This document shows, one piece after another, positions 1-64,000 of a stretch of DNA of 64,000 nucleotides (position 1 is the stretch's first letter; each line of letters begins with the position of its first letter). The DNA is taken from assembly GCA_963720545.1 (NCBI GenBank), contig OY970399.1, positions 2,880,001-2,944,000 on the forward strand, written 5' to 3'. Made by a program: the position numbers and the translations under genes. The notes under the pieces are model-generated. The model did no database searches, had not been told where the DNA came from, and saw only the letters and a list, made by a program, of their open reading frames with translations. This DNA is from an uncultured Acidobacteriota bacterium. GTDB taxonomy: Bacteria > Acidobacteriota > Vicinamibacteria > Fen-336.

Positions 1-1208
1 CCGGTGAGGCCGCCGATGCCGAACATCGGCAGGAAGCCGAGCGCGAACAGCATCGGCGTGTTGAAGCGGATCGACCCGCCCCAAAGCGACAGGATCAGGG
101 ACGTCAGGATCACGACCGAGGGGATCGAGATGATCATGGTCGTGGTCTGGAAGAACTCCGCCATCTTCGTGCCCATGCCGGTGATGAACATGTGGTGGGC
201 CCAGACGACGAACGACAGGAAGCCGAGCGCCACCAGCGAGTACACCATCGAGCGCACGCCGAACAGCGGCTTGCGGGTGTTGTTGGCGACGATCTCGGCG
301 ACGATGCCGAGCGCCGGCAGGATCAGCACGTAGACCTCGGGGTGGGCGAGGAACCAGAAGAGGTGCTGCCAGAGGAGCGGGCTGCCGCCGCCGCTGACCT
401 CGAGCACCTGGCCGCTGATCACCAGGCCGCTCGGGTTGAAGAAGCTGGTGCGTGCGACGCGGTCCATGAGCTGCAGCACCGCCGCGGCTTCGAGCGGCGG
501 GAAGGCGAGCAGCAGCAGGAACGAGGTCACGAACTCGGTCCAGACGAAAAACGGCAGGCGCCAGAAGGTCAGGCCGGGCGCGCGCAGCTGAATGGTGGTG
601 ACGATGAAGTTGAGCGAGCCGAGCAGCGACGAGGTGATGAGGAAGACCATGCCGATGAGCCACCAGGTCTGGCCCTCGGTGGCGATGTTCGAGAGCGGCG
701 TGTAGGAGGTCCAGCCCGACTGCGCCGCGCCGCCCGGCACGAAGAAGCTCGCGATCATGATCACGCCGCCGACGAAGTAGCTCCAGTAGCTCACCGCGTT
801 GATCTTCGGGAAGGCCATGTCGGGCGCGCCGATCTGCAGCGGCAGCACGAAGTTGCCGAAGCCGCCGACCGCCAGCGGCACGACGCCGAGGAACACCATG
901 ATGGTGCCGTGCATGGCGCCCAGCTGGTTGTAGAACTCGGGGAGCATGGTGCCGCCCGGCATGCGCGAATCGCCGAACAGCGCGCCGAGGAACGGCAGGG
1001 GCGCGCCCGGATAGGCAAGCTGCCACCGGGCCAGGGCCATGAGGCTGAACCCGAACAGCAGGAACAGCAGGCCGGTGACCGCGTACTGCATGCCGATGAC
1101 CTTGTGGTCCACCGAAAAGACGTACTTGCGCCAGAAGCCGAGCACCTCTTCGTGGTGCCCGGCGTCATGGCCGCCCGTCGCAACGTGCGCGGTGTGAGGA
1201 TGCGCCAA
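1..1208 (-). CDS. ctaD: Cytochrome c oxidase subunit I (heme-copper oxidase, A-type); runs off the left edge
   Basis: Manual translation (not in the ORF track because it is open at the edge): TTG start at 1208 after AAGGGGGA, MAHPHTAH...WRKYVFSVDHKVIGMQY; later MHGTIMVF, GWTSYTPLS and LFWFLAHPEVYVLILP. Confidence 0.95.
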   Translation of the reverse strand, partial: MAHPHTAHVATGGHDAGHHEEVLGFWRKYVFSVDHKVIGMQYAVTGLLFLLFGFSLMALARWQLAYPGAPLPFLGALFGDSRMPGGTMLPEFYNQLGAMHGTIMVFLGVVPLAVGGFGNFVLPLQIGAPDMAFPKINAVSYWSYFVGGVIMIASFFVPGGAAQSGWTSYTPLSNIATEGQTWWLIGMVFLITSSLLGSLNFIVTTIQLRAPGLTFWRLPFFVWTEFVTSFLLLLAFPPLEAAAVLQLMDRVARTSFFNPSGLVISGQVLEVSGGGSPLLWQHLFWFLAHPEVYVLILPALGIVAEIVANNTRKPLFGVRSMVYSLVALGFLSFVVWAHHMFITGMGTKMAEFFQTTTMIISIPSVVILTSLILSLWGGSIRFNTPMLFALGFLPMFGIGGLT

Positions 1209-1270
1209 TGAATCCCCCTTCAGGAGCGGCGCCTCCGAACCATCGAAGACGCCGCGTTTAGGTTGCCCGT

Positions 1271-1987
1271 TTACTTGGCGGCGGGTGCGTTGAACTTGAA
1301 GGCGACCGACTTGGTGTCGCTGGCGCCGACGGTCACCGACGACTTCTGCACGCCGAGCCGCTCGTGCCACGCCTCGACCTCGTAGGTGCCGGCAGGCAGG
1401 TTGGCGATCGAGAACTTGCCGTCGGCGCCGGTGACCGCGAAGTACGGATGGCTGAACACCGCCATGTACGACTTCATCCACGGGTGGACGTCGCACTTGA
1501 TCTCGAACACGCCCTCTTCCTTGCCGAAGGTCTCGGTCGCTTCCTTGCGGCTCGGCGGCATCGCCATGTTGGTCGGCTTGTTCACCTTGGGCAGCGTGTG
1601 GACGTTGTGCAGCACGCCGTCGGTGTTGATGATCTTGAACGGCTGGTTGACCATGATGCCCATGACGTGCGGCTTGTACTGGCAGCCCACCTGGTCCATC
1701 TCCACCGGCTTGGTCGGCGCGGGATAGCTCTTGCCGGCAGGCAGGCCGGAGGAGATGCGCACCAGCACGTTCGCCATGCTGTTGCCGGTGCCGAGCACCA
1801 GCATCTCGTTGGGGATCGTCGGGTGCTTGGCGGCGCACATCGGCTCGGCGGCCACGGCGATCGGCTTGAGGGCCGGAACCTTGCCCTCATAAACCACGGT
1901 GCCCGCGACTGTGCCGGCCCAGGCGGTGCCGCACAACATGGCCACGCCCGCGCCGAAGGCCAGGGTCCTTCCAGAATGATTTCGCAT
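1271..1987 (-). CDS. Secreted cupredoxin-like / carboxypeptidase-regulatory-like domain protein
   Basis: Signal peptide; GCQYKPHV, HNVH and CDVHPWM (type-1-copper-like Cys/His/Met set); C-terminal TGADGKFSIANLPAGTYEVEAWHE beta-sandwich. Confidence 0.8.
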   Translation of the reverse strand: MRNHSGRTLAFGAGVAMLCGTAWAGTVAGTVVYEGKVPALKPIAVAAEPMCAAKHPTIPNEMLVLGTGNSMANVLVRISSGLPAGKSYPAPTKPVEMDQVGCQYKPHVMGIMVNQPFKIINTDGVLHNVHTLPKVNKPTNMAMPPSRKEATETFGKEEGVFEIKCDVHPWMKSYMAVFSHPYFAVTGADGKFSIANLPAGTYEVEAWHERLGVQKSSVTVGASDTKSVAFKFNAPAAK

Positions 1988-2071
1988 CGCGTCTTCTCTC
2001 CCTTGAGCCGGAATGGCCGGCTATTTGATTGATGATCGTACCGCTGCCAATCGCCTGCTGTCGCGCCCCGA

Positions 2072-3280
2072 TCAGAAGTTCTCGAACGCGAGCGATTCGC
2101 CGAGCCGGGGATCGCCCACCGGCACGACCGGATGGCTCTGCAGCAGCCAGCCGAACGCAGCCATGAACAAGGCGCCCACCGTAACGAATGCGGCCACGTC
2201 GAGGAGGCCGAAGTGTGGCCCGTGTTCGTTGAAATTGGGGGCCACCACCCAATAGATGTCGAGGAGGTGCATGGCCAGCATCCACACCGCCCCGAGCAGC
2301 AGGGTGGCCGGCTTGCGCTTCAGCCCGCGCATCAGCAGGTAGGGGAAGGGGATGCCGAAATGGCCGATGGCGAGCGCCATCGACAGCGGCCGCCAGCCGC
2401 CCTCGAGCCGGTGCTTGAACCAGATGGTCTCCTCCGGGATGTTGCCGTACCAGATGAGGAAGTACTGCGAGAAGCCGATGTAGGCCCAGAAGACAGTGAA
2501 GGCGAGGAGCAGCTTGCCGAGGTCCTGGAAGTGCTCGGGGGTGAAGATGCCGCGCACCCCGGCATGATGCAAACCGAGCACCACCACCGTCATGAATGCG
2601 AAGGCCGCGACCAGGCTGCCGGCGAACGAGTACACGCCGAAGATGGTGGAGAACCAGTGCGGGTCGAGCGACATCAGCCAGTCGACCGAGGCGAAGTGGT
2701 GGGTGATCGCGAGCGGAATGAGGGCGGCGGCGCTGTAGCGGCGTAGCTGCGCGGAAAGCAGCGGATCGTGCGAGGCGTCCTGCGCGTAGGAGGCGCGCGC
2801 GAACCACCAGGCGAGCCCCGACCACACCAGGAAGTAAACCGCGGCGCGCACGTAAAAGAAGCTGGTGTTGAGGTAGGCCGCTTTCGTCTGGATCAACGGG
2901 TCGCTGGCCGCGGCCGGCAGCGTCCACGGGAACAGTTCGTTCATGCCCAGGGCGACGGGCAGGAACAGCAGCGCGAACAGCGGCAGCGTGGCCGCGCCGT
3001 TCTCGGCCACACGGCGCACCACGATGCCCCAGCCGCCCTGGAAGGAGGTGTGGATGAGCACGAAGTAGAGGCAGCCGAGGGCGATGGTGAGGAAGTAGAT
3101 GAAGGCCACGAGCCACGCCGCGTAGAACTCCTGGGCGTGTCCGCGCGCCAGGATGGCGCAGGACAGCGCGCCGACGACGCCCACGGCGACGCCGATCATC
3201 CGCAGCCTTGCCCAGATGCTCTGCGCAGGCAGCGTGGCCTGCGCGATGCTCACCGAGGCGGCAGCGGCGTGTGCGGTCAT
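2072..3280 (-). CDS. actF: Alternative complex III membrane subunit ActF
   Basis: About 10 TM helices, [38 protein letters not shown] overlaps the upstream stop (ATGA). Confidence 0.88.
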
Positions 3281-3800
3281 GCGCTCACCCATTCAAGGCC
3301 CGCGACCCCGGCCTTGCGCAGCAGGTCGGGTGTCGCCGACTCGCTGAAGCGCGGGTCGGTGCTGTCGATCGAGATGAAGAAGCGGTCGTCGGTGGCCCGC
3401 TCGAAGCGCGTCGAGTCGAACAGCGGATGGTTGTGCAGCGGCAGCCGGTTCATGTGGAACATGCCGAGCACCGCGCCCAGGGCGCCGCCCAGCACCGACA
3501 GCTCGAAGGTGACCGGGATGAACGCCTGCCACGAAGCAGCGGCTTGCCGCTGATGACGAGCGGGTAGGCCATGGTGTGGACCCACACCTGCAGGGCGAAG
3601 CCGCCGGCCGCGCCGAGAAGCGCCAGGACCAGCACGAACAGCGGCAGCCGGCGAACGCTTCAGGCCCATCGCCTTGTCGAGCCCGTGCACCGGGAACGGC
3701 GTGTGCGCGTCCCAGTTGGTGAAGCCGGCGTCGCGCACGCGACTCGCAGCGCGTGGTAGAGCGCAGCCGGCGTCTTGAACTCGGCGAGCAGCACCCGGCT
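3277..3800 (-). CDS. actD: ActD (DUF3341) domain of alternative complex III; apparently the C-terminal part of an ActC-ActD fusion, with several single-base frameshifts
   Basis: [52 protein letters not shown] and [13 protein letters not shown] are spread over three frames. Confidence 0.8.
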
Positions 3801-5248
3801 GTCGCCTTCGGCCTTCGCCGGAGCGGGCGCCAGGATGGCCGGAGCCTGGGGCTCGATGTCCGGCGCCGGTTCGGCGTGCGGATCGGCCTGCGGCAGCACC
3901 GACTTCACCTCGGCCGCGGCCACCATCGGCAGGAAGCGCACGAACAGGCAGAACAGCGTGAAGAACAGGCCGAAGCTGCCGATGAAGGTGCGCGAAGTCC
4001 CAGATGGTCGGGTGGAAGTAGCCCCAGGTCGACGGCAGGAAGTCGCGGTGCAGCGAGGTCACGATGATGACGAAGCGCTCGAACCACATGCCGATGTTGA
4101 CGAAGATCGAGAGCGATGAACAGCGCGACCAGGCTGCGTGCGCACCTTCTTGAACCAGAAGAGCTGCGGGAAGAAGACGTTGCAGCTGATCATGGTCCAG
4201 TAGGCCCAGGCGTACGGGCCGAAGGCGCGGTTGATGAACGCGAAGAGCTCGTAGGGGTTGCCGCTGTACCAGGCGATGAAGAACTCCATGCCGTAGGCGT
4301 AGCCGACCATCAGCCCGGTCACCAGCATGATCTTCGCCATGTAGTCGAGGTGGCGCATGGTGATGATCTGCTCGAGCCCGAACGCCCAGCGGCAGATCAC
4401 CATCAGCGTCACCACCATCGCGAAGCCGGAGAAGATGGCGCCGGCGACGAAGTAGGGCGGGAAGATCGTCGTGTGCCAGCCGGGCAGCTGCGAGACGGCG
4501 AAGTCCATCGAGACGATCGAGTGCACCGAGAGCACCAGCGGCGTCGCGAGGCCGGCGAGGATCAGGTAGGCCATCTCGTAGTGCTGCCAGTGCCGCTGCG
4601 AGCCGCGCCAGCCGAGCGACGAAGAAGCCGTAGGCGCAGCTTGCGGATCTGCGTCTTGGCGCGGTCGCGCATCGTCGCGAGGTCGGGGATCAGGCCGACG
4701 TACCAGAAGAGCGCCGAGACCGTGCCGTAGGTGCTGACCGCGAACACGTCCCAGAGCAGCGGGCTGCGGAAGTTCGGCCACGTGCCCATCTGGTTCGGGA
4801 GCGGGAACATCCAGTACGCCACCCAGACGCGGCCGACGTGGATGCCGGGGAAGATCAGCGCGCACATGACCGCGAAGATCGTCATCGCCTCGGCGGCGCG
4901 GTTGATCGAGGTGCGCCACTTCTGGCGGAACAGGAAGAGGATGGCCGAGATCAGCGTGCCGGCGTGGCCGATGCCGACCCAGAACACGAAGTTGGTGATG
5001 TCCCAGGCCCAGCCGACCGGCACGTTGAGGCCCCAGATGCCGATGCCTTCCCAGAAGAGCCACGGCACGCCGATGGCGAGCCCCTGCAGCATGACGAGCG
5101 CGATGCCGAAGACCACCCACCAGCCGCGCGGTGTCTTGCGCTCCATCACCCCGGAAACGATCTCGGTGACGGAATGGAAGTCGTGGCCGCCGAGGATCAG
5201 CGGGGCGCGGCCGGAAACCGGGTTGGCTGGGTCGACCTGCGCGTTCAA
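3801..5248 (-). CDS. actC: ActC (NrfD/PsrC family) quinol-binding subunit of alternative complex III; frameshifted in this assembly
   Basis: TTG start after [79 protein letters not shown] and [18 protein letters not shown] lie in successive frames. Confidence 0.9.
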
Positions 5249-5391
5249 TCGTCCTCCAGCCCGCGCTCTCGGGGAGCCACAGGCCGCGTTGCTGCTACTT
5301 GGGTGCCTTGAGATACCAAATTAGAGACGACAAAGCAACCGACCCGCGACGACGAATCAGCGCATCGAAACGCGACGTTACCCGAATTGAG

Positions 5392-5730
5392 CTAACCCTT
5401 CGAGCCGGGTTTCGTTGGGCGTGCCGTTGCGGTTCGTCCGTGCGACCGCGCTTTGGGCATTTGGCGGACGTCGGTGGCGCCGTAGAGCGCCGCGGAGGCG
5501 ATGCCGGCGCCGTTGCTCCACACGAGCGAGCCGCCGTGGAGCGAGAAGCGCTTGAAGAACGCCACAACCTGCAGCGGCTGGAACACCGGTCCCTTCAGCC
5601 AGCGGCGGCAGTCCACCGTCTTTTCGACGCCGTCCTTGAAGCGCAGGTGGATCCGGTGGTTGCCGGCATGCACCGCCGATGCAATCTTCGGCAGCGGCGA
5701 CTCGCGTTGGTCATTGGGCGACATCGGCAT
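5392..5730 (-). CDS. DUF2442-family small protein
   Basis: HRIHLRFKDGVEKTVD...LKGPVFQPL...F...GSLVWSNGAGIA matches the typical DUF2442 pattern. Confidence 0.65.
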   Translation of the reverse strand: MPMSPNDQRESPLPKIASAVHAGNHRIHLRFKDGVEKTVDCRRWLKGPVFQPLQVVAFFKRFSLHGGSLVWSNGAGIASAALYGATDVRQMPKARSHGRTATARPTKPGSKG

Positions 5731-5785
5731 TCATTCTCGCCCAGTCCTTGTCACCCCGTGCCGTCGCGTTCAGAATGCCGGGGTG

Positions 5786-6655
5786 GTGAAGATCCGCACC
5801 TATAACGAGGTGAGCGGCGGCGACTCGTCCGGCATCCTGGCGCAGGTGGTGGCGCAGCGCGACCGGGTGAGCGAGCGCCTGGCCTCGGTCCGCCACGTGG
5901 TCGCGGTGATGAGCGGCAAGGGCGGGGTGGGCAAGAGCCTGGCGACCGCGGGTCTCGCGCGGGTGCTCGCGCGCAAGCCCTGGCGCGTCGGCGTCCTCGA
6001 TGCGGACCTGCACGGCCCGACCACGGCACGCATGCTGGGCGCCGTGCCCGGCAGCCTTGCCGTCCGCGACGGCGCCGTCGCGCCGGCTGCGGGCGCCGAT
6101 GGCATCCGCGTCATGTCGAGCGAACTGCTGCTCGACGAAGCGGCGCCTCTGCGCTGGAAGGAGCCGGGCGCCGACGGGTTCGTCTGGCGCGGCACCCTCG
6201 AGACCGGCATGCTGCGCGAGTTCCTCGCCGACGTCTCCTGGGGCGAACTCGACGTGCTGCTCCTCGACCTGCCGCCTGGCACCGAACGCCTCGAGGCGCT
6301 TGCGGCGCTGGTGCCGGCGCTGCGCGGCGTCGTGGTCGTCACCATCCCGACGGACGAGTCGTACCAGTCGGTGCGGCGCTCGGTGGCGGTTGCGCAGAAG
6401 GCAGGCATTCCCATCCTCGGGCTCATCGAGAACATGTCCACCTACCGCTGCGCGCATTGCCACGCCGCCGGGGCGCTCTTCGCCGGCGATGCCGCCGAGC
6501 GGCTGGCACGAGAATCGGGCGCGCCCATCCTCGACCGCGTCCCGTTCGACCCGCGCCTGCAACTCACCGCAGCCGGCTTGCCCGACAGCGTTCACGACGC
6601 GTTCGCGCCGGCCGCGGCGGCGCTCGCGGCGCGGCTGGAAGCGGCGGCCCGTTGA
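5786..6655 (+). CDS. Mrp/NBP35 (ApbC-like) P-loop ATPase, putative Fe-S cluster carrier
   Basis: SGKGGVGKS deviant Walker A, DADLHGP, WRG, DLPPGT, GLIENMS, CAHC; GTG start (5783 or 5786). Confidence 0.88.
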   Translation: MKIRTYNEVSGGDSSGILAQVVAQRDRVSERLASVRHVVAVMSGKGGVGKSLATAGLARVLARKPWRVGVLDADLHGPTTARMLGAVPGSLAVRDGAVAPAAGADGIRVMSSELLLDEAAPLRWKEPGADGFVWRGTLETGMLREFLADVSWGELDVLLLDLPPGTERLEALAALVPALRGVVVVTIPTDESYQSVRRSVAVAQKAGIPILGLIENMSTYRCAHCHAAGALFAGDAAERLARESGAPILDRVPFDPRLQLTAAGLPDSVHDAFAPAAAALAARLEAAAR

Positions 6656-7092
6656 AGTTCCTGTGCATCGCCTGCGATTCGGTGATGGCGTTCGCCGAAC
6701 GGCAGCTGCCGGGCGACGGCACGCTGGCCGCGATGTTCACGTGCCCGAAGTGCGACCGCTCTGTCGCGATGCTGACGAACCCGATGGAGACGCAGCTCGT
6801 CTCGTCGCTCGGCATCCAGATCGGCGGCAAGTCGGTTCCTGACCAGCCGTTCGAGCTGACGCGCACCGCGGTGGACGGCGGCCGCAGCGACGCCTTCGCC
6901 GACGCGCCGGTGCCCTCGGGCAGCGTCGTCTGGGAAGCCGAAGCCAAAGCGCGCCTCGAGCGCGTGCCGACTTTCGTTCGCGGCATGGTGCTGCGCATCT
7001 ACAACGACTACGCCAAGGAACGCGGTATTCGCTCGATGACCACCGAAGTCATGGACACGGCGCGCCGCGAGCTCGGCCTCGAGGGCATGTAG
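6652..7092 (+). CDS. Small protein: N-terminal CxxC...CxxC metal-binding ribbon plus C-terminal PCP_red (BchB C-terminal-like) domain
   Basis: TTG overlaps the Mrp stop; CIAC and CPKC; WEAEAKARLERVPTFVRGMV...YAKERG. Confidence 0.8.
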   Translation: MKFLCIACDSVMAFAERQLPGDGTLAAMFTCPKCDRSVAMLTNPMETQLVSSLGIQIGGKSVPDQPFELTRTAVDGGRSDAFADAPVPSGSVVWEAEAKARLERVPTFVRGMVLRIYNDYAKERGIRSMTTEVMDTARRELGLEGM

Positions 7093-7094
7093 CC

Positions 7095-7340
7095 GTGGCC
7101 TTCGACGAGCGCGACGCGGCTGGCCTGCGGCTGCGCATCGACCGCGACCTGTGCGTCGGCTTCGGCGACTGCATCACCGAAGCGCCCGACGGCTTCGTGC
7201 TCGACGACGATGGCATCGCCGTGTACACGAAGCCGGAGACGTGCACTCGTGAGCAACTGCTCGCGGCCTGCGAAGCCTGCCCCGTAGACGCGATCACGGC
7301 TTTCGGCGCAGACGGCGAGGTGTTGGCGCCGAAGCGCTGA
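7095..7340 (+). CDS. Single-cluster ferredoxin (probably [3Fe-4S])
   Basis: IDRDLCVGFGDC...APDGFVLDDDG...ACEACPVDAI. Confidence 0.88.
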   Translation: MAFDERDAAGLRLRIDRDLCVGFGDCITEAPDGFVLDDDGIAVYTKPETCTREQLLAACEACPVDAITAFGADGEVLAPKR

Positions 7341-7344
7341 ACTG

Positions 7345-7422
7345 GACGTTGAGTCCGCACAGCTCAAGAGTGACTCGTTCCGTTCCGGAACGAGTTGGAG
7401 TTGAGTCGTCGACGCGCAGGAA
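7345..7422. repeat. Palindromic direct repeat, copy 1 (78 bp)
   Basis: gacgttgagtccgcacagctcaagagtgactcgttcc-gttcc-ggaacgagttggagttgagtcgtcgacgcgcaggaa; matches 9736-9808 except for a 5-bp insertion and 3 substitutions. Confidence 0.95.
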
Positions 7423-7425
7423 TGC

Positions 7426-8808
7426 ATGGATCAAGAGAGCAGAGTCGTCAACGACGTCCATTCGCGGATGAATGAGACGCAGGTTCGCGAGATCGTGCAG
7501 CCGCAGTCCGCCGCCGATGTGCGCACCAGTGTTCGAAGAGCGGCGACGCAGGGTATCGCGGTGGCGACCAGCGGTGCGCGCCATGCGATGGGTGGGCAGC
7601 AGTTCCGCACGAGCGGGCTGCTGCTCGACATGCGCCTGATGAACCGGGTCGTGCATCTCGACGGTGGCGCCGGCCTTCTGCGAATCGAGGCCGGCGCTTC
7701 TTGGCCCGACATTGTCCAAGCCACGGCGCGTTCTCCATGGAGCATCCGCCAAAAACAAACGGGCGCCGATGCGCTGACGCTCGGTGGCTCCATCGCCTGC
7801 AATGCGCACGGCCGTGGGCTGGTGATGGGGCCGCTAGTTGATGACATCGAATGCTTGACGCTGTGCGATGCCCGTGGCGAACTCATCACTTGTTCGCGGC
7901 AGGCGAATGCGGAGCTCTTCTCCCTTGTGGTAGGCGGCTACGGCCTGTTTGGCGTTGTCATCGACGCGACTCTGCGACTCACACGTCGAATGGCATTGCG
8001 CCGACTGGTGGACATCATCGACATCGATGATGCCGTTGCCGCGGTCGCCCGCCGCGTCGCGGAGGGTTGTCTCTACGGCGACTTTCAGTACGCCATCGAC
8101 GCGACGGACGACTCTTTCCTGCGGCGCGGCGTGATGGCCTGCTACAGACCGGTTGCCGACGATATGCCGGCGACGGACGGGAGTTCGGATCTCTCGCGGG
8201 AGGATTGGCTGAAGTTGCTAACCCTCGCGCATACCGACAAGCGCCGGGCATTCCAGGCTTATTCCGAGCACTACCTGGCCACCCACGGCCAAATTTACGC
8301 CTCTGACACGATGCAGCTTGGCACCTACATTCCCTCGTACGCGGAGTTCCTTGCCGAAGCTCTCGGCCACACGGTGCCGGAGAGCCTGATGATCACCGAG
8401 CTGTACGTCCCGCCCCAACGAATCGTCGCATTCATGGCCGCGGCTCGCGCCGTGTTGCGCTCGACCGGCGTCGAGGACATCTACGGCACGATCCGTTCGA
8501 TCCGAAAGGACAACACCACATTCCTCCCCTGGGCTCGTGCGGATTTCGCTTGTGTGATCTTCAACCTGCGCACGCCCGCCACCGTCGCCGGCCGCGCACG
8601 AACGGCCGACGCGGCGCGCGGTCTCATCGACGCGGCCGCAGCTCTCGGTGGTTCCTTCTATCTCACCTACCATCGGTGGGCGACGCGCGACCAGGTCCTC
8701 CTCTGTCACCCCCGGTTACCAGCGATGCTTGCTTTGAAGCGGCAGTACGACCCGACACTCGTCTTCCAGAGCGACTGGTACGCACATCATGTCGCCTTGC
8801 TGCAATGA
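7426..8808 (+). CDS. FAD-binding oxidoreductase (VAO/PCMH fold, FAD_binding_4)
   Basis: SGARHAMGGQQF, TLGGSIACNAHG, GGYGLFGVV, C-terminal GGSFYLTYH...KRQYDP..FQS. Confidence 0.85.
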   Translation: MDQESRVVNDVHSRMNETQVREIVQPQSAADVRTSVRRAATQGIAVATSGARHAMGGQQFRTSGLLLDMRLMNRVVHLDGGAGLLRIEAGASWPDIVQATARSPWSIRQKQTGADALTLGGSIACNAHGRGLVMGPLVDDIECLTLCDARGELITCSRQANAELFSLVVGGYGLFGVVIDATLRLTRRMALRRLVDIIDIDDAVAAVARRVAEGCLYGDFQYAIDATDDSFLRRGVMACYRPVADDMPATDGSSDLSREDWLKLLTLAHTDKRRAFQAYSEHYLATHGQIYASDTMQLGTYIPSYAEFLAEALGHTVPESLMITELYVPPQRIVAFMAAARAVLRSTGVEDIYGTIRSIRKDNTTFLPWARADFACVIFNLRTPATVAGRARTADAARGLIDAAAALGGSFYLTYHRWATRDQVLLCHPRLPAMLALKRQYDPTLVFQSDWYAHHVALLQ

Positions 8809-9701
8809 AGACGGCGAGCCCCAGCGCCACCGCGCGCCTTATCGCCGCGGCCACGGTGTTGTCGGCTTCCGATCCGTCGACCGCCAGCCTCATTCCGCCG
8901 GCCGCCGCTTCGTGGTGCGCCAGCTTCCTGTCCTTTGTGATCGCCGATCGCCTGCTGCTGGCTTCGGTACGCACGGCACCGGGTCGGGCCGGTTGGCGCC
9001 TCGTTGAGCGCATGACGCTGCCCGGCATGATTCGGCATTACGCGCTGCGCAAGGCGTACATCGAGACAGTATGGCGTCAGGCCAAGGGGGACGGATACCG
9101 CCAGCTCCTGGTGCTTGGAGCCGGCCTCGACACGCTGGGTTTGCGGGTTGCGGCTGCGGATTCGATGGTCCGCGTCGTAGAGCTCGACCATCCCGCCACG
9201 CAGTCGATCAAGAGACGGGCTCTGCTTGAACGCGCCCCTCACAACTTTCATATGGTCGAAGGTCGCTTGGACCGCGCAGGCTGGTCACCGGCGATACGCG
9301 AGGCGGGCGCGCTGGATCCGGCACTCGCGACCCTCGTGTTGCTCGAGGGTGTCTCCATGTACCTCAATGAAGCGGCTGTGATAGCACTGCTGGGCGAGGT
9401 TGGACGGTTGCCTGCGCCGCGGCTGCGGCTGGTCATGACACTGTTCGACCGCAGCGAAAAGCGCCGCATCGGCTTCCGGCCAACGAGCCGTCTCGTCACC
9501 GGTTGGTTGCGCGTGGTCGGCGAGCCATTCTTCTGGGGCTGCGAGGACGACCGTGTCGGGTCGTTCCTTCGATCCTGTGGATTCGGACTGATTCGTCTCG
9601 CCAAACCCCGCGACTTCACACCGGAGGCTCGCGCAACCGCGACGAGTGCCGTTCTCGAAGGTGAGGGCGTTGCGGTGGCAGATCATGTGACAAGCGGCTG
9701 A
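8805..9701 (+). CDS. Class I SAM-dependent methyltransferase (LCM/leucine carboxyl methyltransferase-like family)
   Basis: ATGA overlap with the oxidoreductase; QLLVLGAGLDT, ELDHPATQSIKR, LLEGVSMYL. Confidence 0.85.
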   Translation: MKTASPSATARLIAAATVLSASDPSTASLIPPAAASWCASFLSFVIADRLLLASVRTAPGRAGWRLVERMTLPGMIRHYALRKAYIETVWRQAKGDGYRQLLVLGAGLDTLGLRVAAADSMVRVVELDHPATQSIKRRALLERAPHNFHMVEGRLDRAGWSPAIREAGALDPALATLVLLEGVSMYLNEAAVIALLGEVGRLPAPRLRLVMTLFDRSEKRRIGFRPTSRLVTGWLRVVGEPFFWGCEDDRVGSFLRSCGFGLIRLAKPRDFTPEARATATSAVLEGEGVAVADHVTSG

Positions 9702-9735
9702 GGTTCGCCAACGTGTACCGAGTGTGCCAAGCGAC

Positions 9736-9808
9736 GACGTTGAGTCCGCACAGCTCAAGAGTGACTCGTTCCGGAACGGGTTGGAGTCGAGTCGTCGACG
9801 CGCAAGAA
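9736..9808. repeat. Palindromic direct repeat, copy 2 (73 bp)
   Basis: gacgttgagtccgcacagctcaagagtgactcgttccggaacgggttggagtcgagtcgtcgacgcgcaagaa. Confidence 0.95.
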
Positions 9809-9872
9809 CCGAACGATTTGTCCTGGGCTCAGCGGCGTCCAGCGGCGGTCCAGCCGTAGACAGCTACCGCTG

Positions 9873-11879
9873 TCACCGGCTTCCGCTCGCCTTGGCGATG
9901 AGGGCGAGCGACGCCGGCTGCGTCGCGTAAGCGGTCTTGTAGGTCGCGGCCTTGGCGGCGGGCAGGCGATAGCCCGCGGCGATCAGCTCTTCGAGGCCGT
10001 CGTGGCCGCTCCACAGTCCCATCTCGAAGGCGGTCAGGCCCATCGCGTTCGCGGCCTTCACGTCGCCGCCCGAGCGGATCAGCAGGCGCATCACCGTGCG
10101 GTCGCAGCCCGCGATCGCGGCGTCCATCAGCGGGGTGTTGCCGTTCTTGTCCTTGTGCGCGGCGCTTGCGCCCTTCTCGACCAGCGCCTGCACGATCGCG
10201 AGCGTCGCGGCTTTCGTCGGCCGCTCGGTCGGCGCGCATGCCTGGTTGACGAGCGCCATCTTGAGCGGCGGATCGTCGCCGGTGCCCTCGAAGCCGCGGT
10301 TCACCGGGATGCCGGCGTCCACGAACGCCTTCACCAGTTCCGCGTCGCCCTGGCCGATGGCGCGGTAGAAGTTCCAGTCGTCGAAGGCGACGCCGCGTTC
10401 ACGCAGCAGCGCGAGCGCGGCACGTTCGCCTGCGGGCGCCGCCTGGGAGGCGGCTGCTGCCGTCGCCGCCACCGGCGCGCCGCCTGGCGTGGCGCGCCGG
10501 CCGCTCTTCACGCGCTCCGCGGCTTCCTGCGCCGCCGCACGGACACGTGGCTCGGGATCACGCGCCAGCGCTTCGATCGCCGGCAGGGCCGACCTGGCCT
10601 CCGCCTCGCGGTTGCGCAGGTGCGAGAGCGCGCGCAGCCGCACCTCGAGCGCGTTGCCGGAGCCTGCGATCGTCGCGAGGTCGCCGGCCGACCCCTCTTC
10701 ACCAAGCGCCAGGCCGTTCAGCGCATCGAGGGCCTCGAGCCGCGTGTCCACTTCGGCATCGCCGGCGATGGCCTTCAGGAGCGGCGCGTGGGCGCGTTGC
10801 GCGACCGCCTGCTTCGCCGCCACGGGCACCGCCGCCGTGCGGTCGCCCATCTTGACGAGTGCGCGCGCGGCGCTGCGCCTCACGTACTTGTCGGGATCGC
10901 CGCCGAGCGCGTCAACGACGGCGCCCACTTGTTCGGCGGCCAGGCCGCCCGCTGCGCCGAGCGCATCGAGCGCCGCCGATCGCACGTCGTCGTCGGGACT
11001 CTTCACAAACCGCGCCGCGGGGGATGCCCACGCCGCGACGTCCTTCTCGGTGTGCTGTCCGGCGAGTTCCTTGAGCGCCGCTTCCTGCACGTCCACGTTG
11101 GCGGAGCCGAGCAGCTCGACCAGCGTCGCGGTCCAGCCGGTCGGCTTCGGCTCGAAGCTGCCAAGCGCCTTGATGATGAGGGGCGTGCCCGGCTGGCCGG
11201 AACGGGCCGCCTTCGTGAGCGGCGCGACCAGGCCGCGGTCGCGGGTGGCAGCCAGCTCCTGCAGCGCGTTCGTTGCGAGCTCGCTGTTGGTGCGCTGCGC
11301 GTCGTAGTTCGGATCGCTCACCGGCACCGCCGTCGACCATTCGGCCGTGTACGCGAGCACCGGGCCGAGGAGCCGCGTCGGTTCGTCGATGCCGATGAGG
11401 CCGCTCGCCGCGAGAAAGCGCGTGTCAGTGGCGCTTGCCGGCCCATCCAGGACCCGCCGCCGCGTGGCGGCCAGATCTTTTGCCGGCACACCCAGCGCCT
11501 GGAGAGCGCCGGCGGCGCGCACGGCGACGTCCCCGCTGACGTCATCGAGCGCCTTCGTCAACGCGGCGCGCGCCGGCTCCGCGGCCTTGTGCGAGCGCCA
11601 CAGGGACCGCGCCGCTGCCACCCGCACGCGCGGCGCCGGATCGGCGAGCGCCGCGGTCAGCGCGCTGATGGCCGCGGGGTACTCCGAGCCGCCGAGATAC
11701 TCCGCGGCATCCTCGCGCTTTTGCGGATCCTTTTCGGCCTGGAGCGCCTTGATCTTTTCGTCCACCCACTTGCGAGCCTGCCGGTCGCTCTTCTCGTCGA
11801 CGCCTGGCGGTGCTGCGGCATGCGCCGGCAAGGCGGTTGCGAGGAACGACAAGGCGAGGCAGCGAAGCAGCAGGCGCAT
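9873..11879 (-). CDS. Secreted HEAT-repeat protein with C-terminal ankyrin repeats
   Basis: Signal peptide MRLLLRCLALSFLATALPAHA after GGAGG; repeated D-P-x-x-x-VR-x-AA helices; DKNGNTPLMDAA and NAMGLTAFE ankyrin motifs. Confidence 0.82.
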   Translation of the reverse strand: MRLLLRCLALSFLATALPAHAAAPPGVDEKSDRQARKWVDEKIKALQAEKDPQKREDAAEYLGGSEYPAAISALTAALADPAPRVRVAAARSLWRSHKAAEPARAALTKALDDVSGDVAVRAAGALQALGVPAKDLAATRRRVLDGPASATDTRFLAASGLIGIDEPTRLLGPVLAYTAEWSTAVPVSDPNYDAQRTNSELATNALQELAATRDRGLVAPLTKAARSGQPGTPLIIKALGSFEPKPTGWTATLVELLGSANVDVQEAALKELAGQHTEKDVAAWASPAARFVKSPDDDVRSAALDALGAAGGLAAEQVGAVVDALGGDPDKYVRRSAARALVKMGDRTAAVPVAAKQAVAQRAHAPLLKAIAGDAEVDTRLEALDALNGLALGEEGSAGDLATIAGSGNALEVRLRALSHLRNREAEARSALPAIEALARDPEPRVRAAAQEAAERVKSGRRATPGGAPVAATAAAASQAAPAGERAALALLRERGVAFDDWNFYRAIGQGDAELVKAFVDAGIPVNRGFEGTGDDPPLKMALVNQACAPTERPTKAATLAIVQALVEKGASAAHKDKNGNTPLMDAAIAGCDRTVMRLLIRSGGDVKAANAMGLTAFEMGLWSGHDGLEELIAAGYRLPAAKAATYKTAYATQPASLALIAKASGSR

Positions 11880-11943
11880 GTTGAAAGCCTCCGGAGTGCC
11901 GATGCTAAGCGAGCGGCCCTTTGCCGCGGCGATAGCGCGCAAA

Positions 11944-11972
11944 TTGCCTCGCGTGTAAGCGTTTGCGATACT
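11944..11972 (+). promoter_or_regulatory. Candidate sigma70-type promoter for the 11999-16715 operon
   Basis: TTGCCT-17 nt-GATACT, 26 nt upstream of the ATG at 11999. Confidence 0.35.
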
Positions 11973-11998
11973 GCCACTTCGTTCGATCCGGGGGTGAC

Positions 11999-12715
11999 AT
12001 GACTGACGTTGAAACGGTGCCTGAGGCGCCACAGGTAAAGGTCGAAAGCGGCGTCGCCAGGGTCCTGGTGGACGGCAAGGAACGCGAGTTCCAGTTGAAG
12101 CCGCTGCCCGAGGAGTTCACCAAGTGGCAGCTCGAGTACAAGCACCGGATCTACGATTCGATCCTCAAGGACGAGTACGTGCGCTTCAACGCCGGCCACC
12201 TGCCGGTGGTCGGCTCGTGGGACGAGGAGTCTCTGTTCCCGAACCTCGCCAACAAGGGCGTCGGCTTCACGCCGAAGGACGAGTACATCGAGAAGTACCT
12301 GAAGCTCGTCGAGGACGCGGTCGCCGAGATCGAGAAGCTGCCGACGCACGCGGTGGACGAGACCCGCAAGATGCGCATCGCGACGGCGCGCGAGTTCTAC
12401 GCGCATCCCGAGCACATCGACTGGAGCCGCCTGGGGCTGCTCGAGATCTTCGAGGGCGGCACCTACCGCAACTTCGTCAAGAACCCGTTCGCCTCGGTGC
12501 TCTGGACCGGCGACTCGCCGGTGTTCGTGAGCTACCAGGTCGACTGCATCGTCGAGGTGATCACGCCGGAGCACCCGCGCTACCGCTTCTCCTGGGCGAT
12601 GCGGCGGCTCTTCGAGTTCGAGCCGTTCCACATCGTGCAGACCATGTTCCCGTACGCGTACACGCTGTGGGTCTACGACTACAAGGACAAGACCCCGCGC
12701 CGCCGCTTCAAGTGA
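11999..12715 (+). CDS. Putative pyridoxamine 5'-phosphate oxidase-like (FMN/heme-binding split-barrel) protein
   Basis: Strong GC3 codon bias; TYRNFVKNPFASVLW...SYQVDCIVEVI resembles the split-barrel N..NP..S pattern. Confidence 0.55.
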   Translation: MTDVETVPEAPQVKVESGVARVLVDGKEREFQLKPLPEEFTKWQLEYKHRIYDSILKDEYVRFNAGHLPVVGSWDEESLFPNLANKGVGFTPKDEYIEKYLKLVEDAVAEIEKLPTHAVDETRKMRIATAREFYAHPEHIDWSRLGLLEIFEGGTYRNFVKNPFASVLWTGDSPVFVSYQVDCIVEVITPEHPRYRFSWAMRRLFEFEPFHIVQTMFPYAYTLWVYDYKDKTPRRRFK

Positions 12716-12731
12716 GCGCCGCCGCACATCG

Positions 12732-13352
12732 ATGATCCAGCACAAGCGTGTCGACCGCGGCCAGCTCGCCGCGTTCCTGAAGGACGTCGCGGGCCGGCTC
12801 ACCCGGCCGGTGCATCTTTATCTCATCGGCGAGAGCGCCCTGGTGCTGGCGGGCGCTCGCGAGGCGACCGAGGAGAAGTTCGTCTACACGGCGAGCCCCT
12901 CGGACCGCGCGGCGCTCGACAAGGCCGTGGCCACGAGTGCGTCCGGCATCGGCATCGAGGTGCAGGCCGAGTCTCCGGCCGAGGTCGTGCCGACGCCAGA
13001 CGGCGCCGAGTCGCGCGCGCGGCCGATTGCCGAATGGCAGGCAGGGCCGCTCAAGGTCAGCGTCTACGATCCCTACGGCGCCGCCATCCGCCTGGTGGCG
13101 CGCGGCGACGAGCCCGATTATCACGCGGTCGTCGGCTACATGCGCCTCGGCTGGATGACGATGGAAGAGCTCGACCGCATTGTCGAGACGCTGATCGCGC
13201 GCTTCACCAAGGAAACGATCGCGCAGGATCCGGAGGAGTTCCGCCGCAAGCTGAAGGGCCTGCGGCAGATGTGGCGCGCCGACGTCTCGCGCCGCGCCGG
13301 CCAGCCCGTTTGGCAAGAGACCCCCCGCGGAGATACGCTCACGAACACGTAG
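12732..13352 (+). CDS. DUF6036-like nucleotidyltransferase-fold protein (degenerate)
   Basis: LTRPVHLYLIGESALVLAG...YDPYGAAIRLVARGDEPDY pattern; the canonical D-x-D appears to be missing. Confidence 0.5.
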   Translation: MIQHKRVDRGQLAAFLKDVAGRLTRPVHLYLIGESALVLAGAREATEEKFVYTASPSDRAALDKAVATSASGIGIEVQAESPAEVVPTPDGAESRARPIAEWQAGPLKVSVYDPYGAAIRLVARGDEPDYHAVVGYMRLGWMTMEELDRIVETLIARFTKETIAQDPEEFRRKLKGLRQMWRADVSRRAGQPVWQETPRGDTLTNT

Positions 13353-13398
13353 CTGCACCTGCCGCAGTCGGCCGTTTCTCGTCCACGAGGTCCGCGGA

Positions 13399-15390
13399 AT
13401 GTACAAGGAAGTGTTCGTCCCGGTCGACAACTCGCAGCACTCGGACTGGGCGGTGGAGCGCGCGATCGAGATGTGCCAGGCGACCGGCGGGCGCATCACC
13501 GCGAACCACGTGTATGCGGCGCGCCTGCACGACGTGCGCTTCCGCCAGCTCGAAACCGGGCTGCCGGCGCAGTTCCAGACGCCCGAAGAGATCAAGCGCC
13601 AGCGCAAGATCCACGACAAGCTGATCGAGAAGGGCCTGCAGCTGATCGCCGACAGCTTCCTCGACCAGGTCGGCAACCGCGCCGAGGCCGCCGGCGTGCC
13701 GCTGACGCGCCAGCTGCTCGAGGGCATCAACTACGAAGAGATCGTGCGCGAGCTGAACCGCGGTGAGGGCCGCCTGCCGGGCCTCATCGGCTTCGACCCC
13801 AATCGCGCCAAGGGCTACGACGGCGCCGACAAGATCCGCGGCGACGTGCAGCTCGGAGCCGACGGACGCATCGTCGCCGAGGACGAGGGCGAGGCGGCGA
13901 AGCTCGCCGGCAACTCCGGCCGCCAGTACGACCTCATGGTGATCGGCGCGCACGGCCTCGGCCGCCAGCAGTATTCGCAGGTGGGCGGCGTCGTCTCGCG
14001 TGCGCTGCGCTCGATCGAGAAGGACACGCTCATCGTCAAGGACGGCACGCCGCTGCGCGGCGGCAAGATCATGGTGTGCGTCGACGGCTCGTCCTACTCG
14101 TACCGCGGCATGAAGGCGGCGCTCGAGCTGGCGCAGCAGTTCGGCGCCGAGCTCTACGTCTGCAGCGCCTTCGACGTCGAGTATCACCACATCGTGTTCC
14201 ATAACATCAAGGACGTGCTCTCGGCCCAGGCCTCGAAGGTGTTCAAGTTCGAGGAGCAGGAAGAGCTGCACAACAACATCATCGACAAGGGCCTGCTGAA
14301 GCTGTGCCAGGCGAACATCAAGCGCGCCGAGGCGATGGCCAAGGAGTATCCCGGCGTGCCGATGAAGTCGCAGATCCTCATCGGCAAGCCGTTCCAGGTG
14401 ATCCTGCAGTGGGCCGAGGAGATCAAGCCCTCGATGGTGATCGCGGCGCGGCACGGCGCCCATCGCGTCGACGGCACCGACCTCGGCTCGCAGGCCGAGA
14501 ACCTGATTCGCCTCTCGCCCGCGAACCTGATGCTGATCGGCACCACCGGCATCCGCCCCGAGGACATTCCGTGGATCGAGGAGGACGGCCAGGCCGGGCT
14601 GCCGTGGGCGCCCGACGCCGAGGTGCGCATCCTGCGCGTGCCGCCGTTCGCGCAGGGCATCGCGCGGCGCGCGGTCGAGGAGTACATCCTCGAGAACAAC
14701 GGCGGCGAGCTGAACCCGATCGTGACCAACAAGTGGCTCGACCAGGCGATCGCCAAGCTGCTGCCGACGCACATGCAGCTCATCATGGGCATCGGCAGCG
14801 CCGAGGAGATCGCACTCGCCGAGACCAAGGCCGAGGAGCAGCTGCGCGCCACCAAGGTGGTGGGCTACGACGACGACCCGGAGCCGGAATCTTCGGACGT
14901 CGAGACGAAGTGCCCGATCACCGGCCAGGTCGGCAAGCGCCCGCGCATGGCCACCGACCCGATCGTCTGGACCAACGAGGCCTGGGACCGGCTGCGCGGC
15001 GTGCCGCTGATCGCGCGGCCGCTGGCGCGCAACACCGTCGAGCGCTTCTCGCGCAACCACGGCATCTGGCGCGTCACCACCCGCGTGATGGACGAGAACA
15101 AGGCGGCCATGATCGAGGCCGACGAGTTCGACGCCGAGACCATGATGACGATGTTCACCGAGCTGCGCGCCCGCCAGATCCGCGCCGAGGCGGAAGGCGG
15201 CAGCGCCATCTCCGAGGAGATGCGTCAGTTCATCGAGGAGGCGAAGGCGAACGGCGTCACCCGCTGCCCGATCCGCGACATCGAAGTGCAGATGGACAAG
15301 TGCCCGGTGGACATGAAGACGGTCTCGCCGGCGGACGCGAAGAAGGCGGTCGAGCAGTACCTGGAGACCGTGGGCGCGAAGAAGGAGTAG
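13399..15390 (+). CDS. Tandem universal stress protein (two USP domains) with two C-terminal PCP_red-like domains
   Basis: VFVPVDNSQHS...YDLMVIGAHGLG...GGV; IMVCVDGSSYS...ARHG...LGSQAENL; then WAPDAEVRILRVPPFAQG and WTNEAWDRLRGVPLIARP. Confidence 0.88.
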   Translation: MYKEVFVPVDNSQHSDWAVERAIEMCQATGGRITANHVYAARLHDVRFRQLETGLPAQFQTPEEIKRQRKIHDKLIEKGLQLIADSFLDQVGNRAEAAGVPLTRQLLEGINYEEIVRELNRGEGRLPGLIGFDPNRAKGYDGADKIRGDVQLGADGRIVAEDEGEAAKLAGNSGRQYDLMVIGAHGLGRQQYSQVGGVVSRALRSIEKDTLIVKDGTPLRGGKIMVCVDGSSYSYRGMKAALELAQQFGAELYVCSAFDVEYHHIVFHNIKDVLSAQASKVFKFEEQEELHNNIIDKGLLKLCQANIKRAEAMAKEYPGVPMKSQILIGKPFQVILQWAEEIKPSMVIAARHGAHRVDGTDLGSQAENLIRLSPANLMLIGTTGIRPEDIPWIEEDGQAGLPWAPDAEVRILRVPPFAQGIARRAVEEYILENNGGELNPIVTNKWLDQAIAKLLPTHMQLIMGIGSAEEIALAETKAEEQLRATKVVGYDDDPEPESSDVETKCPITGQVGKRPRMATDPIVWTNEAWDRLRGVPLIARPLARNTVERFSRNHGIWRVTTRVMDENKAAMIEADEFDAETMMTMFTELRARQIRAEAEGGSAISEEMRQFIEEAKANGVTRCPIRDIEVQMDKCPVDMKTVSPADAKKAVEQYLETVGAKKE

Positions 15391-16715
15391 TGGCCGCGAC
15401 CGCCGTCAGTTCCTTCGTTGCGGGCGAGCGCGAACCGGCTTCGAGCGAGTTCCTGCCGCACGTCGTCGCCTGGAACCTGACGAAGAAGTGCAACCTCCAG
15501 TGCACGCACTGCTACATCTCGGCGGGGCCGTGGGAGGACGCGAGCGACGAGCTGACGCCAGCGGAGTGCCTGCGGGTGGTGGACCAGCTGGTCGAGGTGA
15601 ACCCGTCGCCGATGCTGATCCTGAGCGGCGGCGAGCCGCTGCTGCGGCCCGACCTGCCGGCGCTCGCGGCGCACGCGGTGCGGCGCGGCTGCACGGTGGT
15701 GGTCGGGACCAATGGCACGCTGCTCACGGCGGCCAAGGTGGGGATGCTGAAGGACGCCGGAGTCTCGGGTGTCGCGGTCAGCGTGGATTCGCTCGAGCCC
15801 GGCGCCCACGACGCCTTCCGCGGCGGCTCGCATGCGCTGCAGCGCACCATGGCGGCGCTCGAACATCTGAAGGCGCAGCAGCTCGACTTCGTCATCCAGA
15901 CGACCGCGAGCCCGGCCAACCAGGACCAGATCCCGCAGATCGTGCGCTGGGCCGCCGAACAGGGTGCCGTCTGCTTCAACCTTTACTTCCTGGTGCCCAC
16001 CGGCCGCGGCGCCGACCTCGTCGACCTTGCGCCCGCACGCATCGAGTCGTTGCTTTCCGACCTCGCCGCGGCGGAGCAGGAGCAGCGCGGCGCGATGATG
16101 GTGCGCGCCAAGTGCGCGCCGCACTTCATCCGCCACGTCCACGGCACCGATCCCGACTCGCCGGTGCTCAGCTATCGCACGCGCTGTCCCTGCGGCATCG
16201 ACTACTGCCGCATCACCCCCGACGGCAAGCTGACGCCGTGCCCGTACATGCCAAGTGTCGCCGGCGACCTGCGCCGGCAGACCTTCGGCGAGATCTGGCG
16301 CGAGTCGCAGCTCCTCGCCTCGCTGCGCGAACGCTCCCTGGGCGGCCGCTGCGGCCGCTGCGAGTACCGCCTCATCTGCGGCGGCTGCCGCGCGCGGGCG
16401 CTGGCAGCCACCGGCGACGTGCTGGCCGAAGACCCGTCGTGCACCTACGAGCCGCAGCCCGACCGAGCGCCGATCCCGCGGCGCGCCATGACGTACGGCG
16501 GCGCGCACACGGCCACCCTCACGTGGCACCCGGCGGCGCAGGAGCGCATGAACAAGATCCCGTCGTTCGTGCGCGGCGTGGTGATGAAGCGCGTCGAAGA
16601 CTTCGCCCGCGAAAAAGGCGCCGCGACCGTGACCATCGACCTGCTGAAGGACATCCGCTCCGCCATGCCGGTCGACTTCTCGAAGAAGCGCCCGTTCTTC
16701 CTCAAGGACGAATGA
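15390..16715 (+). CDS. Radical SAM/SPASM protein (NirJ/AhbC-D-like) with C-terminal PCP_red-like domain
   Basis: WNLTKKCNLQCTHCY (CxxxCxxC), SGGEPLLRPDL, SPASM CPCG...TPCPY...CGRCEYRLICGGCRARA...EDPSC, tail WHPAAQERMNKIPSFVRG; GTG start overlaps the USP stop. Confidence 0.92.
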   Translation: MAATAVSSFVAGEREPASSEFLPHVVAWNLTKKCNLQCTHCYISAGPWEDASDELTPAECLRVVDQLVEVNPSPMLILSGGEPLLRPDLPALAAHAVRRGCTVVVGTNGTLLTAAKVGMLKDAGVSGVAVSVDSLEPGAHDAFRGGSHALQRTMAALEHLKAQQLDFVIQTTASPANQDQIPQIVRWAAEQGAVCFNLYFLVPTGRGADLVDLAPARIESLLSDLAAAEQEQRGAMMVRAKCAPHFIRHVHGTDPDSPVLSYRTRCPCGIDYCRITPDGKLTPCPYMPSVAGDLRRQTFGEIWRESQLLASLRERSLGGRCGRCEYRLICGGCRARALAATGDVLAEDPSCTYEPQPDRAPIPRRAMTYGGAHTATLTWHPAAQERMNKIPSFVRGVVMKRVEDFAREKGAATVTIDLLKDIRSAMPVDFSKKRPFFLKDE

Positions 16716-18369
16716 CGGCTGGCGCCTTCCTGAACCGGAGGTCCAGGACCCGGCCGGTGTTGATGGTGAGGCCGTTGATGGCGCCGCGCTTGTCACGGTC
16801 GAAGCGCACCGTGCCGAACTCGGCGTTCAGGAACAAGTCTCGGCCGAGCGGCACCAGCGCCTCGCCAGCGGGCAGCTTCATGGTGGTCACCACCAGCGCG
16901 CCGCTGCGCGCCTCGACCCGGTAAACCGGTTCGAGCTCGTCGCTCGTGTAAGCGCCTGCGTACTGCGCAAGGTCCGCGGCTTGCGGCACGAACTGCGCGA
17001 CCCGCTCGTAGACGACCGGGTCTTCGTCCTCGAACGTCTGCGTGAAGCGTGCGGCGTTGGCGGCAAAGGTGAAGACCGGGCCGCTGTCGCCGAGGCGGAA
17101 GCGGCTCTTCCCGAGCGGCTGCAGCGCGCGGATGCGCTCGTCGGTCGAGGAGCTGATGCCGAGCTTTCCTTCGCGCACCAGCACCCGCGCGCCGTCGCGG
17201 CCGTCGGCGCTGACGAAGGCGCCGGTGAGTTTCTGCAGGTCGGTCGCGGCCACCTCGACCTCCTTCTCGGGAACAGGCTCCGGCTGCAGCTGCGCGGCGA
17301 GGTAGATGTCGGCGACCTTGTGGCTCAGGGTCCAGGGCTGGGCGTGCGCGGCGTTGCAGAGGATGGTGACGGCGAAGCGCTGGTCGGGGAACCAGCTGAT
17401 GTTGGCGCGATAGCCGGCGTCGGCGCCGCCGTGGCCCACGGTCCGCAGTCCGCGGTACGTGCCCACCGAAAGGCCGAACGCGTAGTCGGTCTTCTTGCCG
17501 CTCGTCAGCACGCCCGGCACCTGCAGGCTGTCGAGGAACTCCCGGTCGAGGACCTTGCCGGTCCAGAAGTTCTGTGCCCACTTCACGAGGTCGCCGGCCG
17601 TCGTCATCAGGCTGGTGGCGCCGACGGTGTCGAAGTTGGTGACGCTCAGCCGGTACGTGCTGCCGGCGCGTTCGTAGCCGTAGGCGATCTCCGGCACCAG
17701 TTCGGCATGGTCGTCGCGGAAGTGGGTGCGGTTCATGCCGAGCGGCCTGAAGAACCGTTCGGTCGTGAACTCGCGCAGCGACTTGCCGGAGACACGCTTC
17801 ACGATCTGGCTCAGAAGCGTGAAGCCGGTGTTCGAGTAGAGGTACTTCGAACCGGGCGGGAAGTTGAGCGCCTTCTGCCGCTTCACCAGGCTCATGACGT
17901 CGTCGTCGGTGATGAGGTCGAGGGAATAGCGCCAGCCGGAAAGGCCGAGCAGGTCCCACTGGTCGCGCAGCCCGCTCTGGTGATGGATCAACTGGCGGAT
18001 CGTCACCGGCGTGCCGAAGTCGGGCAGTTCGGTCACGTACTTGCGCGCCGGGTCATCGAGCGAGAGCTTGCCTTCCTTCGCCAGCAGCGCCACCGCCGCG
18101 GCCGTGAACTCCTTGGAGACGGAAGCCACGTGGAACACGGTGGCCGCGGTGTTGGCGATGCCGTGGTCGAGGTCGGCCATGCCGTAGCCGCGCGTGTAGG
18201 CGACGGCGTCGTCCTGCAGCACGGCGAGCGAACAGCCCGGCGCATCCGAGCGGTTCCACTCCGCGAAAACCGCGTCCACGCGCTCTGGGTTCGTTTGCGC
18301 GAGGAGCCGCTCCGCAGCCGCCAGGGAAAGCGCCGCGAGTGCCGCCGCGCCGAAGCCGATCGATTTCAT
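16702..18369 (-). CDS. Serine hydrolase, beta-lactamase/class C-like family, secreted
   Basis: FHVASVSK (SxxK), YLYSNTG (YxN), VGHGG; signal peptide; start placed at MKSIG after GGAGG. Confidence 0.9.
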   Translation of the reverse strand: MKSIGFGAAALAALSLAAAERLLAQTNPERVDAVFAEWNRSDAPGCSLAVLQDDAVAYTRGYGMADLDHGIANTAATVFHVASVSKEFTAAAVALLAKEGKLSLDDPARKYVTELPDFGTPVTIRQLIHHQSGLRDQWDLLGLSGWRYSLDLITDDDVMSLVKRQKALNFPPGSKYLYSNTGFTLLSQIVKRVSGKSLREFTTERFFRPLGMNRTHFRDDHAELVPEIAYGYERAGSTYRLSVTNFDTVGATSLMTTAGDLVKWAQNFWTGKVLDREFLDSLQVPGVLTSGKKTDYAFGLSVGTYRGLRTVGHGGADAGYRANISWFPDQRFAVTILCNAAHAQPWTLSHKVADIYLAAQLQPEPVPEKEVEVAATDLQKLTGAFVSADGRDGARVLVREGKLGISSSTDERIRALQPLGKSRFRLGDSGPVFTFAANAARFTQTFEDEDPVVYERVAQFVPQAADLAQYAGAYTSDELEPVYRVEARSGALVVTTMKLPAGEALVPLGRDLFLNAEFGTVRFDRDKRGAINGLTINTGRVLDLRFRKAPAVIRP

Positions 18370-18427
18370 GGACGAACCTCCAGGGCGGATCGTACCGGGA
18401 GACGGCGCTCGCCGTAATATTGCCGCG

Positions 18428-20242
18428 ATGAGGAACAGCACCAGCTGGCTGGCTGTCGCCGCCATTGCCGCAATCGCCGCAGCACCGGCGCTCGCGGTCA
18501 CTGGCAATGCCGATCAGCGTGCAGCCGCGCAGCGCGTCGCCGCCGACGTGGCACGCCTTGCGGGCGACGAGATGGAGGGCCGCCGCGCCGGCACGCGGGG
18601 CGCCGACCGCGCCGCGGCGTTCGTCGCCGCGCAGATGAAGGCCATCGGCCTCGAGCCTGGCGACGCGGGCGCCTTCGAGCAGCGCTTCTCGTTTGCCGCC
18701 GGCGTCAAGGAAGGCTCGGGCAACAATCTGGCCGTCGGCACGCGCGTCCTGAAGGCCGGCGCCGACTTCCGGCCGCTGGCGTTCTCGCTGAAGGGCGAGA
18801 GCGCCGCCGAGGCGGTGTTCGCCGGCTATGGCCTCGTCTCGGATGACAGGAAACGGGACGACTTCGCGGGCGCCGAGGTTCGTGGGCGCATCGCGATCGT
18901 GCTGCGCTACAGCCCCGACGGCCTCGACCCGCATTCGCAGTGGGGCGCCCTCGCGACCCTGCGCGCCAAGGCGGCCGCGGCGCGCGAAAAAGGCGCCACC
19001 GGCATCCTCATCGTCACCGGGCCGCGCACCAGTAACGCCAAGGACGAACTCATTTCGGGACAGGCGGACATCGGCGACATCGACGTCGGCATTCCGGCGA
19101 TGAGCGTGCTGCGCGCCGCTGTCGAGCCGCTGTTTGCGGCGGCCGGCACCACGCTCGACGGGGAACAGGCGCGCGCCGACGCGGCGGCAGGCGGCACGGC
19201 CCGACGCCTTGGCGGCACGCAGGTGGCGATGCGGGGCGACGTCACGCCGCAGCACGCCACCGGACGCAACGTCATCGGCATCCTGCGCGTTGCGGGCGCC
19301 GCACAGACGCTGGTGGTCGGCGCGCACTACGACCACCTCGGCACCGGCGCTCCCGGTTCGCTGGAACCGTCGCCGCAGGGCAAGATCCATCACGGCGCCG
19401 ACGACAACGCCTCGGGCGTGGCGGCGGTCCTCGAGCTGGCCCGCCGCCTCAGTGCCAACCGCGCTGCGCTCGCGCGCAACGTCGTGTTCGTCGCCTTCGG
19501 CGGCGAGGAGCTGGGCCTGCTCGGCTCGGCCTACTTCGTGCGGCACCCGCCGCTGCCGCTCGCGCGCGTCACCGCCATGGTCAACCTCGACATGGTGGGC
19601 CGGCTCCACGAGGACACCGTTGACGTGCACGGCATGGGCACGAGCCCCGCGTGGCCGGGCCTGGTGGAGCCCGCCGCCGCGGCCGCGGGCATCAAGCTGC
19701 GCGAGCACCAGGGCGGGTTCGGCCCGTCCGACCACAGCTCGTTCTACGCAGCCGGAAAGCCGGTCCTGTTCTTTTTCACGGGCAACCATGCCGACTACCA
19801 TCGCGCCTCGGACACCGCCGAGAAGGTGAACTCGGACGGCATCGTCAGGTTGTTGAACGTCCTGGAGCCGGTGATTCGGGGTGCGGCGAAGGAATCGACT
19901 CTGGTAGCCTTCAGCGCTGTGAGTGGCGACCAGCAGCAGCCGCAAGGCGGCGCGACCCAGGGGTTCAAGGTGTGGGTCGGCGGCATTCCCGATTACAGCG
20001 CCCCGGGACCGGGCGTCACGTTCTCCGGCGTCTCGCCCGGATCGCCTGCCGAGAAGGCCGGGGTCCACGGCGGTGACATCCTCGTCAGGTTCAAGGGCAA
20101 GGACATCCGCGACATCTACGAGTACACGGCGGCGCTCGGCGACGCGAAGCCCGGCGAAACTGTCACGCTCGTGCTGAAGCGCGGGGGAAGCGAACTCTCC
20201 CTCGACCTGACCCTGGTGGAGCGTCCCAGCCCCGGGCGCTAG
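18428..20242 (+). CDS. M28 family metallopeptidase with PA and PDZ domains
   Basis: GAHYDHLG, GADDNASG, GEELGLLGS, NLDMVG, SDH, DYH; C-terminal GSPAEKAG PDZ; signal peptide. Confidence 0.92.
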   Translation: MRNSTSWLAVAAIAAIAAAPALAVTGNADQRAAAQRVAADVARLAGDEMEGRRAGTRGADRAAAFVAAQMKAIGLEPGDAGAFEQRFSFAAGVKEGSGNNLAVGTRVLKAGADFRPLAFSLKGESAAEAVFAGYGLVSDDRKRDDFAGAEVRGRIAIVLRYSPDGLDPHSQWGALATLRAKAAAAREKGATGILIVTGPRTSNAKDELISGQADIGDIDVGIPAMSVLRAAVEPLFAAAGTTLDGEQARADAAAGGTARRLGGTQVAMRGDVTPQHATGRNVIGILRVAGAAQTLVVGAHYDHLGTGAPGSLEPSPQGKIHHGADDNASGVAAVLELARRLSANRAALARNVVFVAFGGEELGLLGSAYFVRHPPLPLARVTAMVNLDMVGRLHEDTVDVHGMGTSPAWPGLVEPAAAAAGIKLREHQGGFGPSDHSSFYAAGKPVLFFFTGNHADYHRASDTAEKVNSDGIVRLLNVLEPVIRGAAKESTLVAFSAVSGDQQQPQGGATQGFKVWVGGIPDYSAPGPGVTFSGVSPGSPAEKAGVHGGDILVRFKGKDIRDIYEYTAALGDAKPGETVTLVLKRGGSELSLDLTLVERPSPGR

Positions 20243-20245
20243 CCG

Positions 20246-21220
20246 TCAGCAGTCGAGATCGACCTCGACTCCGAGCCCGCGTTCCGCGGCACGGCGCGCC
20301 ACCAGGGCGCCAAGCGCCAGGTCCTGGATCGCAAGGCCGACGCTCTTGAAGACGGTGGTCTCGTCGGGCGCCTGGCGCGCGAGGCGCGTGCCGATGAGCA
20401 CCTCGCCCAGCTCGGCCAGCTCGCGCCATTCGTAGTAGCCGGCGTTGACGCCGCGCAGCAAGTCGCCGGCCTCCGCTTCGGCCGCCGCGCGCGAATCGAC
20501 CACGATGCGGGCCTGCTGCAGCAGCTCGACCGGCAGCTCGCCCATGTCGAGGCGGAAGCTGCCGATGCCGTTGACGTGCACGCCGGGCGCAAGGTCGCTG
20601 GCGGCGAACACCGGCTGGTGCGATGTCGTCGCCGCGCACACGATGTCGGCACCGGCGACCGCATCGGCGGCGCTTTGTGCGGGGACCACGTCGCAGCCGA
20701 GATGGCGGGCTGCGTCGGCGGCGAACGCGCGGCGGTGGGCGCCGTCGCGGCAGAAGACCCGCACCTCGCCCAACTCGCGCACCCGCGCGATGGCCGCGAT
20801 CGCGTGGCGCGCCTGGAAGCCGGCACCGAGCACTCCGAGGCATGCGGCATCGGGCCGCGCCAGCACCTCGGTCGCGACCGCCACGGCCGCGGCGGTGCGC
20901 AAGGCGGTGAGCAGGCCCGCCTCGACGACGGCGAGCGGCGTGCCGGTCTCGGCGTCCAGGACGTGCAGCAGGCCGGTGGTGGTGCGCAGGCCGCGCGCCG
21001 CGTTGTCGGGATGCACCGACACCACCTTCACCACGGTTGCGCCGACCGCAGTGGAGCCCGCCGGCATGACGAGCGTGGTGCCGAAGGACGAGGCGATCGC
21101 CGTGCGCGCCGGGGCCGTCGCCTCGCCGCGCGCGGCCGCGGCGAACACGTCGCGCACGGCCGCGATCGCCTCGTCGAGGGACACGCAGGACGAGACGTCG
21201 GATCGCGAAAGGAGCCGCAC
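20246..21220 (-). CDS. Ornithine cyclodeaminase / mu-crystallin family protein
   Basis: VKVVSVHPDN, LTALRTAA, GAGFQA, GVHVNGIGS, FKSVGLAIQD. Confidence 0.9.
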   Translation of the reverse strand: MRLLSRSDVSSCVSLDEAIAAVRDVFAAAARGEATAPARTAIASSFGTTLVMPAGSTAVGATVVKVVSVHPDNAARGLRTTTGLLHVLDAETGTPLAVVEAGLLTALRTAAAVAVATEVLARPDAACLGVLGAGFQARHAIAAIARVRELGEVRVFCRDGAHRRAFAADAARHLGCDVVPAQSAADAVAGADIVCAATTSHQPVFAASDLAPGVHVNGIGSFRLDMGELPVELLQQARIVVDSRAAAEAEAGDLLRGVNAGYYEWRELAELGEVLIGTRLARQAPDETTVFKSVGLAIQDLALGALVARRAAERGLGVEVDLDC

Positions 21221-21253
21221 GGAATCCCGATGTTACGTGTTACTTTCTTAACC

Positions 21254-21775
21254 ATGAAGACACCGACACCGAAACTCATTGCAGTACTGTCTCTTGCCCT
21301 GGCGCCCTTGGCCCAGGCCGCGGAACCGCTCAAGGTCGGCGACACCGCACCGGCCTTCTCCCTGCCCTCCTCGCAAGGCAAGACCGTGTCGCTCGCGGAC
21401 TTCGCCGGCAAGCAGACGCTGGTGGTCGCCTTCTTCCCGAAGGCCTTCACCGGCGGCTGCACCAAGGAGATGACCTCGTACGGCGAACAGTTCAAGAGCT
21501 TCACCGCCGAGGGCGCCCATGTGGTGGGCGTCTCGATGGACAACCTCGATGAGCAGACGAAGTTCGCGCAGAGCCTCAAGCTGCCGTTCGACCTGCTCTC
21601 CGACGAGAAGGGAGTCGCGGCGGAGGCCTACGGCGTCAAGAGCGACAAGGGCCCCTACGCCAACCGCGTCACCTTCGTGGTGGACAAGGGCGGCAAGATC
21701 ACCGAGGTGATTTCCGGCGCCAATGCCATCGACCCCGCGGGCTCGCTGCAGGCGTGCAAGCGCAAGACCTCCTGA
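21254..21775 (+). CDS. Peroxiredoxin (BCP/PrxQ-like) with signal peptide
   Basis: GDTAPAFSL, FFPKAFTGGCTKE (PxxxTxxC), LLSD, RVTFVVDKGG. Confidence 0.9.
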   Translation: MKTPTPKLIAVLSLALAPLAQAAEPLKVGDTAPAFSLPSSQGKTVSLADFAGKQTLVVAFFPKAFTGGCTKEMTSYGEQFKSFTAEGAHVVGVSMDNLDEQTKFAQSLKLPFDLLSDEKGVAAEAYGVKSDKGPYANRVTFVVDKGGKITEVISGANAIDPAGSLQACKRKTS

Positions 21776-21784
21776 GCCCTTCGC

Positions 21785-22192
21785 TTGGTCACGGCGCCGA
21801 CGGTTGTCGACCTCACCTGGGAGGGTGAGCTCCGCTTCGCCGCGAAGAGCGGCGCCGCGGCGCTGACGCTCGACAGCGCGGGGCAGGCGGGCCCGTCGCC
21901 GGTGCAGGCGCTGGCGGCGGCGCTCGGCGGCTGCATGGGCATGGACGTGGTCCACATCCTCGCCAAGTCGCGGCTGCCAGTCACCGGCGTGCGCGCCCAC
22001 CTGGTCGCGGAGCGCGCGCCGGACGAGCCGCGGCGAGTCCTCGCCGTGGACCTGGCCTTCGTGGTCACTGGCGACGTGCCCGCCGACAAGGTGGAGCGCG
22101 CCATCGCCTTGTCGCGCGAGAAATACTGCTCGGTCTGGGCGAGCCTCAACCCCGACATCCGCTTCAACACCAGCTTCACCGTCGAGGCTTGA
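21785..22192 (+). CDS. OsmC family protein
   Basis: GPSPVQ...LGGCMGMDV...KYCSV. Confidence 0.88.
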   Translation: MVTAPTVVDLTWEGELRFAAKSGAAALTLDSAGQAGPSPVQALAAALGGCMGMDVVHILAKSRLPVTGVRAHLVAERAPDEPRRVLAVDLAFVVTGDVPADKVERAIALSREKYCSVWASLNPDIRFNTSFTVEA

Positions 22193-22223
22193 CCACCACC
22201 GACTGAGCGGCATAGCGTTCGTC

Positions 22224-23738
22224 ATGCGAACGCGGCGATATTTCATCCAGACGGTGGTGATGGGCGCCGCGGGGGCAACGGCCGCGGCCTGCCGCGACCA
22301 GCCGAAGAGCGCCGCAGCGACGGCGCCGAGCACTGCCCCGGGACCGCTGCCTCGCTCGCTCGACGGCGAGGGTTTCGAGATCTGCCACGCCGTTCGCGAC
22401 GGCGGCACCTATGCGAGCGCAGCGCCGACTGCGTCCCACGACGTCGTGATCGTCGGCGGCGGGCCGAGCGGCATGATGGCGGCCTGGCGGCTGCGCGACC
22501 GCGACGTGCTGCTGCTCGAGAAAGAGCCGCGCTTCGGCGGCAACTGCGTCCTCGACGAGTGGCAGGGCGTGCGCATGTCCACCGGCGGCGCCTTCTACAC
22601 CGAGGCGGAAGCGCCGCTCATCGCGCTCTTCAAGGAAGCCGGCATCGAGGGCATGCCGGTGACCGGCGGCGACAGCCTGGTCATCGGCGGTGTGCCGACG
22701 GTGGACTTCTTCCGCGACGGCGCCGCGAAGCTGCCGTTCTCGCAGAAGATCCGCGACGACTTCCGCCGCTCGCACGACGACCTGTCCGCGATGTACAAGA
22801 CGCGCCCCGCGGCCGAGCTCGACGCGCTGTCGTTCGCCGAGCTGCTGAAGCCGTACGACCCTATCGTCACGAAGTTCTGGGACCGTTTCGGCCCCTCCAA
22901 CTGGGGCGGCGACGCGAGGAGCACCTCCGGCTACATCGGCGCCGAGGCGTACACCTGGGCGGGCGGCGTCTCCGACCCGCGCTGGACGTTCCCCGGCGGG
23001 CTGTCGGGCGGAGCCACCAAGCTCGCGGAGAAGCTCTTGCCGATCCTCGGCGACCGCATGAAGAAGGGCGTCGCGGTTTACCGGGTGGAGCGCGAGGCGA
23101 AGGGCAGGGGCGCGGTGGTGCGCTACCTCGAGAATGGCGAGCCACGCGCGGTGCGCGCGCGCGCCGTGATCCTCGCGATCCCGAAGTACTTCACGATGCA
23201 CATCGTGCCCGGCCTGCCGAAGGCGCAGGTGGACGCGATGCGGGCCACGCGCTACGCGCCGTTTCCGGTGTTCAACGTGTGCATGAACAGCGTTGGTCCT
23301 GAGCCCGCGTACGACAACTGGTTCCTCGACACGCCGTTCACCGACTTCATCCCCGCCGAATGGATCCTGTCGGCGGGCAGGGGCCCGAAGGACCGCAAGA
23401 CGGCGCTCACCGTCTACCACCCGCTCGCCGAGAACATGCGCGGCCTGCTGCTCGCGGACGATTCGGTGCTGGAACTGGTGGACGGCGTCGCGGCGGGGCT
23501 CGAGAAGCATTTCCCCGGCACCGTCGCGAAGATCGCCGAGGTGCGCGTCTTCCGCCGTGGCCACCCGATGTTCATCCCCACGCCGGGGCGCCAGGCGCAG
23601 CTCGAAACGATCGCTGCGCCATTCGGCCCGATCCAGTTCGCGCACACCGACGCGCACACGCTGCCGTCCTTCTGGGGCGGCCTGATCGCCGCCGACAAGG
23701 CGGTCGCGCACGTGCGCGACACGCTCGCCAAGTCGTAG
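22224..23738 (+). CDS. Tat-exported (lipo)protein, flavin amine-oxidase-like FAD oxidoreductase
   Basis: TRRYF twin-arginine motif and AAAC lipobox-like site; IVGGGPSG...LLEKEPRFGG dinucleotide-binding motif. Confidence 0.8.
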   Translation: MRTRRYFIQTVVMGAAGATAAACRDQPKSAAATAPSTAPGPLPRSLDGEGFEICHAVRDGGTYASAAPTASHDVVIVGGGPSGMMAAWRLRDRDVLLLEKEPRFGGNCVLDEWQGVRMSTGGAFYTEAEAPLIALFKEAGIEGMPVTGGDSLVIGGVPTVDFFRDGAAKLPFSQKIRDDFRRSHDDLSAMYKTRPAAELDALSFAELLKPYDPIVTKFWDRFGPSNWGGDARSTSGYIGAEAYTWAGGVSDPRWTFPGGLSGGATKLAEKLLPILGDRMKKGVAVYRVEREAKGRGAVVRYLENGEPRAVRARAVILAIPKYFTMHIVPGLPKAQVDAMRATRYAPFPVFNVCMNSVGPEPAYDNWFLDTPFTDFIPAEWILSAGRGPKDRKTALTVYHPLAENMRGLLLADDSVLELVDGVAAGLEKHFPGTVAKIAEVRVFRRGHPMFIPTPGRQAQLETIAAPFGPIQFAHTDAHTLPSFWGGLIAADKAVAHVRDTLAKS

Positions 23739-23741
23739 TTC

Positions 23742-25160
23742 TTAGGAGTTCGCCGGCCGCGACATTGCGATGAGCGCGCCGGGCACCACGATCGCGAGCA
23801 CCGAGGCGAGCGTCAGCCAGCTCGTGAGCACGTCGGCCGGCCGTGGCCAGCAGAGGTTCACGATCATCGCGACGCCGTAGGCGAGCGCCAGCCCCGCGAC
23901 CACGGTGCCGAAGCGGCCGAGGCTGAAGGCGCCTTGCGGCCGCCAGCCGCGCGCGCCGGCGATGAGGCGCCCGAGCACCACCGCCTGGAACGACAGGTAG
24001 ATGCCGGCGACCGCGTACGAACCGAGGAGCGCATTGGCGTTGACACCCTTCACCTGCACGTAGGTGAGGCCGGTGACCAGGGCGCCGACCGCGGCGGTGA
24101 ACAGGATGGCGTTGCCGGGTACGCCGTGCGACGAGACCGCCATGAGCCAGGGCGAGCCGGGCACCGCCTTGTCGCGCGCGTAGGAAAAGATGAGGCGCGC
24201 GCCTGCCGCCTGCACCGCGGCGGCGCACGAGAAGTAGGCGAACACCACGAGCACCAGGATCAGCGCGCGCCAGCCCGGGCCGAAGCGTTCGCCGAGGATG
24301 AAGGGGATCGTCTGCGCCGGATCGGCGGCGGCCGCGGCGAGGTCGCTCGTGCCGAGAATGAGCGCCGTCTCAACCAGCAGCGTCACGAACGCCGCGCCGA
24401 TCAGCGACGTGATCATCGCCCGCGGCACTTGCTTGCCGGGGTCCACAACCTCCTCCGCGACATCGGCCGCCGACTCGAAGCCGTAAAAGATCCAGGCCAT
24501 CGCCAGGGTCGAGGCGAAGAATGCGGGCAGGTACGAGGAGCCGGAGGGCGCCGCGGTGGTGAACAACGTGGCGAGCGGCTGGCGCGTGCCGCTCCAGAAG
24601 ATGACTCCGGCGATCACCAGGGTCGCGATCACCTCGACCGCGATGCCGGCGGAGGTGATGAAGGCGGTGCCCTTCACGCCGAAGTAGTTGAAAGCGGTGT
24701 GCGCCAGCAGCAGTGCGACGGCGATCCAAACCAGCACCGCCCGGTCGCTCGACAGGCCGAGGAGCGACGCGACGTAGGGCGCCGCGCCGAAGTCCACGGC
24801 CGCGATGGTGACGACCAGCGCCCAGCCGTAGGTCCAGCCGACGAACCAGCCGTAGCGCGGCCCCACCAGCCGCCGCGCCCACTGGTAGAGCGCGCCGGCG
24901 AGCGGGTAGCTCGCGGCCACCTCGCTGAAGGTGAGCGCCACCAGCAGCTGGCCGCCAACCACGATGGGCAGGCCCCAGATGAACGCCGGGCCGCCGGTGG
25001 CCAGGCCGTAGCCGAACAGGGTGTAGACGCCGACGACCGGGGAGATGTAGCAGAAGGCGATGCCGAAGCTCGCGAGCAGCCCGAGGGTGCGTTTCAGCTC
25101 CTGGGCGTAGCCGAACTTCGCGAGGCTGTCGGCGTCGGCTGACGTCCTGGTATCGCTCAT
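23742..25160 (-). CDS. APC-superfamily amino acid/polyamine permease
   Basis: GYAQELKR, SYPLAGALYQW, YGFESAADVAEE; about 12 TM helices. Confidence 0.92.
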   Translation of the reverse strand: MSDTRTSADADSLAKFGYAQELKRTLGLLASFGIAFCYISPVVGVYTLFGYGLATGGPAFIWGLPIVVGGQLLVALTFSEVAASYPLAGALYQWARRLVGPRYGWFVGWTYGWALVVTIAAVDFGAAPYVASLLGLSSDRAVLVWIAVALLLAHTAFNYFGVKGTAFITSAGIAVEVIATLVIAGVIFWSGTRQPLATLFTTAAPSGSSYLPAFFASTLAMAWIFYGFESAADVAEEVVDPGKQVPRAMITSLIGAAFVTLLVETALILGTSDLAAAAADPAQTIPFILGERFGPGWRALILVLVVFAYFSCAAAVQAAGARLIFSYARDKAVPGSPWLMAVSSHGVPGNAILFTAAVGALVTGLTYVQVKGVNANALLGSYAVAGIYLSFQAVVLGRLIAGARGWRPQGAFSLGRFGTVVAGLALAYGVAMIVNLCWPRPADVLTSWLTLASVLAIVVPGALIAMSRPANS

Positions 25161-25225
25161 GGCGGTCTTGCCCCCGGCGCAGATGCTAAGGTTCTCCAGA
25201 GTCCTCGTCCAACAGGAGCGTGGTC

Positions 25226-25711
25226 ATGCGCAGGCGTAGCGCCCTCACCAGTCTCGGAGCCGCGGCGGCCGCCTTGGCAGCGCCGCGCAGCGCGCCCGCG
25301 GACGACGCCGGTTCCAAGGTCGCCGCGCAGGCGGTGCTCGACCGCTTCCTGCGCGCCTGGGAAAACCTCGACCTCGAGGCCATGGCCCCGACGCTGGCAG
25401 CCGACACGACCTTCTTCTTTCCGGCGCCCATGCCCTCCGAACGCTTCGCCGGGCGCGATGCCGTCCTGGCGCGCTTCGCGGTGACCGCCGCCAACTTGCG
25501 CAAGGCCTCGAACCGCACCACGCCGCCTTTCCAGAGCTTCGTTCCCGAGGACCTGCGGGTGGAGCAGCTCGGCGCCGATGTCGTGCTCTTCACCTTCCAC
25601 CTGCGCAACGACGAGCGCTTCGCGCGGCGTAGCTTCGTCCTCGGCCGCGGCGATGACGGGTGGAGCATCGTCCATGCGCACGGGTCGAACGTGCCGCGGG
25701 CGCGCGCATGA
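25226..25711 (+). CDS. NTF2/SnoaL-like protein with Tat-like signal
   Basis: MRRRSAL...; FLRAWENLD...GRDAV...WSIVHAHGS. Confidence 0.7.
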   Translation: MRRRSALTSLGAAAAALAAPRSAPADDAGSKVAAQAVLDRFLRAWENLDLEAMAPTLAADTTFFFPAPMPSERFAGRDAVLARFAVTAANLRKASNRTTPPFQSFVPEDLRVEQLGADVVLFTFHLRNDERFARRSFVLGRGDDGWSIVHAHGSNVPRARA

Positions 25712-26454
25712 CCGCGATTCGCCTGTTTGGCCCGCTGCTTGGCGGCCACAAGGGCCCCGCGGTGCTGGTGCCGTTCGATCCGGCGGAACGCTGGGGCATC
25801 GAGGAAACGACGCTCGGACCTGGCCGGCGCGGGTTCCGGGTCCGCGCCAGCATCAAGAAGATCCCGTTCGACAGCGCCATCGTCTCGCGCCTGCGCCGCA
25901 ACTACCTGACGATCGACAAGTCGATCGTCGCCGAGGCCGGCTGCGTCGCGGGCAAGGACGTCGAGATCTTCGTCGAGCCGATGCGAGGGCCGGTGGCCGC
26001 GAAGGTGTCGCCCACCCGGCAGCTCGGCGAGTTCATCGCCCGCTTCACGCCGGAGATCGCAGCGCTGGCGCGCAAGGCGGTCGCGAAGATGCGGCGGCGT
26101 CTGCCGGGCGCGCACGTCCTCGTCTACGACAACTACAACGCGCTGGCCGTCGGCTTCGGCCCGTCCGAACGCACTTCGGAGGCGCTGCTCTCAATCGCCG
26201 TGTTCCCGAACGCGGTGGCGCTCTGCTTCGTCTGGGGCGTGCGCCTCGACGACCCGGAGCAGCTGCTGCGCGGCGAAGGCACCCAGGTGCGCACGCTGCG
26301 CCTCGAGAAGGCGAGCGACCTCGACAAGCCGGCCGTTGTCGCGCTCATCGAACAGGCGCAGGAACTCGCCGACCATAAGGTTCCGGCCGGCGTGCGCGGC
26401 CAGCTGATCATCAAGTCGGTGTCCGCCCGGCAGCGTCCGCGGCGCCCCGAGTAA
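25708..26454 (+). CDS. Putative DUF1905 + DUF1801-like two-domain protein
   Basis: ATGA overlap; N-terminal VPFDP..WG...VRASI pattern; C-terminal LPGAHVLVYDNYNAL...LLRGEGTQVR. Confidence 0.55.
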   Translation: MTAIRLFGPLLGGHKGPAVLVPFDPAERWGIEETTLGPGRRGFRVRASIKKIPFDSAIVSRLRRNYLTIDKSIVAEAGCVAGKDVEIFVEPMRGPVAAKVSPTRQLGEFIARFTPEIAALARKAVAKMRRRLPGAHVLVYDNYNALAVGFGPSERTSEALLSIAVFPNAVALCFVWGVRLDDPEQLLRGEGTQVRTLRLEKASDLDKPAVVALIEQAQELADHKVPAGVRGQLIIKSVSARQRPRRPE

Positions 26455-26462
26455 GCAGGGCG

Positions 26463-27008
26463 TTGGCGCGCTTCGTCGGCCTGCTTCGCGGCGTGAACGT
26501 GGGCGGCAATCGCATGGTCGCAATGGCCGACCTGCGCGACTGCTGCACCAGGCTCGGCCTGAAGGACCCGGCGACGCTGCTGCAAAGCGGCAACCTGGTG
26601 TTCGAAGGCGGTGCTTCGAAGCCGGCGGCGCTCGAGAAGCGGCTGGAGACGGGCGTGCGCGAGCGCTTCGGTTTCGACGTCGACTTCATGGTGCGCACCA
26701 GCGCCGAATGGACAGCCATCATCGCCGGCAATCCGTTCAGGAAGGAGGCGCTGGCGGATCCGGCCCACCTCCTGGTGTTCGCCTTCAAGGCGGAGCCGGC
26801 CCCGGCGGCGGTCGCCGCTGTGAGCGAGGCGGGCAAGTTCGCCGAACAGATACGCCAGCGCGGCCGCGAGTTGTACGTCACGTTCCCCAACGGGATAGGG
26901 AGGTCGGCGCTCTCGACGGCTGCGGCCTGGCGCAAGCTCACGGCCGCCGGCACCGCCCGCAACTGGAACACCGTGCTGAAGCTCGCGGCGCTCGTGGCAG
27001 GTGCCTGA
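26463..27008 (+). CDS. DUF1697 family protein
   Basis: LLRGVNVGG, QSGNLVF, TARNWNTV. Confidence 0.9.
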   Translation: MARFVGLLRGVNVGGNRMVAMADLRDCCTRLGLKDPATLLQSGNLVFEGGASKPAALEKRLETGVRERFGFDVDFMVRTSAEWTAIIAGNPFRKEALADPAHLLVFAFKAEPAPAAVAAVSEAGKFAEQIRQRGRELYVTFPNGIGRSALSTAAAWRKLTAAGTARNWNTVLKLAALVAGA

Positions 27009-27094
27009 ACGGCAGCGCTCGCTATTTGCTATCGTGTGCAGCCGCCGCTGCCTGGGCAGTGGCACTCCCTGATCTCAGGAGGGACGCCGCAACG

Positions 27095-27820
27095 ATGAGC
27101 ATGGCCGCCGTGAAAGGCGTGATCCGCCGCCGGATACTGGTCAACTACCGCGTCGATCCCTGCACCATCCAGGCGGTGCTGCCTCGCCGCTTCCGCCCGA
27201 GGCTGCACAAGGAGCGCGCGATCTGCGGCATCTGCCTCATTCGCCTCGAGCACGTCCGGCCGCGCGGCCTGCCGGCCTTCGTCGGCGTCGCCAGTGAAAA
27301 CGCCGCGCACCGCATCGCGGTCGAATGGACCGACGACAATGGCACGATGCGCCAGGGCGTGTTCGTGCCGCGGCGCGACACCGATTCGCGCCTCAACCGT
27401 TTCGCCGGCGGCCGCCTGTTTCCCGGCCTCCACAACCCCGCGACATTCGACGTCCGCGAAAGCGCCGAGAGCATCGACCTGACGATGGTCTCGAACGACG
27501 GCAAGGTGGCGGTGCGGGTGAAGGGCACGGTTGCCGACCAGCTCGGACCGACGTCCGGGTTCGAGTCGCTCGACGACGCCGCGCGCTTTTTTGCGGCGGG
27601 CTGCTTCGGCTATTCGCCGAGCGCCGATCCGCATCGCCTCGAAGGCGTCGAGGTGCGCACCCACGGCTTCAACCTCGCATCCCTCGACGTCGAGAGCGCC
27701 ATCTCCACCTTCTTCGCGAACCCGATGCGCTTCCCGCCGGAAAGCATGTCGTTCGACAGCGCGCTCATCATGCGCAACCTGGAGCACGAGTGGGTGCGCA
27801 CCGGGGATATGCGCGTCTGA
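27095..27820 (+). CDS. DUF2071 family protein
   Basis: GVIRRRILVNYRVDP, GICLIRL, SENAAHRIAVEW. Confidence 0.75.
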   Translation: MSMAAVKGVIRRRILVNYRVDPCTIQAVLPRRFRPRLHKERAICGICLIRLEHVRPRGLPAFVGVASENAAHRIAVEWTDDNGTMRQGVFVPRRDTDSRLNRFAGGRLFPGLHNPATFDVRESAESIDLTMVSNDGKVAVRVKGTVADQLGPTSGFESLDDAARFFAAGCFGYSPSADPHRLEGVEVRTHGFNLASLDVESAISTFFANPMRFPPESMSFDSALIMRNLEHEWVRTGDMRV

Positions 27821-27856
27821 GCCCCGTGCCACCGCCGAGGGAACGAAACTCGCGCG

Positions 27857-28690
27857 TTAAGCGAGCTTAGACAGCCGTTCGATGCGCTCTTCGAGTGGCG
27901 GGTGGGTGCTGAAGAGGCCCATCAGCGAGCGGCCGCGCAGCGGGTTGACGATGAAGAGGTGCGCGGTGGCCTGGGTTGCGCCCTGCAGCGGGCGCTGGGT
28001 GGAAGCGGCCTGCAGCTTGCGCAGCGCGGCCATCAGTCCCTGCGGGTAGCCGACGAGGCGCGCGCCGCTCTGGTCGGCGTTGTACTCGCGCGAGCGGCTC
28101 ACCGCCATCTGCACCATCAGGGCCGCGATCGGCGCGAGGATCATGGTGGCGATGGCGACGAGCGGGTTGCCGCCGCGATTGTCGTCGCGGCCGCCGCCGC
28201 CGAAGTACAGGCCGAAGTGGGCGATGTAGCTGATGGCGCCGGCGATGGTCGCGGCGATCGTGGAGATGAGCGTGTCGCGGTTCAGCACATGCGACAGCTC
28301 GTGTGCGAGGACGCCTTCGAGTTCTTCGGGGTTCAGCGCCCGCAGGATGCCTTCGGTCGCGGCCACGGCCGCGTGCTTCGGGCTGCGGCCGGTGGCGAAC
28401 GCGTTGAGGGCTGGATCGGGCAGGACGTAGAGCGCCGGCATCGGGATCTCCGCCTTGCGTGCCAGGCGCTCGACGATCGCGTAGAGCTGCGGCGCCTGCG
28501 CCTGGGTCACGGGCTGTGCGCGGTAAGCCTTGAGGACGATCTTGTCGCTCCAGAAGAACGACACGAAATTCATCAGGCCGGCCATGACCAGCGCGGCCAG
28601 CATGCCCCGCTCGCCGCCCAGGCTGTACCCGATGGCGAGGAAGATTCCCGTCAGGATGCCCAGCAGCAGCGTCGTCTTCACCATGTTCAT
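27857..28690 (-). CDS. htpX: Zinc metalloprotease HtpX (M48)
   Basis: NAFATGR, AHELSH (HExxH), SRSREYNAD, FSTHPP. Confidence 0.95.
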   Translation of the reverse strand: MNMVKTTLLLGILTGIFLAIGYSLGGERGMLAALVMAGLMNFVSFFWSDKIVLKAYRAQPVTQAQAPQLYAIVERLARKAEIPMPALYVLPDPALNAFATGRSPKHAAVAATEGILRALNPEELEGVLAHELSHVLNRDTLISTIAATIAGAISYIAHFGLYFGGGGRDDNRGGNPLVAIATMILAPIAALMVQMAVSRSREYNADQSGARLVGYPQGLMAALRKLQAASTQRPLQGATQATAHLFIVNPLRGRSLMGLFSTHPPLEERIERLSKLA

Positions 28691-28802
28691 GACAGCCTCA
28701 CCGTCCGCGATATTCCTTTTTTGAGGGTACACTGACGGCCATCGACGGACAACAGGCGCAGGGCCGAGGTGTCCTTAACTAGAAGCAACGAAAGGTATTG
28801 CC

Positions 28803-30281
28803 GTGACCGGCGTCTGCGTCAGCCTGATCGCGTCACAGACCCCGGACCTGCTGCGCGACCTCTCGGCCGCTGAGGAGCTCGCTGACGTCATCGAGATCCG
28901 CGGCGACCGCGGACCGCTTCTCGACCTGAGGCAGATCCGGGCGGCGTCCTCCAAGGCGCTGCTCTACACCTGCCGCTCGGCTTCGCAGGGCGGCGCACTG
29001 GGCGACGACGACTCGCTGCGGGTTTCGCTCCTCGAAAAGGCGATCGTCGCGGGCTTCGACTACATCGACGTCGAGCTCGACAGCCTGCCGGCGATGGCGG
29101 GCCTGGTCGCCGGGCGCGAGGGCGCGGCGGTGGTTGTCTCCCATCACGACCTCGCCGGTACCCCGCAGGACCTCGACGCGCTCTATGCGCGCATGTGCGC
29201 CGCGGGCGCCGACATCGTCAAGATCGTGACCACGCCGCATTCGGTCGGCGACGTCGCGCGGCTGTTGGCGTTCGCGCGCCGCACACAGGGCACGGGGCCG
29301 CGGCCGCTCATTACGCTCGCCCTGGGCGCCATGGGGCAGGCAACCCGGGTGCTCGCTGCGCTGAGCGGAGCGCCGTTCACCTACGCGAGCCTGCGGCGCG
29401 GTGCCGAGGCTGCACCGGGACAGATCCCGGCGGCGGAGCTGCTCGATATCTACCGCATCCACTCGCTGTCGCCCGCCACCGCCGTCTACGGCCTGGTCGG
29501 GCGCGACGTCACCCACAGCCTGTCGCCGGCGATCCACAACGCGGCGTGCGCTGCCGCCGGCATCGACGCGGTGTACGTGCCGTTCTCGGCCGACGACTTC
29601 GCGGCGTTCATGACGCTCGCCGACGTCGCCGACCTTTCGGGCTTCAGCGTGACACGGCCGTTCAAGGCGGACGCGCTCGGCTTCGCGTCGGCCGCGGCGG
29701 CATCGCCCGCGGCGGCCGCGGGCAGCGTCAACACCATGACCCGGCGCGGCGGCGCCTGGCTCGCCTCGTCCACCGACGGCCGCGGCGTGTGCGCGCCGCT
29801 CGCGGCGCTGCGCGGCCTCGCCGACGCGCGGGTGCTGGTGCTGGGTGCCGGCGGCGCGGCGCGCGCCGCGGCCGTGGCGCTCGCCGCCGAGCGTGCCGCG
29901 GTCACAATCACGGCGCGCTCCGACCAGAAGGCGCGCGCCGTCGCCGAAGAACTGCACGTCTCGCTGTCCTCGTGGGTCGATCGCGCGGTGGCGCACTACG
30001 ACATCGTCATCAACGCGACGCCCGCCGGCTCGCACGAGGCGGTGGACGAGACGCCGGTGCCCGCCGAGCGCCTGATGGCGGACGCGATCATCTTCGACAT
30101 GGTGTATGCACCGGTGGAGACGCGGCTGCTGCGCGATGCCGCGGCGGCCGGATGCCGCACCGTGGACGGCATCGCGATGCTGGTGGCGCAGGCGGCGCCG
30201 CAATTCGAGGAGTGGCACGCGCGTGCGGCGCCGGTCGCGGCGATGGAGCGCGCGGCGCGGCGCGCGGCTGCGGCGGCATGA
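28803..30281 (+). CDS. aroE: Bifunctional type I 3-dehydroquinate dehydratase / shikimate dehydrogenase (AroD-AroE fusion)
   Basis: YIDVEL, SHHD, DIVKIV, APGQ (AroD); SLSPAIHN, SVTRPFK, SVNT, GAGGAARA, DMVY (AroE). Confidence 0.92.
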   Translation: MTGVCVSLIASQTPDLLRDLSAAEELADVIEIRGDRGPLLDLRQIRAASSKALLYTCRSASQGGALGDDDSLRVSLLEKAIVAGFDYIDVELDSLPAMAGLVAGREGAAVVVSHHDLAGTPQDLDALYARMCAAGADIVKIVTTPHSVGDVARLLAFARRTQGTGPRPLITLALGAMGQATRVLAALSGAPFTYASLRRGAEAAPGQIPAAELLDIYRIHSLSPATAVYGLVGRDVTHSLSPAIHNAACAAAGIDAVYVPFSADDFAAFMTLADVADLSGFSVTRPFKADALGFASAAAASPAAAAGSVNTMTRRGGAWLASSTDGRGVCAPLAALRGLADARVLVLGAGGAARAAAVALAAERAAVTITARSDQKARAVAEELHVSLSSWVDRAVAHYDIVINATPAGSHEAVDETPVPAERLMADAIIFDMVYAPVETRLLRDAAAAGCRTVDGIAMLVAQAAPQFEEWHARAAPVAAMERAARRAAAAA

Positions 30282-31303
30282 GCGCGGCTTCGGACCGGTA
30301 CTCGCGCCAGGAACTGTTCGCCGGCATCGGCGCTCGCGGACAGGCGCGCATCCGCGGCGCGCGCGTGCTGGTGGCGGGCGCCGGTGCCCTCGGCTCGATG
30401 CTCGCCGAGACCCTGGCGCGCGCCGGGGTCGCGGCGCTCACCGTCGTCGACCGCGATTACGTCGAGGCCTCGAACCTGCAGCGCCAGTCGCTCTACACCG
30501 AAGCCGATGCCGCCTCCGGCCTACCGAAGGCCGTGGCCGCGGAGGCGCGCCTGCGCACCGTCAACTCCGAAGTCACGGTGCGCGGCGTGGTCGCCGACAT
30601 CAACCCGCGGAACGCGGCGGGGCTCTTCGCCGCGCACGACCTCGTGGTCGACGGCACCGACAACTTCGAGACCCGCTTCCTCATCAACGATGTGTGCGTC
30701 CGCACCGGCGTGCCGTGGGTCTACGGCGCCTGCGTCGGCTCCTACGGCATCGTGCTCGCGGTCCGCCCGGGCGAGACGCCGTGCCTGCGCTGCCTGCTCG
30801 AGGAGCTGCCGGCGCCGGGATCGGCGGAAACCTGCGACACGGCCGGCGTGATCGCGCCGATCGTGCAGGTGGTGGCCGGGGTGCAGGGCGCTGAGGCGCT
30901 GAAGCTGCTCGCGGGCGCTGCCGACCGCCTGCTGCCGGGCTACCTGCTCGCCGACGTCTGGAGCGGCGACTTCACCGTGGTTTCTCTCGCAGGCCGCGCG
31001 CCATCGTGTCCCGCGTGTACCGCCGCGCGCTTCGAGTACGAGGATGCGCCAGCCGCCGGTGCCGTCACGCTCTGCGGCCGCGGCGCGATGCACGTGCGCC
31101 CGGCGGGCACCGCGCCCGTCGACCTGGCGGCGCTTGCGCCGCGGCTGCAGGGCGTTGGCCCGGTGATCGTCAACGAGCATCTCGCCCGCGCTTCCGGCCC
31201 CGAAATGGAGATCGCCGTGTTTCGCGACGGGCGCGCCATCATCAAGGGAGCTCGCGACCTGGCCCATGCGCGCAGCCTGTACGCGCGCTACGTCGGAGCG
31301 TGA
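30278..31303 (+). CDS. ThiF/MoeB family adenylyltransferase
   Basis: RYSRQ, GAGALG, DRDYVEASNLQRQ, DGTDNF, CLRC...CPAC. Confidence 0.92.
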   Translation: MSAASDRYSRQELFAGIGARGQARIRGARVLVAGAGALGSMLAETLARAGVAALTVVDRDYVEASNLQRQSLYTEADAASGLPKAVAAEARLRTVNSEVTVRGVVADINPRNAAGLFAAHDLVVDGTDNFETRFLINDVCVRTGVPWVYGACVGSYGIVLAVRPGETPCLRCLLEELPAPGSAETCDTAGVIAPIVQVVAGVQGAEALKLLAGAADRLLPGYLLADVWSGDFTVVSLAGRAPSCPACTAARFEYEDAPAAGAVTLCGRGAMHVRPAGTAPVDLAALAPRLQGVGPVIVNEHLARASGPEMEIAVFRDGRAIIKGARDLAHARSLYARYVGA

Positions 31304-32424
31304 TGACCATGACGAAGACGCGCGGCAAGGTCGAGATTCCGGCGGGCGTGCAGTGTTTCGTCGGCGCCGAGGCGCGCCGCCGGCGCGCGATCGAGGAGCA
31401 GGCGGTGCGCGTCTTCGAGGGCTGGGACTACGAAGAGATCATCCCGCCGCTCTTCGACTATGCCGACGTGTTCGCGGAAAGCTCGCTGCGCGACAAGACC
31501 TACTCGTTCGTGGCGCGCGACGGCAGCGTGCTGGCGCTGCGGCCCGACTTCACCGGCCTGATCGCGAAGCTCGCCGCGGGCCGGCTTGCCGACCGCGAGC
31601 CGCCACTGCGCCTCTACTACTCGGGCGAGGTGCTGCGCTGGGAGCCGCCGAAGGCCGGGCGCCAGAGCGAGCTCTACCAGATGGGGCTCGAACACCTGGG
31701 CGGCGCGCGCGCCGCGGGCGATGTCGAAGTGCTGGCGATCGCGTGCGAGACGCTCGAGTCGCTGGGCGCGCGCGAGTTCGTGCTCGCCATCGGCCACGTC
31801 GGAGTGTTCGAGGCGCTGGCGGCCGAGCTGCGCCTCGAGCCGGTGGAGACGGCGCTGGTACGCGAGAGGATCGCATCGAAGGACGGCGCCGGCGTGCGTG
31901 AAGCGCTGCAGCGCGCTGGCCGCTCCGGTCCCGCCGCCGAATCGTTGTGCGCGCTCGTCTCGTGGACCGGCGAGCCCGCGGTGCTCACCGCGGCTGCGCA
32001 AGAGCTGGCGGCCCTGCCCGCCGCGGCGGCGGCGCTGGCGGAGCTGCGCACCACGCTCGACGCGCTCACGGCCGCGGGACTGGGCGAGCGCATCAGCGTG
32101 GACCTGGGGGAGGCGGCCGGCCTCGACTACTACACCGGGCTGGTGTTTCGCATCTATGCGCCGCGGCTCGGCTTCGACGTCGGCGCCGGTGGCCGCTACG
32201 ACCGGCTGCTGTCGCGCTTCGGCCGCGACCTGCCGGCGGTCGGCTTCATGCTCGGCCTCGACCGCGTCGCGCTGCTGCTCGAGAAGCAGGGCGCGGCGCA
32301 GGCACCGCAGCTGCCGCCAGCGGCCCGCGTCGGCGGCGACGACATCGCGGCGGGCTTGCGCGAGGCCCGCGCCCGCCGCGCGCGCGGTGAACGGGTCCGC
32401 TTCGGCGGCGGCGGGCGCGCGTGA
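31303..32424 (+). CDS. hisZ: ATP phosphoribosyltransferase regulatory subunit
   Basis: HisRS-like LRPDFT, ELYQMGLE, YYTGLVF, GGRYD; immediately upstream of short HisG. Confidence 0.92.
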   Translation: MTMTKTRGKVEIPAGVQCFVGAEARRRRAIEEQAVRVFEGWDYEEIIPPLFDYADVFAESSLRDKTYSFVARDGSVLALRPDFTGLIAKLAAGRLADREPPLRLYYSGEVLRWEPPKAGRQSELYQMGLEHLGGARAAGDVEVLAIACETLESLGAREFVLAIGHVGVFEALAAELRLEPVETALVRERIASKDGAGVREALQRAGRSGPAAESLCALVSWTGEPAVLTAAAQELAALPAAAAALAELRTTLDALTAAGLGERISVDLGEAAGLDYYTGLVFRIYAPRLGFDVGAGGRYDRLLSRFGRDLPAVGFMLGLDRVALLLEKQGAAQAPQLPPAARVGGDDIAAGLREARARRARGERVRFGGGGRA

Positions 32425-33041
32425 CGCTCACGGTCGCGCTCGCGAAGGGCCGCCTGTTCGGCGAAGCCGAAGCGCTCTTCCGTCGCGCAGGCCTCGCGTT
32501 CCCCGCAGCGGAGACGCGCAAGCTGGTGGTCGACGCGGGCGGCCTGCGCTACCTGCTGGTCAAGGACAAGGACGTGCCGGTCTACGTCGAGTACGGCGTC
32601 GCCGATTGCGGCATCGCCGGCCGCGACAACCTGCTCGAGACCGGGAGCGACGTGTACGAGCCGCTCGACCTGGGCGTCGGCCGCTGCCGCATCGTGCTCG
32701 CGGCGCGCGCCGGCGCGTCGTTCTCGCCGCGCTCGGCCTCCACGGTGCGGGTCGCGACCAAGTATCCCGGCATCGCCGCAGCTTATTTCCGCGAGCAGGG
32801 TGTCTCCGCCGAAGTGGTGGCGCTCTCGGGTTCGGTCGAGCTCGCCCCGGCCGTTGGCCTCGCCGACTGCATCGTGGACATCGTGCAGACCGGCCGCACG
32901 CTCGCGGACAACGGCCTCGAAGTGGTGGCGGAGATCGGCGTGTCGAGCGCGCGCTTCATCGTCAACCGCGCGAGCTTTCATGCGCGCCGCGAGGAGATCG
33001 GGGCGCTCGTGGCGAAGCTGAGGCAGGCATTGTGCGGCTGA
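32421..33041 (+). CDS. hisG: ATP phosphoribosyltransferase (short form)
   Basis: ALAKGR, VATKYP, GSVELAP, DIVQTGRTL; 206 aa. Confidence 0.96.
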   Translation: MTLTVALAKGRLFGEAEALFRRAGLAFPAAETRKLVVDAGGLRYLLVKDKDVPVYVEYGVADCGIAGRDNLLETGSDVYEPLDLGVGRCRIVLAARAGASFSPRSASTVRVATKYPGIAAAYFREQGVSAEVVALSGSVELAPAVGLADCIVDIVQTGRTLADNGLEVVAEIGVSSARFIVNRASFHARREEIGALVAKLRQALCG

Positions 33042-34318
33042 TGCGCTACGGCTCGCCGCAGTGGCGCCGTTACCTGCGCGAAGCGGCGGTCGAGGGACGC
33101 GCGTCGCCGGCGGTGGCGCGCCAGGTGGCGGCGATCGTCGCGGCCGTGCGGCGCGACGGCGACAGCGCGCTGCGCCGCTACACCGCGCGCTTCGACGGCA
33201 TCGAGCTGCCTGCCGGCGGCATCCGCGTCCGGCCCGACGCCCTGCGCGCCGCGGCCGAACGTGCGCCGGCACCGCTGGTGCGCTCGCTGCGCGCCGCCGC
33301 GCGCCGCATCGAGGCGTTCCACCGCCGCCAGCAGGCGAATGGCTTCAGGATGCGTCTTGCCGACGGCAGCGTCATCGGCGAGGACGTACACGCGATCCCG
33401 TCGGCGGGCCTGTACGTGCCGGGCGGCGCCGGCGCGTATCCCTCGTCGGTGCTGATGAACGCGATACCGGCGCGCGTTGCCGGCGTGCCGCGGCTCGCGG
33501 TGACGACACCGCCGCGCGCCCTGCAGGAAAACCCGGCGCTTGCCGCCGCGCTCGTCATCGCCGGCGCCGAGGACAACGTGTTCGGCGTCGGCGGCGCGCA
33601 GGCGATCGCGGCACTCGCGTACGGCACACGCACCATCGAGCGCGTCGATCGCATCGTCGGACCGGGCAATGCGTACGTCACCGCGGCCAAGGCGCTGGTG
33701 CGCGGCACGGTCGAGATCGACCATGAGGCCGGGCCCAGCGAGGTGCTGATCCTCGCCGACGGTTCGGCGCGCGCCGAGTGGGTCGCGGCCGACCTGCTGG
33801 CGCAGGCCGAGCACGGCAGCGGCGACGAGCGCGTAGTCCTCGTGACCACCTCGCTGCGCCTCGCCCGGCAAGTGCGGGCGCTGGTTGTCTCGGGCACCGC
33901 GCGCGTCGCGAATCCTGTGCGCGCCAGCCGCGCGGTGCGGCTGCGCGCGGCGGCGGTCCTGGTCGCGAACCTCGCGGACGGCATCGCCGCCGCCAATGCC
34001 CTTGCCCTCGAGCATGCCGAAATCATGACTCGCCATGCCGCCGCGGTGGCGAAACGCATCGTCGCCGGTGCCGTGTTCGCGGGCGCGCACTCGCCGGTTG
34101 CGGTGGGCGACTATGGCATCGGCCCCAACCACGTGCTGCCCACCGGCGGCCGGGCGCGCGCAGCCTCGCCGCTGTCGGTGCGCGATTTCGAGCGGCGCCA
34201 GAGCTATGTGTCGCTGACGCCGCGCGGCCTGCTCGGTGTGGCACGCGACGTGGTGCGGATCGCGCAGGCCGAGGGCTTCGTCGGCCATGCGCGCAGCGTC
34301 CTCGTGAGGACCTCGTGA
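33041..34318 (+). CDS. hisD: Histidinol dehydrogenase
   Basis: GLYVPGG, GGAQAIAALAYG, GPGNAYV, AGPSE, QAEH, GPNHVLPT; start may be the GTG at 33032. Confidence 0.95.
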   Translation: MRYGSPQWRRYLREAAVEGRASPAVARQVAAIVAAVRRDGDSALRRYTARFDGIELPAGGIRVRPDALRAAAERAPAPLVRSLRAAARRIEAFHRRQQANGFRMRLADGSVIGEDVHAIPSAGLYVPGGAGAYPSSVLMNAIPARVAGVPRLAVTTPPRALQENPALAAALVIAGAEDNVFGVGGAQAIAALAYGTRTIERVDRIVGPGNAYVTAAKALVRGTVEIDHEAGPSEVLILADGSARAEWVAADLLAQAEHGSGDERVVLVTTSLRLARQVRALVVSGTARVANPVRASRAVRLRAAAVLVANLADGIAAANALALEHAEIMTRHAAAVAKRIVAGAVFAGAHSPVAVGDYGIGPNHVLPTGGRARAASPLSVRDFERRQSYVSLTPRGLLGVARDVVRIAQAEGFVGHARSVLVRTS

Positions 34319-35418
34319 GCGCGAACCCGCTCGACTTCATCAAGCCGGCGGTGCTGCGCGCCGCCGCCTACACGCTCGAACCGCACCGCGCCGCGGTGAA
34401 GATCAACCAGAACGAGAACCCGTTCGACCTGCCCGAGCCGCTGAAGCGCCGCGTCCTCGAGCGCGCGATGCAGCGCTCCTGGAACCGCTATCCCGACTTC
34501 GCTCCCGCCGGGCTGCTCGCGGCGCTGGCGCGGCACACCGGCTGGCGCGCCGACGGCATCCTCGCGGGCAACGGGTCGAACGAGCTCATCGAGGCGGCGC
34601 TGCGCGTCACCGTCGGCGAAGGCGTGCGGGTGGTGATTCCCGAACCCACCTTCAGCCTGTACGCGCTGCTCACCGGCCTTCTCGGCGGCGAGGCGGTGCG
34701 CGCCGGCCTCGGTCCCGACTATGCCTATGACGTGGAAGCGCTGATCGCGGTGCAGCAGGCGAGCGAGGCGGCGGTCACCATCGTCTGCTCGCCCAACAAC
34801 CCGACGGGTTCGGCGCTCTCCGCCGCGGACATCGAGGCGCTGTGCAGCGCCGTCAACGGCCTGGTTATCGTGGACGAGGCGTACGGCGAATTCGCCGGCT
34901 GGAGCGCGGTGCCGCTGCTCGACGCGCATCCCAACCTGATCGTGCTCAAGACCTTCTCCAAGGCGATGGCGATGGGCGGGCTGCGCGTCGGCTATTTGCT
35001 GGCGTCGCCGGCGTTGGCGGCGCAGGTGGACAAGGCGCGCCTGCCCTACAACCTCAACATCTTCTCGCAGGAGGCAGCGCTCGCGGTGCTCGAGGACGAC
35101 GCGCGCAAAAGCCTCGCTCACACGGTGCGGCGCCTCGTCGAGGAGCGCGAACGAGTGTTCGCGGCACTCCGGGCGACCTCCGGTGTCGAGCCCTATCCAT
35201 CGCAGGCGAACTTCATCTTGTTCTCGCTGGCGGCTTCCGAGCCGCAGGCGGTGTTTGCGGCGCTTCTTGAAAGGGGAGTCCTGGTGCGCGACGTGTCGGG
35301 CGGCAAAAGGCTTGCGGGATGCCTGCGGGTGAGCATCGGCAGCGAGCAGGAAAACAACCGCTTTCTCGCGGCGCTGCGCGAACTGCTGGCGCAGTCCGCG
35401 GCGGGAGCGCGCTCGTGA
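34315..35418 (+). CDS. hisC: Histidinol-phosphate aminotransferase
   Basis: NENP, GNGSNELI, SPNNPTG, DEAYGEF, TFSKA..GLRVGY. Confidence 0.95.
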   Translation: MSANPLDFIKPAVLRAAAYTLEPHRAAVKINQNENPFDLPEPLKRRVLERAMQRSWNRYPDFAPAGLLAALARHTGWRADGILAGNGSNELIEAALRVTVGEGVRVVIPEPTFSLYALLTGLLGGEAVRAGLGPDYAYDVEALIAVQQASEAAVTIVCSPNNPTGSALSAADIEALCSAVNGLVIVDEAYGEFAGWSAVPLLDAHPNLIVLKTFSKAMAMGGLRVGYLLASPALAAQVDKARLPYNLNIFSQEAALAVLEDDARKSLAHTVRRLVEERERVFAALRATSGVEPYPSQANFILFSLAASEPQAVFAALLERGVLVRDVSGGKRLAGCLRVSIGSEQENNRFLAALRELLAQSAAGARS

Positions 35419-36002
35419 AACGCACGGCGAAGGTGGTACGCAAGACGAAGGAAACGGACATTGCGTTGTCGCTTGGCCTCGACGGCATCGGCAAGGCGAA
35501 GGCCGGCACCGGCGTCGGCTTCCTCGACCACATGCTGGAGGCGCTCGCCAAGCACGCGCGGTTCGACCTCGCGGTGCGCTGCAAGGGCGACCTGCACGTG
35601 GACGCGCACCACACGGTCGAGGACGTTGGCATCGCCTTTGGCCAGGCGTTGCGCGCGGCGCTCGGCGACAAGCGCGGCATCGTGCGCTTTGGCCATGCGT
35701 ACGTGCCGCTCGACGAAGCGCTGTCGCGCTGCGTCATCGACATCTCGGGACGTCCCTACCTGCACTTCGGCGTCACCTTCAAGGCGCGCCAGGTGGGCGC
35801 CATGCCCACCGAGCTGTTCGAGGATTTCTTCTGGGCGGTCGCCGACCATGCCCGCATCAGCATCCACCTCGAGAACATCCGTGGCCGCAACGCGCACCAC
35901 ATCGCCGAGACGCTCTTCAAGTCGACGGCACGCGCGCTGGCGATGGCGGTGGCGAAGGACCCGCGCATCAAGGGAGTGCCGAGCACCAAGGGCAGCCTTT
36001 GA
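35415..36002 (+). CDS. hisB: Imidazoleglycerol-phosphate dehydratase
   Basis: RKTKETDI, DAHHTVED, NAHHIAE, PSTKG. Confidence 0.97.
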   Translation: MKRTAKVVRKTKETDIALSLGLDGIGKAKAGTGVGFLDHMLEALAKHARFDLAVRCKGDLHVDAHHTVEDVGIAFGQALRAALGDKRGIVRFGHAYVPLDEALSRCVIDISGRPYLHFGVTFKARQVGAMPTELFEDFFWAVADHARISIHLENIRGRNAHHIAETLFKSTARALAMAVAKDPRIKGVPSTKGSL

Positions 36003-36610
36003 TCGCGGTCGTGGACTACGGCGTCGGCAATCTGGGCAGTGCGCTGAAGGCGTTCCGCCATGTCGGCGCGGACGCCGTGCTTTCCGGCGACCCAGGCGTG
36101 CTGCAGTCCGCGGACGCCCTGGTGCTGCCCGGCGACGGCGCCTTCGGCGCCACCATGGACGAGATCGAGGCGCGCGGCCTGACACCGTTGCTGCGCGCCG
36201 CGGCGGAGCAGAAAAAGCCGCTGCTCGGCATCTGCGTCGGCATGCAGGTCCTGTTCGAGGACAGCGACGAGCAGGGCGCGCACCGCGGCCTCTCTCTGCT
36301 GCGCGGCTCCGTGCGGCGGTTGCGCGGCGCGCGCGTGGTGCCGCACATGGGCTGGAACACCCTCGCTTTCGCCGCGCGCCGCGCGCACCCGATCCTCGAC
36401 GGCGTGGCGGACGGCGCCTACGCATTCTTCGTTCACTCGTACGCGTGCGCCGCGGATGCCGAGAGCGTGGTCGCGACCACGAGCTACGGCGAAGATTTCG
36501 CGGCGATCGTCGCCGCGGGCAGCATCGTGGCCATGCAGTTCCATCCCGAGAAGAGCCAGGCGGTGGGGCTGCGCCTCATCGAGAACTTCGTGCGCTGGAG
36601 CCGCGCATGA
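35999..36610 (+). CDS. hisH: Imidazole glycerol phosphate synthase glutaminase subunit
   Basis: DYGVGNLGS, GICVGMQ, PHMGWN, QFHPEKS. Confidence 0.97.
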   Translation: MIAVVDYGVGNLGSALKAFRHVGADAVLSGDPGVLQSADALVLPGDGAFGATMDEIEARGLTPLLRAAAEQKKPLLGICVGMQVLFEDSDEQGAHRGLSLLRGSVRRLRGARVVPHMGWNTLAFAARRAHPILDGVADGAYAFFVHSYACAADAESVVATTSYGEDFAAIVAAGSIVAMQFHPEKSQAVGLRLIENFVRWSRA

Positions 36611-37341
36611 GCCGCCTCACGGTGGTTCCCGCCATCGACCTGCGCCATGGCCGCGTGGTGCGCCTGTGGCAGGGCGACGTCGGCGCGCTCACCGTCTACG
36701 GAGACGATCCCGTGGCGGTGGCGCAGCGCTTCCAGGCCGAAGGCGCCGAGCGCCTGCACGTCGTCGACCTCGACGCGGCCGTGGACGGCAACCCGCAGTT
36801 CGCGGCGGTCGCGGCGATCATCGCGGCGCTTGCGATCCCGGTGGGCGTCGGCGGCGGCATCCGCACGCTGGAGGCGGCGGCGCGCTACCGCGACGCGGGC
36901 GCCGAGCGCCTGGTGTTCGGCACCGCGGCGGTCATCGCTCCGGCGGTGGTGCAGCAGGCGGCGCGCGACTGGCCGGGCGCCGTTGCGGTCGCGATCGACG
37001 CGAAGGCCGGCCAGGTGATGATCACCGGCTGGACCGAGACCACACCGCTGCGCGCCACAGACCTGGCGAAGCGCATCACCGGCTGGGGCGTGGGCCGCAT
37101 CCAGTACACGGACGTAGCGCGCGACGGCACCTTCCGCGGTCCCGACATCGAGGGCGTGGCAGCGCTCGCGGCGGTGTGCGCGGCGCGCTTCACTCTCAGC
37201 GGCGGCGTCGCCGAAGCGGCGGAGGTGGCGGACGCGGCGCTCCGGTTGAGCGCGCAGGTCGATGAGATCATCATCGGCAAGGCGCTCTACGACGGGCGTT
37301 TCACGTTCGCGCAGGCGCGAGCGGCAGCGGAGGTGGCTTAG
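36607..37341 (+). CDS. hisA: ProFAR isomerase
   Basis: PAIDLRHGRVVRL, LHVVDLDAA, GGGIR, YTDVARDG. Confidence 0.95.
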   Translation: MSRLTVVPAIDLRHGRVVRLWQGDVGALTVYGDDPVAVAQRFQAEGAERLHVVDLDAAVDGNPQFAAVAAIIAALAIPVGVGGGIRTLEAAARYRDAGAERLVFGTAAVIAPAVVQQAARDWPGAVAVAIDAKAGQVMITGWTETTPLRATDLAKRITGWGVGRIQYTDVARDGTFRGPDIEGVAALAAVCAARFTLSGGVAEAAEVADAALRLSAQVDEIIIGKALYDGRFTFAQARAAAEVA

Positions 37342-38111
<770 letters not shown>

Positions 38112-38115
<4 letters not shown>

Positions 38116-38738
38116 GCGCGACGCTCGCCGTGCCCGAGCGGATCGCCTTCGACGAGCGCGGACTGGTGCCGGTCATCGTGCAGGACGACCGCAGCGGCGA
38201 CGTGCTGATGCTGGCGTACGCCAATGGCGACGCGCTGCAGGCCACGGTGCGCAGCGGCGAAGCGCATTTCTGGAGCCGCTCACGCCGGCGCCTGTGGAAG
38301 AAGGGCGAGTCGTCGGGGCGGCTGCTGGTGGTGCGCGAGATCCGCGCCGACTGCGACGGCGATGCGATCCTTTACGTGGTCGATCCGATCTCGCCCACCT
38401 GCCACACCGGCGACCGCACCTGCTTCGGCGACGCCACGGCAACCTCCGCGGGCGTGCTGGCCGAGGTGGAGCGCGTGGTGAACGAGCGCATCCGCAAGCC
38501 GGTCGCGGGCTCGTACACCAACCGTCTCCTCGACGACCCTTCGGACCTCGACCTGAAGAAGCTCGGCGAGGAGGCGACCGAGGTGGTGCTGGCGGCCAAG
38601 GGCGAAAGCGACGAGCGGCTCGCCGAGGAGGCCGCCGACCTGCTGTACCACCTGGTGGTGGCGCTGCGCCGTCGCAAGCTCGACCTGCGCGCGCCGCTCG
38701 AAGTGCTGCGCCGCCGGCGCCGAACGCCGCGGCCGTGA
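38112..38738 (+). CDS. hisIE: Bifunctional phosphoribosyl-AMP cyclohydrolase / phosphoribosyl-ATP pyrophosphatase
   Basis: [40 protein letters not shown]. Confidence 0.96.
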
Positions 38739-40159
38739 GGTCGCTCGGCTTCGACGACTACGAGCGGCACTCCGCCGAGGGCCGCTCGGTGCCGGTTTAT
38801 CGCGAGGTGCCCGGCGACCGGCACACGCCGGTGTCGGCGTTCCTCTCGCTGTGCGCCCGAAGCCCGCAGGCGTTCCTGTTCGAGAGCGTCGTCGGCGGCG
38901 AGCGCATCGCCCGCTACTCCTTCCTCGGCCGCAATCCCGAGTCGGCGCTGCGCTTCGACGCGAGCGGCGCCGCGGCATTTCCTGCCGACCTGCGCCAGGC
39001 CCTGCGCCGCCAGGCCGTGGAGGTGCCGGGGCTGCCGCGCTTCACCGGCGGCGCCGTCGGCCACCTCAGCTACGACGCGGTGCGCCTCTTCGAGAACCTG
39101 CCCGACCGGCACGCGCCGTCCGCGGCGCCGCTCGCCGCTTTCGGCATCTATCGCAGCATCGTTGCCTTCGACCACGTGCTGCAGCGCATCGTCCTCATCA
39201 GCCATGCCGAGCCCGGCAGCCGCGCGGCCTACGACGCTGCAGTGGCGCAGCTCGACAGCCTCGAGGACGACCTGGAGCGCGCCGCGCCGCCGCGCGCGGC
39301 CTCGCCACGCCGCCGCGGCGCGCCACCGGCGCCGCCGCCGGGCTTCGCGGACGGCGCGTCCTATCGCGGCGCCGTGCTGCGCGCCAAGGAATACATCGCG
39401 GCGGGCGACGCCTTCCAGGTGGTGCTGTCGCGCCAGGCGCACATCGAAACCGCGGCCGACCCGTTCGCCGTGTACCGCGCGCTGCGCATGATCAACCCCT
39501 CGCCCTACATGTACTTCATCCGCGACGGCGCCGCGGCCATCGCCGGCGCCTCGCCCGAAATGCTGGTGCGCGTCGAGGGCCGCCACGTCGAGACCCGGCC
39601 CATCGCCGGCACCCGCCGCCGCGGTGCCACGGCAGCGGAAGACGAGGCGCTCGCGGCGGAACTGCTCGCCGACCCAAAGGAGCGCGCCGAGCACCTGATG
39701 CTCGTGGACCTCGGCCGCAACGACGTCGGCCGCGTCAGCCGCTTCGGCACCGTTGCGGTGCCGGAGTTCATGGCGGTGGAGCGCTACTCGCACGTCGCGC
39801 ACCTGGTGAGCCTGGTGAGCGGCGAGCTGCGGGACGGCTGCGACGCGCTCGACGCGCTGGTCGCGACCTTTCCGGCGGGCACGCTGTCCGGCGCGCCGAA
39901 GATCCGGGCGATGGAGATCATCGACGAACTCGAGGGCGCGCGCCGCGGCGTCTACGGCGGCGCCGTCGGCTACTTCGACCTGCGCGGCAACCTCGATTTC
40001 TGCATCGCCATCCGCACCGTGAGCTTCGACGGCAGCACCGCCACGGTGCAGGCCGGCGCCGGCATCGTGGCCGACTCCGACCCGGCCGCCGAGGAGCGCG
40101 AGACCGAAGCGAAGGCGGCGGCGATGCTCGAAGCGCTGGCGCTCGCCGAGGCCTTGTGA
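38735..40159 (+). CDS. trpE: Anthranilate synthase component I
   Basis: [46 protein letters not shown]. Confidence 0.95.
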
Positions 40160-40731
40160 TCCTGCTGCTCGACAACTACGACTCGTTCACCTGGAACCTC
40201 TACCAGTACCTCGGCGAGCTGGGCGCCGAGACCCGCGTGGTGCGCAACGACGCGCTCACCGCGGATGCGGCGCTCGCGCTGCGGCCCGCGCGCATCGTGA
40301 TCTCGCCGGGGCCCGGCACGCCGGCGCGCGCCGGCATCAGCATCGAGCTCGTGAGGCAGGCGGCCGCGGCGGGCGTGCCGGTGCTCGGCGTGTGCCTGGG
40401 GCACCAGGCGATCGGCGCGGCGTTCGGCGGCCGCATCGTGCGCGCGGCGCGCGCCATGCACGGCAAGACGTCGGCGATCCACCACGACGGGCGGACGCTC
40501 TTCGCCGGCCAGCCGAACCCGCTGACGGCGACGCGTTACCATTCCCTCATCGTGGAGAAGGAAACGCTGCCCGCGACCCTCGAGGTGAGCGCCTGGAGCG
40601 GGGAAGGCGGCGAGATCATGGGGCTGCGCCACCGCACCTTGCCGATCGAGGGCGTCCAGTTCCATCCCGAGAGCCTGATGACGCAGGGCGGCCTCGAGCT
40701 GCTGCGCGGGTTCCTCGCCGGCGGCCGCTGA
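40156..40731 (+). CDS. trpG: Anthranilate synthase component II
   Basis: DNYDSFT, SPGPG, GVCLGHQ, RYHSL, QFHPES. Confidence 0.95.
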
Positions 40732-40733
40732 CG

Positions 40734-41744
40734 ATGAGCGCGCTCCTGCGTGAACACCTCGCGACGGTCATGAGCGGCGCAGCGCTCAACGAGGCGCAGG
40801 CGGGCGGCGCCATGGGCGAGATCATGGACGGCGCCGCCTCGGACGCACAGATCGGCGCGCTGCTCGGGGCACTCGCGGCCCGCGGCGAGACCGAGGACGA
40901 GATCGTCGGGTTCGCGCGGGCCATGCGCGAGCGGGCGCTGCCGCTGCGCTCCGCGGACGCCGTCGACACCTGCGGCACCGGCGGCGACGGCGCGCCCACG
41001 TTCAACATCTCGACGGTCGCTTCGCTGGTGGTGGCGGCCTGCGGCGTGCCGGTGGTGAAGCACGGCAACCGCTCGGCTTCGGGCCGCGCCGGCAGCGCCG
41101 ACCTGCTGGAGGCCCTCGGCGTGCGCATCGACGCGCCGGTCGAGCGCGTGCAGCAAAGCCTCGACGACACCGGCTGGACGTTCCTGTTTGCACCGGCGTT
41201 TCACGCCGCCACCAGGCACGCGGCGGCGGCGCGGCGTGCGCTCGGCGTGCGCACCGTGTTCAACCTGCTCGGCCCGCTCACCAACCCTGCGCGTCCGCGC
41301 GCGCAGCTCGTCGGCGTGCCGCGCGCCGCGCTGGTGCCTGTCCTGGCACGCTGCCTGCGCCGGCTCGGCACCGAGGCGGCGTGGGTGGTTCACGGCGGCG
41401 GCTGCGACGAGTTGACCCTGTGCGGCGAGACCAGCGTGGCCGCGTTCGGCGCGGCCGGTGCGAGCACCTTCACCGTGAGCGCCGCCGACGCCGGCCTTGC
41501 GGCAGCCGGCGCCGAGAGCATCGGCTCGGGCTCGCTCGGCGAAAGTGTCGCGATCGCGCGCGAGGTCCTCGGCGGCGGCCGCGGTCCGCGCCGCGACGTG
41601 GTGCTGCTCAACAGCGCCGCCGTGCTGCTCGTCTGCGGCAAGGTCGCGAGCCTGCGCGAAGGAGTGGCACTTGCGCAGGAGGCGCTCGAGCGTGGCGCGC
41701 CGCGCACGCTGCTCGAAAACGCCACCCGGGCGCTCGCCGGATGA
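40734..41744 (+). CDS. trpD: Anthranilate phosphoribosyltransferase
   Basis: DTCGTGGDG, KHGNRS, RTVFNLLGPLTNP. Confidence 0.96.
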   Translation: MSALLREHLATVMSGAALNEAQAGGAMGEIMDGAASDAQIGALLGALAARGETEDEIVGFARAMRERALPLRSADAVDTCGTGGDGAPTFNISTVASLVVAACGVPVVKHGNRSASGRAGSADLLEALGVRIDAPVERVQQSLDDTGWTFLFAPAFHAATRHAAAARRALGVRTVFNLLGPLTNPARPRAQLVGVPRAALVPVLARCLRRLGTEAAWVVHGGGCDELTLCGETSVAAFGAAGASTFTVSAADAGLAAAGAESIGSGSLGESVAIAREVLGGGRGPRRDVVLLNSAAVLLVCGKVASLREGVALAQEALERGAPRTLLENATRALAG

Positions 41745-42544
41745 CGTCGAGCGCCGGCATCCCCACGCTCGAGGCGATCGTGGCGCGCGTGCGCACGCGG
41801 CTCGCCGCGCAACCCGCAGCGGCGGCCGGGGCAGCGCGGGTTCGCGCCACCGCGCCGCGCGGGTTTCGCAAGTCGCTGCAGCTCCCGGGCCGCCGCATCA
41901 TCGCCGAGTTCAAGCGGCGCTCGCCGTCGCGCGGCGTGATCCGCGCCGATCTCGCGCCGCAGGACGCCGCCCGCGCCTACGAAGACGGCGGCGCGGCGGC
42001 GCTCTCGGTTCTCACCGAACCCGAGTTCTTCGACGGCGCGCTCGCCGACCTGGTCGCGGCGCGCGCCGCGGTGGCGCTGCCGGTGCTGCGCAAGGATTTC
42101 ATCGTTGCCGAGTCGCAGATCGAGGAAGCGTGGCTGGCGGGCGCGGATGCCGTGCTGCTGATCGTGGCCGCGCTCGATCCGGCGGCCCTGGCGCGGCTGC
42201 GCGCCAACGCCGCGCGTCTCGGGCTCGATGCGCTGGTCGAGGTGCACGACCGCGCCGAGCTGGAGGTGGCGCTCGCCGCCGGCGCCGACCTCATCGGCGT
42301 CAACAGCCGCAACCTGCGGACCATGGAGGTGCGCCTCGAGACGGCGCTGGCGCTCGGGCCGCTCATTCCGCAAGGTGTCGTCGCCGTCGCCGAGAGCGGC
42401 ATCGCGTCGCGTGCCGACGTGGACCAGCTGGCCGCGGCGGGCTACCGTGCCTTCCTGGTCGGCGAGACCCTGATGCGCGCTTCGGATCCGGCGGCCGCGC
42501 TGCGCGAACTTGGCGCCGCCGGCCCGGCCGTGCCATCGTCATGA
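41741..42544 (+). CDS. trpC: Indole-3-glycerol phosphate synthase
   Basis: [30 protein letters not shown]. Confidence 0.96.
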
Positions 42545-43167
42545 AGAATCACGTGCTGGTGAAGATCTGCGGAATCACGCGCGCCAGGGACGCCGCCGCG
42601 GCCGTTGCGGCCGGCGCCGATGCGGTCGGCTTCGTCTTCTGGCCGCGCAGCCCGCGCGCCGTGACGCCCGAAGCCGCGCGCGCCATCGGCGCGTCGCTGC
42701 CGCCCGCGGTGCTGCGCGTCGGTGTGTTCGTCGATGCCGAACCCGAGGAGCTGCGGCGCACTGCCGACGCAGCGAACCTCGACGTGCTGCAGCTGCACGG
42801 CGAAGAACCGCCGGCGCTGCTCGGTTCGCTGCCGCGGCCCGCGTGGAAGGCGCTGCGCGCCGACCACAACCTGTCGCCGGCGCTGCTGGTTCGCTACCGC
42901 GGCATGAGCGGCATCCTGCTCGACTCGCCCACGGCGGCGCGCGGCGGCAGCGGCCAGGTGTTCGACTGGTCGCTGGCGGCCGCCGTGCGCGCATACGCGC
43001 CGTACCTGATCCTCGCCGGCGGCCTCGACGCGGCGAACGTCGCGCACGCCCTGAAGGCGGCGAGACCCGATGGTGTGGACGTCTCGAGCGGCGTCGAGAC
43101 CGCGCCCGGCGTGAAGGATCACGCCAAAGTGCGCGATTTCGTCGCCGCGGTGCGGGCGGTCTCGTGA
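42541..43167 (+). CDS. trpF: Phosphoribosylanthranilate isomerase
   Basis: [27 protein letters not shown]. Confidence 0.96.
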
Positions 43168-44360
43168 GCGCGGCGAAGATCGCCACCGGACCCGACAATC
43201 GCGGCCACTTCGGCGAATACGGCGGGCGCTTCGTTCCCGAGACGCTGATGGAGCCGCTCACGGAGCTCGAGGAGGCCTACGACGAGGCCATCGTCGATCC
43301 CACTTTCCGCACCGACCTCGGCATCCTGCTGCGCGACTTCGTCGGCCGGCCCACCGCCCTCACGCGCGCCACCGGGCTGTCCGAGTCGCTGCGGCTCGCG
43401 CTTTACCTGAAGCGCGAGGATCTGTGCCACACCGGCGCGCACAAGATCAACAACGCCGTGGGGCAGGCGCTCCTGGCGAAGCGCATGCGCAAGACGCGCA
43501 TTGTCGCCGAGACCGGCGCCGGCCAGCACGGCGTCGCGACCGCCACGGTGTGCGCGCTGCTCGGGCTCGAGTGCGTCATCTACATGGGCGCCGTGGACAT
43601 GGCGCGCCAGGCGCCAAATGTCGAGCGCATGCGCCTGCTCGGCGCCAGCGTGCGCCCGGTCGAGTCGGGTGCCAAAACGCTCAAGGACGCGATCAACGAA
43701 GCGCTGCGCGACTGGGTGACGAACGTCCACACCACCCACTACCTGCTGGGCTCGGTTCTGGGACCGCACCCCTATCCGGCGATGGTGCGCGATTTTCACC
43801 GCGTCATCGGGCAGGAAGCGCGCGCCCAGATCATTGCCCAGACCGGCAAGCTGCCCGACATGCTGGTGGCGTGCGTCGGCGGCGGCTCGAACGCTATCGG
43901 CCTCTTCCACGCGTTCCTCGACGATCCCGTAGCGATGGTCGGCGTCGAGGCCGGCGGCCGCTCGCGCCTTCCGGGCGACCACGCCGCGCGCTTCCTCGAT
44001 CCCGCGACCCCGGCCGGGGTGCTGCAGGGGACGCGCACCTACCTGCTGCAGGACGACGCCGGCAACGTGCTGCCCACGCACTCGATTTCCGCGGGCCTCG
44101 ACTACCCGGCGATCGGCCCGGAGCACGCTCTCCTCCGCGACCTCGGCCGCGTCGCCTACACGACCGCCGCCGACGGCGAAGCGGTCGCGGCGTTCCGGCG
44201 CCTGGCGCGCGAAGACGGCATCGTGCCGGCGCTCGAGTCGGCGCACGCGCTCGCCTTCGTGATCCGCGAGCAGCACGCGCTCGTCGGCAAGACGGTCATC
44301 GTCAACCTCAGCGGCCGCGGCGACAAGGACCTCGCCGTGGTCCAGGAGTTCGGGCGATGA
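43164..44360 (+). CDS. trpB: Tryptophan synthase beta chain
   Basis: [40 protein letters not shown]. Confidence 0.98.
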
Positions 44361-45133
44361 CGATGAGCCGCATCGCGCAGCGCTTCGACGAACTGCGCGC
44401 ACGCGACGCCAAGGCGTTCATCGCCTTCATCACCGCCGGCGACCCGTCGCTCGAGCGCACCATCGAAATCGCCGCGGCGCTCGACCAGGCCGGCGTCGAC
44501 GTGCTCGAGCTGGGCGTGCCGTTCTCCGATCCGATGGCCGACGGGCCGGTCATCCAGCGCTCGAGCGAGCGCGCGTTGCGCAACCACACCTCCCTCGGCC
44601 AGGTGCTCGCCATCTGTTGCGCCATCCGCCAGGTCACGGCGATGCCGCTGCTGCTCTTTTCCTACTTCAACCCGATCCTGCGCTACGGCATGGAGAAGTT
44701 CGCGCGCGACGCGCGCGAGGCCGGCGCCGACGGCGTGCTCATCACCGACCTGCCGCCCGAGGAAGCCGACGAGTGGGTGGCCATCGCGCGCACGCACGAC
44801 CTCGACACCGTGTTTCTCGCCAGCCCGACCTCGCCCTACAGCCGGCTGCGGCGGGTGGCGGCGCTGAGCCGCGGCTTCGTCTACGCCATCAGCCGCGCCG
44901 GCACCACCGGCGAAGCCCAGGCGCTCTCGAGCGAGGCGGCGCCGCTCGTCGAGATCCTGCGCGAGATCACCGCGCTGCCGGTGGCGCTCGGCTTCGGCAT
45001 CGCCAGCGCGGCGCAGGTGCGTGAGGCGAACCAGTGCGCCGACGGCGTCGTGGTCGGCAGTGCCCTCGTGCGCCTGCTCGAGGAGGACCCTTCAGCCGAC
45101 CTTGTCGCCTGGGTGAAAAAGCTGCGGTCTTGA
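44357..45133 (+). CDS. trpA: Tryptophan synthase alpha chain
   Basis: [37 protein letters not shown]. Confidence 0.97.
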
Positions 45134-45148
45134 AGGCATAATGGATTC

Positions 45149-45982
45149 ATGAAGCTTGTGGTCCGCGCCGCCGCCCTCGCCACCACCGTGGCTGCGTCAC
45201 TGGCAGTGTCGTTTACGGCGGCCGGTGGCGCCGTTGCTGCCGAGCGCACACCGGTGCTCGTCGAGCTGTTCACCGCCGAGGGCTGCTCGAGCTGCCCGCC
45301 GGCCGACACGCTCCTCAGCATGCTGATCTCGAAGCAGCCGATCGAGGGCATCGAGATCATCGGCCTCAGCGAACACGTCGACTACTGGGACGACCTCGGC
45401 TGGCACGATCCGTTCTCGTCGCGGCGTTTCAGCGAGCGCCAGGCGCTGTTCGCGCAAAGCTTCGGCGACCCGCGCGCGGTGTTCACCCCGCAGGCGGTGG
45501 TGCAGGGGCGCGGGGCGGTGAACGGCGCCGACTACGCAGGCATCAGGCGCCTCGCGGTCGAGGCGGCTGCCGGGCCGCTCGTCCCGGTGACGCTCGAAGC
45601 CACCCGCGGCGGTGGCAAGGCACGTGTCACGGTGCGCGCCGGCGTGCGGCCCGAGGCGCTTCGCAAATCGAAGCTGCGCGTGCAGGTGGCGATCGTCGAG
45701 GATGAGCTCGCCACGCAGGTGACGAGCGGCGAGAACGCCAACAAGCGCCTCACCCACGACGGCGTCGTGCGCAGCCTGGATAGCGCCGGCGAGCTTGCGG
45801 GCGGCGACGCCCCGGGCGAGCTGGTCAAGGAACTGCCGCTCGGCAGCGGCTGGGCCGCAGGCAAGCTGCGCGCGATCGTGTTCCTGCAGGACCCGCGCTC
45901 GCTGCGTGTCGTCGGCGTCGCCACAGCGCCACTGGGCGCCGCCGCGGCCGCCGCCGCTCAGGCGCCGGCCGAAGCCCGGTAG
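45149..45982 (+). CDS. Secreted DUF1223 (thioredoxin-like) protein
   Basis: VELFTAEGCSSCPPAD, HVDYWD, TPQ, GENA. Confidence 0.88.
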   Translation: MKLVVRAAALATTVAASLAVSFTAAGGAVAAERTPVLVELFTAEGCSSCPPADTLLSMLISKQPIEGIEIIGLSEHVDYWDDLGWHDPFSSRRFSERQALFAQSFGDPRAVFTPQAVVQGRGAVNGADYAGIRRLAVEAAAGPLVPVTLEATRGGGKARVTVRAGVRPEALRKSKLRVQVAIVEDELATQVTSGENANKRLTHDGVVRSLDSAGELAGGDAPGELVKELPLGSGWAAGKLRAIVFLQDPRSLRVVGVATAPLGAAAAAAAQAPAEAR

Positions 45983-47469
45983 CGCTCCGCCGCGGCCACG
46001 CGCTCGATGACGGCCGCCAGCTTCTCCATCGCGGGTCCGGCGTCCCCGGGGCGCACGGCGCCGAACCCCAGCACCAGCGCATTCTGTGGCGCGCCGCTCG
46101 CGAACCAATAGGCGGAAAGCGGCATCACCTCGATGCCCGCGGCGAGCGCCGCGGTGAACACCGAGTGTGCGTCGGCTTCCGGCAGGTCGGCGACGAGGTG
46201 CAGGCCGGTGCGCACCTGGCGCAGCGCCAGGGCGCCGCTCGCGTGCCGGCGCGCCGCCTCGACCAGCGCCTCGAGGCGTTCGCGGTAGGCCGACTGCATG
46301 CGCCGCAGGTGGCGAGCGAAATGGCCGCCGGCGATGAAGTCGGCGAGCACCGCCTGGTCGACGAACGGCGGGTGCGCTTCGGTCGCGCGGCGGATGCCGA
46401 CGAACTTGTCGCGCAGGCCCGCCGGCACGATGAGGAAGCCGAGCCGCAGCGAGGGGAACACCGTCTTCGCGAAGCTGCCGAGATAGATCACGCGGCCGTC
46501 GGCGTCGAGGCCGTGCAGGCACGGGATCGGGCGCGTGCCGTGGCGGAACTCGCTGTCGTAGTCGTCCTCGACGATCCAGGCGCGCGCCGCCTGCGCCCAG
46601 CGCAGCAGCGCCAGCCGCCGCGGCAGGCTCATCGGGACGCCCAGCGGAAACTGGTGCGACGGCGTCACGTAGGCCATGCGCGCGCCTGGCGCGCGCTTCT
46701 GTGCTTCCTCGACGTCGAGGCCGTCGGCGTCCACCGGCATCGAGGCGATGCGCGCCCCGGCCGCGACGAACGCGCCGCGCGCACCGGGATAGCCGGGATC
46801 CTCGAGCCACACCTCGTCGCCCGGATCGAGCAGCAGCCGGCAGACGTAACTGAGGGCGTGCTGCGCGCCCGCCACCACGATCACCTGCGAGGGCTCGCAG
46901 CGCGTGCCGCGCGCGGCGCTCACGTGTGCGGCGATCGCCTCGCGCAGCGGCGCGTAGCCGGAAGGATCGCCGTAGTCGAGCTGCGCCGCGCCGAGGGCGT
47001 GCAGCCGGCGGTGGGCGAGCTGCGCCCAGAGGCGCACCGGGAACAGGTCGACGGCCGGCACGCCGATCCGGAACGCGCGCGGCGGGCCGATGATGCGGCG
47101 CGCCGCGGGCGGCACGCCCGAGATCGAATCGCCGCGCGCCGAGAGCGGCGGGTGCCGGCCGGTCTGCGGCTGCGCCAGCACGATGCGCGGCAGGTCGTCG
47201 GGCAGTTCGCCGGCGACGAACGTGCCGGAGCCGCGGCGCGCGGTGAGGTAGCCCTCGGCGAGCAGCTGCTCGAGGGCGAGGAGCGCGGTGGTGCGCGACA
47301 CGCGCAGGTCGAGCGCCAGCGCGCGCGACGAGAGCATGCGCATCCCCGGGCGCAGCACGCCGCCCAGGATCGCCTGGCGAATGCCCGAGTAAATCTGCTG
47401 CTGGAGCGGATCGCTCGCATTCGGGTCGACGCGGATCATGAGGCTCTGGGGCCTGGGGGCGGGGGTCAT
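45958..47469 (-). CDS. MocR/GabR-family transcriptional regulator (GntR wHTH + PLP aminotransferase-like domain)
   Basis: SSRALA..LRVSRTT...EGYL...GSGTFV; YVTPSHQFPLG, EDDYDSEF, GSFAK; start uncertain (47439-47469). Confidence 0.93.
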   Translation of the reverse strand: MTPAPRPQSLMIRVDPNASDPLQQQIYSGIRQAILGGVLRPGMRMLSSRALALDLRVSRTTALLALEQLLAEGYLTARRGSGTFVAGELPDDLPRIVLAQPQTGRHPPLSARGDSISGVPPAARRIIGPPRAFRIGVPAVDLFPVRLWAQLAHRRLHALGAAQLDYGDPSGYAPLREAIAAHVSAARGTRCEPSQVIVVAGAQHALSYVCRLLLDPGDEVWLEDPGYPGARGAFVAAGARIASMPVDADGLDVEEAQKRAPGARMAYVTPSHQFPLGVPMSLPRRLALLRWAQAARAWIVEDDYDSEFRHGTRPIPCLHGLDADGRVIYLGSFAKTVFPSLRLGFLIVPAGLRDKFVGIRRATEAHPPFVDQAVLADFIAGGHFARHLRRMQSAYRERLEALVEAARRHASGALALRQVRTGLHLVADLPEADAHSVFTAALAAGIEVMPLSAYWFASGAPQNALVLGFGAVRPGDAGPAMEKLAAVIERVAAAERYRASAGA

Positions 47470-47543
47470 CTCTATGCGGCGGGGTGTTGCCTCATTCGAG
47501 GGTAGCACCGTGCCGGAGGGCTCCACATCTATTTGCAGTCGCG

Positions 47544-47578
47544 GCCAACTGGACACATGCGCCGCAGCCAAAGTGGCC
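47544..47578. promoter_or_regulatory. Candidate MocR operator (imperfect direct repeat)
   Basis: GCCAACTGGAC ... GCCAAAGTGGCC in the divergent intergenic region, upstream of a TAGGCT -10-like box. Confidence 0.35.
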
Positions 47579-47605
47579 CTTCACGGCGCGTGTAGGCTAG
47601 GCGCC

Positions 47606-48082
47606 ATGAGCGAGACTCCGGTGCCTACCCTGTCCCCGCTGCAGGCCATCGTGCGCGGCGGCACCCTCATCGGGCTCTTCGACTTCGCCTACGCGAACAT
47701 CCTGACACTGGCCGCGGGGCGACCGTGGCAAGCGGTCTGGAAGTTCGTTGCCTCGGCGCTCCTGGGCCCGCAGGCGCGCACCGGCGGTTTTGGCATGACA
47801 CTCGCCGGCATCGCCTGCCACTTCACCGTCGCGTTCTCCATCGTCACCGCCTACGTCGTCGTCAGCCGCTACTGGCCGCTGCTCACGCGGCAGGCCGTGC
47901 CGATGGGCATGCTCTACGGCGCCTTCGTCTACTGCGTGATGAACTGGGTGGTCATCCCGATGACGCGACTCGCGGTGTTCCCGCGCCCGGCTCTATGGAA
48001 CTTCCTGCTCTCGATCGCGGTCCACATCTTCCTCATCGGCCTGCCGGCCGCGCTCTTCGCCCGCCGCGTTCGTTGGCAGTGA
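47606..48082 (+). CDS. Small 4-TM membrane protein (probable MocR target)
   Basis: Four hydrophobic segments with two His residues (ACHF, AVHIF); divergent from the regulator. Confidence 0.75.
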   Translation: MSETPVPTLSPLQAIVRGGTLIGLFDFAYANILTLAAGRPWQAVWKFVASALLGPQARTGGFGMTLAGIACHFTVAFSIVTAYVVVSRYWPLLTRQAVPMGMLYGAFVYCVMNWVVIPMTRLAVFPRPALWNFLLSIAVHIFLIGLPAALFARRVRWQ

Positions 48083-48094
48083 TCTAATGGGGGC

Positions 48095-48889
48095 ATGCCG
48101 CCGAGCGATTCCGCAGCTCCAGCCTTCGCCATCGTCGCCGAGGAGCTGACCAAGAAGTTCCGCGACGTTGCCGCAGTCGACGCGCTCACCCTGCGCGTGG
48201 CGCGCGGCCGCTTCTTCGGCTTCCTCGGGCCGAACGGCGCCGGCAAGAGCACCACCATGCGCGTGCTGGCCGGCCTGCTGCGTCCCACCAGCGGCCGCGT
48301 GCTCATCGAGGGCATCGACGTCGCGAAGGACCCGCTGGCGGTGAAGCGCATCATCGGCATCGTCCCCGAGGAGCCGCCGCTCTACGAGCGCCTGACCGGT
48401 GCCGAGTACCTGCGTTTCTGCGGCCGCATGTACGGCCTCGCGAACGCCGAGACCGAGCGGCGCGCCGGCGAGCTGCTCGCGTTCCTGTCTTTGGACGCCG
48501 AAGCGGGCAAGCTGATCGTCGACTACTCGCAGGGGATGCGGAAAAAGCTGGCGCTCTGCGCCGCGCTGATCCACTCGCCGCAGGTGCTGTTCCTCGACGA
48601 GCCTCTGAACGGCATCGACCCGGTGTCGGCGCGCATCGTCACCGACCTGCTCACGAGCCTGACCCGGCGCGGCGTCACCTTGTTCTTCACCTCGCACGTC
48701 CTCGACGTGGTGGAGCGGCTGTGCGACGAGGTCGCGATCATCGACCGCGGCCGGATCCTCGCGCAGGGCACGCTCGACGAGATCCGCGCGCAGCGCAACG
48801 CCGCGGGCGCCTCGCTCGAAGACGTGTTCCTGAAGCTGGTGTCGGCCGACGTACAGCGCGCCGACCTCACCTGGATGGACGCGCGCTAG
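48095..48889 (+). CDS. ABC transporter ATP-binding protein
   Basis: GPNGAGKST, YSQGM, LDEP, SH. Confidence 0.95.
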   Translation: MPPSDSAAPAFAIVAEELTKKFRDVAAVDALTLRVARGRFFGFLGPNGAGKSTTMRVLAGLLRPTSGRVLIEGIDVAKDPLAVKRIIGIVPEEPPLYERLTGAEYLRFCGRMYGLANAETERRAGELLAFLSLDAEAGKLIVDYSQGMRKKLALCAALIHSPQVLFLDEPLNGIDPVSARIVTDLLTSLTRRGVTLFFTSHVLDVVERLCDEVAIIDRGRILAQGTLDEIRAQRNAAGASLEDVFLKLVSADVQRADLTWMDAR

Positions 48890-48890
48890 C

Positions 48891-50504
48891 GTGAACACCC
48901 TCGTCGCGGTCGTCGCCCTGCGCCTGAAGCTCGACTGGCGCGCGCTGGGCGCGGCGCGCGAGCGCCTGGCCGGCCTGGTGGTGATGACGGCGCTGCTGCT
49001 CGCCGGTTCGTCCGGCCTCGCGATCGGCGTCTATTTCACGCTGCGCGGCCTGGCGGCAGTGGACAAGGCGGCGGCGCTGGCGGTCGTCTGCGCCTGGTCG
49101 GGCCTGTTCGGCATCCTCGGGCTCTTCGGGCCGATGATCTCGCGCGCTTCGGTGGCCGAGAGCCACGACTACTCGCGGCTCCTGCACATGCCGGTGCGCG
49201 CGGGGACGCTGGCGGCTGCGTCGCTCATCGCGAACCTGCTGCAGCCGCTGGTGCTCACCCAGCTGCCCATCTTCCTGGCGGCGTCCTTCGCCGTGTCGCG
49301 GTCGCTGGCGGCGGTGCCGTTCACCGCCGCAGGCTTCGCCATTTCCTACGCGACCATCCTGGTTGCCGCGCAGGCGGGCGCACTCGCGAGCCACGCGTTG
49401 CAGCGCAGCCGCCGCTACCGCGATCCAGCGCTCTTCCTGGCCGTCGCCGGCAGCCTGGCGTTCGGCCTGCTGCCGTTCGTGTTCATCGCGCGCCCTGGCC
49501 TGTGGCGCGCGTTCTTCGACGTCCTCACCCGCACGCGCGTTCTCTCCTGGCTGCCGTTCTCCTACGGGGCGCAGGCCGCGGTGCACGCCGGGTCGGGCAG
49601 CCTGGCGCTGTTCGCGCTCTTCGCCCTGGGCGGTCTCGTCACCGTCGCTGTGGGGATGGCGATCGCGACGCGCCTCGTGTCGGTAGTGCACGGCGGCGAG
49701 CTCGACCTTGGCACGGCCAGGCAGCGCGGCACGCGCCGCGCCCTGCTGCGCCTGCCCGGCAGCATCGGCGCCATCATCGAGAAGGACCTGCGCACGCTGT
49801 GGCGCGATCCGGCGATGCGCGCCTCGCTGCTCAGCGGCTTCTTCGGCCCGGTCCTCTACCTCTACCTGATGATGCGCCAGGGGCGCGGCCTCGCCTCCGG
49901 TTACTCCGTCATGTTCCTCGCGATGTTCATCGGCGGCACCAGCCTCGGCGGCGGGGCCTTCGGCATGGAGCGCGGTTCGCTGGCGCAGCTCTTCGCCTTT
50001 CCGGTCGCGCGCTGGAAGATGCTGGTCGCGAAGAACGTTTCGGTGTCGTTCTTCAAGGTGCCGGGCTTCCTGATACTGGCGGGCGCGACCGTGTTCTTCG
50101 TGCCGCTCGCGCGTTGGCCGTTCGTCGCCATGGCCGGGCTCGTCACTTTGATGATGGCGGCGGCCGTGGACAGCATCGTGTCGATCCGCTTCCCGTTCAC
50201 GCCGCCGCGTCCCGGCACCACCCCGGGCGCGTATTCGGCGTCGACCGCGTCGGGCATGAGCCGCTTCCTGGTGTCGTTCGGCGGCTTCTTCGCGGTGCTG
50301 CTTGCGGCCGCGCCATTCGTGTTCCTCATCTGCCTGCCGCTGCTCTTCGCAAGGCCTGTGCTCGGCGGGTTGTTCCTGCCGCTCGCGTTCGCCGGCGCGG
50401 CTGCGGTCTACGCACTCGCGGTGCACGCCGCCGAAGCCCTGCTGCGGCGCCGCGAAGCGGATCTCCTCGAGCGCGTCAGCGTGGAGGCGCGGGCGAGCGG
50501 CTAG
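48891..50504 (+). CDS. ABC-2-type exporter permease
   Basis: About 12-14 TM helices in two halves, EKDLRTLWRD linker; follows the ATPase. Confidence 0.8.
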   Translation: MNTLVAVVALRLKLDWRALGAARERLAGLVVMTALLLAGSSGLAIGVYFTLRGLAAVDKAAALAVVCAWSGLFGILGLFGPMISRASVAESHDYSRLLHMPVRAGTLAAASLIANLLQPLVLTQLPIFLAASFAVSRSLAAVPFTAAGFAISYATILVAAQAGALASHALQRSRRYRDPALFLAVAGSLAFGLLPFVFIARPGLWRAFFDVLTRTRVLSWLPFSYGAQAAVHAGSGSLALFALFALGGLVTVAVGMAIATRLVSVVHGGELDLGTARQRGTRRALLRLPGSIGAIIEKDLRTLWRDPAMRASLLSGFFGPVLYLYLMMRQGRGLASGYSVMFLAMFIGGTSLGGGAFGMERGSLAQLFAFPVARWKMLVAKNVSVSFFKVPGFLILAGATVFFVPLARWPFVAMAGLVTLMMAAAVDSIVSIRFPFTPPRPGTTPGAYSASTASGMSRFLVSFGGFFAVLLAAAPFVFLICLPLLFARPVLGGLFLPLAFAGAAAVYALAVHAAEALLRRREADLLERVSVEARASG

Positions 50505-50513
50505 ACTTTGGCC

Positions 50514-51881
<1,368 letters not shown>

Positions 51882-51885
51882 GGAC

Positions 51886-53070
51886 ATGGCTGCTGGCGAC
51901 GTGGTGATCCTGTCCGGCTGCCGCACGCCGATCGGCGCTTTCGGCGGCGCGTTGCGCGACGTCTCAGCCGTGGCGCTCGGCCGCATCGTGGTTGCCGAGG
52001 CGGTGCGCCGCGCCGGCATCGCGCCGGACGCGGTGGACGAAGTGATCCTCGGCTGCATCCTACAGGCGGGGCTCGGCATGAACCCCGCCCGCCAGGCCGC
52101 GGTTCTCGCCGGCATACCGAAGTCGGTGCCCGCGCACACGGTCAACAAGGTCTGCGGCTCCGGCCTCAAGGCGGTGATGCTCGCGGCGCAGGCGATCAAG
52201 GCCGGGGACGCGGAAGTGGTGGTGGCCGGCGGTACCGAGAGCATGAGCGGCGCGCCGTACCTGGTGCCGGGCGCGCGCTGGGGCCAGCGGCTCGGCCACG
52301 GCGAGCTGTTCGACCACATGCTGCACGAGGGGCTCACCGACGCGTTCGCCGACATCCACATGGGCATCACCGCCGAGAACGTCGCCGACAAGTACCAGGT
52401 GACGCGCGCGGCGCAGGACGAGTTCGCGGCGCAGAGCCAGGCGCGCGCCGCGGCCGCCATCGCGGCGGGCAGCTTCAAGGACGAGATCGTCGCCGTGCCG
52501 GTGCCGCAGAAGAAGGGCGCGCCGCTTGCGTTCGACACCGACGAGTATCCGCGCGCCACCACCACCGAGGCGCTCGCGAAGCTGCGGCCCGCCTTCCGCA
52601 AGGACGGCTCGGTGACCGCTGGCAACGCGAGCGGCATCAACGACGGCGCCGCGGCGCTGGTGGTGGCCTCGGCGGAGCGCGCGCCGGCTCTCGGCGCACG
52701 GCCGCTGGCACGCATCGCCGGCTACGCCTCGGTCGGCGTCGAACCGGCGCTCATGGGGATCGGTCCGGTGGAGGCGGTGCGCAAGGCTTTGCGCAAGGCC
52801 GGGCTCGCGATCTCCGACATCGACCTGTTCGAGCTGAACGAGGCGTTCGCGTCGCAGAGCCTCGCCGTCGTGCGGGATCTCGGCATCGACGCGGCGCGGG
52901 TCAACGTCAACGGCGGCGCGATTGCGCTCGGCCACCCGATCGGCGCGTCGGGCGCACGGGTACTCGTGACGCTGCTGCACGCGATGCGCGCCCGCTCCGC
53001 CCGCCGCGGCGTCGCGAGCCTGTGCATTGGCGGCGGCCAGGGCGTGGCGATGGTGGTCGAGGCGCTCTAA
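51886..53070 (+). CDS. Acetyl-CoA C-acetyltransferase (thiolase)
   Basis: [26 protein letters not shown]. Confidence 0.96.
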
Positions 53071-53090
53071 GAGCGCTCCCGCGCGTGTCG

Positions 53091-53120
53091 TTGACACTCC
53101 GCTTCGTCCTCGACTACAGT
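53091..53120 (+). promoter_or_regulatory. Candidate sigma70 promoter of rho
   Basis: TTGACA-18 nt-TACAGT, about 70 nt upstream of the rho ATG. Confidence 0.5.
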
Positions 53121-53191
53121 TCCCTCGTTCCCCATCCAACCTGATCGCAATCCCGCAGAAGTCCGGTCTCGCCCCTGTCGCGAAGAGCCTG

Positions 53192-54649
53192 ATGCCAGAA
53201 GAAGACACGTCCAATCCCCCCGCCAGGAATGGCGCCGCAAAGCGTCCGCGCCGCCCCGAGCGGCCGCCGAAGGCGGAGCGCCCTGCGGAAGCTGCCGCCG
53301 CGGTAGCCGAGCCGGTTGCAGAGGCCGACGACTCGCCCGAGGCCGCACCGGCCGTCAACGCCACGGCCGAAGCGGGAGAGCCCGAGAACCGACTCGACCT
53401 GGCGGTGCTCAAGGAAATGAGCATCAACAACCTGGTGGCGGTGGCGAAAGAGCACGACATCCCAGGTGCCGCGACCATGAAGAAGCAGGAGCTGGTGTTC
53501 CAGATCCTGCGCGCCCAGACCGAGAAGCAGGGGCTGATCTTCTCCGAGGGCGTGCTCGAGATCCTGCCCGACGGGTTCGGCTTCCTGCGCGCCCCCGAGT
53601 ACTGCTACCTGCCGGGCCCCGACGACATCTACGTCTCGCCCTCGCAGATCCGCAAGTTCGACCTGCGCACCGGCGACACCATCAGCGGCCAGATCCGTCC
53701 GCCGAAGGAAGACGAGCGCTACTTCGCGCTCATCAAGGTGGACGCCGTCAACTTCGAGCCGCCCGACCGCTCGAAGGAGAAGATCCTCTTCGACAACCTC
53801 ACGCCGCTCTACCCGCAGGACCGCATCCGCCTCGAGCACCAGCCCGAGGCGATCACCGGCCGCATCCTCGACCTGCTGGCGCCGCTCGGCAAGGGTCAGC
53901 GGGCGCTGATCGTGGCCGCGCCGCGCACCGGCAAGACCATGATCCTGCAGGCGATCGCGAACTCGATCAGCGCCAACCATCCGGAAGTGAGCCTGATCGT
54001 GCTGCTCATCGACGAGCGGCCCGAAGAGGTCACCGACATGCAGCGCTCGGTGCAGGGCGAGGTGATCTCCTCGACCTTCGACGAGCCCGCCGACCGCCAC
54101 GTGCAGGTGGCGGAGATGGTGCTGGAGAAGGCCAAGCGCCTGGTCGAGCACAAGAAGGACGTCGTCATCCTGCTCGACTCCATCACGCGCCTGGCGCGCG
54201 CCTACAACGCCATCGTGCCGGCCTCGGGCAAGATCCTCTCGGGCGGCGTCGACTCCAACGCGCTGCAGCGGCCCAAGCGCTTCTTCGGCGCGGCGCGCAA
54301 CGTCGAGGAGGGCGGCAGCCTGACGATCATCGCGACCGCCCTGGTCGAGACCGGCTCGCGCATGGACGAGGTGATCTTCGAGGAGTTCAAGGGCACCGGC
54401 AACGCCGAGATCGTGCTCGACCGCAAGCTCAGCGACAAGCGCATCTTCCCGTCGATCGAGATCAACAAGAGCGGCACCCGCAAGGAAGAGCTGCTGATCC
54501 CGAAGGACGAGTTGAACCGCACCTGGATCCTGCGCAAGGTGCTGAACTCGCTGTCGCCGGTGGAGGCGATGGAACTGCTCACCGAGCGGCTGGTGAAGTC
54601 GAAGTCGAACCGCGAGTTCCTCGAGAACATGTCGAACGGCGGCGGCTAG
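53192..54649 (+). CDS. rho: Transcription termination factor Rho
   Basis: [53 protein letters not shown]. Confidence 0.98.
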
Positions 54650-54801
54650 TCATCGACGGATTGGCTCCCGTCCCGTTCCAATCCGTCGATTTCCTTCGTC
54701 CGTTGCCCAGGCGCTTGCGTCAGCGTCCGTCATCGACGGATTGGCTCCCGTCCCCGTCCAATCCGTCGATTTCCGTTCCCAGGCGCTTGTCGTCAGCGTC
54801 C
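54649..54801 (+). repeat. Two tandem hairpin repeats (left arm)
   Basis: Each unit has ATCGACGGATTGG-13 nt loop-CCAATCCGTCGAT; units 54649-54728 and 54729-54801. Confidence 0.95.
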
Positions 54802-55321
54802 GTTCCCGTCCGAGGAACCCGCAGAGTAAAACCCCGTGGCTTTAGTCCGCGCTACTTGCCAGCGTACGCGCGGGAACTCGTTCCGGAACGAGTTGACCAT
54901 CATTCGCGGCCACCGCATCAAGGCTGATGCGTTTCGGTTCTCGGCGTGGTGGACTGCGTCCGGACGCAGTTGAATCGGTGCGTTGGTACGCGATGGCCGG
55001 GCCGGCGCTTTGGGGACAGGGCAACGCCCGAGAAGGCTTTTGGGTTGTCTAGCAGCACCATTGACTGCTAGACGGCCCAAAGTATGGGAGCCCTCGGCAA
55101 TTTGGGGAGACCGCGGCGAGCAACTGCGTCCGGACGCATTTGGCTATGTGCGTTGACAAGCAATGGCGGGCGGGTGACAAGGACGGCGAGTGGTTCAAGG
55201 ACTTGGGCGGAGATGGGTTCGGACGCGGGCGAACGAGCGAAGATTTTCCCGAGCCGAACGGCCCGCGCGGAGACCACTGACGGGCAGGGACGGGACGCCA
55301 GTCCGTCGACGACGGACCGAA

Positions 55322-55610
55322 CGCCCGGGGAACGGAACGAAGGAAATCGACGGATTGGCCAGGGACGGGAGCCAATCCGTCGATGACGAACGCGAGCGCC
55401 CGGGAACGGAACGAAGGAAATCGACGGATTGGACGGGGACGGGAGCCAATCCGTCGATGACGAACGCGAGCGCCCGGGGAACGGAACGAAGGAAATCGAC
55501 GGATTGGACGGGGACGGGAGCCAATCCGTCGATGACGAACGCGAGCGCCCGGGAACGGAACGAAGGAAATCGACGGATTGGACGGGGACGGGAGCCAATC
55601 CGTCGATGAC
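55322..55610 (-). repeat. Four tandem 74-75 bp hairpin repeats (right arm, inverted relative to the left arm)
   Basis: Units start at 55322, 55397, 55471 and 55546 (last one truncated); near-identical; degenerate extra copy around 55275-55313. Confidence 0.97.
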
Positions 55611-56029
55611 TACTGCTCGCGGGTCTCGTCTCCCAGGCCTTCGCGCACCGTCACCCGCACGCTGTTGGCGGCGAACGAATTGCCGGCGCGGCGGAAGGTC
55701 GCCTTCACGTTGTAGACGCCGGCGCGGCGGAACTGGTGCTCGGCGGTGAAGTGCCGCTCGATCTTGGCGCCCTTCTCGTACGGCGGGCAGTCGGCTTCGT
55801 GGATGCTCTTGCCGCCGTCGCCCCATTCCCACTCGATCTCGGGGCAGTAGAACGCCTCGATGTCGTCGCCGCCCACGAACTCGGCCGTGACGTAGACGTT
55901 GACCGGCGAGAACGCCATGCGCGGCGTCGCCTTCATGTCGAGCTTGGGTTTCTTGCCCTTGTCGTCCGCGGCGCCGAGTGCGAGGACGGCACAAGCTGCA
56001 GCCAGCCAGGTCTTGCGGTTCTTGGTCAT
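55610..56029 (-). CDS. Small secreted protein with PKD-like Ig domain
   Basis: Signal peptide; EWEWGDG...EHQFRRAGVYNVKAT. Confidence 0.7.
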   Translation of the reverse strand: MTKNRKTWLAAACAVLALGAADDKGKKPKLDMKATPRMAFSPVNVYVTAEFVGGDDIEAFYCPEIEWEWGDGGKSIHEADCPPYEKGAKIERHFTAEHQFRRAGVYNVKATFRRAGNSFAANSVRVTVREGLGDETREQ

Positions 56030-56083
56030 TTTGCTCTCGAAGCTCCGTCTCGGGCGCCGTGCGGGCCGGGAAACGCCCGTTCC

Positions 56084-56106
56084 GGATTGTAGCCTCGATA
56101 CAATCC
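56084..56106. promoter_or_regulatory. Inverted repeat carrying back-to-back TACAAT -10 boxes (candidate bidirectional promoter)
   Basis: GGATTGTA-7 nt-TACAATCC between divergent genes. Confidence 0.45.
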
Positions 56107-56110
56107 CGCC

Positions 56111-57532
56111 ATGGTAATCCCGCTGCCACCGTCACTGAGTGGCGTGTTCAACGCCCTGCGCGCGGCGGGCGGGCGGGCCTGGCTCGTCGGCGGGGTCGTG
56201 CGCGACGCCTGGCTGGGTGCCGAACGAGCCGCCAAGGACTACGACGTCGAGGTGTTCGGCCTGGAGCAAGCGCGGCTCGAAGACGCGCTGCGCACCCTCG
56301 GGCGCGTGGACACGGTGGGCGAGGCGTTCACCGTCTACAAGCTCAGCGGGCTCGAGGGCGTGGGCGGCGCCGTGGATGTCTCGCTGCCGCGGCGCGACTC
56401 GAAGGCGGGGCCGGGCCACCGCGGCATCGCCGTCGTGGGCGACCCGTCGCTCGGCCTCGAGGACGCTGCGCGGCGCCGCGACTTCACCATGAACGCGATG
56501 ATGTACGACCCGCTCGCGGACGAGCTCGCCGACCCGCACGGCGGCCGCGCCGACCTCGACCGGCGCCTGCTGCGCGCTGTCGACCCAGCAACCTTCGGCG
56601 AGGATCCGCTGCGCGCGCTGCGCGCCGTCCAGTTCGCCGCGCGTTTCCTGCTTGCGGTCGAGCCACGGACGGCGCGCCTCTGCGCCGCGATGCCGATCGC
56701 GGAGCTGCCCGCGGAGCGGATCTTCGGCGAGATCGAGAAGTTGCTGCTGCAGGCTGCGCATCCGTCGCGCGGCTTCGCCCTGTTGCGCGAGTGGGGCATG
56801 CGCGAAACCGTGTGCCCGGAGCTCCAGCAGCTGGAGGGCACGCCGCAGGACCCGCAGTGGCACCCGGAAGGCGACGTCTGGACGCACACGCTGCAGGCGA
56901 TCGACGAAGCGGCGCTGCTCCGGGGCGGCCTCGACCACGCGCGCGCCCTCACGGTGATGCTCGCCACGTTGTGCCACGACCTGGGCAAGCCCGCGACCAC
57001 GCGCTTCGAGGACGGCCGCATGCGCTCGCGCGGCCACGAGGAGGCCGGGGTCGCGCCGACCCTGGCACTGCTCGACCGCTGGCGCGTGCACAGCCTGCAC
57101 GGCTTCGACGTCCGCGCCCAGGTGGTGGCTCTCGTCGCGAACCACCTCAAGCCCGGGCAGCTTTGGGACGAGCGCGAACGGGTTTCGGACGGCGCCATCC
57201 GCCGGCTCGCGGCAAAGTGCGAGGCGGACCTCCTCTACCGAGTTGCGCGCGCCGATTGTCTCGGCCGCCGGCCGGGACAATTCGAACCCGTAGCTATGGA
57301 GTGGTTTCGCGGCCGGGTGCGCGAGCTGGCGGTTGAACAGCGGCCGCCGGCACCGCTGCTGCGCGGCCGCGACGTGCTCGCCCTCGGCGTCTTGCCGGGG
57401 CCCGAGGTGGGGCGGATCGTGGCGGCCGTCTACGAACTCCAGCTCGATGGTGAGATTGCTGACGAAGCCCAGGCGAAAGCCGCGGCGCGCAGCCTCGTCG
57501 CAGCTAAAGTAGGCGATAGAGGGCAACCATGA
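56111..57532 (+). CDS. cca: CCA tRNA nucleotidyltransferase / poly(A) polymerase family with HD domain
   Basis: VGGVVRD, KDYDVE, RRDFTMN, EDPLRALR, HPEGDVWTHT, HDLGK. Confidence 0.9.
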   Translation: MVIPLPPSLSGVFNALRAAGGRAWLVGGVVRDAWLGAERAAKDYDVEVFGLEQARLEDALRTLGRVDTVGEAFTVYKLSGLEGVGGAVDVSLPRRDSKAGPGHRGIAVVGDPSLGLEDAARRRDFTMNAMMYDPLADELADPHGGRADLDRRLLRAVDPATFGEDPLRALRAVQFAARFLLAVEPRTARLCAAMPIAELPAERIFGEIEKLLLQAAHPSRGFALLREWGMRETVCPELQQLEGTPQDPQWHPEGDVWTHTLQAIDEAALLRGGLDHARALTVMLATLCHDLGKPATTRFEDGRMRSRGHEEAGVAPTLALLDRWRVHSLHGFDVRAQVVALVANHLKPGQLWDERERVSDGAIRRLAAKCEADLLYRVARADCLGRRPGQFEPVAMEWFRGRVRELAVEQRPPAPLLRGRDVLALGVLPGPEVGRIVAAVYELQLDGEIADEAQAKAAARSLVAAKVGDRGQP

Positions 57533-58608
57533 CTGTTTCCATCGAGCCGGTGACGAGTGCGATCCCGGTGACCCGCGTCAAGCGGTCGCGAGTCGCCGAC
57601 CAGGACCTCACCAAGACGCGCTTCGGCACCGTGTTCGCCGACCACATGCTGGTCGCGGAATGGTCGGACGGCCATTGGGGTCCGGCGCACATCGAGCCCT
57701 ACGGCCCCATGCCGCTGCCGCCGAGCATCACCGGCCTGCAGTACGCGCTGTCGGTGTTCGAAGGCATGAAGGCGCACCGCGCCCCCGACGGCAGCCTGCT
57801 GCTGTTCCGGCCGCGCGACAACGCGAAGCGCTTCCAGCGCTCGGCCGAGCGGCTCGCCATGCCCAGCGTCCCCGAGGAGCTGTTCATCGACAGCATCAAG
57901 GCGCTGCTGCGCGAAGACCGCGACTGGGCGCCGCCGCACGGCCAGGGCGCCCTCTACATCCGCCCGGTGCAGTTCTCGAACGACCCGGTCATCGGCGTGC
58001 GTCCCGCAGAGCGCTTCCTGTTCACCATCTTCACTGCGCCCTTCGCGAGCTACTTCAAGAAGCCGGTGGACGTGCTGGTGATGGACAAGTATGTGCGCGC
58101 CTTTCCCGGCGGCACCGGCGACGTCAAGCCCGGCGCCAACTACGCGGGCGCCATGAAGGCCGACCGCGAGGCGCGCGACCAGGGGTTCGATTCGGTGCTG
58201 TGGCTGGACGCCGAGGAGCACCGTTACGTCGAGGAGTGCGGCGTCATGAACATGTTCGCGGTCTTCAAGGACCGGGTGGTGACGGCGCCGCTCACCGGCA
58301 CCATCCTCCCTGGCGTCACCCGCGCCAGCGTCATCACGCTGCTGCGCGAGATGGGCCAGCGGGTGGACGAGGAGCGCTACACCCTCGATGCGCTGTTCGC
58401 CGCCGCCGACAGCGGCGAGCTGCGCGAGTGCTTCGGCACCGGCACCGCCGCCACCGTCTCGAGCCTCAACAGCATCCGCCACCGCGACCGCACCATCACG
58501 CTGCCGGCAATCCAGGACTCGGGCGTCGCGTCGGCGGTGCGCGAGCGGCTGGTGGCGATCATGACCGGCGCCGCGCCCGACACCCACGGCTGGATCGAAG
58601 CGGTCTAG
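57529..58608 (+). CDS. ilvE: Branched-chain amino acid aminotransferase
   Basis: FEGMKA, LYIRP, KPGANY, EECGVMN, ILPGVTR, GTGTAA. Confidence 0.95.
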   Translation: MTVSIEPVTSAIPVTRVKRSRVADQDLTKTRFGTVFADHMLVAEWSDGHWGPAHIEPYGPMPLPPSITGLQYALSVFEGMKAHRAPDGSLLLFRPRDNAKRFQRSAERLAMPSVPEELFIDSIKALLREDRDWAPPHGQGALYIRPVQFSNDPVIGVRPAERFLFTIFTAPFASYFKKPVDVLVMDKYVRAFPGGTGDVKPGANYAGAMKADREARDQGFDSVLWLDAEEHRYVEECGVMNMFAVFKDRVVTAPLTGTILPGVTRASVITLLREMGQRVDEERYTLDALFAAADSGELRECFGTGTAATVSSLNSIRHRDRTITLPAIQDSGVASAVRERLVAIMTGAAPDTHGWIEAV

Positions 58609-60168
58609 CTAGCCGTTCGGTTCGATTTCCTGCGGGCGGCCCAGCGCCGTCTCGCGGTCGAGCACCGCGAGCGCGCGGCGGTAGATCTCGTCCACGTCCT
58701 CGCGGTTGTTGGCGATGGCGGTGACGCCCATCTTGCCGAACTCCGAGATCGCGCCGATCAGGTGGAACAGCACGCCCGACTCGGTGCCGTGGCTGTAGTG
58801 CAGCCGGTTGACGGTGAGGATCTCGATGAGGTCCTCGGGCAGCAGGCCCTTGTACGCCTCGGACCGCAGGTTGTCGGTGGCGCGGTAATACTTCGCCTGG
58901 CCGGTGAGCGACAGGAACAGGCCGGTCTTGGTGTCGAGCGTGCCGCCGGTGAGGAACTGCAGCGCGAGGAACGGGTGGGTGGTGCCGCCCATCCGCAGGT
59001 TGATCTCGAGCGCCGCCACCTGCCACGAGTCGCTGGCGTTGTCGCGCCAGGTGAGGAAGTCGACCGCGAATCGGCTGACGACGCCCTGTTCGCCCAGCAC
59101 TGCGCCGATCTTGAGGCCGGCTTCCTGGATGGCGACCCGGTACTCGTCGCGCGCCGGGAAGGTGCAGCCGAGGAACACCTGGCCGCTCGGTCCGCCGAGG
59201 ATCTGGTCGTGAGTGGAGATGATGACCACGTCGCCCGTGGGGCTGACGCGCAGCTGCGCCGAGGGCGAGTGCTTCTCCTGGCCCTCGATGTACTCCTCGA
59301 CGATGCCACCCATGCGCGCGAACTTGTCGAAGTACGACTCGCGGCTCTCGCTCGCCACGGCGTACTCGAGGTCGGAGAGCGCGTCGCGCACGGCGCCGCG
59401 CTCGGTGACCTTCGGGTAGCGGAACAAGGCGTTGCCTTCGCCGGAGAAGCTGTCGTCGAGCTTCACCACCGCGCGTTTCAGCTTCGGGTTGCGGCCCTTC
59501 AGCTCCAGCAGCACGTTTTCGACGTCATGCTCGGTGCGCAGGTCCTCGACCCCGTCGGGCAGCGCCACGCCCGCCTGGCGGAACACCTTGCGGCTGCCCG
59601 ACTTGGTGCCGAGATGGTTGAGCGAAGGATCGACGCCGTTCATCGGGATGCCGAGCAGCACCGACAGGCGGCGCTCGTGCGCGGTCGAGTTGAAGACCGT
59701 GAGGTAGGCGCGGTCGGGATCCTGGATGCCCTCGCGGATGCGCTCGATGAGCCGCGGCCGCGCCAGGATCTTCTCGGTCAGCGAGCGCGGGCTGGCGTCG
59801 TGCGCGCACAGCAGGGTCAGCCGCGCGCGCGCGTGGCTCGCCGGGATGCCGGCGAGGAACTGGAAGTAGTACTCGAGGATCATCGGGTGGATCGGCTGCG
59901 AGGTCACGTACACCATGCGCGCGCGCGGGTTGCGCAGGCGGATGAGGAGGAACAGCAGCCGCTCCTCGTAGAAGCTGACGCCGGCGAGCTTGCGCAGCTC
60001 CGACTGGTCGAGGGTCAAGGACGGCACCACCACCGAGGTGTGCGGCTCCTCCTCGCGCATCATCAGGGCTTCCCACACCTCGTGCAGGCGGGGCTTGATC
60101 GCCTCGAATTCCGCCAGCTCCTGCTCGCGGGTGATGTCCCACGGGAACGGAGGCTTGGGGATCGTCAC
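58609..60168 (-). CDS. PGM1/BesA-related ATP-grasp peptide (carboxylate-amine) ligase
   Basis: YEERLLFLL..LRNPRARMVYVTS, KSGSRKVF, VKLDDSFSGEGNA, EINLRMGGTTHP; AGGAG RBS. Confidence 0.8.
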   Translation of the reverse strand: MTIPKPPFPWDITREQELAEFEAIKPRLHEVWEALMMREEEPHTSVVVPSLTLDQSELRKLAGVSFYEERLLFLLIRLRNPRARMVYVTSQPIHPMILEYYFQFLAGIPASHARARLTLLCAHDASPRSLTEKILARPRLIERIREGIQDPDRAYLTVFNSTAHERRLSVLLGIPMNGVDPSLNHLGTKSGSRKVFRQAGVALPDGVEDLRTEHDVENVLLELKGRNPKLKRAVVKLDDSFSGEGNALFRYPKVTERGAVRDALSDLEYAVASESRESYFDKFARMGGIVEEYIEGQEKHSPSAQLRVSPTGDVVIISTHDQILGGPSGQVFLGCTFPARDEYRVAIQEAGLKIGAVLGEQGVVSRFAVDFLTWRDNASDSWQVAALEINLRMGGTTHPFLALQFLTGGTLDTKTGLFLSLTGQAKYYRATDNLRSEAYKGLLPEDLIEILTVNRLHYSHGTESGVLFHLIGAISEFGKMGVTAIANNREDVDEIYRRALAVLDRETALGRPQEIEPNG

Positions 60169-60181
60169 GAGGAGCTCCTGT

Positions 60182-61309
60182 TCAGGCGAATGCCGAGGTC
60201 TTCACCGCTGCAACGAAGTCGTTCTCGTGGAACGCCGCGGGCTCGCCCAGCATTTCGGCGCGCAGCCTGACCTGCCGCATGAGGTGGAAGCGCATCGGCA
60301 GGAGCAGCGTGAAGTCGGAGGTGAGGTGGCTGCGCTGGTCGCTGTCCTCGTCGGCGTAGGTCGCCTCGAGCGCGCGGCGCCGCTCCTCGAACCACGCGAC
60401 GCTCACCTCGCCGCGGCTCAGCTTGTGCTCCAGCACCTGCCGCTGGCGGTGGCGGTCCACGATCTCCGGATGGTGGTTGGTGCCCATCATCCGCGGCATC
60501 GCGTCGCCGCTGTTGCGCGCGAACTCCATCATCGTCACCGCCTCGCCCGGGCGGCCGTCCTGGTCCTCGACCGCAAGCGCGCGTGCGGCCGCTGCCTGCG
60601 ATGTGGGCAGCAGGTCGAAGAGGCGGCTGTCCACGATGCGGTGGCGCCGCCCGTCGGCGAGCTCGGCCGAGAAGCGGCGGAACCAGGGATGGCTGACGCC
60701 GGCGTCGGTGAGCCAGTTCTCGAGCAGGCCGGCCGACTTGCCGCCCTTGACGTCGGCGCGCAGCGCCGCCTCGGCTTCGCCCGACCAGCGGCACATCATG
60801 CCGAAGGTGTGGCAGATGCCGAGCAGTGCTGCGTCCTCGTCGGCGGCGATCGCGTCGAGCAGCGAGAAGAACGGCTTCTCCCAGGCGGTGTTGTCGCGCA
60901 CGCCCTGCGACCACGGCGAGACGCCGTCGTTGAGGCGCGGATCGAGGTGACCCGGCCCGCCGGTGCCCACGTAGAAGGAATAGCGCGACCCCGGCGCCTC
61001 CGGCAGGGCCAGGCCGCCGCGCACGTCGAACGACAGCACCCGCACCGAGAAGCCGAGCTGCTGCAGCAGCGGCTGCAGGTCGCAGGTCGCGTCGAGCAGG
61101 TCGCGGACGATCGAGTCGTGGCCGAGGTTGGGGAAGCCGTGGTGCATGTCGAGCACCGCCACGTCGATCACGCGGTCGTCGGCGGCCGGCGCCGTGCCCG
61201 GGCGGTCCACCCGTGAGTGCACGAAAACGCTGCCCGGCGCCTCGGCAGGGCAGTCCGTCGCGCAGTACGTAAGCCCTTCGGATTCCTTGAGTTGGCAGGT
61301 GACGGGCAT
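60182..61309 (-). CDS. Class I glutamine amidotransferase-like protein
   Basis: GTGGPG, LLGICHTFG (nucleophile elbow), NHHPE (His-Glu dyad). Confidence 0.75.
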   Translation of the reverse strand: MPVTCQLKESEGLTYCATDCPAEAPGSVFVHSRVDRPGTAPAADDRVIDVAVLDMHHGFPNLGHDSIVRDLLDATCDLQPLLQQLGFSVRVLSFDVRGGLALPEAPGSRYSFYVGTGGPGHLDPRLNDGVSPWSQGVRDNTAWEKPFFSLLDAIAADEDAALLGICHTFGMMCRWSGEAEAALRADVKGGKSAGLLENWLTDAGVSHPWFRRFSAELADGRRHRIVDSRLFDLLPTSQAAAARALAVEDQDGRPGEAVTMMEFARNSGDAMPRMMGTNHHPEIVDRHRQRQVLEHKLSRGEVSVAWFEERRRALEATYADEDSDQRSHLTSDFTLLLPMRFHLMRQVRLRAEMLGEPAAFHENDFVAAVKTSAFA

Positions 61310-61335
61310 TCGGTTCCCTGGGGGGAGAAACGAGT

Positions 61336-62682
61336 CTACACCGGGGCTATCTGGAACACCGGGACCTGCCCGCCGCCCGATGTGACATTGGCGAGCGAGG
61401 TGGTGGAGAGGCGCGTGAGGAAGCCCTCGACCTCGCCGTTGAAGACGCACGGGTCGACGTCCATGACGAAATCGCGGAACTGCAGCTCGCCGTTCACCAG
61501 TTCGGGAAACGGCTGCTTGCCCAGTTCGACCTTCTCCTGCACCACGAAGCTCTCGGTCAGCGCGGTCGCGAGCGCCGCGTCCCAGTCGGCCGCCGAAGTT
61601 TCCCAGCCGATGAAGACACCCTTGCCGCCGTACTCGTCGTTCGGCTTCATCACCAGGCGCTCGCGGTTTTCGCGCACGAACGGCAGCAGGTCGACGGACT
61701 TGCCCGCGTACGTGGAGCGGCCCTCGCGCACGCGGCGGGTCCACGGCACGTGGGTCGCGATCGCCTCGCGTTCCGCCGGGGTGAAGATCTTCGCAACCTC
61801 GTCGTCGGTGATCACGGCGAAGATCGCCTTCTTGTGGATGGCCTTGCAGCGAAACGGGTTGAGGAACACGGCGGCCCGCGCCCGCGCCGCGTCCACCAGC
61901 GCTTTCAGCTTGTCTTTCTGTTCGAGGAACTCGTTCACCAGCAGCCGCTTGTAGACGATGTCGATCTGCGTGCTCTCGAAGCGCAGCGCCCCGCCCTCGA
62001 ACGTCAGGTCGAGCGGGTCGCACACGAGCGACGGATAGCCGCGCTCTGCGAAGAACTCGCGGAACAGGTGATGCTCGTTGCGCGTCGGCACGCCTTCGTA
62101 GTCGACGACCGCTATGGTCGGGTTCGGCTTGGTGCCGCCGGCCTCGCGGTAGCAGGAGATGAGCGTCTCGAGCATCTTCTCCCGGCCGTGGAACGGCTGC
62201 AGCGTGTAGCGCTCCTGGAACTTCTTCATGATCGGCAGCTCGAGGAACACCTCGCCGAGGCAATCGTTGTAGCCGATGCCGGCAGGGCTCTCGGCGTTCA
62301 GCTCGACGAACTGGTAGGACGACGGCGTCAGGAACGAATCGATGCGCGAGGTGGGCGAGGAGCGCTTGTAGCCGGGGTCGATGCGCGCCAGCTCGCGCTC
62401 GTCCTCGGTGAGGTCCACCATGTCCCAGAGCGCCTCGCCAAGGCGCTCCTCCACCTTCTCGATCGCGGCGAAGATGGCTCGGCACACGCCCTGGATCTGC
62501 GTGTACTGCATCGCCGTGACGAAGTTGGGCCGCACGAACGGGCAGAAGATGCGGCCGCCGAAGGTGAGCTTGCGGTCGCGCATCTTGTTGAAGAAGGCGT
62601 CCGCCGTTTCCTCGACGAGCGCCTTCTCGTCGCGGACCAGCTGGTGGTATTCATCGATCGCGCGCGGGATTTGTGCATCCAT
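61336..62682 (-). CDS. Circularly permuted ATP-grasp (glutathione-synthetase/GSP-like) amidoligase
   Basis: SRIDSF, FVELNAESPAG, MKPNDEYGGKGVFIG, VVQEKV, ANVTSGGG. Confidence 0.82.
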   Translation of the reverse strand: MDAQIPRAIDEYHQLVRDEKALVEETADAFFNKMRDRKLTFGGRIFCPFVRPNFVTAMQYTQIQGVCRAIFAAIEKVEERLGEALWDMVDLTEDERELARIDPGYKRSSPTSRIDSFLTPSSYQFVELNAESPAGIGYNDCLGEVFLELPIMKKFQERYTLQPFHGREKMLETLISCYREAGGTKPNPTIAVVDYEGVPTRNEHHLFREFFAERGYPSLVCDPLDLTFEGGALRFESTQIDIVYKRLLVNEFLEQKDKLKALVDAARARAAVFLNPFRCKAIHKKAIFAVITDDEVAKIFTPAEREAIATHVPWTRRVREGRSTYAGKSVDLLPFVRENRERLVMKPNDEYGGKGVFIGWETSAADWDAALATALTESFVVQEKVELGKQPFPELVNGELQFRDFVMDVDPCVFNGEVEGFLTRLSTTSLANVTSGGGQVPVFQIAPV

Positions 62683-62757
62683 ACACGCCGGATTGTAGCT
62701 CTCGTCATGGCGGGGCTGGGGGCGCGCTAAGATCGATGCCAGGAAAAAAGCCAATAC

Positions 62758-64000
62758 ATGGTTGAACTGCGCGAGCCGCTCGACAGCCTCATCGCCCCGT
62801 CCAGTCGTTTCACCGCACAGACCACGTTCCCGCGGGCGAACGAGATCCGCCTCTACGACACGACGCTGCGCGACGGCGAGCAGACCCCCGGCGTCGCCTT
62901 CACGCCAGAGCAGAAGTACGAGCTCGCCTGCATGCTGTCGGATGCCGGGCTGCACATCATCGACATGGGGTTCCCGTCGGCGGCGCCGTCCGAGCGCAAG
63001 GCGCTGACGCTCATCCTCGAGGGCAAGAAGCAGGGCCGCATCCGCGAGGACCTCGAGGTCATCGTCATGTGCCGCTCCAACGCGCGCGACATCGACATCA
63101 CCCTCGACACCCTGAAGGACATGGGCGCGGCCCCCGACGCCTGCACCTTCTTCATCTTCACCTCGGGTTCCGACCTGCACCTCAAGTACAAGATCGGCAA
63201 GACGCTGCTGGCGCTCGAGGGCCGCAAGAGCGAAGAGTGGCTCGACCTGCCGGTGTCCTTCTACCGCGAAGCGAACAACAACATGGCGTGCAAGGCGATC
63301 GCGCATGCGCGCAGCCGCGGCGTCCTGAAGGTGGAGTTCGGCGGCGAGGACGGCTCGCGAGCGGATGTCTCCTACCTCATCGAGCTGGCCACGGCGTGCT
63401 ACAAAGCTGGCGGCACCCGCTACTCGTTCCCCGACACCGTGGGCTTCTTTGCACCAGAGGGCGTCGACTTCTACATCCCGCAGCTGGTGGCGGCGTTTCC
63501 CGACAAGCCGCTCGTCATCCACTTCCACAACGACTTCGGCCTCGGCGCCTACAACACGGTGCGCGCGCTGCACCACGGCGCCACCATTCCCACCTGCACG
63601 GTCAACGGCGTCGGCGAGCGCGCCGGCAACGCGCCGCTGCACACCACGGTGATGATGCTGAAGGAGCTGTACGGTGTCACCGTGCCGGGCTTCCGCTACG
63701 ACATGTTGTGGCCGCTGAAGCGCAAGGTCGAGGAGATGACCGGCCTGCCGGTGGGCGCCACCGAGCCGATCATCGGCCACAACGTCTTCACCCACGAGAC
63801 CGGGATCCACACCGCCGGCATCACCATCCACCCGGCGATCTACCAGGTGATCGAGCCGGCTTCGGTCGGCGGCGAGCTGCGCTTCCTGTTCGGCAAGCAC
63901 TCCGGTGCCATGGCGATCGAGGCCGTGCTGAACCGGCACCGCGCCGAGCTCGACAAGGCGGGCGTCGCGGTGACCGCCGAGCTGGTGCAGCTGCTGCTGC
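62758..64000 (+). CDS. DRE-TIM metallolyase of the 2-isopropylmalate/homocitrate synthase family; runs off the right edge
   Basis: Manual translation: MVELREP...LYDTTLRDGEQTPG, PDTVG, HFHNDFGL, NGVGERAGNA, HETGIH, GKHSG. Confidence 0.9.
   Translation, partial: MVELREPLDSLIAPSSRFTAQTTFPRANEIRLYDTTLRDGEQTPGVAFTPEQKYELACMLSDAGLHIIDMGFPSAAPSERKALTLILEGKKQGRIREDLEVIVMCRSNARDIDITLDTLKDMGAAPDACTFFIFTSGSDLHLKYKIGKTLLALEGRKSEEWLDLPVSFYREANNNMACKAIAHARSRGVLKVEFGGEDGSRADVSYLIELATACYKAGGTRYSFPDTVGFFAPEGVDFYIPQLVAAFPDKPLVIHFHNDFGLGAYNTVRALHHGATIPTCTVNGVGERAGNAPLHTTVMMLKELYGVTVPGFRYDMLWPLKRKVEEMTGLPVGATEPIIGHNVFTHETGIHTAGITIHPAIYQVIEPASVGGELRFLFGKHSGAMAIEAVLNRHRAELDKAGVAVTAELVQLLL

Follow-up and report, generated by a model that had tools for sequence, protein, structure and literature searches.

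The genes between positions 5786 and 16715 of the window (the whole 64,000-nt stretch of DNA analysed), which enclose an insert, probably make up a cofactor-maturation set dedicated to OR-N bd-like oxidases, with the roles proposed below for its USP, its radical SAM (rSAM) enzyme and its Mrp-adaptor pair. The initial annotation had suggested a metallocofactor maturation module, and this remains the best reading of the locus. What is shown directly is which domains the proteins carry, how the genes are ordered, that they occur together across genomes, which residues are conserved and that heme b has an independent pathway. The initial annotation overlooked the client, an OR-N bd-like oxidase encoded elsewhere in the genome. 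The features are as follows.

1271..5248, minus strand: respiratory neighbours, NrfD/ActC-like, ActD/F-like and a periplasmic protein (NrfD match)
5786..6655, plus strand: Mrp/ApbC-like P-loop ATPase, a divergent paralog and predicted Fe-S carrier of the module (PF10609)
6652..7092, plus strand: zinc-ribbon (CxxC-x22-CxxC) and PCP_red protein, the predicted Mrp adaptor, below the CxxC protein (PF08369)
7095..7340, plus strand: single-cluster ferredoxin (Fer4_13)
7426..~11880: insert with FAD-linked oxidase (plus), LCM methyltransferase (plus) and HEAT/ankyrin protein (minus) (Pfam)
11999..12715, plus strand: PNPOx-like split-barrel protein (fold model and Foldseek)
12732..13352, plus strand: DUF6036-like (nucleotidyltransferase-like) protein (Atlas lead)
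13399..15390, plus strand: tandem USP with two PCP_red domains (Pfam and fold)
15390..16715, plus strand: radical SAM/SPASM protein with PCP_red, AhbD/NirJ2-like, unnamed subfamily (family scores and Cys motifs)
G000:C1:2861314-2870421, outside the window: CydA-like oxidase cluster

The plus-strand gene set originally named is present but does not form a single operon, being split by the FAD oxidase, the LCM methyltransferase and the minus-strand HEAT/ankyrin gene. This insert (7426..11880) is unrelated to the module: its genes occur in 0 of 80 related loci, and GC3 of its two plus-strand genes is lower (0.74-0.76 versus 0.87-0.96). In this genome the oxidase cluster is not adjacent to the module but 15-26 kb away, the CydA-like oxidase being 19 kb upstream. 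CoxI is found leftward of the respiratory genes at 1271..5248, for which we assume the ActD/F labels from ACIII gene order. A promoter scan returned a single weak sigma-70-like site (5748-5776), which carries no weight in our conclusions.

Four copies of one small motif had been reported on three proteins, and all four were found where reported. An HMM scan with Pfam PF08369 (gathering cut-off 32.5 bits) identified the motif as PCP_red in the CxxC protein (residues 94-138, E 1.3e-11, 44.8 bits), the USP (two stretches, E 9.1e-17, 61.3 bits) and the rSAM tail (residues 379-422, E 8.9e-14, 51.7 bits). Scored singly, three of the four copies pass, and USP copy 1 falls below the cut-off (28.6 versus 32.5 bits). 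A regular-expression search for the motif in six frames of the entire 4.09-Mb genome gave exactly four matches, all at this locus, as did a PF08369 family search of the genome. The CxxC-family and rSAM-family profiles align with each other over 55 columns (E 3.5e-18), and both match the BchB/ChlB chains 2xdq, 2ynm and 2kru and the stand-alone Asr4154 (2l09). The domain shares its Pfam family and the W...RL..VP.FVRG pattern with that of the DPOR subunit BchB/ChlB and Asr4154 (2kru, 2l09), but here the DPOR catalytic domain is missing, and 1-6 copies are distributed among different members of a respiratory gene set. None of the proteins is a full-length BchB/ChlB, as the C-terminal ~70 positions of TIGR01278 alone are matched (31-44 bits versus 490). 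The initial annotation took contact of PCP_red with BchL as established; BchB-L salt bridges are named in the accessible part of PMC12022308, where a search for the C-terminal region gave no match. In the module, PCP_red would serve as a shared helical contact module linking the adaptor, the USP and the rSAM.

The client oxidase is matched by PF01654 (CydA) over profile positions 2-240 only, has at least 12 hydrophobic segments and conserves H97, H258 and M547, which we take to be the equivalents of E. coli H19, H186 and M393. In its operon, c-type cytochromes follow the CydA-like gene. Judged from its sequence, the gene qualifies as OR-N bd-like, with a CydA N-terminal core, many extra helices and alternative donors. 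Like the OR-N oxidases described in the available portions of Murali et al. (bioRxiv 10.1101/2021.01.16.426971) and PMC6606698 (the Nitrospira bd-like_3/alt_NxrC_2 cluster), the client has a CydA-like N-terminal part and ~620 aa, CydB was not seen, and two c-type cytochromes and a diheme c-EB_dh protein follow; those portions describe the oxidase but not the helper module. We infer the OR-N1/N2 type from size and single-gene context; OR-N2 is given 14 TM helices in the same preprint, as far as accessible. Four extra residues (E401/M405/H410/H559) are conserved in the single-subunit oxidase type (24 of 24 rows versus 0 of 24 divergent rows).

A gene-neighbourhood survey bore out the expectation that the genes co-occur across phyla. 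In the organism's own phylum the USP is found in 18 of 251 genomes and a CydA-like protein in the identical 18, and of the 17 other genomes 16 have both on one contig; PF08369 is found in 21 of 251, these being the 18 and 3 more. Among 151 Gemmatimonadota genomes, 41 have the USP and 42 a strong CydA-like match, with all 41 common to both; the contig of the extra genome starts inside the rSAM. The USP is absent from 18 Gemmatimonadota genomes with merely weak N-terminal CydA matches. In Chloroflexota, CydA-like genes lie within ~11 kb in 14 of 17 USP genomes, and the paired OR-N genes of this phylum have the USP as their sole flanking module gene; 16 of the USP genomes are without an rSAM-PCP ortholog. 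Presence of the rSAM follows the single-subunit oxidase type. Loci of at least 18 kb contain Mrp, CxxC protein and rSAM in 42 of 42 cases and a CydA-like gene in 40 of 42. Adjacency is not universal, however, since 35 metagenome loci of at least 13 kb found with the Manganitrophus-type USP have a CydA-like neighbour in 3 cases and Mrp in 1. The co-occurrence is also inflated by block-wise spread of the module and by the non-independence of kin genomes, for which reason Fisher tests are given no weight as evidence. A cultured counterpart, matched by gene order and size, is NITMOv2_0498/0497/0496 of Nitrospira moscoviensis; the mrp gene NITMOv2_2065 of that organism was rejected as a module member, as its neighbours are lipA and a Rieske-type ferredoxin rather than genes of the module.

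OR-N bd-like oxidases are proposed respiratory terminal oxidases of nitrite and manganese oxidisers (Nitrospira, Manganitrophus), and are uncharacterised in the accessible literature. The near-perfect co-inheritance of the helper set indicates which genes to co-express for an active OR-N enzyme, and leads one to expect a special cofactor. For USPs it suggests assembly-factor work as a first role that can be put to the test, and the same holds for PCP_red in a non-photosynthetic setting. A literature search, with subscription papers mostly outside its scope, found no description of the helper module: the rSAM is absent from the main text of Murali 2021, whose supplements may hold operon context; neither USP nor rSAM is mentioned in the main texts of PMC9040806, PMC6606698 and PMC12342949; and the USP is not mentioned in that of PMC3578206.

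In oxidases of the single-subunit type, the heme would be tailored by the AhbD/NirJ-like rSAM. NirJ2 and AhbD are matched at E of 1e-60 or lower by each of the 66 rSAMs in the alignment, whose best-scoring families are tetrapyrrole enzymes. The motifs CX3CX2C (C34/38/41) and CX2CX5CX2CX17C (C321/324/330/333/351) are invariant; the latter is taken from PMC10114771, in the accessible part of which similar motifs appear in AhbC and NirJ, so it is not AhbD-specific. With AhbD (TIGR04545) and NirJ2 (TIGR04055) the rSAM shares the radical SAM/SPASM architecture, both Cys motifs and top rank over its whole length, but it carries a C-terminal PCP_red, is tied to an oxidase rather than to a hem operon or siroheme route, the hem genes lying elsewhere in the genome, and fails the family cut-offs (NirJ2 286.9 and AhbD 285.8 bits versus 500; NirJ 188.7 versus 515). 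Its relatives score 300-313 bits against AhbD. With a score this far below the AhbD cut-off, the substrate may be other than heme. PCP-less AhbD-like matches in two genomes (G475, G570) were rejected as orthologs, being located after hemD-hemB. Close parallels are dedicated cassettes such as those of nirJ (cytochrome cd1) and of the heme chaperone HemW, which in the available part of PMC10114771 likewise dedicate a tetrapyrrole-type rSAM to one respiratory enzyme; the present module differs in its His-rich tandem USP, its own Mrp with zinc-ribbon adaptor and its PCP_red repeats.

The USP contains two USP domains (Pfam Usp), and its fold resembles those of Rv2623 and TTHA0350 (Foldseek). G-2x-G-9x-G is the ATP-loop motif of USPs. 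Both loops are retained, with G183/G186/G196 and G353/G363 invariant over 183 rows, as are six His residues (37, 44, 72, 263, 291 and 355). The two USP domains and G-2x-G-9x-G loops are shared with the tandem USPs Rv2623, TTHA0350 and UspE; the module USP is set apart from these by helical inserts holding His pairs (44/72, 263/291), by its PCP_red tail and by an identity of 70-80% kept across one phylum. This protein would carry or insert a heme or metal centre. A bolder form of the maturation reading, to which we give a less than even chance, is that OR-N oxidases carry a new modified heme made by this rSAM subfamily and inserted by the six-His, ATP-binding USP, with PCP_red repeats as a general assembly-line contact module that is not photosynthesis-specific.

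The six invariant USP His residues would also fit delivery of copper or another metal to the same oxidase, or the rSAM could cross-link or otherwise modify the oxidase protein rather than heme, as its failure at the heme-enzyme cut-offs would allow. We regard this as unlikely. Among rSAM-PCP metagenome loci whose sequence continues downstream, 36 of 36 carry a CopD/DUF4149-like gene, which hints at copper, and heme b and copper sites are proposed for one Nitrospira bd-like oxidase in the accessible part of PMC6606698; however, no CopD-like match was found in this genome or the GTDB loci set, and tetrapyrrole enzymes are the best families for every rSAM aligned.

The tandem-USP fold and its ATP loops, and the rubredoxin-like knuckles of distant USP members, point in another direction, to a nucleotide-, redox- or O2-sensing regulator or an oxidase protector, the other genes being loosely co-selected. 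UspA proteins, not necessarily of the module USP family, are up at low O2 in N. marina (PMC8115632, accessible part). We consider this quite improbable, as tight coupling of USP with rSAM and of Mrp with CxxC protein, together with the common domain, calls for an enzymatic role. Moreover, the syntenic N. moscoviensis USP gene is steadily and highly transcribed (9.3x median, no significant change over three time points), which, in a data set covering steady growth only, lends no support to the earlier label "stress-regulated".

Heme b is made by a separate and complete pathway in this genome, with hemE-hemN-hemY and hemH encoded elsewhere, indicating that the module is not a bulk heme supply. 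That the rSAM is a divergent AhbD giving extra heme b by the oxygen-independent coproheme route during assembly of a heme-rich complex is consistent with AhbD as co-best family, with the auxiliary-cluster motif and with ChdC not being found in this genome, but is very unlikely: the protoporphyrin route is already complete with HemN (571 versus a cut-off of 325), HemY and HemH, AhbA/B (PF17805) was not found in this 94.8% complete genome, hem-operon AhbD-like proteins score ~466 bits against AhbD where the rSAM scores 286, and the rSAM is bound to one oxidase type.

The Mrp ATPase was correctly named (PF10609, E 1e-60, 205.7 bits versus a cut-off of 27.1). It shares the GKGGVGKS deviant Walker A, the ENM motif and the bridging C-terminal CxxC (present in ~94% of homologs) with the Mrp/ApbC/NBP35 Fe-S carriers, but falls below the MrpORP and ApbC equivalog cut-offs, has its own N-terminal segment and a fixed partner gene, and is a second copy alongside a housekeeping-type ApbC (G000:C1:2957421). 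The partner gene, for the CxxC protein, overlaps the Mrp stop by 4 nt and lies immediately 3' of Mrp in 79 of 82 loci; its four Cys are 94-100% conserved among homologs. A model of the Mrp-CxxC complex scored 0.79 (0.00 for the best control; 116 of 157 solved pairs and 2 of 215 mismatched pairs attain the mark for this score), with at least 93% of contacts agreeing between runs and partner pLDDT of at least 84. Mrp is thus predicted to bind the CxxC protein through its zinc ribbon and linker (residues 1-85), and the bound pair would load Fe-S clusters into the rSAM. The original proposal, of a stress-regulated Fe-S system in which PCP_red is a reusable tag that brings Mrp or ferredoxin to its clients, gains from the dedicated Mrp that accompanies all four copies and from the modelled Mrp-CxxC binding, but is highly improbable given that in the one pair modelled the interface includes only residues 111-112 of PCP_red (94-138) and that PCP arrays occur with no Mrp or ferredoxin nearby, as in Chloroflexota USPs with up to five copies and no Mrp nearby.

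The other annotated identities fared as follows. The ferredoxin is a Fer4_13 protein (Pfam scan, E 1.6e-10); it is present in 63 of 80 loci, was not found in the 17 own-phylum loci, and is a lineage-specific part of the module that likely donates electrons to the rSAM. The split-barrel fold was confirmed by a structure model (pLDDT 86.8) with Foldseek matches to Listeria PNPOx-like, alr5027, HupZ and Rv1155 (E~1e-4); the profile had no significant match among PDB sequences, and the ligand may be FMN, F420 or heme. For the proposed NTase-fold protein, Atlas gives DUF6036 clusters at a similarity of 0.95, no more than a lead, and no Pfam match exceeds the cut-off. Found in 1 of 80 loci each, neither was retained as a core part; the DUF6036-like gene also occurs in locus L251, and the split barrel adjoins the USP in loci L040, L164 and L251 and is fused to USP-PCP in P0157. 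The two are paired occasional accessories.

The four PCP_red motifs described in the initial annotation are present where it had placed them, and Pfam PF08369 matches the zinc-ribbon CxxC protein, the tandem universal stress protein (USP, twice) and the radical SAM (rSAM) tail. The proposed likeness to BchB/ChlB holds as direct homology to the BchB/ChlB C-termini and to Asr4154. A family search of the whole 4.09-Mb genome gave 4 matches to PF08369, all four in this module, and the annotation's own motif pattern, run over six frames of the genome, gave the same four and no others. The module genes are arranged in two blocks:

5786-7340, + strand: Mrp/ApbC-like ATPase (Mrp), CxxC protein, ferredoxin
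11999-16715, + strand: split barrel protein, DUF6036-like protein, USP, rSAM

Stop and start codons overlap in the Mrp/CxxC and USP/rSAM pairs. Three unrelated genes, present in 0/80 related loci, separate the blocks. A lone DUF2442 gene (5392-5730, - strand) lies between the respiratory operon and Mrp, and a putative serine beta-lactamase-fold hydrolase with DUF3471, assigned to family only and belonging to a genomic set of at least 13 paralogs, is found at 16702-18507 (- strand).

The single CydA-family match in the genome is located at C1:2865794 on the same contig, 19 kb upstream of Mrp. ActA-like, ActB-like and cytochrome c genes precede this CydA-like gene (620 aa), and two genes for c-type cytochromes and one for a diheme c-EB_dh protein come after it. 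The gene and its cluster fit the OR-N family of non-canonical bd-like oxidases, as described in the accessible part of Murali et al. (bioRxiv 10.1101/2021.01.16.426971), and also the bd-like/alt_NxrC cluster of Nitrospira and Nitrospina in the portions consulted of PMC6606698 and PMC3578206; we infer N1/N2 membership. In an alignment of a subset of loci, E401, M405, H410 and H559 were found in 24/24 rows of the single-subunit type versus 0/24 divergent rows. Residue 552 (L006:5039-6898), which we take to correspond to heme ligand E445 of canonical CydA, is Ser in single-subunit CydA-like proteins and Glu in many paired-type subunits. The surrounding 45-kb respiratory region (G000:C1:2842796-2885248, comprising L007, L006 and window 1-5248) contains three ACIII-like pieces and two CoxI genes. 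ActA/B/E-like genes lie in the CydA-like cluster and ActC/D/F-like genes apart, on the minus strand inside the window, the ActD/F-like labels presuming the ACIII gene order; the two sets may complement each other. ActC-like and ActB-like genes are seemingly broken across frames (window 4059-5248, - strand; L006 954-4411; L007 ~3900-9750), and these breaks appear to be either assembly errors or true frameshifts.

The module genes, treated as one system in the initial annotation, do co-occur across genomes, both in Gemmatimonadota-rich GTDB loci and in an own-phylum sample. Among the best 80 of 572 GTDB loci (75 of the 80 titled Gemmatimonadota), rSAM was found in 72, CxxC in 68, Mrp in 67, and ferredoxin and the CydA-like gene in 63 each; for the 42 of these loci of at least 18 kb, the counts were 42, 42, 42, 40 and 40. 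The usual order was Mrp-CxxC-Fd-USP-rSAM-cydA-like-3 cytochromes-cox. Within 251 evenly sampled own-phylum genomes, searches with USP (cut-off E<=1e-30) and with the CydA-like protein (cut-off E<=1e-25) matched the identical 18. Leaving aside the window's own genome, the two share a contig in 16 of the remaining 17, and all 17 carry an rSAM ortholog (12 within the locus, 5 elsewhere). PF08369 occurred in these 18 and in 3 more (21/251). Genomes G186 and G118, which carry a short USP-PCP_red (L169:5993-7027) and a 112-aa PCP_red frame (L168:4986-5324), respectively, gave no CydA-like match at E<=1e-25. In the Gemmatimonadota sample, USP was found in 41/151 genomes and a strong CydA-like match in 42/151, all 41 being common to both; in the 42nd the contig begins within rSAM. 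The 18 genomes with weak N-terminal CydA matches only were all without USP. USP was present in 17/201 Chloroflexota genomes, 14 of them with CydA-like genes within ~11 kb (11 as divergent pairs), 2 with CydA-like genes on other contigs and 1 with none found; rSAM, Mrp and CxxC were seen in 0/14 loci inspected, and an rSAM-PCP ortholog in 1/17 genomes. Across these surveys, each oxidase type encountered is accompanied by USP, and the single-subunit type by the rSAM-Mrp-CxxC submodule; the counts overstate independence because the genomes share ancestry and the module genes travel together.

We consider it very probable that the module serves the OR-N oxidase in some way, and somewhat favor a dedicated cofactor-maturation module, with all of the chemistry conjectural. 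In this scheme, Mrp and the CxxC adaptor would supply rSAM with Fe-S, ferredoxin would reduce it, and rSAM itself would tailor a heme; carrying or inserting the center would fall to the His-rich USP, and PCP_red would link the parts. The predicted USP fold is a tandem USP (model pLDDT 74). Across 183 aligned rows, both nucleotide loops and six histidines are kept wherever a row has no gap; each domain bears two of these histidines on a helical insert (H44/H72 and H263/H291). Distant members have up to six PCP_red copies plus rubredoxin-like knuckles, and in P0157 the split barrel is fused to a USP of this kind. Each part belongs to a known family, and a literature search of incomplete coverage found no description of the system as a whole.

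Counts from metagenome loci speak against simple USP-oxidase adjacency: in a survey whose search alignment was headed by a Manganitrophus-type USP, the 35 loci of at least 13 kb among the best 80 of 580 contained rSAM-PCP in 28, CydA-like in 3 and Mrp in 1. Copper delivery, or protein modification, in place of heme tailoring is an unlikely alternative; a CopD/DUF4149-like gene occurs in 36/36 rSAM-PCP loci with enough downstream DNA among the same best 80, and a search of the window's genome did not find one. Stand-alone proteins of ~4 PCP_red repeats adjoin the module in some metagenome loci (L185:14193-15194, L228:17078-18037).

USP homologs with a taxon name belong to Ca. Manganitrophus, Nitrospinota, SAR324, Mariprofundaceae, Nitrospirota and Thermoanaerobaculia. 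In N. moscoviensis, ubiE and an rSAM gene are followed by a 'modular' UspA (2106 bp), a further rSAM (1383 bp) and DUF4149 (510 bp), as listed in PMC6606698 (supplement Table 1). Locus L223 has the same order and nearly equal sizes, and putative orthology to the module genes rests on this synteny and size. In Nitrospira-like loci (L197:7370-9832, L223:7320-9838), as in N. moscoviensis, USP comes after genes for a UbiE methyltransferase and a B12-binding radical SAM protein. A regulatory role for the module is improbable; in the sections consulted of PMC6606698, UspA, the 1383-bp rSAM and DUF4149 were transcribed at 9.3x, 3.3x and 1.4x the median, and for the USP no significant change was seen between three time points of steady-state growth. 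A table in PMC6423088 names kustd1706, in the NXR/cydA-like cluster of Kuenenia, as a uspA, a likeness by name.

The best families for rSAM are NirJ2 (287 bits) and AhbD (286 bits), both with cut-offs of 500, and all 66 aligned members match both. AhbD-like proteins of hem operons score ~466 against AhbD, whereas the module rSAM reaches only 286, and it keeps the AhbD-type auxiliary motif described in the accessible text of PMC10114771. That rSAM provides extra heme b is still less probable: hemE-hemN-hemY and hemH are present elsewhere in the genome, and bulk heme b is therefore independent of it. Searches of this genome (completeness 94.8%) gave no ChdC, AhbA/B or HemF.

Least credible is the original proposal of PCP_red as a tag docking Mrp or ferredoxin onto clients. 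Mrp is a second copy, additional to a housekeeping-type ApbC, and CxxC directly follows it in 79/82 loci. An ESMFold2 prediction with two Mrp chains, the CxxC protein, ATP and 4Fe-4S scored 0.79, with three controls reaching 0.00 at most; the mark applied is reached by 116/157 solved and 2/215 mismatched pairs, rates only roughly applicable to this complex. Contact agreement between runs was at least 93% and partner pLDDT at least 84, which supports predicted binding of Mrp to the CxxC protein. The modeled interface sets CxxC residues 1-85 against Mrp residues 3-24, 89-98 and 114-149; from PCP_red, residues 111-112 alone touch Mrp, so the docking role finds no support. In the model, the CxxC protein would be a Mrp adaptor with its PCP_red left free.

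The window USP has a median identity of 73% to Gemmatimonadota copies versus 32% to own-phylum copies, the corresponding values being 57/42% for rSAM, 50/39% for Mrp and 62/37% for CxxC, and in a quick tree the USP falls among Gemmatimonadota sequences (SH-aLRT 99). The host itself is probably an acidobacterium, judging by its closest named relatives. The oxidase is own-phylum-like, with 70-82% identity to 16/17 own-phylum copies versus 56-59%. Because the module is Gemmatimonadota-like while the oxidase is own-phylum-like, sequence comparison suggests that the helper set was replaced and may be portable between oxidases. Own-phylum modules have a conserved GNAT acetyltransferase between USP and Mrp (L118:12785-13633, L119:7880-8722 and others), whose place ferredoxin takes in the window's lineage.
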